Positions 1-64,000 of a stretch of DNA of 64,000 nt are shown piece after piece (position 1 is the stretch's first letter; the number at the start of each line of letters is the position of its first letter). The notes under the pieces were generated by a model. The model was given only the letters and a program-made list of their open reading frames with translations. It did not search any database and was not told where the DNA came from. Position numbers and translations under genes: made by a program. The DNA is from Octopus sinensis. Its lineage: Eukaryota. The stretch lies in the NCBI RefSeq assembly GCF_006345805.1, contig NC_043007.1, forward strand, positions 56,668,001-56,732,000. The letters are read 5' to 3'.

Positions 1-224
1 CTAAGAAAAAGTGATAGTTGTTTTTTTTTTGGGGGGGGGGGGTTCCCATTCGGCAGACACTTTCATGCAACCCTTTCCCGCCGTTTAAGGGTTGAAAATA
101 GCAATTTTTGTTTTGGTTTTGGAACAATTACAATCGTGAATCAAAAATATATAAATATGGATATGTAACTGTTAAAGATGACTTTGAAAACAACCCAAAA
201 TATGAGGGCAAGATCTTACACAGA

Positions 225-273
225 CACACACACACACACACACGCACACACAAACAGACACACACACAGAAAT

Positions 274-347
<74 letters not shown>

Positions 348-371
348 GATATAATTATACAAATTAAATAA

Positions 372-429
<58 letters not shown>

Positions 430-493
430 ACACTCACGTACATACATACACACATATATTCGTACACATACACACACGTACGGGCGCACATAC

Positions 494-528
<35 letters not shown>

Positions 529-660
529 TATTGATAAATAGCTAGACAGATAGATAAATAGATAGATTCATATATATATATATATATCAACATACATATA
601 TTCGTACACACATACGCACACAGGTACGCACGAGCACACACACACATACACACACACACA
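225..660. repeat. Compound microsatellite block (CA)n/(AGAT)n/(TA)n/(GT)n/(GA)n
   Basis: Directly visible; explains the low-complexity ORFs at 128-659. Confidence 0.95.
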
Positions 661-1171
661 TGTATATTGTGTGGTGTTTACCAAACTATCGGATGTTGTT
701 ATATACTGCCGTCAATACGCGCTTCGCATTGTTTAAGTTTTCGAATGATGCCACTCCGCTGGCTAGGCGGGCAGACAGACATTGCCCCTGAACAGAACGG
801 CAGTCCATCACAGGGTTACCATCCATTTACAGCTGAGTGAACTGAAACAGCATGAAATGAAGTGTTTTGTTCAAGACCACAACGCACTGCCGGTTTGGGA
901 GTCGAAACTACGATCTTGCGATCGCGACCGCAACAAGCTTACCACTATCCCACGCGACTTTGCACACACAAACACACGCGCGCGCGCATGTTTGTTATTT
1001 GTGTGTGTGTTATATTCTTTTTCCATTTCCTTCCTGTATTACCTGTGTGTGTAAAATCAGTTGATGTATCTTTCTAACGAACCTTTCTGCTTTGTCCAAT
1101 GATGAATGGTTCACACGGTATATACATACATATATATGTCTGTGTGTGTATGTATGAATGTATGTATGTAT

Positions 1172-1221
<50 letters not shown>

Positions 1222-1225
<4 letters not shown>

Positions 1226-1455
1226 GTATATCCATCAGAAATACCAGCGTACCAAAGAAAATGTTAAGCGTATATGTGTATGTATGATAAAGAATGTATG
1301 TGTGCATGTAGGTAAGTACTTACACGTATATATACATATTTATATATAAATACACGTACGTCATAAATCATAAATATGTTAATATATTCATATATGTATA
1401 TATATATATATATACATATATATACGCATATATCTATCTTTCTGTCTCTTTCTCA

Positions 1456-1497
<42 letters not shown>

Positions 1498-1771
1498 GTA
1501 TACACACACACACACGCACACACAAGTCAGTGTACATTCGTATTAATGCGTATAACAAATATTTTAAACCTGTTCATAACTACTTCAAAATCATAAGAGT
1601 AAATTCAATAATAATCTTTTTTATAATAATTATTATTACGAGTGTTGTATCTGCTGCTTGAGCTGCTGTTTTTCATCGTCCTCGTCATTTTATTTATTTT
1701 TGTAATGTTTTTTGGGTTTTTTTAAGTTTCGCCTTCTCTCCGTCCCCTTATCATCATCATCATCGTCGTCG

Positions 1772-1803
<32 letters not shown>

Positions 1804-1818
1804 ATCATCATCATCATT

Positions 1819-1849
<31 letters not shown>

Positions 1850-2400
1850 CCAACATCATCAATAACAACAACATTCCTCCTATTATCAATATCACATTTA
1901 TCACTCCTTCCACCTTTACCATAGTCATTATCATCATCATCATCATCGTCATCGTCATCATCATCGTCATCGTCATCATCATCGTCATCGTCATCATCAT
2001 CGTCATCGCTACTGTCAACTAACTAATATATAAGTGTTAATTCCCACGCGTTCTATCCACTTATACATCAACATCTTTGTTTATTTTTTATATTTATCTT
2101 ATTTGTTTTATCGTTATCATAATCATTTATAGCCATCATATTCCCTTCTCTTTCATACCACCTACTCCTTTACCCCTCAATCTTCAACCCCCTCCCGCAC
2201 TAACATCTCCCAACGCCCACCTCAGCATTACAAACAATATAATGAACCTCCTTCTCTCGCAGAGAAATACATACATACACACACACATACACACACATAC
2301 ATACACACTTACATATATACATGCTTATATACATATGTATATATATATCTATATGTGTGCATGTATGTGTGTATGCATGTAAGTTTGTATCTATATATAT

Positions 2401-2447
<47 letters not shown>

Positions 2448-2677
2448 GTATATCCATCAGAAATACCAGCGTACCAAAGAAAATGTTAAGCGTATATGTG
2501 TATGTATGATAAAGAATGTATGTGTGCATGTAGGTAAGTACTTACACGTATATATACATATTTATATATAAATACACGTACGTCATAAATCATAAATATG
2601 TTAATATATTCATATATGTATATATATATATATATACATATATATACGCATATATCTATCTTTCTGTCTCTTTCTCA

Positions 2678-2727
<50 letters not shown>

Positions 2728-2993
2728 ACACACACACACACGCACACACAAGTCAGTGTACATTCGTATTAATGCGTATAACAAATATTTTAACCTGTTC
2801 ATAACTACTTCAAAATCATAAGAGTAAATTCAATAATAATCTTTTTTATAATAATTATTATTACGAGTGTTGTATCTGCTGCTTGAGCTGCTGTTTTTCA
2901 TCGTCCTCGTCATTTTATTTATTTTTGTAATGTTTTTTGGGTTTTTTTAAGTTTCGCCTTCTCTCCGTCCCCTTATCATCATCATCATCGTCG

Positions 2994-3025
<32 letters not shown>

Positions 3026-3628
3026 ATCATCATCATCATTATCATCATCATCATCATCATCATCATTATCATCATCATCATCATCACCAACATCATCAAT
3101 AACAACAACATTCCTCCTATTATCAATATCACATTTATCACTCCTTCCACCTTTACCATAGTCATTATCATCATCATCATCATCGTCATCGTCATCATCA
3201 TCGTCATCGTCATCATCATCGTCATCGTCATCATCATCGTCATCGCTACTGTCAACTAACTAATATATAAGTGTTAATTCCCACGCGTTCTATCCACTTA
3301 TACATCAACATCTTTGTTTATTTTTTATATTTATCTTATTTGTTTTATCGTTATCATAATCATTTATAGCCATCATATTCCCTTCTCTTTCATACCACCT
3401 ACTCCTTTACCCCTCAATCTTCAACCCCCTCCCGCACTAACATCTCCCAACGCCCACCTCAGCATTACAAACAATATAATGAACCTCCTTCTCTCGCAGA
3501 GAAATACATACATACACACACACACATACACACACATACATACACACTTACATATATACATGCTTATATACATATGTATATATATATCTATATGTGTGCA
3601 TGTATGTGTGTATGCATGTAAGTTTGTA

Positions 3629-3660
<32 letters not shown>
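1222..3660. repeat. Tandem duplication of a ~1.22-1.24 kb microsatellite-rich segment (2 copies)
   Basis: tacgtatatccatcagaaataccagcg recurs at ~1222 and ~2445. The duplicated ORFs 1712/2937, 1722/2947 and 2077/3314 confirm it. Breakpoints lie in (TA)n. Confidence 0.92.
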
Positions 3661-3664
<4 letters not shown>

Positions 3665-4139
3665 TGTGTGTGTAAGTCTGTATGCGTGTGTATGTGTGTG
3701 GATGTGTGTGCGCATCTGTGCGAGTGTTTGTGTATGTGTATGCCGATCATAAGATCGAATGCGAGAAGGCTGAACGCAAGATGGTGGAATTTTAAAAGAT
3801 CGAAATATCAGAATCTAGAAAGTTTGAGAGACGAAAACCTCAAAATGTCCAATATCATGATATCGAAAGCTTACATCTCCAAATTTTGAAATATGTTAAG
3901 GAAAATAATAAGAAAAACGGCTTTAATCTATTTATTTAATTTATTCTTATTTAAAGAAGCCTAAATGTATATCGCAGAAATGCAATGTCGAAGACATAAG
4001 CGAAATCAGTTTTGGGTGCTAGCATATTTCCCTTTGCTTTCTATCTTTTGCAGATCTTTTGATCGTTCGGTATATTTCTCTCTCTTTAGGGGAAAATGTA
4101 AGAATTATATTCAATATTAAGAGAATTCAAAGAAAGAAA

Positions 4140-4174
<35 letters not shown>

Positions 4175-4331
4175 TATACGCACACATACACAAATATAAA
4201 TATACATACTTGAATGTATGTATGTATGTATGCATGCATGTAAACACGTATATAAATACCTGTGTATGTACACATAGATAAATACATTCATGAATATATA
4301 CACATATATATATATATATAATTTATATACG

Positions 4332-4364
<33 letters not shown>

Positions 4365-4875
4365 ACACATATATATATATGAAATATATATGTATCCTTA
4401 TATACATTCACACACACATACACACACGCGCAGTTATCAGTCACTTTTTCACTTCGACGTCATTATTATTATTAATTACCTCCTCCATAAGTACACCCTC
4501 TCCTGCAACTTTATCTTCTTAATACCTCCACCCTTTTCTTCACATCACTCACTGCTGTCACCCTGTAAACACCACTATCGCTTATCATCTATACCATCAT
4601 CAAGACCAACACTACCTCCACCCCTATCACCCTCACTATCATTTGTATCATGACTCTCCACCCCTTCCCCAACCCAAACTTTCTCCCCGGCATCCATCAC
4701 TATCACCGCCATTCTTTATTATGGATCCTCGGCGTGGTCATTCGCCATGCTAGATTTTGCGGTTAGATCGCAGTCAAATCTCATCCTTCAGTCTTGACAA
4801 AGAGAATACGTTCTAACAGTGCTTCTCAAAACAACCATCCCCACAGCAGCCGCCATTCAAAACTATTAAGGACGT

Positions 4876-5060
4876 TTCTTCTTCTTCTTCTTCTTCTTCT
4901 TCTTCTTCTTCTTCTTCTTCTTCTTCTTCTTCTTCTTCTTCTTCTTCTTCTTCTTCTTCTTCTTCTTCTTCTTCTTCTCTTCTCTTCTTATTTTTCTCTT
5001 CTTCTTCTTCTTCTTCTTCTTCTTCTTCTTCTTCTTCTTTCTCCTCCTCCTCCTCATACT
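4876..5060. repeat. (CTT)n/(CCT)n microsatellite
   Basis: Directly visible; gives the poly-E/K/L ORFs. Confidence 0.95.
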
Positions 5061-5252
5061 CCTCATACTCCTCATGCTCCTCGCTTGTCTTCATTAATGT
5101 GGAGACAATGCTGCCTTTGAATCCACTGTTCTGAGAAAGGCTCTACAAAAGCCATCAGATTTTCACAGTGAACACTCCACTTGAATAGCTGCAAATTGGC
5201 GGCTGTGGGGCAAAATATAGATGTAGAACGAATTCTAGAGGATTGGTTGAAA

Positions 5253-5410
5253 GAATTCCGCCGAGGTCGACTTTGCCATTCATCCTTTCGGGGTCGATAA
5301 ATTAAGTACCAGTTACGCACTGGGGTCGATGTAATTGACTTAATCTGTTTGTCTGTCCTTGTTTGTCCTCTCTGTGTTTAGCCCTTGTGGGTAGTAAAGA
5401 AATAGGTATT
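5253..5410 (+). mobile_element. tRNA-derived SINE (octopus-type), 5'-truncated
   Basis: aattccgccgaggtcgactttgcc...gtcgataaattaagtaccagt core shared with more than 10 other copies in the window. Confidence 0.85.
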
Positions 5411-5993
5411 TGTTTGGGATGGGGTTTATACAATATGCGTAATAAAGAGATGCGTAGTAAAAAGAAAAAGATGAGTGACTCGGCACCAGACAGATCTAAA
5501 AAGAGGTCTGTGTTGTCGCGATTCCAGATGTAGCGTGAGGAGACCCCTTAGGTATCGGCCAGTTTTGGAGTATTTTGCAGAGCAGCTTAATGCCTATGAG
5601 TCGGGTAGACTTTCGATGGATACCGTCTAGGATTTCTGTGTGCAGTGGCAGCAGAGTGTCCATTACGGTAATGTTATTTTATCGTGGGTATCACTTGAGC
5701 TTTGAAAGTAACAGCCCCGGGTTTTGTGAAGCTAATTCATTTTAAGGTAATTTACTGTATACTTGTTATGTTGTTGTTATTGCTTTCTTTCAAATTGAAA
5801 GGAAATAGGATTGCTCGTTGTTCATAGCATTTCCTAAGACCAATACAGTGAATTCAGAACGATTACGAACTGACCTGCGGAGAAACACTAGACCTGGACT
5901 GCCTGGCGAGCTGGAGTTTACCTTCTTACTCTATCTAGGGTTGATATATTGCCCTATAAGTAGTCGATTACGTTAATTTTAAGGACGAGACTC

Positions 5994-6092
<99 letters not shown>

Positions 6093-6105
6093 TATCATTA
6101 TTATT

Positions 6106-6910
6106 GAGTGAGAGAGCAGTGCATGCCATCAAAGTGACACTGGGGTAAAATATACGAAGCAAAGTATACCCATCATGACTACAAGTCTGATAAGGGTACA
6201 CCAGGCACATGCATCACAATTATATGTGTGCGACATGGTGATTTCATATCAACATAAATACTTATTTCTTTACTACCCACAAGGGGTTAAACACAGAGAG
6301 GACAAACAAGGACAGACAAACGGCTTAAGTTGATTATATCGACCCCAGTGCGTAACTGGTACTTAATTTATCGACCCCGAAAGGATGAAAGGCAAAGTCG
6401 ACTTCGGCGGAATTTGAACTCAGAATGTAACGGCAAACGAAATACCGCAAGGCATTTCGCCCGGCGTGCTAACGTTTCTGCCAGCTCGCCGCCTTTATAT
6501 CAACATAAATACCGCATGACCTTGCAGGTGCGGCCCAGTAAGAATTTTCGTCAGATCGAGTAGCCCATCCTGCTCAAAAGGTCCCTGAATAAGTGTTGTT
6601 TAAGGATGTTGAACGACACATCCATGTTTCCAGAGGTGAATTATCCAGAACCCAAAGAATTCCTTCCAATACATGGTTATGATGGTCCCCCACTACTTCT
6701 GCTCGTGATCAGAGATGCACATATCGTCAACCACTAAGGGATGTGCTCATCTGGTTAAGCTCAAGCAACTGACAAATAAATCTGTGGTATTAAGCAGAAT
6801 ATTTGCAGTAGCCCATTTTTTATACCTAGACAAAACAATATACACGATAACATTACCAATCAGTTCAGATGAGGAGCCACGAGATCCACTGCCTAGTACT
6901 GTATCAGGGC
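6106..6910. mobile_element. Unclassified interspersed repeat (family F) flanked by (ATT)n on both sides, interrupted by a SINE
   Basis: 6106-6260 and 6535-6610 match the reverse complement of 54800-55036. 6740-6910 matches 8750-8926. Confidence 0.7.
6262..6496 (-). mobile_element. Full-length tRNA-derived SINE with 16-bp target-site duplication
   Basis: Minus strand begins ggcggcgagctggcagaaacgttagc (A box) and carries gagttcaaattcc (B box). TSD atatcaacataaatac at 6246-6261 and 6497-6512. Confidence 0.9.
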
Positions 6911-7037
6911 TGTTATTATTATCATTATTACTGTTATGAAGTGGGCGAGCTAGCAGAATCATTCGCCCATCGGACAAAATGCTTGACGGCATTTCGTCTG
7001 TCTTTACTCACTATTATTATTATTATTATTATTATTA

Positions 7038-7082
<45 letters not shown>

Positions 7083-7084
7083 CA

Positions 7085-8638
7085 TATGTCTGACTTTTGC
7101 TTTGTATTTGTACAAGTTGGCTCAAAGTCTTAACCAGAGACCTCAAGAGACGAGTTAAAAGTTCATGTTGATGTTATGCCTAGGGTGTCATATATTTGGA
7201 TTTGCAAATAGTATTCTTCTCGAGATTGTTTAAGAAAGCAAGAAAATTATGAGTTTGTTTTAAAATTTGAGATAACATAGACAGTATTTTACGTAGGATA
7301 TGGGCAGTTCCCATGAGCACTATCTTTTGAATTCCTGCCATTTGGGGGTTTCCTGATATCTTAGCTAGGTAGAAAGCAGCCCCTTTTGCTATCATTCCTA
7401 GGCCACCTATGGCAACAGGTACTGTTTTAGTTTGGGGGCTCCACATTTTGCCAATTTCTATTTCAAGGTCTTTATACGTACTCAGTTTTGTAGGTCTTGA
7501 CTGACACATTTATGTCGATTGGGACAGTCATATCAATGAGGAGGCATGTTTTTTGTCTGAAGTCTTTCAATATAATGTCTGGCCTATTCGCATCTATCTT
7601 TCTGCCAGTTTGAATGGTGAAGAGGAGTAAACTGTAATTACTATTAAGCACTGGAGGTGGTTTGTGTTCCCACCATCATGGGGCAGGTCCAGGTTTTTGC
7701 ACATTACCCAGTGAATATATTGTTCTGCTCTATCAATGCCTGTTGAGATACTCTGAAGTCGCAAGAAGACTGCACACAGAGGCAACATGATCAATAGTTT
7801 CATTTCGTTCTTAACATACACGTCATGTTGGGCAGCTGCCGTTCTTTAATTTGTTGACCTGGTAGTTCCTTGTAGGTAGGCATTGTTTTTGGGCTGCTAT
7901 GATAAACCATTCTGTTTCTGATTTTAAGCCAGAAGACACTAACCGTTGACGGGTAAGGGATTTTTCAACAACGGCACTATTAGCTCTCTTTGGATATTTG
8001 CCATTGAGAGGTTTCTCTTGTCATTTATCAATAAGAATATATAAGGCAGCAGTTTTAGTACGTGTTTTCAAATGCTTAGCTATTTCTGTGCTCGTTTCCA
8101 CTTCGTCTAATTCTGGAATTTGTTGTATTTGGAATTCACTTTGATATTCCTTTATCTTTTTTTGTTACTGAGTAGGATGCTTTTTTGTTTTCATGCTTTA
8201 AGATAAGTTTTAACATCCAGTACTCAAAGTTTTTCGGGTAGGTGCTTAGGCCAATTGTGACAATTTTCAATGTTAATTCCAGTAGCAAAAAGTACGACCA
8301 CTCTCATTTCTTGGCAGGTAAAGTCGTTCTATATCTACCTTAGGGTTGTGCATTATATGCATTGTCAACAATTTTCATATTTTTCCATCGAGATTACATA
8401 TTTCAGTAATTGACCAATTAATGATAGTGAAACTGTAAGTTACAACCGGTATGGCTAAAGTATTGATCGTTTCGTATTTCTTGCAGTCAGCTCTGCCTTG
8501 AGTATTGCGCTTACTCTGCGATAACATTCTCTTCTGATCCTTTCCCACACCATTGAATGTTTGATTCCATCACCCTCAAATGCCCTTAGGTATTTGTTCT
8601 CTCCGCTGGTTCTAACTCCTTTATGACATTCTGCTGGT
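7085..8638 (-). mobile_element. Degraded R4/Dong-like non-LTR retrotransposon, 3' part (RT thumb, CCHC, restriction-like endonuclease), inside (ATT)n
   Basis: ORF 7180-7509 KLSTYKDLEIEIGKMW...VPVAIGGLG...IQKIVLMGTAHILRK is a typical RLE C-terminus. YKYLG-like motif near 8590. (ATT)n on both flanks. Confidence 0.85.
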
Positions 8639-8679
8639 TATTATTATTATTATTATTGTTGTTGTTGTTGTTGTTGTTG

Positions 8680-8727
<48 letters not shown>

Positions 8728-8749
8728 TATTAGTATTATTAAGGTAGCG

Positions 8750-8926
8750 AGGGACATGCTTGACTTATTAAGGCTAAGCAAGTGACAAACAAATATGTGG
8801 TTTTGAGCAGAATATTTGCTGTAGTCCATCTTTTATACAAAGACAAAACAATGTACATGATAACACTTCCACTCAGTTAAGATAAGTATCCATGAGAGCC
8901 ACTGTCTGGTACTGCATCAGGGCATT
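8750..8926. mobile_element. Family F fragment
   Basis: Homologous to 6740-6910; flanked by (ATT)n/(GTT)n. Confidence 0.65.
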
Positions 8927-9267
8927 TATTGTTGTTGTTGTTGTTGTTCTTGCTGTTGTCGTTGATGTTGTTGTTGTTATTATTATTATTATTATCATCA
9001 TCATCATTATTATTATTAGGGCAATAAGCTCGCAGAATCGTTCTGAGTTCAAATGCCACCGAGGTTGACTTCACCAGTCATCGTTTCGGAGTCGATAAAA
9101 TGGGTACCAGCTGAGCACTGGGGTCGATGTAATCAACTTTGCCCCTACCTCGAAATTATGCCAAAATTTGATGTCACTGTTGTTGTTATAGTAGTTGTAA
9201 TGTGTTGGGCACATACATACATGCACACATACATACATACATACAGGCATGGACATACTCTTTCTTT

Positions 9268-9306
<39 letters not shown>

Positions 9307-9539
9307 TCCATCTAAAACTTTCACTGAGCGTTAATCTAATATATTCACTCTGTACGTCTGACCTTATCTTTCCTGTTTTTCCTTTTTTTTTTTACTTTTG
9401 GTTTGCTTACAGACATGTGTGTATACACCACATATATACACATTTATATATCAACACGCATACATACATGCACACACACGCACTTACACACACTCACACA
9501 CAAAATGCATTTCAAGATATATTTGATTAGCTAATAAAT

Positions 9540-10690
9540 AACTCTAATGTAACTAAAACTGTATTTTAATGAATATGTTCTCAATAAACTTTCTTATACG
9601 TTTACTCTATGAATTCGCCTTCTGCTTCGATATCTGCTTCAATGCAGAACCGGGACCGTTAACTGCTTGCACTAAAAGGTCCATATGCATTTCGGACGTT
9701 ACGAGGACAAAGTTATGGTATTGTAAAGATGCTGACTCCCTTTCGACGACGTTCCGAACGTAATAGTCCCTGGGATTTAATAACAGTGAGTTTGGAGGCC
9801 ACAAGTTTGGTGTTACAGGATCATAGCGAATATACGACATCCATTCTTGAGATTACGTGAGGTTTGAGACAAGGTGTTGATTTTCGTTGAAGCACGTATG
9901 GCTTTCCACTGCATACTTCATTTATCCCAGGCTTAACAACTGTCTCCAGTATCACAGCGCATTCAGCAACATTAATTCTAAAACTCTGTGGAAACATGCG
10001 AGGTAGCATGATATGACCTTAATTACTCACTGCTCCTAAAACCACTATAGTTGTTGAAAACTTAGTGTGCATCACTCTGAAGATATCGGTAATATTTGCA
10101 CAAACCATCTGTTATTTTCCGTTAGAATTTTCATCGAAGTTTTTCTTATCATGCCATGTTCATAAGCGTTTTTAACCTTATTAATTAACCGCTGGCACAG
10201 ATCAAACAGTTTTCCTCTATTTTTCAAACATAAATTGGCCTTTTCACAGTACATTTGACTTTTATCGAAGCTCTTCGTGCACCACAGTTCTAACAGTCCA
10301 CTTCGACACCTGAAATTCTTTGTCGATGGCCGATATCGTTTTCCCGGAATCATCGTTGATAATATTTTGAACCCGTTAGATGAAAAAATGCAGTGTCCTT
10401 ATGATGTCTAGAACGTCTAGAATGTTTTTGCTTTTTTTTCTTGATTGATAAGGTTGAACCCTTTCCACCAGAGGTTTCCAGTTCTATCCGAACTTGCTCT
10501 ACAAAAGATCTTTCAAAATTTAGAAAATAATTCTAAATCTTTGTGTTTCGCACATATGACATGTCTTCATTTCTTGTATTAGCATTTTATCTACCACGAA
10601 CGATCTGAATGAAAAATGAAACCATTTAATTGGTTTGAAGAGAGTAATATACTGATAACAAAGTGTCCTCAAATAACCCCTACAGCTCAT
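9540..10690 (-). pseudogene. Tc1/mariner (maT/DD37D-like) transposase relic
   Basis: Fragments FPQSFRINVAECAVILETVVKP and YDPVTPNLWPPNSLLLNPRDYYV (WPPNSPDLNPLDY motif), with frameshifts. Confidence 0.8.
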
Positions 10691-10726
<36 letters not shown>

Positions 10727-11819
10727 ATAATATTAGGGAGTGAATCCAAACTTACAGGGAAAAATTAGATTTAGGATTAAATCAAATTTCACAGTATAAA
10801 TATAAATTAAATTAGAGATAAAACCACTATTAGGCAAATCAAACAGTGAAAAACATAAACCAAAACCTAAAAATAAATATAATTAATATAATATACAAAA
10901 TATATAAAATATAAAATTTTAAATTAAATTACTTAAATTTAAAATTTTTAATTTATATATATATATATATATTCATCAGAGATGGTTCCATCACAGATTT
11001 CGCATAAGGCACATGCCTGTCCGAGACTTCACATTTTTCCGCTATATTTCTAGCCTCAAATTGCTTTTTTTTTTTTATATGTAGTCCTTTTCCATTTCTA
11101 AGTTAAGGGTAAAAATAAAGCAACCCTGAGAAACACAGCTGATCTTTATACACAGACGCACAGAATAACAACAATCAAATAAAGACAGCGGAGTGCGCAC
11201 AAATATCAGTGATCTGACTGTCGCCTTGATAAGAGATACCAGTTAGTCTTTTACACCCACTAAGCTCGTTCGTATTAGCCCGAATTGCTGGATAATTTTT
11301 CGTTCCTTTAAGAATACTGTAGAGAGAAAACTTTCCATGGATTGCAATTTAAATCCTAATCTCTATAGCAATTTATTGGTTCAAGAAAACACTGGATTTG
11401 AATTACTTTTAAGTTTTGCGATAATAGATAACAACTCGAGCTGTAACTTCTGAGCCCGAGTCAGGCGCGTGGGATTGATGTCACTACAAATGATATTTTT
11501 GAGGCAGAACTGCCAGACGCTGAACGAAAATAAATGAACTACGACCAGTTATCGAGTTATTGGCTGCAATTACATACTTGAAGTCAGTGTTGGCAGAAAT
11601 TAAATCAGCTTGCAAATATACGTTCATTTTACTAAATTTATGCTCGGGCTAGATCCAAACAGCCCGAGTGCCGGAGTCGCCACTGATGATGAGGGATCAG
11701 TTTCTGACTGAAGAATGAAGGCTTTGAATGACCCATTTGTCTTTTTGTTCGTCCCTTCGTGTATTTCACGTATTTATTTATGTAAAGGTTTATTAATCTA
11801 TATATATATATATAATATG

Positions 11820-11861
<42 letters not shown>

Positions 11862-12041
11862 TAAGCAATAAGGGTTTAGCAACGAGTTGCCTTACCACAT
11901 ACCGAATTTAGAAATAGCAGTCAAAGGGTTATAGCTATTTCTTCTACTAAAAAGGAGATCTCAGTAAAAACAGCATTGGAAGGCAGGACACAAACAGGTA
12001 AGAGAGAATGAATTGACTGCATTTATCATACATTTTTTTAG

Positions 12042-12150
12042 TTATCCACGGACGTACGTTTCGAAATCAAGTTTTTAGGAAAGCATAAGAATTAAATATT
12101 AAATATTAAATATTCTATTTACCGAAACTTCTTTCTCTTCGCGTAGAATA
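12042..12150 (-). ncRNA. Type I hammerhead, extended helix II, core with a 1-nt deletion (CGAAGA)
   Basis: Same fold as 12641-12754, but the plus strand reads tcttcg instead of tcttcag (U4 lost; real or a consensus error). Confidence 0.6.
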
Positions 12151-12640
12151 CTATAATCATAAATGATTATATATTGAATTTTGAGATACCAGAAGGCACC
12201 AACTCAACTCAGTATCAGAGCGAGCTAGAATCCGCAACCTGGTATCACCGAATTCAATTTGTGAATGAAACGATTGTGTTCCAACAGCCCCTTCCCACCC
12301 GCGTGTAGCCAAAACAGATGCTGTGGTCCATCTACTGAGATAAAATATGGTATCCGTAATAATGAAGGGTGAAATAATTAATTTGGAAAAAATTTCAATT
12401 ACACCAAGTAGTCTTCGGCATGTAAAAGCCTCATTCGAGGAAAATTAAGTAATACTAAGCAATAAGGTTTTAGCAACGAGTTGCCTTACCACATACCGAA
12501 TTTAGAAATAGCAGTCAAAGGGTTTTATAGCTATTTTTCTACTCTAAAAAGGGAGATCTCAGTAAAAACAGCATTTGGAAGGCAGACACAAACAGGTAAG
12601 AGAGAATGAATTGACTGCAATCTATCATACATTTTTTTAG

Positions 12641-12754
12641 TTATCCACGGACGTACGTTTCGAAATCAAGTTTTTAGGAAAGCATAAGAATTAAATATTA
12701 AATATTAAATAATTCTATCTTACCGAAACTTCTTTTCTCTTCAGCGTAGAATAA
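12641..12754 (-). ncRNA. Type I hammerhead ribozyme with ~75-nt extended helix II
   Basis: Minus: ttattctacg-CTGAAGA-gaaa...tttc-GAAAC-GTAC-GTC^cgtggataa. Helix II pairs gaaa/tttc, aagttt/aaactt and agaatt/aattct. Confidence 0.8.
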
Positions 12755-13735
12755 TATAATCATAAATGATTATATATTGAATTTTGAGATACCAGAAGGC
12801 ACCAACTCAACTCAGTATCAGGCGAGCTAGAATCCGCAACTGGTATCACCGAATTCAATTTGTGAATGAAACGATTGTGTCAACAGCCCCTTCCCACCCG
12901 CGTGTAGCCAAAACAAGATGCTGTGGTCATCTACTGAGATAAAATATGGTATCCGTAATAATGAAGGGTGAAATTAATTAATTTGGAAAAATTATCAATT
13001 ACAACAAGTAGTCTTCGGCATGTAAAAGCCTCATTCGAGGAAAATTTAAGTAATACTAAGCAATAAGGGTTTAGCAACGAGTTGCCTTACCACATACCGA
13101 ATTTAGAAATAGCAGTCAAAGGGTTATAGCTATTTCTTCTACTAAAAAGGGAGATCTCAGTAAAAACAGCATTTGGAAGGCAGACACAAACAGGTAAGAG
13201 AGAATGAATTGACTGCAATCTATCATACATTTTTTAGTAGAAGAAATAGCTTTTTAGTAGAAGAAATAGCTATAACCCTTTGACTGCTATTTCTAAATTC
13301 GGTATGTGGTAAGGCAACTCGTTGCTAAACCCTTATTGCTTAGTATTACTTAAATTTTCCTCGAATGAGGCTTTTACATGCCGAAGACTACTTGGTGTAA
13401 TTGATAATTTTTCCAAATTAATTAATTTCACCCTTCATTATTACGGATATATATATATATATATATATTAAGGTATGTAGAAAAATACAACATGGACAAG
13501 AACGTATAACTCTTAGAAGACGATACAATAAACATGGACAGGACATTCGAACCCCTCAGTCTTCAGTCAAGAACCGGATCATCGTAGTAATTTCGGCTGA
13601 TTAATCTTGAGATTACTAGATCACGGCCAGCCCTCCAAGAAAAACTAAGCAACGAGCATTAGAAAAACTAAGCTAAATATATATATACAAACACATGTAA
13701 GTATGTATATATGTATATATATACATACATGTATG

Positions 13736-13780
<45 letters not shown>

Positions 13781-14130
13781 TATATATGTAAATATATATA
13801 TGTATTTATATATGTAATATGTATATGTATATATATGTATAGTATATATATGTATATGTATTTCCCTTTGCAAATACTGACAGGACACAGATAGTGTGTC
13901 TATGGCCAGCTGAGGAGTGTGTCCTCCTGGGGCTAAAAACTACAGTAGCATCCACCCTTAGGGTTAGCCATATTTGAATGGCAAAAATACGTCACGATGT
14001 GTTACCGCTACTGTATATAACTCACTTTGATATTTATCATTGTTTGATTTCACTTTTTCAATATCAGCGACAGTGGGCGCTGGAAAAAGTATAAGTATTT
14101 GTGAAGGAAATCTAATTCTCGGCGACAACT

Positions 14131-14189
14131 GTGATTGTCACACGCTGACGAGAGGTCAATACCTCGAAACTCGAGTCCGTGTGTATCAT
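14131..14189 (+). ncRNA. Type I hammerhead ribozyme, copy 1 (intact)
   Basis: gtgat-tgt-cacacg CTGACGA gaggt caat acctc GAAAC TCGA GTC^cgtgtg-t-atcat; predicted cleavage after 14177. Confidence 0.92.
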
Positions 14190-14482
14190 AAGTTGAAGAC
14201 GGGAAGGATGACTTCCCTTTGCAAATACTGACAGGACACAGATAGTGTGTCTATGGCCAGCTGGAGGAGTGTGTCCTCCTGGGGCTAAAAACTACAGTAG
14301 CATCCACCCTTAGGGGTTAGCCATATTGAAATGGCAAAAATACGTCACGATGTGTTACGCTACGGTATATAACTCACTTTGATATTTATCATTGTTTGAT
14401 TTCACTTTTTCAATATCAGCGACAGTGGGCGCTGGAAAAAGTATAAGTATTTGTGAAGGAAATCTAATTCTCGGCGACAACT

Positions 14483-14540
14483 GTGATTGTCACACGCTGA
14501 CGAGAGGTCAATACCTCGAAACTCGAGTCGTGTGTATCAT
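14483..14540 (+). ncRNA. Type I hammerhead ribozyme, copy 2
   Basis: Core identical; one C missing at the GTC/cgtgtg junction. Confidence 0.8.
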
Positions 14541-14833
14541 AAGTTGAAGACGGGAAGGATGACTTCCCTTTGCAAATACTGACAGGACACAGATAGTGTG
14601 TCTATGGCCAGCTGGAGGAGTGTGTCCTCCTGGGGCTAAAAACTACAGTAGCATCCACCCTTAGGGTTAGCCATATTGAAATGGCAAAAATACGTCACGA
14701 TGTGTTACCGCTACTGTATATAACTCACTTTGATATTTATCATTGTTTGATTTCACTTTTTCAATATCAGCGACAGTGGGCGCTGGAAAAAGTATAAGTA
14801 GTTGTGAAGGAAATCTAATTCTCGGCGACAACT

Positions 14834-14892
14834 GTGATTGTCACACGCTGACGAGAGGTCAATACCTCGAAACTCGAGTCCGTGTGTATCAT
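14834..14892 (+). ncRNA. Type I hammerhead ribozyme, copy 3 (intact)
   Basis: Identical to copy 1; predicted cleavage after 14880. Confidence 0.92.
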
Positions 14893-15181
14893 AAGTTGAA
14901 GACGGGAAGGATGACTTCCCTTTGCAAATACTGACAGGACACAGATAGTGTGGTCTATGGCCAGCTGGAGGAGTGTGTCCTCCTGGGGCTAAAAACTACA
15001 GTAGCATACCACCCTTAGGGGTTAGCCATATTGAAATGGCAAAAATACGTCACGATGTGTTACCGCTACTGTATATACTACTTGATATTTATCATTGTTT
15101 GATTTAACTTTTCAATATCAGCGACAGTGGGCGCTGGAAAAATATAGTATTGTGAGGAAAATATAATTCTCGGCGACAACT

Positions 15182-15237
15182 GTGATGTCACGCTGACGAG
15201 AGGTCAATACTCGAAAAACTCGAGTCCGTGTGATCAT
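15182..15237 (+). ncRNA. Type I hammerhead, copy 4 (several indels)
   Basis: CTGACGA retained; helix II 3' strand actc, GAAAAAC and a shortened helix I. Confidence 0.6.
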
Positions 15238-15529
15238 AAGTTGAAGACGGGAAGGATTGACTTTCCTTTGCAAATACTGACAGGACACAATAGTGTGTCT
15301 ATGGCCAGCTGGAGGAGGGTGTCCTCTGGGGCTAAAAACTACAGTAGCATCCACACTTAGGGGTTAGCCATATTGAAATGGCAAAAATACGTCACGATGT
15401 GTTACCGCTCTGTATTAACTCACTTTGATTATATCATTGTTTGATTTCACTTTTTCAATATCAGGACAGTGGGCGCTGGAAAAAAAAAGTATAAAGTATT
15501 GGTGAAGGAATCTAATTTCGGCGACAACT

Positions 15530-15587
15530 GTGATTGTCACACGCTGACGAGAGGTCAATACCTCGAAACTCGAGTCCGGTGTATCAT
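15530..15587 (+). ncRNA. Type I hammerhead ribozyme, copy 5
   Basis: Core, helix II and helix III intact; one T missing in the helix I 3' strand. Confidence 0.8.
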
Positions 15588-15763
15588 AAGTTGAAGACGG
15601 GAAGGATGACCTCCCTTTGCAATACTGAAGGACACAGATAGTGTGTCTATGGCCAGCTGGAGGAGTGTGTCCTCTGGGGCTAAAAACACAGTAGCATCCA
15701 CCCTTAGGAGTTAGCCATATTGAAATGGCAAAAATAGTCACTATATATATATATATATAATAT

Positions 15764-16058
15764 ATTTCAACAATTGAGGGCAAAATTAATTAATTATTAA
15801 TCAATTTCACCAAGGTTCAGTATGCAAAGGGACCATTCAGGCGAATTCAAATTATTACATTATATTAAAAGGGCTTAGTAAAATAAATTACTTTGCCGCA
15901 TACTGAACTCATTAGAAATAGACTAAAAAACTTTTTAAAGCTATTCTAATACTTAAAGAAAATCTTCTCATATATAGTGTTTGCTTAATTCAACTCACAA
16001 AAGTTTGGGGTAAGGACATCTTACCCCCAATTATTTTACTAAGCCCTTTTATATAATA
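15764..16058. mobile_element. Terminal fragment of a divergent relative of the 595-bp family with an inverted short end
   Basis: Homologous to 29634-29967 and to ataaggg...ccacatac...ttagaaatagcag of the 595-bp unit. 16031-16058 inverts about 15860-15888. (TA)n flanks. Confidence 0.7.
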
Positions 16059-16101
16059 TATATATATATATATATATCTGTACACACACATATATATATA
16101 T

Positions 16102-16143
<42 letters not shown>

Positions 16144-16234
16144 ATATATATAATATATATATATACATACAAAACACACTCAGACTCACATTTATTCACA
16201 CCACATCGTATTGGCAAGAAATATATTAAAAATG

Positions 16235-16472
16235 ATTGCAGCGTGGAAGGTGTTTATAAGAAACACACAAAACCGTTAGATTCACTTCAACATTTAAATT
16301 TAATTTGTCAAAATATTTTCCTCGCTTTGAGACCGCTGCATCATGAACAGGTGAACAGGTCGCGGTCTCAAAGAGACGAAAATATTTTGACAAATTAAAT
16401 TTAAATATTGAAGTGAATCTAACGGTTTTGTGTGTTTCTTAAATGGCTTATAAACACCTTCCACGCTGCAAT
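16235..16472. repeat. Long inverted repeat, ~100-bp arms, 25-nt spacer
   Basis: attgcagcgtggaaggtgttt...ctttgagaccgc (16235-16336) pairs with gcggtctcaaag...ccacgctgcaat (16362-16472). Confidence 0.9.
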
Positions 16473-16727
16473 TGTTTTCGTTCCAGCACACGATATCAGA
16501 TTAAGTCACTTGCTATGCAAGTACATCTCCGTAATATTAAAAATGCATTAAACAGATAAAAGAAAAATCCAATAATCAAAACTGAACATAATAAATAAAA
16601 CGAATAACAAAGTATCAATTCATTCTTTAAAACGTTCTTGTCGATTCGAACGTAATATCTAATCGTTGTTGCTTTTCGTCATCGGAGGACACACCCTATC
16701 TTTAGATGATGTATGTTGTTAATACAT

Positions 16728-17042
16728 GTGATTCACCGGTGTAAGGGGACTTTGAGGCACTGTGGGATATTACGACTTCGTTGTGTGTCTCCCCAGTCAA
16801 AACTTTCCCACCGGACCAATGAATCTGGTATGAGCACGAGTAGTTGTTTGTAGTTATCAGCTAACAAATTACTGGTGTGTGCCGATGTCTGCCAAACAGA
16901 TAATACTTCGTTGGGGGCTTGCAGAACAGCGAGAATACAGGCAAGAGCACGAGCGGTCCGGCGGGGTAGCTTTGATTGAGGAAACACACAATGAGGTTGA
17001 AACTACGCAGTATCTAAAAATTCCCCAACACCGGTGAATCAC
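16728..17042. mobile_element. Candidate MITE with ~29-bp imperfect TIRs
   Basis: gtgattcaccggtg (16728-16741) and caccggtgaatcac (17029-17042) form a perfect 14-bp inverted pair; no clear TSD. Confidence 0.45.
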
Positions 17043-18054
17043 GTGACTTACGAACCCAAATCGTCTATAAGCAGAAATTATTTTCTGATGATCAAAAGCT
17101 ACAGCGATCAGGGATTCACGTTCGTATCTCGTGTTCATTCAGAATGAATAGCTATTGATTGGATTCTCGTTGTTTTGCTTACACTTCATGAATTAATAAA
17201 TTTTTTTTAAAATTATTTTTTAATATTTAACTAGTCAAAAATAGTGGAAAAGAAATGGGAGAGTAGAGAGAGAGGAGAGACAGACAGACAGACAAAGACA
17301 GACAGACAGAGAAAGGAACAAAGAAATGAAGAAAGAAAGAAGGAAGGAAGGAAAGAAGGAAAGAAGGGAAAAAGAAAGAAACGAAAGAACGAATGATAGC
17401 GACTAACATATAATTTGTCACAGCTTAGAGAAGTGTTAATTGTGTGCAGTGACCTGAAATTAACAGGAATCAGGACGTAGTAGAGATAAAGGCGGGGATG
17501 AGGCGGATGCGAAGATGGGCGGAGCTCGGTTGAGACGGGAGAAGGGGATAATTGGTTGAGCCAAGCTGTCCTTTTGTTGCTGCTTTTTTAAGTCAAGCTT
17601 CCTTTAAAAAAATGTCATTAAACACACACGCGCGCGCGCGCGCGCACATATGAAAAACTAAGTATTATAGTTGAAAGATTGAGCAGAATATACAATGATA
17701 TGTTAACGATCATATTTCATCGTTGGATTGCTTCAAGCAATTGACACCGCACACTTACAACGTTTTCTTCGTGTTTTAACCCTGTACCACTAACTGCATC
17801 TAATAGAACCGTACAGAGATGAAATCAGAATTCCTTACTCATTTTGCGACACTATACAATACGATGACCCAATCTTCGGTTCCGTAAAATTTATGATGAT
17901 GATGATGATAAAGATATTTTTGCGTCTTTTTTCCACTATAGACACAAGGCCTGAAATTTTTGGGAAGGGGACTAGTCTTTTATATCGATCCCCAATGTTC
18001 AAAGATGAATGGCAAATTCAACCTCGACGGGTATTTGATCCGATGTTAACTAAA

Positions 18055-18110
<56 letters not shown>

Positions 18111-18376
18111 GAAGAAGAAGAAGAAGAAGAAGAAGGAGAAGGAGAGGAAGAAGAAGACGAGGAAGAAGAAGAAGAAGAAGAAGAAGAAGAAGAAGAAGAA
18201 GAAGAAGAAAGAAGAAGAAGGAGGAGGAGGAGGAGGAGGAGGAGGAGGATTTCTTTATTTCATCAATAGAGCCCATCGTGCATGCAAAAATTCGATAGAA
18301 ACTTATGTGTAAAACAGGTTCTGAATCAAATGAAGTTATATAATACATTACGAAGAATTTATTTTTTTGATTTTCC

Positions 18377-18410
<34 letters not shown>

Positions 18411-18979
18411 CTGTGTGTGTGTGTGTTTACAGTTAGATATATGACTACTATTGTGTCAGAGTACCGCATAGATTATCATTATCCAGTCAGCTTCCTAAAG
18501 TAGTTAGACTGCCACTGTACTTAATACTGTTACTAGTTACTATATGCAGAGCATATGTAATGGAAGGTTAGAAAATTAAAACAATTACAAAGTAATAGTT
18601 CCTACGTACGTTCACCTTTTAAACAATTTGGAACTTAGCGTTGGGTGTTCCAAATCGATTTGAATACCTAATTGCAATGGGTCATCACAGAAACACTTTA
18701 TTGCCTTCTGTTACAGAGATCTATATCTACTTTAGGTATTAGATCTTTGTGATAGAATACAATAAAGTGTTCCCCTGATGATCCGTTGTGGTTAGGAATT
18801 CGGTTGCACTTGGGAATCCAATGCTCAGTTCCAAATAACTGCAATGGTGAAACATATGTAGGAACTAAATATTTATAGTGGTGTTTATCTTAATTTCTTA
18901 CTGTGTATGAATGCATATGCATACATACACTTAAAAATTTATATGCATGCATCTCTCTCTCTCTTTCTCTCTCTTTCTT

Positions 18980-19036
<57 letters not shown>

Positions 19037-19257
19037 ATGTATATACATACATAGAGAGAGAAAGAATAAAAAAAAGAGACAGAGACAGACTGGAAAAAGA
19101 AATTGTCCCTTTCATTTGAAAACTATGGAAATATTTTTAAAAAACATTTAATTTTTCATGCTTTACTCTAAGTTGAAAAAGTCGCCAAGACTGAAACCGG
19201 CACTAAAATGTTCTTCATGATAAAATTATTTTAGTATTTTCTACCTTGTCTTATTTT

Positions 19258-19305
<48 letters not shown>

Positions 19306-19308
<3 letters not shown>

Positions 19309-19620
19309 AAATGAGAAAATGGAGAAACATATCTAAATCAATCATCAACTATCAGATAATACCGAATCATATACTTTATTAAAACACTACACAATAGCAA
19401 TGAGATTAGACATTAATACAGTACAATAATTACAAACAATATGGTGAGATATAACTAAATAAATATAACAAGATATAAAAATACATTTACATTATAACTG
19501 ACAGCTGTTTCGGCCATGAAGATAGGTATGTCTCATTTAACCTATTAGCCATATAATGCAGGTATAAATGAGACACTAACAAGAATATCTTACGGCCTCT
19601 TCGGAGATTCTAATGCAAAC
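19306..19620 (-). mobile_element. 3' end of a Penelope-like element abutting (TA)n, containing a hammerhead
   Basis: (TA)n at 19262-19305 directly adjoins an A-rich segment that carries the hammerhead fold at 19486-19619. Confidence 0.55.
19486..19619 (-). ncRNA. Type I hammerhead with ~85-nt extended helix II, U4C core variant
   Basis: Minus: tttgcattagaatct-CCGAAGA-ggcc...ggcc-GAAAC-AGCT-GTC^agttataatgtaaa. Helix II includes aagata/tatctt and tgtctcattta/taaatgagaca. Confidence 0.75.
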
Positions 19621-21137
19621 CCTAAAATAATTTACATATAAATATAAATATGAGTGCATACATACTCATATTCTTACATATATATACATATATATACATA
19701 TACACAATAATACAATATAAACAATATAAATCAATATACATCAACAAACACAATAATGTTCCATATTGAACGCCACAGCTCCTCAACCAACATCAAGAAA
19801 CCACAACAGACACACTCACACTCAATGCAGGCATATATATTAAACAGTTCAATATATTAAAATGTGTCACTTCACAAAAAGCCAATAAAGTTAATACCAC
19901 CACCATAGTACCATCCAAGGCAAGTGGATATCTGCATATATATGCAATCAGTTAAATTCCTCTGTTTGCATGGTATTAATTTTCGCAGATGCATTCGATT
20001 GGCCTATACTTTTAAATTTGAATTACAATAGATATTTTACGGTTAGTTAGCTAGGAAACATACACACGGGCACGCACATCCACAAAACCTGCGCACATAC
20101 AGACATAGTCATATGTTTACACACACACACACACCCACACACACACACACACATACACACAGACATACCCACATACACAACCAAATCATAAATAAATAAA
20201 TAAATAACATAAGAGGTACTATCTCATCTATACACTAAGTGTTTACAAACAGATCCACTCACATATGTCCATAAATCCGTAAATGCAATCATACATATAA
20301 TTATACCTAGATGGAGAGTGTAATTTGTCATAAGGTACATAATTCATGTGACACCGTATTTTTCGTAAACAAAATATTTTAGAACTAAAAATGTTTCCAT
20401 TCAAACATTTACTAAATTATAAAATATAGAATACCCGTTTATGTTTGTCTATCAAAAGACATAAAAATACATATATACTAAGTTAACAGAGGTTTATGTT
20501 AATTAAATTATAAGAAATTAATTGTAAAAAGTCAAAATACGCTAATATTCTAAGATATATAATCAAAATAACTCCTTATAACTTATACAGATAACTCCAC
20601 TACGTAAGAAGTCTAGTATTATTACATTACTATTATATTCCTATTTAAACTCTCACCAACGAACTAAGAGAATTATACTCACATCTACATATCTATATGT
20701 ATACTCGTGTGTAACAACAAACATATATATACTATATATTTTCACATATGATGTGTATGTAAACATTCGTAGTACTTATATATATATTTTTAAGTATCAG
20801 TGGACACATAAATACATATATAAAAATTAACAGGATTTAGCATTAAATAATATCAGTGCACGTATAAATACATATATAGTAATTAACAGGACTTACCAAT
20901 AAATAGTATATAAGTAAATAATTATAAATTAAATTAATTATAAGTTAATAATTGTTATTACTTAAAAATAAAATGTAATAAAATAAAATAAGATGAAATA
21001 ATTAAAAATAAAAATGAAAATATAAGTAAAAACATGTATACATATATATATTTTTTTAATAAATAATGGATATGTATGTATATATCTATGGAGGGTTGAA
21101 TTTACAACCCCTATCTCATTTTATAAATATATATATA

Positions 21138-21830
21138 TTGGGTTGGCAACTAAGTTCCCGACGTTTTTTTTAAATTTAAATTTTTTAAACGGTTTAATAA
21201 AAAATAACAACTAATTAATCAATAATGTATTTACCCTTGTTGTTTACAACTTCTTCCCAACGTTTAACAAGATTTTCAATACCGCTTTGGTATTGCCGTG
21301 CAGCAAAAGAACTCTGCCGATTAGGTCTTTTCTCTTGAATAGCCGTGTTGAGCCGTTCCATCTGTTGAACGTAGAGTTTCACGTTGACCGTTTGGTTCCG
21401 TTCAAGAAATTCGTAATGGATAATCCCTTCCAAATCCCACCATAAGCACAACATCGTTTTATGCGGATGAAGATCTTGTTTCAGGCACGGTGTCGCTTGT
21501 TTACCGGGCCTAAGCCATTGCTTACGCTGCTTCATATTGATGTACAGTAACGTCGCCAGTAACGATTCGGTAAAGAAATTGTTGCTTATGTCCATGAGTG
21601 GAGCGGTGACGAGCAAGCAAACCAGCGGAGATTATGGTTCCTTAATTTTTGTTGTTGTCACTTCTGAACCTTTCCCATCGAGTGAAGATGTTTCTCTATA
21701 GCAGTGTGGGAGCATTCCATTTTCTCCAGTTCCTTCGTTGTCTGACAAGAATTTTCGTGCAAAAGTTGGTTTAACCGCTCTTCATAGAACTCAACTGGAC
21801 GGCCAGAACGAGGCGCATTTTTTTAGGTCA
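21138..21830 (-). pseudogene. Mariner (DD34D-type) transposase relic with 3' TIR
   Basis: HKTMLCLWWDLEGIIHYEFL and NAPRSGRP motifs. TIR ttgggttggcaactaagtt starts at 21138 after TA. Confidence 0.85.
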
Positions 21831-21907
21831 AAATGAGGGGGGGAATTTTTAAGCAGAGATGAAACGTGGGTCCATCATTATGAGGTAGAATATATATATA
21901 TATATAT

Positions 21908-22628
21908 CAGGGGAAGTAAAAAAAATTATCCGCATTTTCGACATAACGCATCTCTATTATTGTCACACTGCTTTCTGTGTATGCGTGCTTATAGTTGGTA
22001 CTATTGTGCTCAAGTGATCGAAGTTTGATTCTACCACATAATGATGGACTCACGTTTCATCCCCTCTTAAAAATTCCTCCCCCTCATTGTTGTAGCAATC
22101 GAGTAAACGTTGGGAGACTTCAAGACGTCTGCAGTAAGCTCTCTTGGCACCCATTTTGCACAGACTTTATGAAAGCCGAGCCCATCGTGGATGATTTGAT
22201 AGGTAGAATAATGACTAATCTGCAGAGAACAAGCTACCTCAGTGGTGGAGTTTGACGTGCTCCCTACTTCCTCTTCGTGCGTCACGCTTGTCCGGCCACT
22301 TTTAAACTTCTCGATCCACTCATACACACTTGTACGCAGTAGTGCATTGTCCCCGTATTGAGCTAAAAGACTCCGATGAATTTCAGCACCTGACACACCT
22401 TTCGACCAGAGAAATCGGATCACTGCTCTTTGTTCTTTAGTGCACAGTACTAGTGGAGCGGTCATGCTTATACTGTAAGGCCAGAAAGAAAAATGGCGAG
22501 ATCAGGCTCAAACTTTGATCACGTGACCATAATAATACCAACTATAAGCACACATACGCAGAAGGCAGTGTGACAATAATACACATATCTTATGGCGAAA
22601 GTGCAGATCATTTTTGACTTCCTCTCAT
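21908..22628 (-). mobile_element. Internally deleted mariner with ~130-bp terminal inverted repeats
   Basis: ORF EQRAVIRFLWSKG...SVYEWIEKFKSGRTSV...WVPRELT (mariner HTH, WVPHEL motif). 21908-22040 is an imperfect inverted copy of 22500-22628. TA flanks. Confidence 0.8.
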
Positions 22629-22849
22629 ATATATGATTCATGAATGTCCTAAACATAGCGCAACAATGGTGTCCATGCGACCTTACCATTATCAAATTAA
22701 TAAGATATTAAGAAACAATAAGCGCTGAATATAAAGTATTACAATAGCTTTCTGTTTGTCTTTCTAGATATCATCCAAGTCTTATCCTCACAACTATATT
22801 AAATATAACTTGCTTTCGGGTGGTTTCAACTTTTAGTACAAGGCTAGCA

Positions 22850-23500
22850 TGTTCGAGGGTGGTGACCCCGAAAAGATGAAAGGCAAAGTCGACCCTGGTG
22901 GAATTTGAACTCAAAACGTGAAGATGGACAAAATGCCGCTAAGCATTTTGTCCAGGATGCTAACGATTCTGCCAGCTCGCCGCCTGCTTTTTCCAAATTG
23001 ATTTCAAAGTTTGGCAGAAGGCTAGCAACTTCGAGAAAGGTGGTAAATCGATTACATCGACCCCAGTGCTCAACTGGTACTTTCTTATCACTAATATTAA
23101 GTAGCAGTATCAAGTGGTGAGCTAGCAGAATCGTTGCCAGGCCGGGCGAAATGCTTAGCGGCATTTCGTCCGTCTTTACGTTCTGAGTTCAAATTCCGCT
23201 GAGGTCGACTTTGCCTTTCATCCTTCGCGGTCGGTAAAATATGTACCTAGTTGAATACTGAGCTCGACGTAATCGACTTACCCACTTCTCCGACATGGCT
23301 GGCCTTGTGCCAAAATTTAAATCAATATTAAATATTAGAAGCGACAAGCTAGTAGAGTCGTTAGCAAGCCAGACGAAATTCCGTTAAGCTCGTCGGACGA
23401 AATGCCGCTAACCTCGCTCTGAGTTCAAATTCCAAAGTGGTCGACTTTCCATTCACCTCCCAAGAAATTGTTACCCTTGTGCCAAAATTTGAAATAAATA
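22850..23500. mobile_element. Cluster of tRNA-derived SINE copies in both orientations
   Basis: Repeated gagttcaaattcc/gaatttgaactc and gtcgactttgcc cores. Confidence 0.8.
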
Positions 23501-24009
23501 TTAAATAGCAGAATAAGAAACCATAGAAACTAATTATTTGATCAACGTCAACAGGAAAGTATGCAAATCTTCAACACATTTTACTTCATTGATTTAAAAG
23601 AATTGTTATAACATATTACTTACAACACAGTAAATCTTTACAGGGTGAAAAAAATCTTGCTGTGGCCCTTTTCCTTTTGGTATATTGAAAATATGGCTAC
23701 ACTATAATCGGTTAATCGAAGCCTGGTAAAATGTTTTATATACATACACCATACATACATACATACATACATACATACATACATACATACATACATACAT
23801 ACATACATACATACATACATGGTGGCTGCCCCTCATTATCGAGTATGACCATTGCACGAAGCTTAATCAATGTTGTTATCGTGCAATGCCTGTGCAAGAA
23901 GATTTTTTTTAAAGTGAGGAAAGGCTGTGCACTGAGTCAATCCCACACACTAAGCAACAGCAGTCATAATCCGAAAAGAAAAACAAGTCAACAACATCGG
24001 TAACCACTG

Positions 24010-24385
24010 AGCCGCAGGTTTTATGTCAGAGTTATCCCAGTTACCTGAGTTACCTTCTCCTAGAAGGATGCCCTAACAAAGGCTAGGAGTCCTTCACTCC
24101 CAATGGTTTAACCGCGCGATCGGGTATTCAGTCCGATTATTTCTATGTCCCCGCGCATGATACAGCCTTAAGACATTTATTGGATGGCCGTTGACTCTCA
24201 AGAGTTCCTCCGCCCTTTGACGGGTTTTGTTTTTCATTCCGCAGGGTGTCCAATGAACACCCTCCTCACCAAGCAAGCTTGGTGGGGTTACCGGTTTAGT
24301 CGCCGACGACCCGACCATGCAACAGGTTGTACTGGGTTACATGTTACCAGTAGCACTCGAAAGTGACCTGACATAAGTGACCGGT
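24010..24385 (-). mobile_element. RTE-type LINE 5' UTR remnant (possible HDV-like ribozyme relic)
   Basis: Minus strand ggactcctagcctttgttagggcatccttctaggagaaggtaactc resembles a motif I recall from RTE 5' regions; GC-rich relative to its flanks. Confidence 0.4.
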
Positions 24386-25747
24386 ACATACATACATACA
24401 TACATACATACATACATACATACATACATACATACATACGTACGTACGTACATACATAGAAGGATATGCTAATTTCGAACCTAATTCAGTGTCTTTATTA
24501 TAAAGATACCTTAATTCGAATGAATCCTACTAATGTGTATATATATGAATACATACACACACACTCAAGCACACACACATGTACATACATACATACATAC
24601 ATACATACATACATACATACATACATACATACATACATACATACATACATACATACATACATACATACGTATATACATATATGCATATATATACATATAC
24701 ATATATATACATACACTAAGGTCATAAATTAGATTTCTCCACAACATACATCATTAACACCCTCATCCTTTGACTCCGGACAATTGTCTAGTTATCTAAT
24801 AGATCTTTTCGCTTTAAGTTGTCGCTGACTAATATCACTGTCTGATCAAATACATCGGACGAATTTTGGTATACTGACTGACATACCGCCAGCTTACGAC
24901 TGGATATATCGTTTTACTATATGCAGCGTTGCCCACTGTATCTTCTTTTTTTCTTCTTCTTCATTCTCCCCCCTCCCTTCTTTTCTTTCGCCTTCTTCTA
25001 TTCGATTTCTTTCCCATCCTTCACTTTCTACTTCCTATCATCCTATCATTATACGTATCCACCCTCCTGATTCTATCCCCCACAGTTTTCTTTCCCGCAG
25101 ACTCATACCGCATACATACTTTTAATTTTTTTCTTTTTTTATTTTCTCCTGGTACTTTCCTAACAACAAGGTCTGGTAGACGCACAATGTAACAGCCCGC
25201 CTTTGATGGAAGTCTCCATTGCCTAAAACCGCAAATATTACGTAATTTTTCTTTTAGAATTTTCGCGTAAACTGGCATTGCAAAAGGAGATGGAACGGAA
25301 ACATATGTAAAAGACGTGTTAAAGAATTTTCTTTGTCTTCTCTTTATATATATATGTATATATATATATGCGCGTGCGTGTGTGTGCGTGCGTGCGTGTA
25401 TGCATAATGTATATATGTTTGCATGTATATGTATGTATATATATATATATATATTATATATATATATATATAGGGACTTTATACATATATACATACGCAT
25501 ATACATACATATACTTGTGTGTGCGTGTTGTGTGTGTATGTGTGTGTGCGTTTGTGCGTATGTGTGTCTGTGCTAATCCCCCCACCATCGTTTGACAACA
25601 TATGTTGCTGTGTTTACGGTACTGAAAACTATTAGTTCGGCGAAACCGACCGATAAAATAAGTACTGAATAAGTTCTGGGGTCGATTCGTTCGACTAAAG
25701 GCAGTGCTCCAGCATGGCCGCGGTCAAAATGACTGAAACAAGTAAAA

Positions 25748-25799
<52 letters not shown>

Positions 25800-27460
25800 T
25801 TTTATAAAAGTATATATATATACTTTTATTTATATATGCATGTGTGTATATAAATATATATATGAATTCATATATACATTCATATGTTGAGAGGGAAAAG
25901 TGCGGAGATGGAAGGTTGGAAACTGAAGACCAGCGAGGAAGAAGGGGCATTAAGTGAGACATATTGAAATAGAGCTGTAAATTGCTTCTTAAAGTAATTT
26001 GAATGGATATCGGGAAGAAGACATTGCCTGGTTGAACGGTTTAAGTCTTTGTTAAGATGATTAGCAGCTTATACTGACTAATATACTCAACAATAGAGAA
26101 TTGGCCCTCAAGTCGCGAACTCGGTGTGTCAGAAGCCAAGCTTTATTTTGCAGCAATTGTCAATGTACAGTTATTAATTGTTTGCTCACAAGGGACACAT
26201 AAGCTCAGGTTAAGAGAAGGAGAAGTGAGACTGTATGACATTCATGCCGTTCTCAAGAGCATTTGCAACATAAGTGGCTCTTCGGCCGGAAATCGGAATT
26301 AGGTCGTGGATCCGGCTGGACGGAAGCTTGTCGTTTGCTTCCTTAGCGGAGTTCACAATTCACTGGACATTATTAATTATCAAACCGAACGGAAAAAAGA
26401 AAAGAAAAGAAATAGAAAATGAAAACAGATAAAATAATAAGCTAAAAACAACGAATATCCATAAATCAAGCCCCACGAAGTGCATGCTAAAAGATTCGCT
26501 GTTATATTCTATCCTCATATGGTCTTCCTTTATCCCTAAATAAAACAAATATCACAAGAGAGAAAGAAAAAAAGGAGATTCAGTCGCTAATTAGTGTTTG
26601 ACTTTCTAAATATGGAGACTTTTTTCATATTATTTACAACCTATGGAACGGCGTAGGAAAGGGTAATATAAAGAGGCTGAAGAACCCTTAAAGGATTTTT
26701 TTGGTTTGCTTTTTTTTTATTTAAGGAAATATACCCTATCCCTTCTAGGTTCTTTTGTTCGTTACCATTGTCTTCCGCAGTAGGCGATACAGAATGCTAT
26801 CTTGACGGACGTATATTTGCACCTAGTCCGGCGATGTGATCTTGTTCACATCAAACTTTGTTCTAGTAGCGTCGCCACATTTGCCATAAGCATCTTATAA
26901 GGAGGAATGGGGGAAATATATGGAAGCTTCTTGCAGTGATGACTATAAACAAAACTGATTGATCCAACAGTAAACAGTTTACATCCGACTCGATCTCTCT
27001 CAAGATGTTGAAGATATTCCACCTGCAGTAGAATTAACACAAATTTGTTAAGTATATTTTTATTACAACTAATTGTTTGTCAGTTTTAAACAGCATGAAA
27101 CAAATACTGATTGTTGCTGCGTTTGTTGCCCCCCCCCCCTCAACATGGGTCAAACAGATCTATGATCAAAAGCCTTCTAACCGTGACCATCCATCTTTTC
27201 AGATTACATTTTCTAGAGCAATGACTCTCAAACGTTGTGTTTCTAGGAGTCTATAGGTGTGGTGTGGAATTTGAAAAATATAATTTAATGGTGTAGAAAA
27301 TCCATTCTTCTAATGTTTGTTTGTCTTAAAAAACCGTGTTATTTAGAATTTTATTTATACATATGATTAGTATTAAAAAAAACTCGTAGGCAATAGTTTG
27401 TCTTTTCTCGTTTATAAATTCAAAACAATTTTTGTTTAACTCCATGTGATATGCACCAAT

Positions 27461-27556
<96 letters not shown>

Positions 27557-27797
27557 CTCATTTCCAATGCGCTAGTAATTTTTTTAATTTAATCTCTAGT
27601 ACTCAAAGACTGAGAAATTTTCAGTTTTTGCGTACTAGTGAATTTCTGGTTAGACTGAGAATTTCTGGTTAGATATATCAAACATATATTTTCAAAGAAT
27701 AGTGTGCTGTGGTTTCAGAGATATTTCACAACTATTTCTAGCATGCCGAGTGACCACAGATAGGTATCCTCATTTGCTCCGAAATAAAGAATAGTTT

Positions 27798-28306
27798 ATT
27801 ACATGGAAAAATGCAAGCATGAAAAGTAATATTCTTAGGATTATAAATCTGGAAAAGTACAGGACTAGTTATTACACCTGTAAAAGTTTAGGACAAGCTA
27901 TTACTTCTAGTAAAGTAAAGAATAAGAAACTTTTTACTTAAAATATTGCTGCAAAGAATGCCAGTTCTTCTAATTTATCACTCTTTACAGTTTTCATCTT
28001 TTAAATTTATTGTACAAAACTGTTCAACTAATTTGTAAGTTTGTCTAATTAGTCACTTTTTTCTGTATTTAAGGTAGTAAATTCTACTTAAACAAGTACA
28101 GTGTTATTTGTAAACTATAATAAAATAAGTTTTAATCTTCAAATTTTAATTTTAGCTGCAATATTTTAGGTAAAAAGTTTATTCTTTACTTTACTAGAAG
28201 TAATAGCTTGTCCTATACTTTTACAGTTGTAATAACTTGTCCTGTACTTTTACAGGTTTATAATCTTAAGAATTTTACTTTTCATGCTCGCATCTTTCCA
28301 TGTAAT
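27798..28306. mobile_element. Foldback/MITE with ~160-bp TIRs
   Basis: attacatggaaaaatgcaagcatgaaaag...aatattgc (27798-27950) pairs with gcaatatt...ttttcatgctcgcatctttccatgtaat (28158-28306). Confidence 0.75.
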
Positions 28307-29046
28307 CCATAATTTTTCCAGGCATTGCTGGTATAAGATAATTAATAATGTGTCAATTAATAATTAAGATTTTACCTTATAAAATACTGAAAGATGATAT
28401 TTCAATTTTTTTCATCTTTAATTTAAATATATGTTGTGACTGAATTATTTGGCATGATCCATCCGCACCAAATTAATGGCAGGGATTTTTACCATGTTGT
28501 TGGTTGCACCATGGCTCACCAAAAGTTACAAACAACAAGACTCCAAAACCATCAGTTACCAGGCTCACCTTAAGTAACCTAATTTTGCAATATTAGGAGT
28601 TCACAGGATTTCATTCAACGAAAAAATTTCCAATGGTTCCGGGTTAGGGTGGGGGGCCCTACCTCACTTTTCGAACCAAAATAAGGGATTTGCAGCATAT
28701 TAGGAGGTCAGGGTACTTGATTCTATGCAAAAAATTTTATTTGGGGGTTCTTTTCTTAGTGAAAATCGTGCGGGCGTTAATATAGAAATTGACCATAATT
28801 TTGTTGTTATTTGGCCTCAAATCAACCCTGATACTGCAAACCGATCATCAAAGACATTCCAGCCTCAGCAAACCGTCTTTTTAGAGATAATCTAGGACAG
28901 TACATACAATGGGCGTGTGATTTAGGTAGAGGAATACTTTGGCTGCTACTTTTAGCGTGTCGAACGACCAGGTAGAGGCTCTTTCAATGGTTCGATTGCG
29001 TGATGAGATTTTTTTGCACATATATGTAATACGTATATATATATAT

Positions 29047-29243
29047 CATGATAGATCGGTAGCCACTACACACACTTTTTTCTCTCCGTGTTTCTCTCCT
29101 TGTTTTTTCTGTGTCCCTTTCTGTAGAAGAGCGTAGGCTCAAAACGTAAAAGACTTTTTCAATTCCTGAGCGTTATACTAATACATATGTTTGTTTTGTA
29201 CACCACCTGTCTTCGTCTTTTGTTTTTTTCGTGAACTCTCCCT
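29047..29243 (+). mobile_element. ~200-bp TA-anchored element (family E2) with a minimal hammerhead-like motif at 29117-29152
   Basis: Homologous to 52103-52300 and to the reverse complement of 44224-44410; 3' end abuts (TA)n. Confidence 0.8.
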
Positions 29244-29254
29244 ATATCTATATC

Positions 29255-29312
<58 letters not shown>

Positions 29313-29633
29313 ATAATATAATAATATATAAATATAAAATATATGCATATATACATACATATATGTACATACCTACATCTATATGTATATATTCATGCAT
29401 ATATGGGTACAGGAGATAAAAAAAACGTTGAACACAATGAGAAACGAAAACATAAAAGCAAAAGCATGACAACGAACTTTTTTCAAACAACGTAAAAACA
29501 GAGTACAAGAGATACAAAAAGAATATTCCCCTTCTTAATATATAAATATGCATATATTTATATATTATTTATATTAGTATATGATTGACCGCCACGCATC
29601 CTTTTGCAAGTATATATATAATATATATATATA

Positions 29634-29958
29634 ATTTCAACAATTGAGGGTAAAATTAATTAATTATTAATCAATTTCACCAAGTATTCAGTATGTAAAG
29701 GGACCATTATAGGCGAATTCAAAATATTACATTATATATAAGGGCTTAGTAAAATAAATTACTTTGCCACATACTGAACTCATTAGAAATAGCAGCTAAA
29801 GAAATTTCTTCAGCTATTTCTAATACTTAAAGAAGATCTCTCTGAGAGAGATCTTCTTTAAGTATTAGAAATAGCTGAAGAAATTTCTTTAGCTGCTATT
29901 TCTAATGAGTTCAGTATGTGGCAAAGTAATTTATTTTACTAAGCCCTTATATATAATG

Positions 29959-29967
<9 letters not shown>
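29634..29967. mobile_element. Fold-back terminal fragment of the 595-bp-related family; near-perfect palindrome with ~122-bp arms centred on 29844
   Basis: 29723-29843 pairs with 29845-29967 apart from one TA indel; (TA)n on both flanks. Confidence 0.9.
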
Positions 29968-29999
<32 letters not shown>

Positions 30000-31483
30000 T
30001 CGACAGAAGTTACAGAGTAAGTCAAAAGCTGAGGGTTTCGTGTATTGGCACTTATCAAACACAAATTTGTCCATTGTCACTCTGTAACTTCTGACGAAAT
30101 AGCTTCTAAAATACAAAATTTTGTCAAAAACGTTAAGAGTAAACCCTGTTTTAAATGACACATTCTATCAGTAACGGAAGTTTGAAAGTGTTTAGTTAGA
30201 AAAAAATTAAATAATCTGTACGTCTAGTTGAATAGATCCGAAATAGATGAAAGGCAAAGTCGATCTCGGGGTGAATTTGTACTCAGAATGTAAATACAAA
30301 CGAAATACCGATTCTAAAATACAAAATTTTGTCAACTGTTCTATGTGACACATTCTACCAGTATCGGAAGTTTGAAAGTGTTTAGTTAAAAAAGAGCAAT
30401 AGTTAAATAATCTATACGTCAAATTCGACCTGAGTGAAATTTGAACTCAGAACGTAAAGACAGACGAAGCATTTCGCCAACACATCTGCCAGCTCGCCGA
30501 CGTACAACATAAGCATTCATTTTAGAAATATATTCTTTATTCTTATTCTTATTACTTAAGCGTTACTCCATTACTTATTTACATTAAATTTCGTAACATT
30601 TTACCTCATAACTCTTTTTCTACTCATTTTTGTTCAATGCGACTAGCGATTCTGAATTCCTCATGCATTTTCTTTCATTTAAGTCTAAGAAAAGTGTACT
30701 TTTAATTTAAAATTTAAAAAATTATGTTAATTGAAGATGAATATCTGCCACCCTTGAAGTCACAGATATTTTGATGTAACTTTTTTTTCTTCTGAACCAA
30801 ATCTCAAACTATTTATGCCAAAGTGTAGCTTTAAAACAATTAACAGTTTGCAATTTAGTTGAGAACTGAATTAGTGGTATAGCTTGGAAGCTGCTGCGAT
30901 TGACGAAATTGTGGACTTAAGAATATTTTCAACCACTACCGTAGTTGAATGATATAATGAAATATTTGAAAACTTATGAGAAGGAATATAGAGAGATACT
31001 GAGTGATATTTTAGCATTGCTCATGGATTTTCAGAATGATTGAAATGAAGTGATTTCAGCTCTTTGCATAAGATACAATAGCATACATGTTACGATGACA
31101 GATCGAATATTGGAAAGGGCAGGGTGAGAGTTTTACACAAACTACACTTGAAAGTGCAACAGAAAGAAGAAAAGACCGAGAGAAATCAGAATAACACGAG
31201 AAATAAAGACATATCAGGATGGGATGGTGGAAGAGACATAAAGAAGTAAATTGAGAGAGTGGTAAACGAGTAGATAGTTAAATATACACCCACAATGGTA
31301 AATGTAAAGACTGATATTTAGAGAGAAGCGAAACAGAGATGTTTACATAGGTGTGCATGTGTAAATGTGGGTAAATGAAAAAAAAAAACGGAGAGTAAAA
31401 GGCTATCTGCTTGTATGTTTACATATATATTACATGTATTTAATGTAGACATATATGTGTGTGTGTGTGTGTATACACACACA

Positions 31484-31518
<35 letters not shown>

Positions 31519-31719
31519 ACACACACACACACACACACACTCGCACGTACACATGGAAGCACTTATAATCTCGGATAAAATAACCAGTTTTTATTATCGG
31601 AAAGGAATTGTCCAAACCTGATCTCAATAAGCGGCTTTTTGTGTGAATGTGTATGAATTATGGGAAGAGAGGGGGAGAGAAAGAGAGATAAAAAGAAGAC
31701 GGTAGATAGATAGATAAAC

Positions 31720-31793
<74 letters not shown>

Positions 31794-32573
31794 GTAGATA
31801 GATAGATGAATGGATGGATGGATAGATAAATGTATGTATGTTGAATGATTTTGGAGAGAGAAGGTGATGGGTTGAGAAGGCGGCTAATATGATGAGAAAT
31901 TGAGAAAGAGGAGAGTAAAGAAAAGGAGAAAGAGAAAGAATGAGAAGGATAGAAGGGAGAGGGAGAGATAGAAAAACATTAATGCGGAAGTGATTAATAG
32001 GAGAATTAGTTTTCAGTAATTTACAGAAGTGACAAGGAAGCGGTGGTGAGAAACGAACCTTGATGTTTAGGATAGAAGGAAAATGGAAAAGTGGGCGTTA
32101 CTTAAAGGCCAAACACTCAGAGGTAAAGGAAGAAAGAGGAATGAAAGAATATAGAGAAGGCGGAATCGAAAAGAGGAACGACGGAGAAAAAAGTAAAGAA
32201 AATACAAAAGAAAATGTTTTATCTATCGTTCGATTTTTTTTTTCTCTTTTTTGAAAGAGAAAAATAGGAAAGTATCAGAAAATAGATGAATGAAAAAATA
32301 TATGAGACGAAAATTACTTCATCATTGATTGTATAGTATGAATATATGTATATATGTGCATGTGAGTGTATGTATGTATATGTGTTTGTGTGTGTGTGCG
32401 CATACATTTGCGGATGTTCTTGTTTACGCGCGCGCATACGTGTATTGAAACATAAATGTGTATGTAATGTACGTATTTTACTTTTTCATTAACTTGTTTC
32501 ACTTTGACTGCGACTTTGCTGGAGCACCGTATATACATATATATGTTTGTGTGTGTGTGTATGTATGTATGTA

Positions 32574-32611
<38 letters not shown>

Positions 32612-34320
32612 TACATACATACAGATAGATATATACATACATACAGATAGATATATATATTCATACATACATACATATAGATAGATATAACTTGATTTCT
32701 ACTAGTATAGCACTGCTTTAAGTAGATAACTAAGAGTTCTCACTTTACAGTTATCTTTATCTTTTTCCTTATATCTGCATCAGTTTTTTGAGAACAGGGA
32801 AATGAATAGTACTTATTCGCTACTTAATTGAGGCTTTATTTAATTTCAACTCACAATTTTTAAATTCTTAATTTTAAATTCTTAATTGTAATATTTAATT
32901 TAATTCCTAACTTAATCTAATTTAAATAGCATAACTCTAATAAATATAATTAGTTACTGTAGCCCCATAATTCTATTTCATAATTAAATAAATAAGGCTA
33001 TTCCCTCGGTGATAATATGATTATCTTCATTATGATAGGCAATCCCCTAACACCTTGTAAATGATCTTATAAGATTTGACTGTAGTCAGTCAATGTATGA
33101 ATAATAACGACAACTCCTTAAGACAATAAAATGAATAAATTAAATAAGTAAATTTTTAATGACTTTTTGATAAGATTATACTTAGATTTTCCTAATGTAT
33201 TTTCTGGTGATTTAGCATCTGACCCCTAACCCTGACTGTGTTATCTCTTTAGATTCTCTTTAAACTCATAGCTGATTTCAACAGCAATAAATTAACGGTT
33301 TACTGGTCAAAAGAATAATATTCCCCTCTAATTCCTAGATGCCTGTTGATTAAAACCAGACTTACAGTCTACTAGCTCTTTGTATAACTAGAACCCTCTT
33401 TTTTTCTTTTTCTTTTTTCCCTTCTTTCCTTTTCTTTCTCTTTTCTCTTTCTTCTTTTTCTTCTTCTTATTCTCTGTTTCCTTTTCTCTCTTTTAGTCCC
33501 CCTTTCCCCCCCCCTTTTTGCTCCCTCCTCCATTATTTTCTCTCTTCTTCTATTCCCTTCTCTATTCTTGGCCGATCTAGTAAGCCCTTCAGCCTTTAAG
33601 AGTTAAATAGCTACAGCCTCTTGTGAATAGCAGTAATGTGATTAATATGGCAAACACCTAATCATATAACAAGGATTGATACCTACCTCATTGTGTTCAA
33701 CCATTGTAAAATTTATCGCCTGTGAATATGAAATTCATCTCCATTCTCTGGAAATTTACATCTACACCATTGGAATCTGTGCATATATACTAAGGATTAA
33801 TTCACCCTCTCTGTAATGCTAATAAGCAGGAATTGAGACCCACCTCGTGTAATTAACAATGGATAAATTTGTCTTCTGTGAGTATATAATCCCTCATCAT
33901 ATCTATTGAAATTCATATGGATTAGGTCACCTTCTCTGTGATGCTATCAAAACTTTTTTAAAATTCTGTGATAAGACTGTATCATCTTTAAAGAACTTTA
34001 ATGAACTTTAGAAATCTGTTTAATTATCTACATTACTTCATGAGTATAGCCTCAAACACTAGGATGTCTAGAGAACTTACATGTATTTTAGCTGATGAGT
34101 ACGGGACTCGTTTATATGCTGTAATCTTTGCAACTTTTAATAAACCTGTCCTTGTATGAAACGATCGTACTAAAAACCTATCCATTCTGTTGCTTCTTTC
34201 TCGCTTATAATCACCCCACATTACTGTATTGTTAAATCAGTATAGTTTTTTTTTGGTGCATCTAAGTTAGGTACCATATTCAAGTAAATTTTTTTAAATT
34301 AACTTGAATCTTTATTGCTC

Positions 34321-34395
<75 letters not shown>

Positions 34396-34944
34396 CAGGA
34401 TCAGCAAAAATCTGACACATTTGTAGGTTAAATAAAAGGCAAATGAAGTAAAGAAACAAAAAAGTGTTTTTATTTTAAAAAAGTACATATAATGCTATTT
34501 TGTTTCATTATGTTTTAAAAATTAAATCAGTCAAATGGGATCCATTATTGTCCACAACTGTCGAAGGCGTTCACGAAAGTTGTCAATAACTCGGCAGGTC
34601 ATTTCATGTGGAATGGCAGTAATTTCTTGACGAATTGCATCTTAAGTTCTGGCGGTGCGAGGTCGGCCGGTTGATTTTCGTTCAATGCAGATCCAGTAGC
34701 TCTGAAGTTGGTAACCCATAACAAGATCGTGTTTCGAGCTGGTACGGGATCATGTCTACCAAGATTGAAGTGCAAACGGAACGCTCTTTGTGTTGCAGTT
34801 ACAAAATCGTTTGTTTTGATAAACGTTTCCACAATGAAAGCGCGATGCTCACCAGTCCAATTCATGGCAGCAGCAACTGAAAAAGAAACGAAAAACAATG
34901 CCTTTTATTTAACCTACAAATGTGTCAGATCATTTTGCCTGACC

Positions 34945-34947
<3 letters not shown>
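34396..34947 (-). mobile_element. Deletion-derived Tc1/mariner element (DD41D/rosa-like N-terminal HTH) with ~49-bp TIRs and TA flanks
   Basis: TIR core tctgacacatttgtaggttaaataaaaggca at both ends; ORF MNWTGEHRAFIVETF...NTILLWVTNFRATGSAL. Confidence 0.85.
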
Positions 34948-34980
<33 letters not shown>

Positions 34981-35083
34981 TGTATGTTTGCATGCGTATT
35001 AATTATATATATATATATAGCGAGAGAGAGAGAGATAGAGAGAGAGATACATACATACATACATACATACATACATACATACA

Positions 35084-35116
<33 letters not shown>

Positions 35117-35498
35117 CATTTTGTTCCAGTTTTTCAAATTTGGTGTAATTGATTTAGTTTTGTGTGCTAGTTACGGAAAAAATGAAATTTAGTTTTGGTT
35201 TCAACATAGATTAATAAATTTGGGTAATTTAGCCAAAGGAATGTCACAGAGGACATTGGTGCCTGTTTCCATAGTTACAAGCGAAGCTGTTGTCTGTGTG
35301 AATATTCTTTACCTGTGCATTTTTTAAAGCCAAATTTCGACATTTTCACTTCTGTTTTTTTGTTTTTGTATAGTTCTGAGAAACGGATATTTTCGATTGT
35401 TGTTCTGTCATTACCTCATTTTTATAATTTTCAACATTTTTTTTTACCTTTCCCTCCTAAATAGAAGTATGACCTCTGCTTAACTCGTTTAACCTTTC

Positions 35499-38269
35499 TA
35501 GTTAGTTAGTTAGTTAGTTAATTTGGCTCAAAAGCAAACAGCAAGGCCATGTAGGGGGACATTGAGTTAAGTACAGGGTGGTGTTCATGTAAAGAGTTCA
35601 GGCCACTTGAGGTCAAGGGAGGCTTTGAACAAAGCGGTCGTCGGCATCTTCACCATCTCGTCTGGCAGCTTGTTCCACGGATCCGCAACCTGGACGGAGA
35701 AAGCTCCTCTCCTTCGATTGAGATGAAATCGTCGCAGGTAGAGCTTTTCGGAATGACCCCGCAGCCGACGCTCCGGAGCAGGAGTGAAGAACAGCTCTTT
35801 CGAGAGGTTACACTTCCCGCTTATGATGTTGTGGGCGAGAATGAGATCACCACGGCGGCGGCGGCGTTTTTCAAGAGAATAAAGGTCGAGCGTCCTCAGC
35901 CTTTCTTCGTAGGACAAATTTTTGAGACCATGAACCATGCGGGTAGCCAGCCTCTGGACTCTTTCGAGATGCTGTATGTCTTTGAGAAGATAAGGAGAAG
36001 AGGCTTGAATCCCATACTCCAATATGGGTCTCACCAGCGTGACATAGAGTGGCAGGAATATGGCTGCTGTGAGCATTCCGAATGACCGTCGAATCAAAAA
36101 CAGAATTCCGCGCGCTTTGTTGGCAGCATGGACGCACTGGGCCGAAGGCGAAAAGGAGGAATCTACCAAGATACCCAGGTCCTTTACTTGATCGGTCCTC
36201 TCCAGCAGCAGACGACCGGCTCGAAATCAAGTTGAGTTGCAGGAGTAGAGCCGACAGGCAGATGACAGCACTTTGACACGTTCAGACACAGGTCCCAATC
36301 GTTAGACCACTTCCAAATTTGGTGGAGGCATCGACGAAGATCCTCTATACTACCGCGAGGAGCGACCAGTTTGATATCGTCGGCAAATAGAAGGGTTTGT
36401 TGCGTGAGGTCGTCGGGCAAGTCATTTATGAAGACTAAGAAAACAAGGGCCCAAGCACTGAACCTTGAGGCACGCCACTGCTCGCACTGGAGACGTCGGA
36501 CCGCGAACCATTAACTTGAACTTGGAAGGAGCGATCTGAGAGGAAGGCACCAACCCATCGTACAATATCCGGATGGAAACTATATGCTTGAAGCTTGACA
36601 AGTAGTAGGCGGTGGTTTACCGAGTCAAAAGCTTTGGCAAAGTCCAATAAAACGATGTCAACAGCATCACTATCATCGAGGATGCGCGTCACCAATTCTT
36701 CCATTACTAGTAAGTTGGTCAAGCATGATCTCTTCGGCACGAAGCCGTGTTGGGAATCAGTGATCGAGGCTGTGTTTAGGAGGTGGAGCATCATACTTTT
36801 CTTAAGGATGGTTTCGAACATCTTGCTGATTATTGATGTAAGGGAAACCGGTCGGTAGTTAAGCGGGTCTTCGCGGCTCCCTTTCTTGAAAATTGGGCAG
36901 ATTATCGCTGTTCTCCAGTCTGCAGGTATAACACCCGTCGCCAATGACATATTGAATAGTCGTGTTAAGGGCTCGCAGATGACCGGAGCCAACGCTTTGA
37001 TAACCCGTGGGTGTATGCGTCAGGGCCGTGACCCTTGTTGACATCGAGGCCTTGAATAACACACTTGACTTCGTCCCGCGTGATGATCAATCGAAGCATT
37101 GGAGGTACCGATCTATCAAATGGAGGGGGTCACGACCATCATCTTGTTTGAAAATAGTTGAAAAAGCCTCAGCAAATAATTGACTCTGTTGATAAGGGTC
37201 CTCAATCGATACGCCTGTTGAGTCTACCAACGTTGCAATCTGGTTGTTCAAGCGGGAATTCCGCTGGACATGGGCAAAGAAGGTTTTTGGATTGCTACTG
37301 GCATTGCCGCGATTTTGTATTCATAACTGAAGCGTTCTTTCTTTTCAATTTTCACGGCTCGGTCTCGTTGAGTTTTGTACACCTCAAAAGCTGCAGTCGA
37401 ATCCAGATTTTTGAATTCAGCCCAAGCAATATCTCTGAGTCGACGTTCTCGTTTAACCTTCTTCGTCACCCAGGGCTTTTGTTTCTTCCTCTTGGGAAGC
37501 CCAACGGGAACTGCCTGGTCAGTCAAACAGATTACATATGCTTTGAGGGATGACCATAGTTCGTCAATTGAGGACAACGTCATCAGGGATCGCCAGTCCA
37601 GAAGCGCGGAAGCCTCGGTTAGAATTTCAAGATTAATTGCAGAGAAGACTCTACGTGGCAGCGAAGTAATCGTGGGCGTGGAAAAATTTGTGTGCATGAC
37701 GAACTTCAGGACCGCATGATCACTCTTGGCAAGAGGGGCGCACACAGATACGTCTAACACTGATCTTGGATAGCGGGAGAATACCAGATCTAGCATAGAT
37801 GGCCGCTGCCCAGACCGATGCCTAGTCGGATATTCAACATGTTGCGATAGAAAACAATCTTCAGCCACGTCAAGAAGGGCCTGGCCGAACCGGGAAGATG
37901 TTGTACAACTTGATGCGGGCCAATCGATCGTGGGAGCGTTGAAGTCGCCTAGTACCAAGCAGTCATGCGAAGCTGAAACGAATCTTATCGCTTCGAGTAG
38001 ATGAGCATCGTCCTGGGGGTCGGCTAGAGGCGGCCTGTAGACAGCCAACACGGGCAGGCAAAACTCAGATAGGCTCAGCTTGCAATAGACGGCATCGAAT
38101 TTGGTTGTAGGTTGAGCATTTGTGGGTAGAATACCGCAGGACGGTTTGTGCTCAAACTTAACATACACAGCAACACCTCCACCTCGCCTTTTTCCTCTGT
38201 CACATCTGAAAAGGACGTAGCCCTGCAGGTGGATTTCTGAGTCCTTTACTGCTGGAGTCAGCCAAGTCT
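35499..38269 (-). mobile_element. CR1/L2-type LINE ORF2 (APE endonuclease + reverse transcriptase), 5'-truncated, frameshifted, with (AACT)n 3' tail
   Basis: ETWL, VYRPP, GDFNAP, LDLVF, YRPVSLTS, QHGF, DFAKAFDSV, GVPQGSVLGP and LFADD motifs across ORFs 37248-38168, 36435-36992, 36184-36420 and 35585-36169. Tail (tagt)n at 35499-35520. Confidence 0.95.
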
Positions 38270-39493
38270 CATATGACTATAAAATAAGTTTTGTAGGTGT
38301 ACAAGTCTCCATACTCTTTATGATTAACATTAATATGTGTGAGTACATATATATATATAAATATATATATGTACTCACACATATTAATGTATATATAAAT
38401 ATATATATTATAAGGAAAATATGTATGTATGCATGTATGTATATATGTATATATGTATATAGTAGATATGTATATATATGTATATATGTATATATGTATA
38501 TATGTATGTATATATTATATATATATATAATACATATATATCTACATATACATATATATATATATATATGCGTGTATATATTAATCATATAACATACATA
38601 CATACACACATTCTAGTATGATGGAGAAGTGAAAACTGAGGAGAATGCAGTTTCTAACTTTCAAGGAAAGGGTGTTATTCCTAAAAGAAAATTGTGTTAA
38701 GAGGGACAGTGTGTATATGTTCTTTTCGCTCATGTAATTTCGGTGACGAAACCTGAAGTACTGTTTGGGTTGTTTATTTTTGTTTTTGTAATTTTTTGCA
38801 AAATATTTTCGTTGAGGAATTTTTCCCTTTTAAAATTATTTACATGCCTCTTCGACCGTTTCATGTGACTTCATTCGTTAAAACTTCAAAGCTTCTTACA
38901 TCTTCGTCGCCATAATGTTTTGCTTTTATTTTGTTTATTAAACTTCATCGTAATTATGTTTCTTCTTTCATTTTGTGATAGCTATCACGTAGAAAATGTC
39001 ACCTTCCAAACCCTGTTTCCTGACAAGGAAAAGTTATCAAACAATTTTTCTAGAACAAGTGAATAACAAAACTGGGTTTATCTTGAAAAATCACATCGAA
39101 TTACCAAATTTGAACATGTTCACCTAATTTGAAGATTCCAATATCTGTGGTTACAACAGAAAATACCTGAATGTATATTTGGTCATCCTCGAAATGGATG
39201 CACCTTCATGAAGCTGCACCGACAATATTATAAGGTCGCATTTGCACAGTGAGAGTAGTCGCTGCAGCGGAAATAGTCATTATAATATGTGACATATGAC
39301 TATAAAATAAGTTTTGTAGGTGTACAAGTCTCCATACTCTTTATGATTAACATTAATATGTGTGAGTACATATATATATAAATATATATATATAAGGTAA
39401 AATATGTATGTATGCATGTATGTATATATGTATATATGTATATATGTATATATGTATATATATGTATATATGTATATATGTATATTGTATGTA

Positions 39494-39578
<85 letters not shown>

Positions 39579-40520
39579 ATACATAATTATATATATATAT
39601 ATATGCGTGTATATATAATCATATAACATACATACATACACACATTCTAGTATGATGGAGAAGTGAAAACTGAGGAGAATGCAGTTTCTAACTTTCAAGG
39701 AAGGGTGTTATTCCTAAAAGAAAATTGTGTTAAGAGGGACAGTGTGTATATGTTCTTTTCGCTCATGTAATTTCGGTGACGAAACCTGAAGTACTGTTTG
39801 GGTTGTTTATTTTTGTTTTTGTAATTTTTTGCAAAATATTTTCGTTGAGGAATTTTTCCCTTTTAAAATTATTTACATGCCTCTTCGACCGTTTCATGTG
39901 ACTTCATTCGTTAAAACTTCAAAGCTTCTTACATCTTCGTCGCCATAATGTTTTGCTTTTATTTTGTTTATTAAACTTCATCGTAATTATGTCTTCTTTC
40001 ATTTTGTGATAGCTATCACGTAGAAAATGTCACCTTCCAAACCCTGTTTCCTGACAAGGAAAAGTTATCAAACAATTTTTCTAGAACAAGTGAATAACAA
40101 AACTGGGTTTATCTTGAAAAATCACATCGAATTACCAAATTTGAACATGTTCACCTAATTTGAAGATTCCAATATCTGTGGTTACAACAGAAAATACCTG
40201 AATGTATATTTGGTCATCCTCGAAATGGATGCACCTTCATGAAGCTGCACCGACAATATTATAAGGTCGCATTTGCAACAGTGAGTAGTCGCTGCAGCGG
40301 AAATAGTCATTATAATATGTGACATATGACTATAAAATAAGTTTTGTAGGTGTACAAGTCTCCATACTCTTTATGATTAACATTAATATGTGTGAGTACA
40401 TATATATATATAAATATATATATATAAGGTAAAATATGTATGTATGCATGTATGTATATATGTATATATGTATATATGTATATATGTATATATATGTATA
40501 TATGTATATATGTATATATG

Positions 40521-40594
<74 letters not shown>

Positions 40595-40658
40595 TATATA
40601 CATATATATATATATATATGCATGCGTGTATATATAATCATATAACATACATACACAC
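38270..40658. repeat. Tandem array of a ~1.03-kb unit (2.3 copies) containing an internal (TA)n/(TATATG)n tract
   Basis: catatgactataaaataag at 38270, 39293 and 40323. Confidence 0.92.
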
Positions 40659-41177
40659 ACACACATATATAAAAGAAAACAAGTGTAACCAGCAGTCGCT
40701 TTCGGGTGAGTATGACTCAGTAACACGCACCATGCTTTCGAGTCTCTCACACTTGAGCCAACGGGACATCAAGGATTTTATAAGTAAAGGGGCTAGAAGG
40801 ATACATCGACATCTGGCTGGTAGCCATTACAGCCGAGTAGATTGGCGCAATATGAAACTCATGGCTTCACACTTACAAACCTATGTGCGTATGCATATAT
40901 ACATATATACCTATACATACGTATATACATATATGCATGCACGCATACATACAAACATACATACACCCACACACGTACATACATACGTACAAACATACAT
41001 ACATACATACATACATACATACATACATACATACATACATACATACATACATACATACATACAGGTGGGCATCATGACACCAGAAGAGATGGACGTGTCC
41101 TAAACCCACGAAAATTTAAGTAATGTAGAGCTGAATCACTTCTTTGTAAATGTGTAATACCCGGGTGTGCGTGCGGC

Positions 41178-41224
<47 letters not shown>

Positions 41225-41329
41225 TACACATATATATTTGTGTACGTGAGTGTGTGTGTATCCCTTTAAATACACAACTGAATGAGCGACTAATGGTTTC
41301 ATGCTATAATAATACTTGAAGCTAGAATA

Positions 41330-41445
41330 AGTATCAGGCTTTAAAAAGAGAAATAGTTCTGGGATTGATTCGCTCGACTAAAAATTCTTCAAGGTGTTGC
41401 CCCAGCATGGCCGCAGTCTAATGACTGAAACAAGTAAAAGATAAA
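41330..41445 (+). mobile_element. 3' part of a second SINE family (cagcatggccgcagtc...gactgaaacaagtaaaag)
   Basis: Same tail at ~25640-25750 and ~46490-46612. Confidence 0.7.
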
Positions 41446-41499
41446 AAAAACTTTGCACGTATATACATATGAGTGTGTGTCTGTATAATAAATAAATGA

Positions 41500-41533
<34 letters not shown>

Positions 41534-41614
41534 TATATAGATATATATTATATATATATATATTATATATATCTATTTATATATGTGTGTGTATATATAT
41601 ATATGTATATGTAA

Positions 41615-41825
41615 AGGTAATCCAACATGAAAGCACAAAGGAACACAACAACGCGAGGACGTGGAACAAATATTGTATTATTGGAGGCTCAGGAAAGAAG
41701 GAAAGAAGGAGGGTTTAACGTTTCGAGCGGAGCTCTTCGTCGGAAACATGGGAGAAGGAAAGATCCAGAGAAGGGAAGACAGAGGAAAAAAAATCGCCAA
41801 CGGTACACACGCGGTCACATTTTGA
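41615..41825 (-). mobile_element. ~200-bp TA-anchored element (family E1) with a minimal hammerhead at 41713-41747
   Basis: Minus: gttt-CCGACGA-a-gagc-tcc-gctc-GAAAC-GT-T-aaac; homologous to 43845-44035. Confidence 0.75.
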
Positions 41826-41857
<32 letters not shown>

Positions 41858-41862
41858 AACCG

Positions 41863-41903
<41 letters not shown>

Positions 41904-42486
41904 GTGTGTGTAAACAAGTATATGTGTATACAATTGTACGTTTATATGTGTCTATATATATATATACGGTAGGTAAGAAGATTCATACAAGTGTAATATA
42001 CATGTTGTGTGCAGTCAACTATACGTATCCATATATTTATGAATTCTTTATGTATATGTCTGTTTATGTGCATGTGTGCGTCTGTGTACTTGCTTGTTTC
42101 TAAACTTATGAAAGTGCAGCGTTAAGGTCGAAGGGAGAGAACGAAGTGTTGTTGCTGAGTGGAGTTGAGCGGAGTGGCATAGAGTGAGTGCGGTACAGCG
42201 GAGTGGCATGCAGAGAGAATAAAGGAAAGGTGGTTGTAGAGTATCGTTTTTTAGAAACAGACCAATTAAGCATTTGCTGATGATATTGGCACTTTTAACG
42301 AAATAGCACAATAATTGGAGCTTCAAAGCTTTACCACGCTTCGGTGAGCATATAACGACTTTTTCTGTAAAAACAAAAAGATAAATAAAAGATTAGAAAA
42401 TAGATAAATAATAATAATGCTAAACAGTAGTTGTTGTTGCTATTACCATATTACTATCATTATTATTATTATTATCATTATTATTA

Positions 42487-42553
<67 letters not shown>

Positions 42554-42561
42554 CATCCTCA

Positions 42562-42628
<67 letters not shown>

Positions 42629-42643
42629 CATCATCATTATTAA

Positions 42644-42851
42644 GGCGGTGAGCTAGCAGCAACGTTAGCTCCCCAGTCAAAATACTTTGCAGAATTTCTT
42701 CCGGTTCTTTACATTCTGAGTTCAAATTCCGCCGAGGTCGACTTCGCCTTTCATCTTTTCGGATCGATAAAATAAGTACCAGTTGAGCACTGGGATCTAT
42801 GTAATCGACTTGCCCCAAAATTCCAGTCCTTGTGCGTGTAGGAGAAATATT

Positions 42852-42852
<1 letters not shown>
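42644..42852 (+). mobile_element. Full-length tRNA-derived SINE
   Basis: Starts ggcggtgagctagcag; B box gagttcaaattcc; follows (ATT)n. Confidence 0.85.
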
Positions 42853-42889
<37 letters not shown>

Positions 42890-43844
42890 TTATTATTATT
42901 ATCCTTTCTTTATTGTCTTTTCTTTATTAGCTGGTGGTTTCAAGCATAAAGGTAGCACTGCTGCAAAACTCTTAAAATCTGTATGAGACGAAATTTTTTA
43001 ATAACTTATATTTTGATTGCACCATTCCTTAGCAGAGCTGCCACTCCCAGTCTTCTGTCAGTTGCAGCAGACGTTGTCCGCCCATACGTCAATAAACACG
43101 TTTGGCATATATATACGAAGCTCGAAAGTTGGACCATTCAAGCTTTTCGCTAACAGTATCTCAGCTGCTGTTATCGGCTTTTCACAGTTTTTATCAACCA
43201 AGAATCAGGACAGATGATCGATTAAAGTAGGCATTAAAGTCTGGTACGTTCTCTGATTCACTTTCACGGTTAACATTTGAGCAAAATTTCATAGGAAAGT
43301 CGCACACACTTAATTGTCATCTCACTGCTCTGCAACGCGGGTCCAACAAACGGCTTTAGATCCACGTGTCAAAGAGCACCACCTTTAACTTTGAGGCTCT
43401 TTCCACCTGGGTTTTGGCCGACACTCAGTGATACACTACCATCTTCCAGGCTGCCACTGTCAAAATCTCAGCTGGGAGAGCACTTGTGCTCTCTTACGCA
43501 TTCACTTTCAAAAGTTGTGCCGCCTGGATAAGGCCTACCTCCTTGTCCTTTAGGGAAAGTGACAAATGTTGTGTTGAATTCGCCTCCATCTCAACAAGAA
43601 CTTACCTGCCCGTGAAGTTGCAACCGCCACATTTTCGTTGTTATTCTCGTTGTTGCTGCTGTTACCGCAATTATTACTTTTCTTGCTACTGCTCTTGTCG
43701 TTATTGCTGCTGCAGATGTGACATTTTTTTTACTGTTACAACCGCTATTGCTCGTGTTATTAAAGATGATGTTACTACTATTACTGTTATTGTTGTTGCT
43801 GTTGTCGTCGTTGTACATGTACTTCCGGTCACTTCAGCAAGGTA

Positions 43845-44031
43845 ACTACACGTGTGCCGTTGGCGATTTCCTTTCCATCATTGGACTTGTCCCTTTCTCC
43901 TTTCCGACGAAGAGTTATGCTCAAAAACGCCAAACTCTCTACTTTCACCGACTATCGAGGTAATACTTTTTCTCACGTTCGTTTCTTTTTCTGGTTTTTT
44001 TTTTGTTCGTTTATTTGAATTGACATATATA

Positions 44032-44035
<4 letters not shown>
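43845..44035 (+). mobile_element. Family E1 copy with a decayed minimal hammerhead (43900-43935)
   Basis: cttt-CCGACGA-a-gagt-tat-gctc-aaaaac-gc-c-aaac; 3' end abuts (TA)n. Confidence 0.65.
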
Positions 44036-44067
<32 letters not shown>

Positions 44068-44175
44068 TGTACTGTATGTATGTAGTATGTATGTATATTA
44101 TAGATATATACAACATAATATAATATATATATATATATCATATACATATATATATATAATATGCATATGTATATA

Positions 44176-44223
<48 letters not shown>

Positions 44224-44226
<3 letters not shown>

Positions 44227-44410
44227 AGAGTTTACGGAAAAAGAACAACAGACGAAGACAGGTGGTGTACAAAGCAAACAGATGTATTAGTATAACGCTC
44301 AGGAATAGAAAAAGTCTTTTACGCTTCGAGCCTACGCTCTCCTACAGAAAGGGACACAGAAAACAAAGAGAGAAAAGATGTGTGTAGTGGCTAACGATCT
44401 ATCATGGCGT
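44224..44410 (-). mobile_element. Family E2 copy (motif at 44316-44351)
   Basis: Reverse complement of 29047-29243. Confidence 0.8.
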
Positions 44411-44445
44411 CTATCATGTATATATATATCATGTATATATATATA

Positions 44446-44505
<60 letters not shown>

Positions 44506-44519
44506 GATAAGAAAATAGA

Positions 44520-45150
44520 GAGATATAATAATTATTTGTTAATGAAAACATTAGACATCATCTCTGACAGCCGTTTCGATTCCAGACTTTTAGAAATTAA
44601 TTACCATCATTAGAATCATTGAAGTCGAATTTCATCACAGTTGGCTAAAGATATACAATTAGGTGTTCATATTCCTGCTTGTTGAGTATACGGCTCCACA
44701 CCGTTGATATATACATGAGAGGCTTCGAGATTCAGAAGACCCAAACTGCAGGTAGGGCTATGTAAGTGCTGCGGAAGGACTGCTGTTAGACTCTCGGTTC
44801 GATAATAGTATGAGTGAGGAATCTAACGCAGTCGAGTGTGGGCATATAACATCCAACATATATTTTTATTTTCATGTTCCCCTTTTTACATCCTCTATCT
44901 CTCTTTTTTCAAATAACTTATATTGAACTCAACTAACTCTCTCATATGGTCTTTGATGATGGGATATCCTTTATATCCCTGAAGTAGCTGTAAGACTACC
45001 TTTAAATGTCCTAGAAATTTCACACTGTCTTGGCTTTGTTGTCTCATCTTATTTAACATATGTATGTGTATGTGTCAATCTTTTGTAACTATCGCTTCGT
45101 CTTTTTCTTTCTTTCTTCTTTTTATTATAACTTCTCAAAGCCTCTATAGC
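44520..45150 (-). pseudogene. Possible decayed Penelope-like GIY-YIG endonuclease with a downstream hammerhead relic
   Basis: Broken minus-strand translation IVTKD*HIHTYVK*DETTKP...MPTLD resembles VVYKI.C.C..YVGET...PTLN. Relic GTGATGA...GAAAC-GGCT-GTC at about 44558-44640. Confidence 0.35.
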
Positions 45151-46231
45151 AATATTTCACCAATATTGAACACGCCGCAAAAAGTGCTGTCGACAAGTTG
45201 GTCGTCATTAAAAGACTCCTTGTATATAATTCATTTCATCAACAAAAAATGTTATGTCAATACATTTTCACCCCTAATATTACTGCTATATTCGCATACA
45301 GAATAAAAATTGAAAATATTTTTGAAAATTAAGGCAATTAAAAGATGCATCTATCCCACCCGTTTTTGTCACCGGTATGCATATGAAGTTGGTATTGATA
45401 TTGCCGAAGAAATCGAGACTAATACATTATTGACACTTGATAAAATTCAAACGCAAATCTTCTAGGATTGGATTGCAGAAGCAGACGACATTTAACTAAA
45501 TATATTTAGTTCACCACTACTGCTCATCTTTTTACCTTTCAACTGTTCTCTAAACGTTGTCAATCCGTAAGAGTAAATAATTACCGATATGTCATTTAAT
45601 TATATTTTGGCTTTGTCACGTTGCTATATCTACAGTTTACAGTACTATAGAAAATAGTGTTTATAAGATGAAACCCACTATCGGAAGATATTTGGAGTTA
45701 CTTTCAACGGAACTTGACGAATAATCAATCGATAACAAGCGCAAAAGTAGCAATATATTTGCAAAATGAGTAGAATATTAATTGAGTGTAACTAAATGGA
45801 AAGAACGAATCCAAGTGAAAAGTCAGAAAAAATTCAGTATATGACGGTTTTATTGTATTTTCATTGCTTAAGACAATAAACATTATATCTTTAAAAATAT
45901 CGTGTGATACTATGAAACGATGTTATTCATGGATTAAATGAAATATTATAGTTTTCCTGTTGTTTATTCTTCGCTAATATTGTGATTTTTATGATTGGTT
46001 TGTTTTCCAGTCAGCGTAAGAACATATCTGATTCAAAACATTTGAACAACTCATTCACTTTGAAACTCTATAAATTAATTGCATTCGCTAAACGACTTTT
46101 TAAACATAACGTTGTTTCTAACAAGTGAAGTAACAATTAATTTGTCATGTTTTAGAAATTAAATCTTATACTAATACACAGGGGCTTCATAAAGTTTCGT
46201 CGAATTTGGGAAAGAAAAAACAAATTAATGC

Positions 46232-46350
46232 GTAGCTGCATTGTAGGAAGCTTGCTTTACAACCACATAGTTCCGGGTTTAGTCCCATTGCCTTGAGCTG
46301 ACCAAAGCCTTGTGAGTGGATTCAGAAGTCGGAAACTGAAATAAAATCGT

Positions 46351-46431
<81 letters not shown>

Positions 46432-46612
46432 TGGTGTGTGTGTGTGTACGCATATGTGCGTACGTGTGTGAATGCGTGTGTGTGTTCCAGGCCGATAGAA
46501 TAAGTACCTGGTTTAACAAAAATAAAAATACTAGGGTCTATTCATTCGACAAAAAATTTATGTCTCAGCATGGCTAGAGTCAGATGATTGGAGCAAGTAA
46601 AAGATAAAAGAT
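46232..46612 (+). mobile_element. Second SINE family copy interrupted by (TA)n/(GT)n
   Basis: 5' part resembles 61730-61850; 3' part resembles 41330-41445. Confidence 0.6.
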
Positions 46613-47704
46613 AGAATGATTTTCATAGGAATAATTTCTTATACAGAAAATAACGAGGGTCAAGGAATGAGAGATTGTGGTTGTTATTGGTATTGCTTTT
46701 TGAAACAGGTCAGCTCGAATTCATTCCAGCCGGAAAAATAATTAGCGGCATTTCTTCTGGTTCTTTATGTTCTGATTTCAACTCCCAATGTTATCAACCT
46801 TACCTTTACGCTACTTGGTGTCGCAAAAATAATGTCCTGGTCACATGCTGGTGTCGATGTTATGGACAAACCCTTCCCTTCAAAATTGCTACTTTTGGGC
46901 CAACATAAGAAACCAACATTTAGTTAGGGAGCTAGTTTTGGCAGAATAGTTGGAGCATCGGGAAAAAATGCCTTTCTAAACTTGCTCTAACACTGTTTTT
47001 AATTATTATTTTTGCTTTGTGAGTTCAAATCTCATCGAGGTAACTTCGCTGTTCCGAGTCGATAAAATATTAGACTAGTAATAGGATCGATGGCATCGGT
47101 TTACTCTTCCCACGATGGTTGATGGCTTTGATTTAAATTAGAAGCTAGAAACATCCTGAACTAGCAGGATCGTTAGCACTCCGGACAAAAATTCCGAGTA
47201 GCTTTTCGTCTGTTTATACATTCTGAGTTCAAATTTCGCCGAGATCGACTTTGCCTTTCATCCCCTTGAAGCAGTGGGGTCAATGTAATCAACTCTCCCC
47301 ACAAATTTCAAGCCTTGCACTTATAGTAGAAAGGATTATTATTATGTTTTCTATTGAAAATCCTGCTGTCATTGACTTTATCTTTCATCTTTTCGGAGAC
47401 GATTAAATATCAGTGAAGTTCTGGATCCCACTTAAACGACAGTAGCTTATTCGCTGCCGCCACCCAATGTTTTGCCTTCAACCACTGCTATAAATCATTA
47501 TATACATACAATATTAAACAGTATACGTTTGTAAACAACATTCCTTGTGGAAGAGAGGTGAAAATTATCAAAGGAACTGCCGACAGGAATCGAACCTAAC
47601 ATGTTTGTCTGTACGTTCCTTCTTAAACTGTTATTTACATATCTATATCGTTTAATATTGTTTGCGCAGAATCTCACTCACCACTGATTCACTCACTCAT
47701 TTAA

Positions 47705-47744
<40 letters not shown>

Positions 47745-47862
47745 AAATAAACAATCATACAAACACACACACGCATACTAACACTCAGTAATTGATATTG
47801 ACTGCTGAAGTTTAATTTGAACGAATCTCTCTTTCTCTCTCTCTCCTCTCTCTCTCTCTCTC

Positions 47863-47933
<71 letters not shown>

Positions 47934-48477
47934 GTATGTATGTATCGGTCGAAAGGTATATATTTCCATGTCAAACTCAGGTAATATTTGCTTGTATAAG
48001 CAATGTTTAAAGATCGCCCGTAACACGTTTCGATAGAAACTATTTAAAGCTATTTGTCTATGTATGTCAATATATACCTATATATTTAAGTGTGTGTGTG
48101 TGTGTGTGCGTGTGTGTTTGCGCGTACACTATGTATACTATGTACGTGTTTGAATAGGCAGTGTTTCATCAAAGCCACTGGGATATAAACATGTACTTGT
48201 TGAAACGTTTATGTCTGGTTTTAAAGCCAAATGTCGACACTGAACTACTGGTCAGTTTTCTGACCGACATTTTACAAAAGATGAGGGGTACTCACACGCG
48301 CGCGCACGCGCAACACACACACACACACACACACAGGTACACACGGACGAATGCATATGTGTATGTGTGTGCGGTATTGGTATTATGGATGTACGAATGT
48401 ATGTGTGTGTCTATATATAAGTATATATATATACATATGTATGTTTGTATGAACGCACACACACACACACACATATG

Positions 48478-48574
<97 letters not shown>

Positions 48575-49979
48575 TATATATACGCATAAATATATACATA
48601 CCAACGTACGTACATGCATACCCGCCTGCATACTTTCAAGCCTATTACTATGCTGTAAATACCTTAAATTTTCAACATTGTCGCCTTAGAAATAAGGTGT
48701 GTCGAATTTGCTGAGATATTTGCTCGGGCTATTTCTTCAACTCCTAAACTTGATGCTCATTTACATTTTAAGATACAGTCACTTACTCTGTATCCACTCT
48801 TCAAATATTAATTTGTATATAATACTCAATGTAGATATATCGTTGAAAGCCTGTTAAAGTACCAAAAAGTATTGAAATATATCTCAGCAGTGGACGAAAA
48901 TCGTCCAGCAACGGTTGTGACATTGCTAAAGATGTATTTCTCCTTCTTTGAGGTTCGTCAGTCGCTAGTATACTCTAGAACCACCTACTAAGAGAAAATC
49001 GGCCACTATAGTGTTTCTTTTAACAATGTATGTCTATGAGAGATGCTTTCGCGAGACGAGTACCGCAGTTTAGCAGGCTTTTAATGATATATCTGCTTTA
49101 AGCAGATATATCATTGGTATAATATAGTCTGCTATTATGACGTAGTAGTGCTTCTGTCGCTAATAATGAACTCTTCAAATATGAATACATTTTGATACCA
49201 CACTCACACACACACACACACACAAACGCACACACATAGTCAAACATACATATACTTACATATATTCACAAACATCCGGGGATAGAAACCAGTTGTCAAC
49301 AAAATGCTCTTGAACTGACTATTGTTACACATAACAAAGTATGCATTAAAGAAAATAGGACTAGATGTCATATTCAGTTATGTTATCTTTAATTGTTGAA
49401 TGGTTTTCAAATTGCCTTTGAATGACTGATTTCCACATATAATCGATATATTAGTGAATGAGGAAATCAGTGTTCAAGAATAAGAGAATGAGTTTTGAAG
49501 GGTGTGACCAAATGGTGAATTTCGCTGGTCAGTCTTGAAGTTCGATTACATTACATCACAGGTAAGTGCAAAACCAGTTAAAGGGACCTGCAGCTCAGGC
49601 AGAAAATGAGGAACCAAATGCTCGCATACATCATGTCGTATATTTGAGATATTTGATGCACAAACAGAAAAATGTGAAATTTTTAAAAATAGAAAAAAGT
49701 TATTTTTCATTTTCGTCTCTTATTCCTGCATCTGTTGGTTTTACTCTCTGACAGAATTTTTAAACATTATACTTGTAAGGACGCTGAAGTTCATCCAGGT
49801 CGCCAACGACAGTTAGTTTCGACCTTGGTTAACTTTCTCTTACTGCTATCACTGATTAATACAAATTTTGAGAGTGAGATTTGGTTAACGGAAACTGTAC
49901 GGAAGCCCGGCTGAGCGTACTTGTAAGTGAAAGGACCTAGCATGCCACACACACACAAACACACACACACACACACACA

Positions 49980-50031
<52 letters not shown>

Positions 50032-51274
50032 TCTCCATGTCTCCCGCTCTCCCTCTCTTTCTCTCCCTGCCCTCCACTCTCTCTGTCTTTCTTTCCCCCT
50101 TTCTCTCTTAAACTACCTGAGGTTTAAGTTAACCAATATCGCTTCCAAGAACAATCATCTATTTCACCTACTCATTACACCTATTCGTTTGAAAGATGAA
50201 TTAAGCAGATGATTAAATGTCTTTTATGGATGTATCGCCTTTAACGGGATATGAAGCATCCCTCGTTTGGCTGGTAAACCGATTATATATTCGATTCAGT
50301 CAGGTAGGGTGACACTACAAATAATTGAATAAATAAGAGAGAAAGTGACAGAAAAAACAGGGAGGCAGAATGAATGAATGAATGAATAGATGACTGGAAA
50401 TAAATGAATGAATGAATGAATGTATGGATGAATGGAAAGAAAAAGGATAGAGAAAGGTTAGAAAACAATGTAAACAAACAAGAAAAAAAAGCAACAATGG
50501 AAGATGTTCCTTTTTATGTCCAGTCTTTCAAGTCTTTATTAAAATCAAAGTCGGTGTTTGTGAAGTCAGTTTATTTAAGTTACTTATCTTTTTTATTGTG
50601 TGTAGGCAGACATCGAGGCGTATTTATGCATATATGTATATGACATTGGTGCGTGTGTGTGTGTGTGCGTGTGTGTGCGTGCATGTATGTGTGTGAGTGC
50701 GCGTGTGCGCGTGCGCCTGTGTATATGCGTGCGCGCGCGTACGTTTTAAACCATTTGGCGCTTCTTTAAGGTACTTTTTTCAACCATTTCTTTTTTAATT
50801 GAAGATTTCATTAGGGTCTGCATTTGTCAGCTTTGATACATAATTCAAGAGTAAAGAATATACAGCCAGCCAGCCAGTCATACAGCCAGCGATGCATACA
50901 TGCATATACACACACACATACACAAGCATACACACATACATGCATGAATGCATGCATACATACATACATACATGCATACATATATACATGCATACATACA
51001 TACATGCACAAGCACACATATACACACACACACACACAAACATACATACATATATACATACACACACCCGCACACATACTCACACAGAAACAACACATAT
51101 AGAAACACACACATAAACATGTATGCACGTACACATACATATGTGTGTAGGCATACATGTGCATACATACATGCATGCATAGATTTGATGGTGCTGAGCC
51201 TCGTTGGTGTAATCAATAACGCAGTTGTCTGGCAAATGAAAGATAAATTTCTTTTTTCTTTTTTCTACTCAAGG

Positions 51275-51717
51275 CAAAGCCCGAAATTTTGGAGGTGGGG
51301 CAGTCGATTAGATAGACCACAGTACGCAACTGGTACTTGGGACAAACAAGGACAGACAAACGGATTAAGTCGATTATATCGACCCTAGTGCGTAACTGGT
51401 ACTTAATTTATCGACACCGAAAGGACGATAGGCAAAGTCGACCTCGGCGGAATTTGAACTCAGAACGTAACGGCGGACGAAATACCTATTTCTTTACTAC
51501 CCACAAAGGGTTAAACACAGAGTGGACAAACAAGGACAGACAAACGGATTAAGTCGATTGCATCAACCCCAGTGCGTAACTGGTACTTAATTTATCGACC
51601 CCGAAAGGACGAAAGGCAAAGTCGACCTCGGCGGAATTTGAACTCAGAACGTAGCGGCAGACGAAATACGGCTACGGATTTCGCCCGGCGTGCTAACGTT
51701 TCTGCCAGCTCGCCGCC
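51275..51717 (-). mobile_element. tRNA-derived SINE with internally duplicated body
   Basis: Minus start ggcggcgagctggcagaaacg; ggacaaacaaggacagacaaacggattaagtcg occurs twice. Confidence 0.85.
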
Positions 51718-51768
51718 TTATGTTTCTTTTTATTCTACCTTAGGCCTTTACGTCTGACTGTTTGTCTG

Positions 51769-51831
<63 letters not shown>

Positions 51832-52030
51832 GTCTGTCTGTCTGTCTGTCTGCCTGTCTGTCTGTTTATCTATTGGTCTGTCTGTCTGCCTGTCTGTCTA
51901 CCTACCTATCTATCTAACTATCTATCTTTTAACATCTCTCTTTATTTCTCTCTCTCTACACACACACACAAACACACACAAACAGACACACACACACATA
52001 ATAATCCGCTTGATCGTTCTCCCGTTCTCT

Positions 52031-52063
<33 letters not shown>

Positions 52064-52102
52064 TTCCCCCTCCCGTCTGACCATTTTGTCCGAGTCAGAC
52101 GC

Positions 52103-52300
52103 CATGATAGATCGTTAGCCACTACACACATTTTTTTCTCTCCTTGTTTCTCTCCTTGTTTTTTCTGTGTACCTTTCTGTAGAAGAGCGTAGGCTCGAAA
52201 CGTAAAAGACTTTTTCTATTCCTCAGTGCTATATTAATACATCTGTTTGTTTTGTACACCACCTGCCTTCGTCTTTTGTTTATTTTCGTAAACTTTCCCT
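52103..52300 (+). mobile_element. Family E2 copy with the best-preserved minimal hammerhead-like motif (52173-52208)
   Basis: cttt-CTGTAGA-a-gagc-gtag-gctc-GAAAC-GT-A-aaag; 3' end abuts (TA)n. Confidence 0.8.
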
Positions 52301-52302
52301 TT

Positions 52303-52333
<31 letters not shown>

Positions 52334-52388
52334 CTATATATATATTTATGTATGTATATATATACATATATATATGTGTGTGTGTATG

Positions 52389-52447
<59 letters not shown>

Positions 52448-52999
52448 CACATACATATATACACAGAAGCACACACATATACACACACACTCGTGCGCGC
52501 TCCTATGGAACATATTTTTCATCACTTTCTGTAATTTGTATACATCGTGATAGCCTAACACTCAGTTTGTTATGAAGTTATATAGATCGCCGACAGGAAG
52601 TCTTAGCTCCAATGTTAACTTCCCACACATCAACATTACACTTTCGTTTCTGGAAATCTAACTTATTCATGCTCTTGCTTAAAGATGGAGGATCTGCATA
52701 CACGTTCATTATGATAAGCATAATTACGTAAACCTGTCATGAGTAAATTGCGGCCCACGGGACTTTCTGCATGGTACTACTAATTTCACAAGGAAAATGA
52801 CACTTATTAAAATTTGAATAAAATTTGAATCTTCTTCTAGTACTAAGGTTCGTCGGATAATGAGCCATGTCTCATTCGTCCCATTTATTGTAAAAGGCTA
52901 TCCATGCATAATGTAGACAGTTGTAGGCATATTTCAGGTTTTAAACGACATATAAGGGAAGATATATAACACTGAGTAACATAGATTACAAAAAAAAAA

Positions 53000-55036
53000 G
53001 CAAATTGCATGTTAGTAAAGCATCGAAGAACATAGCTTGTGATATTTCGTCCTTTGACAGTCCTGCGTCAGCTGTTCACAGCCAGCAGACTAAGGTGAAA
53101 CTTGTTTACTGGTCATGTTTCAAGAACTCTGCGAAGAATGTTTGCAGTTCCAAGCAATGCTGATTTTTGTAGGTGTTCTACCTTCACACTTACATCAATC
53201 TTTGTTAGCCAAGCTGGTAGTTGAGTACTGATACTTCCAAGTGCACCAATTACTATTGGTATCACGTCTACTCACCTCATTGACGACAACCTTCATATTT
53301 TCCACTTCAAATCGTCATAGTTGTTTATTTCTTTCTTCTTCTTTCACATTGATCTTATTGTCACCGGGACACGCTATGCTGATTATCATGCGTGTTCTTT
53401 CGTTCTTATACACCACAACAATGTCCGGTTTCTGATGTCTGGTCAGGTGATCGCACTGGATCATTGTATCCCACACAGGATTTTGCAATTCTCATTCTCG
53501 GTGACTCCTTCTGAGATTTATTTAAACCACGTCTTTGCTCTTTGTAGGCTATGATTTCCACAGAGCTCCCAATGGATCATTTTTGCCACATTGTCATTGG
53601 CGTCTTTTATATTCGAGGTGTGCCAATTTCGGGCACTCGCTAGCGATGTCACACCGTTTCACCTTTCCCGCCACGCATTTTGCATTTGTCACTGTCAGTA
53701 GTGTTGTCTATTCTACGCTACACATAGTGGGTCCTTAACGCTTGTTCTTCAGCTGCGCATATGAGTACTTCTGTCTCTATCCTCAGGTCACTCCACTTCA
53801 TCCATAACCACTGGTCCTCTGTATCCGCATTCGCGTTCACATCTCTTGCAAACTGACCGTACATTTTTTCAGTTTCATGCTTTTTTCTTTCTTTCTGTTC
53901 ATTTCTTCTTTAAATCTTTCTTTAGTTACACAATTTTCAGTTCTGCTGGTGCCGGCTTTCGCATGTTTCAACACTGGCTCCACGGCATTTTATATATGTC
54001 ACCTTAAGCTGTTTTTCTCTGCTTCGATACAGTTCTCGCAACTAATCAGACCTATCCCACCATTTATTTTGGCCTAGTACAGCCTATCGGTGTCACTCTT
54101 ACGGTGGAAGGCTTCGTGTACTGTCAACATTTTTCTGGTCTTGGTATCCATCTTCTTCATTTCTCTCTTTTGCCATTTTATAATTACCGCTCCATACCGA
54201 AGTGATGCTATCGCCCACGTATTAACTGCTTGGTTTTATTCCAGCCAGTCAATTTTTAGCACAACACCAACCATAGTCTTCTGAAATAACCCATCATCAA
54301 TTGCTATTTCATTTCCTTCTCCATTATCTCGTTGAACTCTAAATCACCGAGGTATTTGTAACTTTCCGTTTCAATTTGCTTAATCAAGTCTCTGTTCAGT
54401 TATTCTACCTCAGTTATTCTTGCCTCTTTTTGGGTAGATTATTCGGCACTTCTCAAGTCAAAATTTCATTCTAGTATCAGTTCTAAATAAATCGACCGTG
54501 TTAACCAAGGAACCCACTTGTGTCTCATCCTTGCCATACAGTTTCAAATCATCCATGAAACGGAATTGGGTGGTTGTTTGTGATTTTCCCATTAGTTGAT
54601 ACTCCAGGTTCATTTTCCTAAGTACCAAAGTCAAGGGTATCTCCTGAAAACACGGGTATCATGTAACGGAGACAAACTATCATCCTGAAAAATCCCACTT
54701 CTGATACCCAGAGTGCCCAAGCTTTTTCTGTGAGATGTCAGTTCAGTTTTCCACCCCACCATACTTCTCTTCAGGAAACACATTACATTCCTCGCAATTT
54801 CAAACACCACATCATCTTCAAACAACCCTTATTTAGGGAGATTCTGAGCAGGATGGGCTATTCGACTCGAAGAAAGTTCTGTTTATTTTGATATCAAGTT
54901 ACCATGTCGCACACATATGGTTGTGATGCAGGTGCTTGATGTACCACATATGAGACGGATAGTTATGATGGGTATATTGGGCTTCGTATAATTGCACTCC
55001 AGTGTCATTTTGATGGCAAGCGCTGCTCTCTCACTC
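53000..55036 (-). mobile_element. Degraded, internally deleted R4/Dong-like LINE joined at its 5' side to family F sequence
   Basis: GIFQDDSLSPL (54631-54825 ORF), MDDLKLYGK near 54550 and RLE C-terminus ALLGTANILRRVL near 53150. Confidence 0.75.
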
Positions 55037-55068
<32 letters not shown>

Positions 55069-55076
55069 CAATAACA

Positions 55077-55107
<31 letters not shown>

Positions 55108-55172
55108 CGACGACGACGACGACGACGACGATGATGATGATGATGATGATGACGATGATGATGATGATGAAG

Positions 55173-55259
<87 letters not shown>

Positions 55260-55445
55260 TGAGAGAGAACGATTTATTACAGACGGAACAAAGAGGATGC
55301 AAGGGGGAGATGCAGAAGTACCAACGATCAATTATGGTAAAGCAAGGTCGTAAACGAAGAACACATTTGGGGATGGCCTTGATTGACTATCGTAAAGCTT
55401 GTGATATAATTGCACATTCATGGATCATCGAGCACCTCCCAAGCT
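55260..55445 (+). pseudogene. R4/Dong-like RT fragment
   Basis: EQRGCK...MALIDYRKACDIIAHSWI (EQKGC...WIDYKKAYDSVPHSW motif). Confidence 0.7.
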
Positions 55446-55544
55446 AACCTGCCATATCTATCGAATTTTCTTTCTTCTTTATCGCATACTTTTTTGTCAA
55501 CTGGGCATGCTATATCTATGATCTAGCATAGTTTGCTTTCTTTC

Positions 55545-56205
55545 TCTATTAATACTATGCCTGGCTTCCTATTCTCTATCTCATTGTCACACTGAATCAT
55601 AAAATCCCACAGGATCTTTGCATTATCTTTTTCGATGATACCTTTGGGTTTGTGGTCGTACCAATTTTTGGCTCTGTTAAGTTCATACTTGTTGCAAAGT
55701 GTCCAGTGGATAAGCCTTGCTATATTGTCGTAGCGTTTCTTATATTCCTTCTGGGCTAGTGGTGTACATGGGCTGGTAATATGCCATACGGCTACACCAT
55801 TTTATCCACAGATTCTGCACTTATCACTTTCTGATGTGTTGTCAATTATGTATTTTATGTAGTTTGTTCTTAGCGCTTGCTCTTGGGCAACACAGATTAC
55901 AGCCTCCGTTTCCGGTTTTACATCACTTTTAGTCATCCACAGCCATCATTTTTCTCTGTCTTATCTTTAACATCCCTATGAAATCATCAATGCATTCTTT
56001 TCTTTACCCACCTATTTTCAGTTTCACTCGTTTTCAATTGCTTGAACAGTGCTTTATCTTTGCAATCATTCATCCTACACAGGTCTGACCTTCCTACTTC
56101 TAATATTAGCTGTTCTTTGACATTTTTTACATACCATGCTTTGTTGTTTTCTTTTGCTCTAATGCTGTGTTCGCATCCAATAAGCCAATAAGCCAATATC
56201 CTGTT
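55545..56205 (-). pseudogene. R4/Dong-like LINE fragment (CCHC/RLE region)
   Basis: RWVKKRMH; minus strand also encodes CRICG and RYDNIARLIHW-like and LWDFMIQC motifs. Confidence 0.7.
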
Positions 56206-56232
56206 TGCCAATTATTTTTATTATTATTATTA

Positions 56233-56324
<92 letters not shown>

Positions 56325-57655
56325 CATTCAGTAGTTTTATTTTTATAGCGTGCTTTCACTTCACTACCGAGCGCAGCTCTGTGGACCTTGTGTGTGTGCT
56401 GTGATTCGTTGTGATGCTCTGATGGTTACTGTATTGAAAGTGTTCTGCGTAGGATGCGTGCAGTGCCTAGTAGTGCAATTTTCGGTATGTTATATGTGTT
56501 TGTAAGTCCTGGTGTTTTTGTTATGTATTTGTCTGAATATTTTTTTATCATGCCCAATGCACCCACTATGATAGGAATTGTTTGTGTTTTTAGGTTCCAC
56601 ATTCTAGTCACCTCCATTTCCATGTCTTTGTATTTTGAAAGTTTCTCCATTTCTTTTAGAGAAACGTTGTCATCTGCTGGTATTGATACATCAATTAGAA
56701 AGCATTTTTTTCTTCATGATCTCTGACAACTATATCTGGTCTGTTGGCCTTAATTTCTCTATCTGTGTGTATTCGCATATCCCAGAGTATGGTTGCTTTC
56801 TCGTTTTCTGTGACCTTTTCTGGTGTGTGCCTATACCATCTTTTTTCTGTTGTTATTCCATAATGTTGACATAGCTTCCAGTGTATGTAAGTCCCAACTC
56901 TGTCGTGTCTGTGAAAATATTCCTTCTTATCCAGGACTGGGCAGCCAGAGATAATATGATTTCTTGTTTCTTGTCCATCTCCACATATTCTGCAGTCACT
57001 TGTTATATTTCTTTTCATTACATGTTTTGGTAATTTATGGTGGGGAGGCTTTGGTCTTGTGCTGCAATTAAAAATCCCTCTGTCTCTGCTTTGAGTCCTG
57101 AGCTTCTCAACCACTGCTGGGATTTCCTTTGTCTATTTCTTTTGCATTTAGTTTAGTCCAGTACTTGCTATGAAGGGGCTTTTCTTGCCATCGTTTTATA
57201 ATAGTCCATTGCTGTTCTAGTTTTAGTTTGGATTTCATTTGCTTTATAGCTTTTGTTTGGATTTCATTTATAGTTTTAGTTTGGATTTCATTTGCTTTAT
57301 AGCTTTTTCTTCTTCTTCTTCTCTTCTTCTTCTTCTTCTTCTTCTTCTTCTTCTTCTTCTTCTTCTTCTTCTTCTTCTTCTTCTTCTTCTTCTTCGTTAG
57401 GTGGTATGATTTCTTGTTTGTATTTGTCAGCTTCCTTAAATACTGAGAACAATTTTTTGTTTTGCTACTGTTTTGCCGCTATTTGTATCAGTTTTCCTAG
57501 TTTCTGAAGTAGGCATTTTTGGAGTCCTATGGTGATTATTTTATAGTACTTTTCCAGCTTTATAAGGCCTCTACCACCTTCTATACCTTGTATATATAGC
57601 CTTTCTATGTCAGATTTTGGGTGATGCATCCTAGATCCTGTCATTATTTTTGTTG
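56325..57655 (-). mobile_element. R4/Dong-like LINE 3' part with CCHC finger and PD..D endonuclease, flanked by (ATT)n
   Basis: CRICGDGQETRNHIISGC, HRHDRVGTYIHW, ANRPDIVVRD and KYKDMEMEVTRMW...ALLGTARILRR. Confidence 0.88.
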
Positions 57656-57660
57656 TTTTC

Positions 57661-57744
<84 letters not shown>

Positions 57745-57773
57745 TATTATAATTATTATTATTATTATTATTA

Positions 57774-57815
<42 letters not shown>

Positions 57816-57844
57816 CATCCTCCTCATCATCATCATTATATAAA

Positions 57845-58275
57845 ACTCACAGCTTATTTTGCTGATGGAAAGTGTCAGCTGTCCACAGCCAACAGACTAA
57901 GGTGACACTTGTTTACTGTCATGCTTCAAGAACCCTACGAAGAATTCTTGCAGTTCCAAGCAATGCTGAGTTTTGTAGGTGTTCTACCTTCACACTTGCA
58001 CCGATCTTTTTCAGCCATGTTGGTAGTTGAGTGCTGATACTTCCAAGTGTACCAATTACTATTGGCATCACTTCTACTCTTCATTGACCACAACCTTCGT
58101 ACTTCTCACTTTAAATCGTTGTTTATATTTTCTTCTTCTTTCACATTGATCCAGTTGTCACAGGGGCATGCTATGTCGATAGTCATACATATTATTTCTG
58201 TTTTATTCACCACAACAATGTCCAGTTTCCGATGTCTGGTTAGGTGATCGCACTGGATCATTACATCCCTCAGGA
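57845..58275 (-). mobile_element. R4/Dong-like LINE 3' end, same subfamily as 53000-53470
   Basis: Nucleotide similarity to 53040-53470 (cagactaaggtga...gcagttccaagcaatgctg). Confidence 0.75.
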
Positions 58276-58277
58276 TT

Positions 58278-58768
58278 TTATAATTCTCGTTCTGAGTTCA
58301 AATTCCGCCGAAGTCGACTTTGCTTTTCATCCTTTTGGGGTCGATGAATTAAGTACCAGTGAAACACTTGAATCAATGTGATTGACTTATCCTCTCCCTC
58401 AAACTGGCTACCCTTATGGCAAACATTGAAACCATTATTGTTGTTGTTATTTGTATAATTGTCAAAGCTCCTAGCTGATAGAATCGTTAGCACACTGGGC
58501 GAAATGCCCGGCGATATTTCAATCGTCTTTATGTTCTAGTTCAAATTCTGCCGTGGTCGAGTTTGCCAGTCATCCTGCCGGAGTCGATAAAATAAGTACC
58601 AGTTGAGTACTGGGGTCGATGTAATCGACTGTACCCCTCGCTCAAATTTCAGGTCTTGTGCCTTTATTTAGAAAGGAATATTATTATTATTGTTGATGTT
58701 GTTGTTGTTGCTGCTGCTATTGTTGTTGTTGTTGCTGTTGTTGTTGTTGCTGCTGCTGCTGCTGCTGC

Positions 58769-58811
<43 letters not shown>

Positions 58812-59345
58812 AAGTCGTCGAACTGGCAAAATCGTTATTACTTCGGAAAAATGCTCAGCGGCATTTTATGTCTTCGTTCTGAATTCAAACTCCGTCGAGG
58901 TCGACTTTACTTATCCTTTCGGAGTCCATGAAATACGTACCAGTTGAGCACTGGGGTCAATGTCACTGACTGCCCAACTCCAAAGAAATTGCTAGCTTTG
59001 TGCCAAAATTTGAAACTATTATTATTGAAGTGGTGAGCTAGCAGAATCGTTAACGCGTCGTACAAATTGCTTAGCAGCGTTTCTTCTGGCTTTTTTCCAT
59101 TTTGAGTTCAAAATCTGCCGATGTCGACTTTACTTTATAATTGTTATCCCGCGTGCCATAAAAAATAACATATGTATCGAAATTTAACAACAATTATATC
59201 ATCGTTATACAGGTTTAGGTACCACACCGAGGTCCACTTTGCCTTTCATCCTTTCGGAGTCTGTGAAATAAGTACCAGTTGTGTACTGTGTCGATTTAAT
59301 CGACTAGCCCCTTGCCCCTAATTCCAGGCCATGTGCCTAAGGCAG
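58278..59345 (+). mobile_element. Cluster of about five tRNA-derived SINE copies
   Basis: Repeated gagttcaaattc, gtcgactttgc and aagtaccagttg cores. Confidence 0.8.
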
Positions 59346-59528
59346 AAAGGTTTATGTGGGTTTAGGTATATATTCACTTTCGTGTGTGAGAGAGAGTGCG
59401 TATGTATACATGCATGTTTGTGTGTGTGTGTGTGTGAGTGTATGCGCGTATGTTTGTACGTGTGTGTGTATGTTTGTCTGTTTGCGTGCGTGCGTATGTG
59501 TGTGTGTGTATGTGTGTGTGTGTGTGTG

Positions 59529-59572
<44 letters not shown>

Positions 59573-60165
59573 ACATGTGTTCGCATCTAGTAGCTGTTTT
59601 TCAAACTTCCTTGACGTAAGTAAAATAACTGCTCTATATGAAAAAGAGTTTTGTCGTGATTTTACGATATTTCTGCTTTTTCCGTACCCATTCCTTCTGC
59701 CAACTCCGAAGATGTTGAGGTCTTTTTGGTAATTCACGTTTACCATATTTGGAATCATAGAAAACTAGGTGCCTTGTTGTTAATAAATATGTTTATGTGG
59801 GCAGATATATGTTAAGTATAAATAAAAGGTTATAAAGACACTGTTGTACACGCACATCTGCTTCTACATATAACTACATAAGGTTTCAATACCGACACGC
59901 ACATGCTAAATTGGAAGATCTATGGATGTATATATTTATATATTTGGAAGTATGTGTTTGCATTTGTGTGTATGTATGTGCACACTTATGTGTAAGTGTT
60001 TATACGTACTTACGCTTAAATATACAAATGTTTCTAAATGGCTGGTGAAAGGATGTGTGTATGTCTATTGGCATAACACATACACACACACACACATATA
60101 TATATACATATATATATATATACATATATGTATATACATACATACATACATACATACTACATACA

Positions 60166-60199
<34 letters not shown>

Positions 60200-60240
60200 C
60201 CTAGATACGCATATTTATATTATATTATATTATGTTATGT

Positions 60241-60280
60241 TATACTAGCTTTGCAGCCCGGCGTTGCCCGTGTCTTATGA
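60241..60280 (+). mobile_element. Possible non-autonomous Helitron terminus
   Basis: tatactagctttgcagcccggcgttgcccg resembles the actag...cccggcgttgcccg starts I recall from non-autonomous Helitrons; no other end found. Confidence 0.3.
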
Positions 60281-61001
60281 CTTACAGCAACATTGCATCA
60301 TTTGTTCCTTTCTTATTAGTAGAATAGGCGCACGAGGAGTATGAAGCAAACAACTCTTCTTTATAAGCATGTTCTTCGGTCATTTTCTTGTGAACAACGC
60401 TGCAGTTTCCGTCTACCAAATTTAGAAACAAGTCTCTGATTGGCCTAGGACTATTGTAGAAAACACCAACCCAAAGTACCAAGCAGAGGGATTGAAGTGA
60501 AACTATGTGGTTGGGAAGCAAACGTCTCAACCACAGTCATTCTGGCACCTAAGGTGTGTGTGTGTGTATGTTTACATTTATTGTTAAATTGAGTATTGTG
60601 TCCCAACATGTTTCAAAGTTAGTAGTTCATCAAGCAGAGGTCTATAAAATAAATGCCAGATTGAAATACGTACTGAGGTCAGTATGAAAAATTAAATTTT
60701 TGAAGGTGGTACCCTATCATGGCGACAGTCGAAAGACTAAGCCCAGGAAAATAATGTTTAAAGACTTAATGGCTGCAAATTTAGGGTAATGGATTATTAA
60801 CCACAAGATAATGAGTTCAAAACTTCGTATTGAACTTCCATTCTATACAATAACAATATATATACATCTCAATGTACTTGACTTCCAACAATTAACAATT
60901 GTAATTTGAAGTTGAATGGTTAGCAGTAAGAAAGATGTCTAGATTTCTTTAAAAATTGTTGTGCAAAATATTCTGAGAAAAAGTACTTTTTTCATCACAG
61001 C

Positions 61002-61043
<42 letters not shown>

Positions 61044-61488
61044 TATCTCTGGTAACTTGAACAATTCCATGTATTTTAAGTTGCCTCTCTTAGCTAAAAA
61101 CGTCAAAACTGTGCGACCCGAGCTCGCTTTGGAGGTTATTCTTGTAGCAAAAAGTTGTGCAAAAAGTATACTTTATTCGGTAGCTGAAAAATTACTGAAT
61201 CTTTTGATACATCATACGTCAAAATCGGCAACTCAGTTTTCTAATCCATAAGGAACATACGTACGCACACACATAGACACACACAAACTCTGTTTTATTA
61301 TATAAGGTTATATATTGTACTACATTTAACGCACATGTGAGAGTTTTATGTTGCAATGGTTAGCTCTTTGAATTTTACAGTCTTATTTCGAATCTCGGTA
61401 GAACCTGATACAATATCTTTGGGTGGGGGAGTTCTTCCAAAAGATGGCAGAGATTATAAATTACAATCAATATATCTGAAGTAAATAA

Positions 61489-61672
61489 GGCGGTGAGCTG
61501 GCAGAATCGTTAGCACAACGGGCAAAATGCTTAGCGGCATTTCGTTTAACTTTACGTTCTAAGGTCAACTTTGCCTTTCATCTTTTCAGGGTCTATAAAA
61601 GAAGTATTGGAATTGACGTAAACAACTTATTCCTTTCCCCAAAATTGCAGGCTTTGTGCTAAAATTGGAAAC
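61489..61672 (+). mobile_element. tRNA-derived SINE with TSD
   Basis: Start ggcggtgagctggcagaatcg; flanking caatatatct(g/a)aagta at 61468-61483 and 61673-61688 (15/16 identical). Confidence 0.85.
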
Positions 61673-62139
61673 CAATATATCTAAAGTAGTTATCAGTAAA
61701 TTTTAAGTCACTTGGGTCAGAGAAGGCTTGGCTATGTGGTTAAGTTTGATTTGCAATCACATGGCTTCAGGTTCATTCCTACTGTGCAGCACCTTCGGCG
61801 AGTATAGCCCCAAACCGACCAATGTCCAATAAGTGAATTTCATAGATCATACTGTTTTCACGACCGTATGTGTGTGTGTGTGTGTGTGTAATACATCAGC
61901 TTACGGTGTTATATACAAACCGCTTTTATCGTCGTTTCGACAATCCATGGCTTGGATGTTTCATGAAGAAATATGAATGATGTGATTCATATTCAACACA
62001 TCAGACAAAAACCAATACTGTACGTAGTCTGATAAACGGTCTTAGCTGGAATGTTGATTGAGGATACACCTCTGATTTATAAATATCTTTTTATCTGACA
62101 CACACACACACGCACACACATATATGATTACTGCTATAA

Positions 62140-62200
<61 letters not shown>

Positions 62201-62252
62201 ATATAATACATTTATACATATTCCGACTAAGTTACACATTTATACACAGATA

Positions 62253-62299
<47 letters not shown>

Positions 62300-63270
62300 T
62301 CACCTTACAACCATAGTGTAATCAATTTTAATCATAAAATAATTTTCTAGCAGAATTAATGGCTGATCATTTGCGCAATTGATACAATCCTTTTGTCCGG
62401 CTTCTTCGCATTTTCCATCTAATGTTTGTCATAAACTTGCATTAATCTTTGGCTGTGATAAAAGACATTTGGTCAAGTTTTCAAGCTGTGAGATCGAACC
62501 TAGGACATCATGGTTATGAAACGAACTTCATCAACTGGGCATGTCTACGCCCTCTGCATTGTGAATAGTCATATTCACTACACACACAGATACATACATT
62601 CATACATACATACATACATACATACATACATACATACATACATACATACATACAAACATACATACATACATACACACTGCAGTGCAAAAGATGTGACAGC
62701 GATAATATATGATATGACACACACAAAGAAATGCACATACACATACATACGCACCAACACAATGAACACCTTCACACGTGCAGTAAATAGCTTATAAAGT
62801 AAAACTTAGTAACACGCGCTCGCGCGCGCAAACGCACCATAACACAAGCTAAATATACATACGCACGCTTGAACACCCAGACGAAACATATACAGGCAGA
62901 CATACACAATAATACTTATAACCTTTGTAAAAGATTACTAAATATATACAAATAAACAATGTCTTGAAATGCCACACAGAATTCTAGAAATTTTGACCTC
63001 TGACACCTTAAAACGTCTGCTAACCTACAACAGAATAAAATTCACTTGCTAGCTAAAAATGTATTTCTAACTTCATTCTTGTTTTCTTTTGTTCTCATCC
63101 AAAATACTAAAATGGCGGAAAACATTTTTGGAGTTCGAAAGTAACTTTTAGTTTTGTTTTTTTTTTCTGCTATGAAATTAGTTGTTAGATATTTGAAGAT
63201 TATCAAACCTGTGGTTGGAGATTAAATATTATTTAGCATGATTAGAAAAGAGGGAAAGAAGGAAGGAAGG

Positions 63271-63384
<114 letters not shown>

Positions 63385-64000
63385 TAGATAGATATTTTGA
63401 GAGGCGAAAAATATAATGACTACAGACACGGCAATCAGCTGATGACGATCGTAGCTATTTGCATGAGACAAAAACGCATTTGCTTTTGATAACCAAAAGC
63501 TGATTACATGTACAACATACATCTACAGGTGGAAGGCTAGGAAGCATCGTTAGTGCTGTATCTTAGTGTTTCTTGGTGTTTCGAGTCTTACAACGTAAAC
63601 CCTTAACAGGGACCCAGACCTAGACTAATCAAGCGAAGGCCTGTGCCCACAGACAAGCGGAAAAACCGCCCTCTGAGTGGTTTTCAAGTTCCTGGCTTAT
63701 TTATAAATTTGATTCCCAATTTGAGTAATTTTTCTACGTCACATTAATTTTCGTTTGTATCCTTTATTCATCTAATAGTACTAACTCACTCAACAAATAT
63801 TTCTGTGCTTATTTTATTTTACTCTCTCGCTTTTAGTCCATCATCTACGTGGTCATTTATTATACTAGATGTAGCAGGGATCACGTGGATATATCCTAAG
63901 GCACATAACGTATCAGATAGTCACACCAACAATTTCTCCTCTGATATTCTTTTATTGTTTGCAAATTATGCTGGTATCTCTGAAAAGTTTCATTTTATTA

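What the first reader, a model, noticed from the sequence alone, without database searches (positions are those of the whole stretch)
11859..13237. Second tandem family (~595 nt) with a hammerhead whose helix II is a ~75-nt hairpin
Seen on the minus strand (12754 to 12641): ttattctacg-CTGAAGA-[gaaa, aagttt, agaatt ... aattct, aaactt, tttc]-GAAAC-GTAC-GTC^cgtggataa. The two core halves lie about 75 nt apart, so standard pattern searches with short helix II limits would miss it. Copy 1 lacks one core nucleotide. The unit shows no similarity to the 351-nt family, yet the two arrays sit only ~400 bp apart in TA tracts.
Basis: partly seen in the sequence, partly recalled or inferred. Interest (0 to 1): 0.8.

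Follow-up and report, generated by a model that had tools for sequence, protein, structure and literature searches.

The report
Hammerhead retroelement with long helix II
This is a small non-coding mobile element of an invertebrate-like genome, inserted as head-to-tail copies in a TA microsatellite, whose RNA carries a complete hammerhead self-cleaving motif with one arm about ten times longer than usual, so standard ribozyme searches miss it.

Summary
Window 11859-13239 holds 2.3 head-to-tail copies (594, 601 and about 185 nt) of a non-coding unit. On the minus strand, copy 2 carries a complete type I hammerhead: a 6-bp helix I, CUGAAGA, a 76-nt helix II hairpin closed by G10.1-C11.1, GAAA, a palindromic helix III (CGUACG), and GUC^ with cleavage predicted at 12650|12649. 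My descriptor expects 0.013-0.035 such motifs per shuffled window. Rfam does not detect it even at E<=10. Copy 1 lacks U4 and has three more 1-nt deletions that collapse helix II.

- The element continues to 13449 as an inverted 5'-truncated copy.
- Two diverged relatives (15766-16060, 29636-29965) have the same head-to-head structure and share the same end positions in (TA)n.
- A third long-helix-II hammerhead motif lies at 34086-34175.

Partial tandem, inverted 5' copy and (TA)n target are the published insertion signature of Penelope-like elements. Best reading: a non-autonomous, Penelope-type "non-LTR retrozyme" with an extended-helix-II hammerhead variant. Self-cleavage, circular RNA and family-wide conservation are untested, and no relatives were found in any searchable collection. 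It is a new variant of a known kind, of moderate interest.

The parts
11799..11860 (.). (TA)n microsatellite flanking the 3' end of the sense array (sense strand is minus); the target tract
   Evidence: TRF; sequence
11859..12452 (-). Unit copy 1 (594 nt), the 3'-most unit. It ends at boundary 'T2' (CTAAGCAATAAGG on +) directly on (TA)n
12045..12147 (-). Defective hammerhead of copy 1. CGAAGA lacks U4 (at 12141), and three further 1-nt deletions lie in the 5' strand of helix II. GAAACGUACGUC is intact, with the cleavage-site equivalent at 12051|12050
   Evidence: helix II of copy 1 no longer folds as a hairpin (z = 0.11)
12453..13053 (-). Unit copy 2 (601 nt, 34% GC)
12644..12750 (-). Intact type I hammerhead motif: helix I UCUACG/CGUGGA, CUGAAGA, 76-nt helix II, GAAA, C-GUAC-G, UC^. 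Predicted cleavage between 12650 and 12649
12662..12737 (-). Helix II: a 4-bp base (GAAA/UUUC, G10.1-C11.1), a 2x2 internal loop, a 6-bp stem AAGUUU/AAACUU, then further imperfect AU-rich stems. The tip holds three 7-nt repeats (AAUAUUU). GC is 21%
13054..13239 (-). Partial unit copy 3, the 5'-most part of the sense array. Its 5' end is 8 nt downstream of the position equivalent to the hammerhead cleavage site
   Evidence: unit-equivalent 12641 against cleavage at 12650|12649
13231..13271 (.). Head-to-head junction: a 20-nt direct duplication (TTTTTAGTAGAAGAAATAGC twice), with TTTTTAGT microhomology between the sense array and the inverted copy
   Evidence: TRF; sequence
13250..13449 (+). Inverted, 5'-truncated copy (reverse complement of 12950-13149, 199/200). 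Its 3' end ('T1', ...TTACGGATA) abuts (TA)n
   Evidence: pair I1
13450..13470 (.). (TA)n on the other side of the insertion
12351..12548 (-). 3' domain of about 200 nt (T2 to T1 region), shared at 68-71% identity with family B and carrying a conserved predicted structure
29636..29965 (.). Related 'family B' insertion: an inverted copy (29636-29843, ending at T1) joined to a sense copy (29845-29965, ending near T2), head to head, arms 99.6% complementary, between (TA)n tracts
15766..16060 (.). Second family B insertion (90% identical to 29636-29839) between (TA)n tracts, right after the 351-nt array. A short inverted end lies at 16031-16060

Best explanation
The locus is one insertion of a roughly 600-nt non-coding, non-autonomous retroelement whose RNA sense is the minus strand. 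It is a 'non-LTR retrozyme' of the kind now regarded as a non-autonomous derivative of Penelope-like elements (PLEs).

In sense orientation it reads: (TA)n, an inverted 5'-truncated copy, a head-to-head junction, 2.3 head-to-tail units, (TA)n. Each full unit carries a type I hammerhead. Its core, 6-bp helix I and short palindromic helix III (A-CGUACG-U, an 8-nt palindrome that lets two tandem copies form a double hammerhead) are canonical. Its helix II keeps the usual 4-bp base but continues into a 76-nt AU-rich hairpin.

Proposed mechanism:
1. The tandem units are transcribed.
2. The hammerhead cleaves after GUC (12650|12649 and equivalents), releasing a 599-nt RNA with a 5'-OH and a 2',3'-cyclic phosphate.
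3. A host RNA ligase circularises it.
4. A PLE reverse transcriptase/GIY-YIG endonuclease acting in trans copies the RNA into (TA)n targets. This produces the partial tandem, the inverted 5'-truncated copy and the unequal ends.

Shown here: the sequence anatomy, the predicted folds, the insertion architecture and the existence of diverged relatives with the same ends. Inferred: cleavage, circularisation and the identity of the mobilising enzyme.
For: 1. Core and helices are complete and verified. The chance expectation is 0.013-0.035 per 64-kb window, both strands.

2. The hammerhead fold is the MFE of the 136-nt segment. In a 601-nt context helix I has pair probability 0.56-0.76 and helix II 0.91-0.996. 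Helix II alone gives z = -2.5.

3. The 599-nt monomer is a structured RNA on the minus strand. The circular MFE is -141.5 kcal/mol, z = -3.7 against 100 shuffles, with 61% paired. The complementary polarity reaches only -117.5. The bona fide 351-nt neighbour behaves alike, z = -5.4.

4. The element is non-coding. The longest stop-free stretch is 95 aa, and a query made by joining the translations of its longer open stretches found no protein hits.

5. The architecture is 2.3 tandem units plus an inverted 5'-truncated copy at the 5' end, inside (TA)n. This matches the published PLE signature: 'partial tandems', 'an inverted 5'-truncated copy ... adjacent at the 5'-end', a one-sided 'tail', and (TA)n as a preferred target (PMC8557442).

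6. Two diverged relatives (68-71% identity over about 200 nt) sit in other (TA)n tracts with the same head-to-head layout. They end at the same positions, T1 and roughly T2. These are therefore independent insertions of a mobile family.

7. The shared 3' domain has a consensus structure of 41 pairs. Five pairs are kept through changes on both sides, and several G-U pairs form only on the minus strand.

8. The 5' end of the sense array lies 8 nt downstream of the cleavage-site equivalent. The 351 array starts 35 nt after its own site. This fits template RNAs whose 5' ends were made by the ribozyme.

9. Literature context. Metazoan non-LTR retrozymes are tandem repeats with type I hammerheads, low GC and self-paired circRNAs (PMC7229834). 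Reported unit lengths are 51-972 bp, and the elements are related to PLE pLTRs (bioRxiv 10.64898/2026.07.22.740005). Helix III of 1-2 bp with a palindromic loop is typical (PMC4209133).
Against: - Only one intact hammerhead is available. Copy 1 lacks U4 and has three more deletions that abolish the helix II hairpin.
- There is no covariation evidence for helix II and no relatives outside the window.
- Rfam RF00163 gives no hit.
- The 136-nt segment is not more stable than its shuffles, z = -0.34.
- Helix III is negligible as a monomer, probability 0.03.
- Loop-loop tertiary contacts cannot be recognised. A 66-nt extension with a 3x7-nt slippage repeat at its tip could be tolerated junk that lowers activity.
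- No PLE ORF is in the window. The only RT there is an AP-endonuclease LINE.
- The one-sided 'tail' is about 90-104 nt, against 30-40 bp described for PLEs.
- Differences between copies are dominated by 1-nt indels (21 against 6 substitutions), so the assembly may be noisy.
Confidence: 0.75

Rival explanations
1. Fossil ribozyme. The family descends from a hammerhead-bearing retroelement, but the helix II expansion (insertion or slippage) and later decay have made the motif catalytically dead. The array is an inert relic, and the tandem structure comes only from PLE-style integration, not from circular RNA.
For: Copy 1 lacks U4 and its helix II collapses. The helix II tip is a 3x7-nt repeat. 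No loop-loop contacts are recognisable. PLE minimal hammerheads themselves cleave poorly in vitro (PMC4209133). The insertions have a defined 3' end (T1) about 300 nt from the cleavage site, so ribozyme-made 3' ends were not the priming ends.
Against: Copy 2 has every core position, G10.1-C11.1, a 6-bp helix I and a perfect 8-nt helix III palindrome. A neutrally decaying motif would not be expected to keep all of these. The copy 1 defects may be assembly indel errors. The array's 5' end lies 8 nt from the cleavage site.
Confidence: 0.15
2. Chance motif. The unit is an ordinary tandem duplication or satellite in AT-rich DNA, and the hammerhead-like string is coincidental.
For: The sequence is AT-rich, so AU pairs are cheap. 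The 136-nt fold has z = -0.34. There is no Rfam hit. Only one intact instance exists.
Against: The expectation is 0.013-0.035 per window, which is about 0.001 for this 1.4-kb array. The motif lies on the strand independently identified as the RNA sense. It sits 400 bp from a bona fide hammerhead array with the same helix I-proximal bases (ACG-CUGA...GUC-CGUG) and the same helix III design. The family is mobile.
Confidence: 0.05
3. SINE-like element mobilised by an AP-endonuclease LINE, with 'twin priming' producing the inversion. The hammerhead plays no part in the life cycle.
For: The only RT in the window is an APE-type LINE at 35585-38168. L1-type twin priming is known to give 5' inversions (own knowledge). 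AT-rich targets suit many APE nucleases.
Against: There is no poly(A) or LINE-like 3' tail. The inverted and sense arms carry the same sequence (perfect palindromes) rather than adjacent RNA segments. The insertion is multicopy and head-to-tail. The one-sided 3' extension is shared by three independent insertions. [quoted passage not shown]
Confidence: 0.05

Closest known systems
Metazoan non-LTR retrozymes (Cervera & de la Pena 2020, PMC7229834; Li, Clavereau & Pollet 2026 preprint)
   Same: Non-coding head-to-tail repeats, each with a type I hammerhead. GC is below 45%. The monomer RNA is strongly self-paired. Helix III is short and palindromic. The unit length falls within the reported 51-972 bp. 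The element lies next to another such array.
   Different: Helix II is 76 nt instead of about 4 bp plus a 4-6-nt loop. Rfam and standard descriptors do not find it. Only 2.3 units are present. An inverted 5'-truncated copy and (TA)n-specific ends are documented here, and these are not part of the published retrozyme description.
Penelope-like elements and their non-autonomous derivatives (Craig et al. 2021, PMC8557442; Cervera & de la Pena 2014, PMC4209133)
   Same: Partial tandems (pLTR-like). An inverted 5'-truncated copy at the 5' end. A one-sided 3' extension. (TA)n microsatellite targets. A type I hammerhead with palindromic helix III on the sense strand. Helix II 'larger than usual' is a PLE-hammerhead trait.
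   Different: There is no RT/GIY-YIG ORF here or elsewhere in the window. The extension is about 90-104 nt against 30-40 bp. PLE hammerheads have helix II of 6-8 bp, not 76 nt. The (TA)n-targeting Naiads are reported to lack canonical hammerheads, with only 'HHR_half_core' cases whose halves lie 35-50 nt apart.
Canonical type I hammerhead (Rfam RF00163; Schistosoma and newt satellites)
   Same: All core nucleotides, G10.1-C11.1, A15.1-U16.1 and C17 are present. Helix I is 6 bp. The base of helix II is 4 bp. Helix III is 1-2 bp with a palindromic loop, allowing the double-hammerhead form.
   Different: A roughly 66-nt structured extension replaces loop 2, so the conserved loop 1-loop 2 contact cannot be assigned. 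The motif scores below any reportable Rfam threshold.
The 351-nt hammerhead array in the same window (13862-15741)
   Same: It shares the helix I-proximal bases (ACG|CUGA ... GUC|CGUG), the helix III design (ACUCGAGU against ACGUACGU), (TA)n flanks and an array 5' end just downstream of a cleavage site.
   Different: There is no sequence similarity outside the ribozyme core. It is on the opposite strand. It has a normal 14-nt helix II and no inverted copy.

Membership tests
Hammerhead ribozyme, type I | Conserved core: C3 U4 G5 A6 N7 G8 A9, G12 A13 A14, the A15.1-U16.1 pair, and H17 (not G) at the cleavage site | tested here: met
   Copy 2 reads CUGAAGA ... GAAA-C-GUAC-G-UC^. Copy 1 fails, because U4 is missing at 12141.
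Hammerhead ribozyme, type I | Three helices around the core with helix I open-ended, and G10.1-C11.1 closing helix II | tested here: met
   The MFE and pair probabilities give helix I (6 bp, p 0.56-0.76) and helix II (p 0.91-0.996). Helix III is only 2 bp (p 0.03 as a monomer) but forms an 8-nt palindrome suited to a dimer.
Hammerhead ribozyme, type I | Match to the curated covariance model (Rfam RF00163, gathering score 34 bits) | tested here: not met
   No hit at gathering score or at E<=10. The 351-nt family scores 32.2 bits in the same runs. The failure is explained by the roughly 62-nt insertion in helix II.
Hammerhead ribozyme, type I | Helices supported by covariation across family members | tested here: inconclusive
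   There are only two copies, differing by 1-nt indels. No external relatives were found.
Hammerhead ribozyme, type I | Site-specific self-cleavage giving a 2',3'-cyclic phosphate and a 5'-OH | not testable with these tools
   Needs in vitro transcription and cleavage assays.
Hammerhead ribozyme, type I | Loop 1-loop 2 tertiary contact (fast natural hammerheads) | tested here: inconclusive
   A 2x2 internal loop follows the 4-bp base of helix II, and a bulge follows the 6-bp helix I. No conserved loop sequence can be assigned.
Metazoan non-LTR retrozyme | Head-to-tail repeats, each unit carrying a type I hammerhead | tested here: met
   Two full units plus 0.3 of a unit. One motif is intact and one lacks a single core base.
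Metazoan non-LTR retrozyme | Non-coding, low GC (<45%), unit a few hundred nt long | tested here: met
   GC is 34-35%. No ORF exceeds 95 aa and there are no protein hits. The 594-601 nt unit is above the 150-450 nt range of PMC7229834 but within the 51-972 bp of the 2026 preprint.
Metazoan non-LTR retrozyme | Monomer RNA predicted to be highly self-paired | tested here: met
   z = -3.7 and 61% paired. The hammerhead polarity is 24 kcal/mol more stable than its complement.
Metazoan non-LTR retrozyme | Expressed as circular RNA | not testable with these tools
   No transcriptome data are available.
Penelope-like element insertion (non-autonomous derivative) | Partial tandem copies plus an inverted 5'-truncated copy adjacent to the 5' end | tested here: met
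   The sense array is 13239->11859 and the inverted copy is 13250-13449. The same layout occurs in two family B insertions.
Penelope-like element insertion (non-autonomous derivative) | Microsatellite ((TA)n) target | tested here: met
   All three insertions are bounded by (TA)n on both sides.
Penelope-like element insertion (non-autonomous derivative) | Short one-sided 'tail' extension (30-40 bp) | tested here: inconclusive
   A one-sided extension exists: the inverted copy ends at T1 and the sense copy at T2. It is about 87-104 nt long.
Penelope-like element insertion (non-autonomous derivative) | 3'-end similarity to an autonomous PLE (RT + GIY-YIG) in the same genome | not testable with these tools
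   No PLE ORF was seen in the window. The rest of the genome is not available.

The most novel reading that the evidence does not exclude
Hammerheads whose helix II is a long hairpin (60-80 nt) may be a systematically overlooked class. They would be carried by (TA)n-targeting Penelope-type elements and their non-autonomous derivatives. This window alone holds two unrelated examples (12644-12750 and 34086-34175). PLE clades reported as 'lacking canonical hammerheads', such as the Naiads with their 'HHR_half_core' cases 35-50 nt apart, could in fact carry such extended ribozymes. The long arm might have a function of its own, for example as a protein or RT binding site or as a regulator of cleavage.
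Probability: 0.2. Interest if true: 0.65.

Novelty: new variant of a known kind. Interest (0 to 1): 0.45.

Why it matters
Hammerhead censuses in animal genomes rest on descriptors or covariance models with a short helix II. If extended-helix-II variants are real and active, those censuses undercount ribozymes and retrozymes. The reported absence of hammerheads from some Penelope-like clades would then need re-examination.

The locus also gives direct structural evidence in an invertebrate-like genome that a hammerhead-bearing tandem element integrates in the way Penelope-like elements do. It shows a partial tandem, an inverted 5'-truncated copy, a one-sided extension and a (TA)n target. This supports the recent proposal, so far made from vertebrate phylogenies, that animal retrozymes are non-autonomous PLE derivatives.

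Both arrays in the window begin a few nucleotides after a predicted cleavage site. This is a testable hint that ribozyme-processed RNAs are the templates for integration.

Tried and rejected
- Rfam at gathering score over the whole window: 0 hits.
- Rfam in E-value mode on 11700-16200 and on the whole window: only the 351-nt family. All miRNA and snoRNA hits sit on microsatellites.
- External relatives: two metagenome scans, one with the core halves plus a variable gap and one with the 3' half plus helix I. Two viral-contig scans. One prokaryotic-genome scan with a pattern degenerate across the 595 and B families. All returned 0.
- A query joining the translations of the unit's longer open stretches, searched against 5.8 billion proteins in the hope of catching spurious gene calls on transcriptome contigs: 0 hits.
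- Organism identification: an exact look-up of the LINE endonuclease ORF found nothing. A homology search gave a single 45%-identity hit from a run assembly. The taxon is therefore essentially absent from the collections. I did not pursue the species further.
- A sequence-string search of the literature for the three helix III motifs: only an unrelated primer.
- The supplementary 'HHR_half_core' list of PMC8557442 is not held, and PMC5785218 is not held.
- I considered building a covariance model from the 351-nt hammerheads. I dropped it because four near-identical sequences would give a model of sequence rather than structure.
- tRNA/SINE origin: ARAGORN finds none.
- nhmmer with the unit and with the 3'-domain profile: no further members in the window.
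- Assembly artefact as the cause of the inverted arm: rejected, because the same head-to-head layout recurs at two other loci of a diverged family.
Full report
**Setting.** The window looks like an invertebrate-type eukaryotic genome. It has 35% GC and more than 150 microsatellite rows in 64 kb. It holds Mos1-type mariner fragments and an AP-endonuclease LINE, and no tRNA genes. I could not identify the organism. Exact and homology look-ups of a LINE ORF returned nothing useful.

**The observation.** Direct repeats are spaced 594-603 nt, and BLAST defines three pieces:
- copy 1, 11859-12452
- copy 2, 12453-13053, 95.4% identical to copy 1
- a partial copy 3, 13054 to about 13239

TRF missed the array only because its longest period is 500.

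On the minus strand, copy 2 reads UCUACG-CUGAAGA-[76 nt]-GAAA-C-GUAC-G-UC^CGUGGA. All coordinates were verified. Every invariant hammerhead position is present, including G10.1-C11.1, A15.1-U16.1 and C17.

I wrote a descriptor requiring the core, at least 3 bp closing helix II, a helix III hairpin, at least 5 bp in helix I, and helix II up to 160 nt. It finds four motifs in the window: two in the neighbouring 351-nt array, this one, and a new one at 34086-34175. Dinucleotide shuffles of the window give 0.013 hits on average, with 4 of 300 shuffles showing any hit. With a fully palindromic helix III required and helix I relaxed to 4 bp, the expectation is 0.035. The motif is therefore not a chance string.

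Rfam reports nothing here, either at gathering score or at E<=10. In the same runs it reports the 351-nt family at 32.2 bits against a gathering score of 34.

**Structure.**
- The 136-nt segment folds into the hammerhead secondary structure as its MFE, although it is not more stable than its shuffles (z = -0.34).
- Helix II alone is a single closed hairpin: -13.8 kcal/mol, z = -2.5, with 2 of 200 shuffles as good.
- Helix II consists of a 4-bp base, a 2x2 internal loop, a 6-bp stem and further AU-rich stems. Three 7-nt repeats sit at its tip, and its GC is 21%.
- In a 601-nt transcript, helix I pairs have probability 0.56-0.76 and helix II pairs 0.91-0.996. Helix III is negligible as a monomer, 0.03.
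- A-CGUACG-U is a perfect 8-nt palindrome. The 351-nt family (ACUCGAGU) and the 34086 motif (ACGAUCGU) have the same property. This is the published hallmark of metazoan type I hammerheads that can act as dimers (PMC4209133).
- The architecture is thus the canonical one (helix I 6 bp, helix II base 4 bp, helix III 1-2 bp with a palindromic loop), with about 66 nt added where loop 2 normally sits.
- In the papers I retrieved, a 'long helix II' means 6-8 bp.

**Copy 1.** It lacks U4 (12141) and has three further 1-nt deletions in the 5' strand of helix II. With these its helix II no longer folds as a hairpin, z = 0.11. Differences between copies are dominated by single-base indels, 21 positions (15 next to an identical base) against 6 substitutions, and the 351-nt copies behave likewise. 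That pattern suggests consensus errors of a long-read assembly, so the defect may not be real. Only raw reads can decide.

**The RNA and its polarity.**
- The cleavage-to-cleavage monomer (599 nt, minus strand) has a circular MFE of -141.5 kcal/mol, z = -3.7, with 61% paired. Hammerhead helices I and II are retained in that fold.
- The complementary polarity reaches only -117.5 kcal/mol.
- The 351-nt monomer gives z = -5.4.
- The unit is non-coding and has 34-35% GC.

1. The element continues beyond 13237. Positions 13250-13449 are the reverse complement of 12950-13149 (199/200). The two parts are joined head to head through a TTTTTAGT microhomology and a 20-nt duplication. In sense (minus) orientation the locus reads: (TA)n, inverted 5'-truncated copy, 2.3 sense units, (TA)n.

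2. A diverged relative, 'family B', shares 68-71% identity over about 200 nt. It occurs at 29636-29965 and 15766-16060, and the two copies are 90% identical to each other. Each lies between (TA)n tracts and each has the same head-to-head layout.

3. In all three insertions the inverted copy ends at the same homologous position, T1, within 1-2 nt. The sense copy ends about 90-104 nt upstream of that, at roughly T2. These are independent insertions of a mobile family with defined ends.

4. The shared 3' domain has a consensus structure of 41 pairs. Five pairs are kept through double changes, and several G-U pairs exist only on the minus strand.

The hammerhead polarity, the folding asymmetry, the G-U pairs and the position of the inverted copy all point to the same sense strand.

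**Comparison with what is known.**
- Metazoan non-LTR retrozymes are tandem repeats with type I hammerheads and low GC, expressed as self-paired circRNAs (PMC7229834; PMC7761336).
- A 2026 preprint reports unit lengths of 51-972 bp, mostly 7 or fewer units per array, and relatedness to PLE pseudo-LTRs.
- Craig et al. (PMC8557442) describe PLE insertions as 5'-truncated partial tandems. These often have an inverted 5'-truncated copy adjacent to the 5' end, a one-sided 'tail', and (TA)n as preferred target for Naiad (and probably Neptune) elements. They describe non-autonomous derivatives as giving multicopy head-to-tail insertions. They state that these features are not seen in LINE target-primed reverse transcription.
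- The 595 locus fits each item. The exception is the one-sided extension, which is about 90-104 nt rather than 30-40 bp.
- The same paper notes Naiad cases in which the two halves of the hammerhead core lie 35-50 nt apart and 'do not fit the current descriptors'. The present motif shows what such a case can look like when the intervening sequence is a hairpin.

**Mechanism.** The proposed sequence is:
1. The tandem units are transcribed.
2. The hammerhead cleaves after GUC.
3. The 599-nt RNA is circularised by a host ligase.
4. A PLE enzyme copies it in trans into (TA)n.

Only the anatomy is shown; every step of this sequence is inferred. One circumstantial hint of cleavage in vivo exists. The 5' end of the sense array lies 8 nt after the cleavage-site equivalent (12641 against 12650|12649). 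The 351-nt array begins 35 nt after its own site. By chance the two together would have a probability of roughly 0.003, one-sided, by my own estimate.

One observation cuts against a simple model. The insertions have a defined 3' end (T1) about 300 nt from the cleavage site, so priming did not start at a ribozyme-made 3' end.

**Rivals.**
- A fossil, inactive ribozyme in a PLE-type element (0.15).
- A chance motif (0.05).
- LINE twin priming (0.05).

No PLE ORF is present in the window, so the mobilising enzyme remains unidentified.

**Searches that found nothing.** No relatives were found in the metagenome, viral or prokaryotic collections, or among predicted proteins.

**Verdict.** The best classification is a new variant (extended helix II) of a known kind: a type I hammerhead in a non-LTR retrozyme or non-autonomous Penelope-type element. 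Interest is moderate, 0.45. It would be higher if long-helix-II hammerheads prove common and active.

Noticed in passing
window 34086-34175 (+): A third hammerhead-like motif: UUUUAG-CUGAUGA-[59-nt helix II]-GAAA-C-GAUC-G-UA^CUAAAA. Helix II alone is a closed hairpin (z = -3.15). It is single-copy, about 150 nt upstream of a (TA)n tract, unrelated in sequence to the 595 family, and not detected by Rfam.
   Followed up: partly
window 29636-29965 and 15766-16060: 'Family B': diverged relatives (68-71% identity) of the 3' domain of the 595 unit. Each is a head-to-head pair of 5'-truncated copies between (TA)n tracts, sharing end positions T1 and roughly T2 with the 595 locus. Neither includes the hammerhead part.
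   Followed up: yes
window 10690-16170: One long (TA)n-rich region has taken up at least five separate inserts: about 10727-10950, 10970-11798, the 595 element, 13471-13676, and the 351 array plus 15766-16060. It appears to be a nested insertion hotspot. The inserts at 10727, 10970 and 13471 have no repeats elsewhere in the window and were not identified.
   Followed up: partly
window 13862 and 13239: Both hammerhead arrays begin shortly after a predicted cleavage site: 35 nt for the 351 family and 8 nt for the 595 family. This suggests ribozyme-defined 5' ends of the template RNAs.
   Followed up: partly
window 11859-15741: Repeat copies differ mainly by 1-nt indels, many next to an identical base (21 indel positions against 6 substitutions in the 595 pair, similar in the 351 array). 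This is the signature of long-read consensus errors, so single-base defects in this window should be treated with caution.
   Followed up: partly
window 34396-34947: An element of about 550 bp with terminal inverted repeats (perfect 32-nt core at 34410-34441 / 34899-34930), sitting inside a (TA)n tract. It is probably a Tc1/mariner-type non-autonomous DNA transposon.
   Followed up: partly
window 16229-16478: A foldback structure with 80-nt arms (96% complementary, 25-nt spacer) inside a second 32-nt inverted pair. It is MITE-like.
   Followed up: no
window ~1190-3660: A tandem duplication of about 1.22 kb that includes several microsatellites. Copies are up to 100% identical over 300 nt.
   Followed up: no
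window 35585-38168 (-) and 21215-22465 (-): LINE fragments (Exo_endo_phos_2 and RVT_1) and Mos1-type mariner fragments (Transposase_1, HTH_48). No Penelope-like RT/GIY-YIG ORF was seen among the larger ORFs.
   Followed up: partly
whole window: In Rfam E-value mode, about 140 'miRNA/snoRNA' matches (mir-297, mir-3149, mir-466 and others) all fall on TA/CA-type microsatellites and are artefacts.
   Followed up: yes

What the first reader, a model, noticed from the sequence alone, without database searches (positions are those of the whole stretch)
13862..15741. Retrozyme-like tandem array: five type I hammerhead ribozymes in head-to-tail 351-nt monomers
Seen: a ~351-nt unit repeated 5.4 times with no genuine ORF. 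Each full unit has cacacg-CTGACGA-gaggt-caat-acctc-GAAAC-TCGA-GTC^cgtgtg, with helix I extended past an internal loop (gtgat/atcat), which could dock with loop II. Established: tandem 170-400 nt monomers with one type I HHR each define metazoan non-LTR retrozymes (newt satellite 2, Schistosoma Sm-alpha and relatives). These self-cleave to monomers, circularise and are thought to be mobilised by Penelope-like RTs. Inference: this is a young cephalopod retrozyme family producing ~351-nt circular RNAs. I cannot verify whether it is already described.
Basis: partly seen in the sequence, partly recalled or inferred. Interest (0 to 1): 0.9.

Follow-up and report, generated by a model that had tools for sequence, protein, structure and literature searches.

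The report
Hammerhead ribozyme retrozyme array, octopus-type genome
A 1.9-kb stretch holds 5.4 head-to-tail copies of a 351-base non-coding unit, each carrying a self-cutting hammerhead RNA motif; it is a clean new example, in an octopus-type genome, of a known class of small mobile elements thought to spread through circular RNAs.

Summary
Tandem Repeats Finder gives 13862-15741, period 351, 5.4 copies. Each unit junction carries a type I hammerhead (HHR) on the + strand. Rfam's Hammerhead_1 model scores the best copies at 32.2 bits, just under its 34-bit cut-off (E 1.7e-5 for the 2.6 kb searched). A strict structural descriptor found the two exact copies and nothing in 300 shuffles of the whole window.

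The motif is the canonical metazoan type I HHR. Helix I has 6 bp and continues past an internal loop. Helix II has 4-5 bp with an AAUA-type loop. Helix III has 2 bp capped by the palindromic loop UCGA. Folding predicts that two neighbouring copies pair into a double hammerhead.

The unit is non-coding, 43% GC, and folds stably as a circle. The array sits inside a (TA)n microsatellite. The window shares interspersed repeats with Octopus bimaculoides, so the cephalopod call is supported.

Every sequence-level criterion of metazoan non-LTR retrozymes is met. Cleavage, circular RNA, other genomic copies and mobilisation could not be tested. Verdict: real, and a new member of a known kind.

The parts
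13862..15741 (+). Tandem array, 5.4 units of ~351 nt (retrozyme-type repeat)
   Evidence: TRF; self-alignment of the units
13862..14177 (+). Unit 0: 5'-truncated, starts at unit position ~37 and ends at a predicted cleavage site
   Evidence: 98.7% identical to the consensus
14178..14529 (+). Unit 1, 352 nt, cleavage site to cleavage site
   Evidence: 99.4% identical to the consensus
14530..14880 (+). Unit 2, 351 nt
   Evidence: 99.4%; linear fold -115.3 kcal/mol, z -4.4
14881..15226 (+). Unit 3, 346 nt, many 1-nt indels
   Evidence: 94.7%
15227..15576 (+). Unit 4, 350 nt, many 1-nt indels
   Evidence: 94.4%
15577..15741 (+). Unit 5: 3'-truncated, ends at unit position ~170
14139..14183 (+). 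Type I hammerhead, intact. Helix I CACACG/CGUGUG, core CUGACGA...GAAA, helix II GAGGU-CAAU-ACCUC, helix III AC-UCGA-GU. Predicted cut after C at 14177.
   Evidence: Rfam RF00163 32.2 bits, E 1.7e-5; strict descriptor
14126..14196 (+). Extended hammerhead. Helix I continues past an internal loop (UUGU / U) as CAACUGUGAU / AUCAU-A-AGUUG.
   Evidence: MFE folds
14492..14535 (+). Hammerhead copy lacking the C right after the cleavage site (first pair of helix I lost)
   Evidence: Rfam 25.5 bits; alignment
14842..14886 (+). Type I hammerhead, intact. Predicted cut after 14880.
   Evidence: Rfam 32.2 bits; descriptor
15187..15232 (+). Degenerate hammerhead copy with five indels: helix I 5' strand -3 nt, helix II -1 nt, GAAAC read as GAAAAAC
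   Evidence: not reported by Rfam
15539..15582 (+). Hammerhead copy with a 1-nt deletion in the 3' strand of helix I
   Evidence: Rfam 32.1 bits
13677..13861 (.). Left flank: (TA)n/(TATG)n microsatellite abutting the array
   Evidence: TRF; sequence
15742..15765 (.). Right flank: (TA)n run abutting the array. It is also the terminal TA run of a foldback/MITE-like element (15742-15990).

Best explanation
This is one genomic locus of a non-LTR retrozyme, a small non-coding, non-autonomous retroelement, in an octopus-type genome.

Proposed mechanism:
1. The + strand is transcribed as a multimer. The promoter is unknown.
2. Helix III of each hammerhead is only A-U plus C-G, capped by the palindromic loop UCGA, so a single motif is unstable. 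Two neighbouring motifs pair their ACUCGAGU stretches into an 8-bp shared helix III, forming a double hammerhead. Each then cuts after GUC.
3. [quoted passage not shown]
4. Helix I and its extension hold the two ends together in a stable, branched fold, so a tRNA ligase of the RtcB type can close the circle.
5. The circle, or the multimer, is reverse-transcribed by a Penelope-like element (PLE) enzyme. The tandem cDNA is inserted at a (TA)n microsatellite, giving an array that starts and ends at arbitrary positions within the unit.

Shown here: the array, the motif, the predicted folds, the lack of coding capacity, the (TA)n context and the host lineage. Inferred: transcription, cleavage, circularisation, reverse transcription and integration.
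For: - Array and units.
- Motif: Hammerhead_1 matches on the + strand only and no other ribozyme on either strand. The strict descriptor gave 2 hits against 0 in 300 shuffles.
- Architecture: it equals the 'canonical metazoan type I HHR' as defined in PMC4209133, namely helix I 6 bp, helix II 4 bp, and helix III 1-2 bp capped by a small palindromic loop that works as a dimer in tandem repeats.
- Dimer prediction: the isolated 45-nt HHR fold is -8.7 kcal/mol against an alternative MFE of -14.5. Co-folding two 71-nt segments gives the double hammerhead as the MFE, -53.1 against 2 x -24.2. In a 504-nt two-motif transcript the double-hammerhead fold is within 2.2 kcal/mol of the MFE.
- Monomer stability: the linear fold is -115.3 kcal/mol with z -4.4 and pairs the 5' end with the helix I strand. 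The circular fold is -111.3, 62.5% paired, z -4.6, GC 43%.
- Coding: no ORF over 66 aa.
- Insertion context: the array is embedded in (TA)n on both sides. TA-type runs cover roughly 5% of the window (my sum of the AT/TA rows). Naiad PLEs prefer (TA)n and occur in cephalopods (PMC8557442).
- Class definition and life cycle: PMC7229834. Derivation of retrozymes from the PLE pseudo-LTR (pLTR): bioRxiv 10.64898/2026.07.22.740005.
- Host: repeats are shared with O. bimaculoides at 75-92% nucleotide identity.
Against: - Only one locus is visible. No second copy lies in the 64-kb window and none was found in any collection I could reach. Those collections do not hold cephalopod DNA in searchable form.
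- Rfam scores fall 1.8 bits under the curated cut-off.
- Three of five motifs carry lesions, one of them severe.
- No PLE reverse transcriptase or GIY-YIG domain was found among window ORFs of 60 aa or more. The composition filter and the ORF-length limit make this a weak negative.
- No target-site duplication can be read in a microsatellite.
- No helix covariation is available within the family.
- No expression data exist.
- The hammerhead fold is not the predicted ground state of a single motif.
Confidence: 0.75

Rival explanations
1. It is an ordinary local satellite. A 351-bp unit that happens to carry a (possibly still active) hammerhead was amplified in place by replication slippage or unequal crossing-over. 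No RNA circle and no retrotransposition are involved.
For: Only one locus is seen. Units 0-2 are about 99% identical while units 3-5 are about 94-95%, as expected if the left units duplicated recently in place. The same region holds other plain tandem duplications, at 11858-13235, 1121-3661 and 38270-40663. Newt satellite 2 was long described in exactly this way (PMC6155905).
Against: A complete canonical hammerhead is not expected by chance. The unit size, GC content, stable fold, single-strand ribozyme and microsatellite context all match elements shown elsewhere to make circular RNAs (PMC7229834). The array ends at arbitrary positions within the unit, inside a (TA)n run. Local growth after a retro-insertion is compatible with both readings.
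Confidence: 0.12
2. It is the remnant of an autonomous Penelope-like element: tandemly arranged pseudo-LTRs whose reverse transcriptase ORF was lost. It would then not be a separate non-autonomous family.
For: PLE pseudo-LTRs carry type I hammerheads and PLEs insert as partial tandems, often in microsatellites (PMC4209133, PMC8557442). Retrozyme consensus sequences group with PLE pLTRs in Xenopus (10.64898/2026.07.22.740005).
Against: Five consecutive 351-nt units lie together with no trace of an RT or GIY-YIG ORF in or beside the array. Metazoan PLE hammerheads are mostly 'minimal' variants, with helix II of 7-8 bp, helix I of 4-5 bp and almost no helix III (PMC4209133). This one is the canonical form. 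No inverted truncated copy lies next to the array.
Confidence: 0.08
3. It is an assembly artefact or a chance motif. The tandem array, or part of its copy number, would be produced by mis-assembly of long reads, or the hammerhead-like string would be fortuitous.
For: Differences between units are dominated by 1-nt indels: 49 gap openings against 26 mismatches in the self-alignment. That is typical of unpolished long-read consensus. Rfam scores are under the cut-off.
Against: The array is flanked on both sides by unique sequence and other repeats in one contig. The motif has every invariant core base plus three complementary helices, and it did not occur in 300 shuffles. Sequencing errors would blur the copies, not create the array.
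Confidence: 0.03

Closest known systems
Metazoan non-LTR retrozymes (Cervera & de la Pena 2020, PMC7229834): coral ~225-245 nt, mussel ~350-390 nt, axolotl 331/353 nt
   Same: It shares tandem head-to-tail units of a few hundred nt, one type I hammerhead per unit on one strand, low GC (43%), and no ORF, LTR, PBS or PPT. The predicted circle is highly self-paired. The unit length (351) is almost that of the mussel and axolotl elements.
   Different: There is no sequence similarity to anything retrievable, so this is a species- or lineage-specific family, as is usual for the class. The host is an octopus-type cephalopod, for which I found no published retrozyme. RNA circles and mobility are not shown here.
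Newt satellite 2 / axolotl HHR_Amex1 hammerhead (Epstein & Gall 1987; Forster et al. 1988; as summarised in PMC6155905 and PMC7229834)
   Same: Helix III is very weak and capped by a palindromic tetraloop, which predicts action as a double hammerhead. Helix I has an internally looped extension. Loop 2 is of the ...AAUA type and aligns with the Rfam type I consensus.
   Different: Helix III reads AC-UCGA-GU here. Helix II is GAGGU/ACCUC (5 bp possible) and core position 7 is C. The paper states that most invertebrate retrozyme HHRs have a firmer helix III and cut well as monomers, so this one looks like the amphibian style in an invertebrate.
Schistosoma Sm-alpha and Dolichopoda pDo500 satellite hammerheads
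   Same: Both are invertebrate tandem repeats carrying a canonical type I hammerhead with loop-loop docking between helices I and II (PMC6155905).
   Different: The unit sequences and sizes differ. This comparison rests on the literature only; no sequence comparison was run here.
Minimal hammerheads in Penelope-like element pseudo-LTRs (Cervera & de la Pena 2014, PMC4209133)
   Same: They are type I, have a palindromic 15.2-16.2/loop 3, are predicted to work as dimers, and have tandem and microsatellite-associated insertions.
   Different: The PLE variants have a long helix II (7-8 bp), a short helix I (4-5 bp) and almost no helix III, and they flank a ~3-kb RT-EN ORF. None of that applies here.

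Membership tests
Hammerhead ribozyme, type I (Rfam RF00163; canonical metazoan form as defined in PMC4209133) | Invariant core C3 U4 G5 A6 N7 G8 A9 ... G12 A13 A14, the A15.1-U16.1 pair, and cleavage-site H17 | tested here: met
   CUGACGA ... GAAA ... GUC is present in all five copies. One copy has GAAAAAC in place of GAAAC.
Hammerhead ribozyme, type I (Rfam RF00163; canonical metazoan form as defined in PMC4209133) | Three helices with helix I open: helix I ~6 bp, helix II ~4 bp, helix III 1-2 bp with a small palindromic loop | tested here: met
   Helix I is CACACG/CGUGUG, helix II is GAGGU/ACCUC with loop CAAU, and helix III is AC/GU with loop UCGA. This is exact in 2 copies and has 1-nt lesions in 2 others.
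Hammerhead ribozyme, type I (Rfam RF00163; canonical metazoan form as defined in PMC4209133) | Score at or above Rfam's curated gathering cut-off (34 bits) | tested here: not met
   The best score is 32.2 bits, E 1.7e-5 in a 2.6-kb search. For comparison, one metagenomic type I HHR with the same helix III scored 34.9. A hammerhead-like family with all three helices complementary (contigs of sample Ga0126336) was not reported at E <= 0.01. The model is therefore not sensitive to all members.
Hammerhead ribozyme, type I (Rfam RF00163; canonical metazoan form as defined in PMC4209133) | Helix covariation among relatives | not testable with these tools
   No diverged relatives of this unit could be retrieved. 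Across three unrelated lineages that share the ACUCGAGUC helix III, helices I and II differ in sequence but stay complementary.
Hammerhead ribozyme, type I (Rfam RF00163; canonical metazoan form as defined in PMC4209133) | Self-cleavage after H17 in Mg2+ | not testable with these tools
   This needs in vitro transcription. Folding only shows that the double-hammerhead form is the dimer MFE.
Metazoan non-LTR retrozyme (PMC7229834) | Short tandem repeats (150-450 bp units, dimers to large multimers), each with a type I HHR | tested here: met
   351 nt x 5.4 copies, with one HHR per unit junction.
Metazoan non-LTR retrozyme (PMC7229834) | Low GC (<45-50%), no LTR/PBS/PPT, no coding capacity | tested here: met
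   GC is 43%. The longest open stretch is 66 aa. There are no terminal repeats other than the tandem units.
Metazoan non-LTR retrozyme (PMC7229834) | Monomer RNA predicted to adopt a stable, highly self-paired structure | tested here: met
   Linear fold z -4.4. Circular fold -111.3 kcal/mol, 62.5% paired, z -4.6.
Metazoan non-LTR retrozyme (PMC7229834) | Expressed as linear and circular monomeric RNAs | not testable with these tools
   No transcriptome is searchable by nucleotide. Exact-ORF look-ups in public assemblies were negative, which says little.
Metazoan non-LTR retrozyme (PMC7229834) | Many dispersed genomic copies (mobility); target-site duplications when present | tested here: inconclusive
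The flanks are (TA)n on both sides, so a duplication cannot be read.
Metazoan non-LTR retrozyme (PMC7229834) | Co-occurrence with Penelope-like elements in the same genome | tested here: inconclusive
   No PLE RT or GIY-YIG was found in the window. The literature reports Naiad PLEs in Octopus spp. (PMC8557442).
Viroid-like or deltavirus-like circular RNA replicon (considered, not adopted) | Ribozymes on both polarities, and/or an antigen ORF | tested here: not met
   The hammerhead is on the + strand only, with no other Rfam ribozyme on either strand at E <= 10. There is no ORF. The array is embedded in host DNA.

The most novel reading that the evidence does not exclude
This would be an active, so far undescribed cephalopod retrozyme family that makes abundant ~351-nt circular RNAs. 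Its insertion into (TA)n would show that it borrows the TA-targeting endonuclease of Naiad- or Neptune-type Penelope-like elements. If the partner were a Naiad, which carries no hammerhead itself, retrozymes would be shown to parasitise PLEs that lack ribozymes. That would separate the hammerhead from the PLE life cycle.
Probability: 0.12. Interest if true: 0.6.

Novelty: new member of a known kind. Interest (0 to 1): 0.35.

Why it matters
If active, the element adds cephalopods to the animals that make small ribozyme-processed circular RNAs. It also provides a compact, nearly error-free template (units 0-2) for testing dimer-dependent hammerhead cleavage in an invertebrate. The clean (TA)n insertion context is a usable clue to which Penelope-like endonuclease mobilises retrozymes, a link still only inferred in the literature. 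It does not change the current picture of hammerheads or retrozymes.

Tried and rejected
1. Rfam at gathering threshold found nothing in the window. The E-value mode was needed to see the hammerheads.
2. A loose core pattern (CTGANGA...GAAA...TH) is uninformative: 14 hits against 7.2 expected. I replaced it with a helix-aware descriptor.
3. Looking for other copies through translated ORFs of the unit failed. The exact-ORF look-ups and a homology search with the 66-aa open stretch were all negative.
4. A family-specific hammerhead pattern found nothing in viral contigs or in prokaryotic genomes.
5. A metagenome scan for hammerheads with the same helix III gave 25 loci, none homologous to the unit. 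L004, L007 and L018 are CRISPR arrays hit by chance (L004 confirmed; the other two carry the same matched string and flanks). L008, L014 and L024 lack a helix I.
6. Host identification from LINE and mariner ORFs gave only weak hints. It succeeded only by fetching an O. bimaculoides locus and comparing repeats at nucleotide level.
7. Searches for a Penelope-like RT or GIY-YIG among window ORFs were negative.
8. A tRNA scan for SINE heads found none.
9. Literature searches for a cephalopod hammerhead or retrozyme, and for the motif string itself, found nothing.
10. I rejected a viroid-like or deltavirus-like origin (one-strand ribozyme, no ORF) and a chance motif.
Full report
**1. The observation**

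Tandem Repeats Finder reports one long-period array in the window: 13862-15741, period 351, 5.4 copies, 94% matches, 3% indels. Cutting after every CTCGAGTC gives units of 316 (5'-truncated), 352, 351, 346, 350 and 165 (3'-truncated) nt. The unit boundaries fall after 14177, 14529, 14880, 15226 and 15576. The unit is non-coding: no frame of a consensus trimer stays open for more than 66 codons. The only longer ORF, 122 aa at 15415-15783 on the minus strand, runs through the degenerate last units into the flank and is not conserved between units. No other copy or fragment of the unit lies elsewhere in the 64 kb.

**2. The hammerhead**

At each unit junction the + strand reads CACACG-CUGACGA-GAGGU-CAAU-ACCUC-GAAAC-UCGA-GUC-CGUGUG. 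This holds all invariant hammerhead core positions. Position 7 is free, so the C there is allowed. Helix I is open, which makes the motif type I.

Rfam at its curated cut-off reports nothing in the window. In E-value mode Hammerhead_1 (RF00163) matches full length at four places:

| Position | Bits (cut-off 34) | Note |
|---|---|---|
| 14139-14183 | 32.2 | E 1.7e-5 for the 2.6 kb searched |
| 14842-14886 | 32.2 | |
| 15539-15582 | 32.1 | |
| 14492-14535 | 25.5 | |

The fifth copy is not reported. All matches are on the + strand, and no other ribozyme family matches either strand at E <= 10.

A descriptor that demands the core, a perfect 5-bp helix I, a 4-bp helix II and a helix III finds exactly two sites, 14145-14177 and 14848-14880. 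It found none in 300 dinucleotide-preserving shuffles of the whole window on both strands.

Two copies are exact. The copy at 14492 lacks the C right after the cleavage site. The copy at 15539 lacks a U in the 3' strand of helix I. The copy at about 15187-15232 has five small indels, three bases lost from the 5' strand of helix I, one from helix II, and GAAAC reading GAAAAAC.

**3. Are the lesions real?**

Units 0-2 are 98.7-99.4% identical to the consensus, and units 3-5 are about 94-95%. The differences are dominated by single-base indels. The array's self-alignment has 26 mismatches against 49 gap openings. A neighbouring duplication (11858-12637 versus 12452-13235) shows the same pattern, with 8 mismatches and 20 gap openings. 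Ordinary divergence gives far more substitutions than indels. I therefore suspect unpolished long-read consensus errors in this repeat-rich stretch, in which case the true copies would be even more alike. This is inference. An alternative is that the left-hand units duplicated recently in place.

**4. Anatomy and predicted behaviour of the ribozyme**

- **Helix I** is 6 bp. It is followed by an asymmetric internal loop (UUGU on the 5' side, U on the 3' side) and by a further helix, CAACUGUGAU / AUCAU-A-AGUUG.
- **Helix II** is GAGGU/ACCUC with loop CAAU. If read as 4 bp with loop UCAAUA, it aligns with the CAAAUA loop of the Rfam type I consensus.
- **Helix III** is only A15.1-U16.1 and C-G, capped by UCGA. 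The stretch ACUCGAGU is therefore self-complementary.

This is the 'canonical metazoan HHR' as defined by Cervera and de la Pena: helix I 6 bp, helix II 4 bp, helix III 1-2 bp with a small palindromic loop, poorly active alone but active as a dimer when a second copy lies in tandem (PMC4209133; Forster et al. 1988 as cited in PMC6155905).

The folding results agree:

| Construct | Hammerhead form (kcal/mol) | Comparison (kcal/mol) |
|---|---|---|
| Isolated 45-nt motif | -8.7 | -14.5 (alternative MFE fold) |
| Two 71-nt segments co-folded | -53.1 (the MFE is the double hammerhead with an 8-bp shared helix III) | 2 x -24.2 (two separate monomers) |
| 504-nt transcript with two motifs 352 nt apart | -164.4 (double hammerhead) | -166.6 (MFE) |

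Tertiary contacts are not modelled, so the double hammerhead is accessible in that transcript. Cleavage itself is not shown.

**5. The unit as an RNA**

The + strand monomer folds to -115.3 kcal/mol, with z -4.4 against shuffles. Its 5' end pairs with the helix I strand near the 3' end, which places the two cleavage ends side by side. Folded as a circle it gives -111.3 kcal/mol, is 62.5% paired, and has z -4.6. The minus strand folds less well, at -95.9 kcal/mol and z -3.0. GC is 43%.

**6. Surroundings**

The array begins at unit position ~37 and ends at ~170, so its ends fall at arbitrary points within the unit. On the left it abuts a 185-bp (TA)n/(TATG)n run (13677-13861). On the right it abuts a (TA)n run (15742-15765). 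That run is also the terminal TA run of a foldback/MITE-like element that recurs at 29611-29963 and, diverged and reversed, at 13231-13467.

TA-type runs cover about 5% of the window (my sum of the AT/TA rows). Landing in one is therefore mildly unusual but not proof of targeting. A target-site duplication cannot be read in such a site.

Penelope-like elements show a strong insertion bias for microsatellites, (TA)n for Naiads, and Naiads occur in Octopus and other cephalopods (PMC8557442). I found no Penelope-like reverse transcriptase or GIY-YIG endonuclease among window ORFs of 60 aa or more. The only retroelement proteins are a frameshifted APE-type LINE at 35.6-38.3 kb and LINE tails, plus a decayed mariner at 21.2-22.5 kb.

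**7. Host**

Protein searches gave only weak hints. The mariner N-terminus is 62% identical to an Octopus bimaculoides protein. I fetched that 20.5-kb O. bimaculoides locus and compared it with the window at the DNA level:

- a 470-bp LINE fragment matches at 91.9%;
- the mariner matches at 83%;
- a SINE-like family matches in many copies at 75-85%.

Interspersed repeat families are lineage-specific, so the window comes from an octopus or a close relative. The species is not determined.

**8. Relatives**

I could not search cephalopod genomes or transcriptomes by nucleotide.

- ORF-based look-ups and a homology search with translated unit ORFs were negative.
- A family-specific pattern was absent from viral and prokaryotic collections.
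- A metagenome scan for hammerheads with the same helix III (ACUCGAGUC) returned 25 loci.

Two of the lineages found in the metagenome scan look like real type I hammerheads. One is L001, a 662-nt unit repeated 1.9 times at 100% identity, scoring 34.9 bits. The other is a large dispersed family, mostly from one sample. Their helices I and II differ in sequence from those here but remain complementary. None is homologous to the unit. Three loci are CRISPR arrays hit by chance (L004 confirmed; L007 and L018 carry the same matched string). Family-level covariation therefore remains untested.

**9. What it is**

Every sequence-level criterion given for metazoan non-LTR retrozymes is met (PMC7229834). 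These are tandem units of 150-450 bp with one type I hammerhead each, GC below 45-50%, no LTR/PBS/PPT, no coding capacity, and a stable self-paired monomer.

The proposed life cycle is taken from that paper and from the 2026 preprint that links retrozymes to PLE pseudo-LTRs (10.64898/2026.07.22.740005). It runs from multimeric transcript to hammerhead cleavage, then RtcB-type circularisation, reverse transcription by a Penelope-like element, and insertion as a tandem cDNA. None of these steps was tested here.

The main rival is a plain satellite that grew in place. It cannot be excluded from one locus, and it is partly compatible, because arrays can grow locally after insertion. A PLE pseudo-LTR remnant is less likely, because there is no ORF trace and the hammerhead is the canonical form rather than the minimal PLE form. 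Chance or artefact is very unlikely.

**10. Novelty and score**

The literature I could search holds no description of a hammerhead or retrozyme in cephalopods. However, the class is stated to occur patchily in most animal phyla, including molluscs (PMC7229834). Many canonical metazoan hammerheads have exactly this weak palindromic helix III (PMC4209133).

One modest twist stands out. The 2020 paper reports that most invertebrate retrozyme hammerheads cut well as monomers and that amphibian ones need dimers. This invertebrate element looks like the amphibian style.

This is a new member of a known kind. It is well formed and useful as a test object, but it is not surprising to a specialist. 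Interest is 0.35.

Noticed in passing
window 29611-29963; 15742-15990; 13231-13467: A foldback/MITE-like element has two inverted arms (29611-29839 and 29843-29963) bounded by (TA)n runs. A half copy lies directly right of the hammerhead array (90% identity), and a diverged reversed copy lies 400 bp to its left.
   Followed up: partly
window 5254-5411, 6256-6495, 22864-23330, 42638-42835, 51340-51719, 58290-58690: A SINE-like interspersed repeat of about 160-240 bp occurs in at least six places. The same family occurs in several copies in a 20-kb Octopus bimaculoides locus (L026) at 75-85% identity. ARAGORN finds no tRNA-like head.
   Followed up: partly
window 1121-3661; 38270-40663; 11858-13235: Three other tandem duplications have long units (about 1217, 1023 and 597 bp; 94-97% identity). 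Each is rich in microsatellites and none has a ribozyme match.
   Followed up: no
window 11858-15741: Differences between recent duplicates in this stretch are mostly 1-nt indels (gap openings outnumber mismatches about 2:1). This looks like unpolished long-read consensus error rather than divergence.
   Followed up: partly
window 35585-38276 (-); 56559-57132 (-); 21215-22501 (-): A frameshifted APE-endonuclease plus RT LINE lies at 35585-38276. A LINE 3' fragment at 56559-57132 is 92% identical at nucleotide level to O. bimaculoides. A decayed Mos1-type mariner (HTH_48 plus Transposase_1) lies at 21215-22501.
   Followed up: partly
L001 (metagenome contig Ga0049110_10014201), 1-1275: The contig is 1.9 copies of a 662-nt unit at 100% identity, with one type I hammerhead per unit at 34.9 bits, above Rfam's cut-off. 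It may be a circular hammerhead RNA/DNA or a retrozyme dimer from an unknown eukaryote.
   Followed up: no
L002, L003, L005, L006, L009-L013, L015-L017, L019-L023, L025 (mostly contigs of sample Ga0126336): A large dispersed family of single-copy hammerhead-like motifs reads AGCAA-CUGAUGAG-GUUC-ACUGAA-GAAC-CGAAAC-UCGA-GUC-UUGCU. Among the members I scanned, Rfam Hammerhead_1 does not report them at E <= 0.01 although all three helices are complementary.
   Followed up: no
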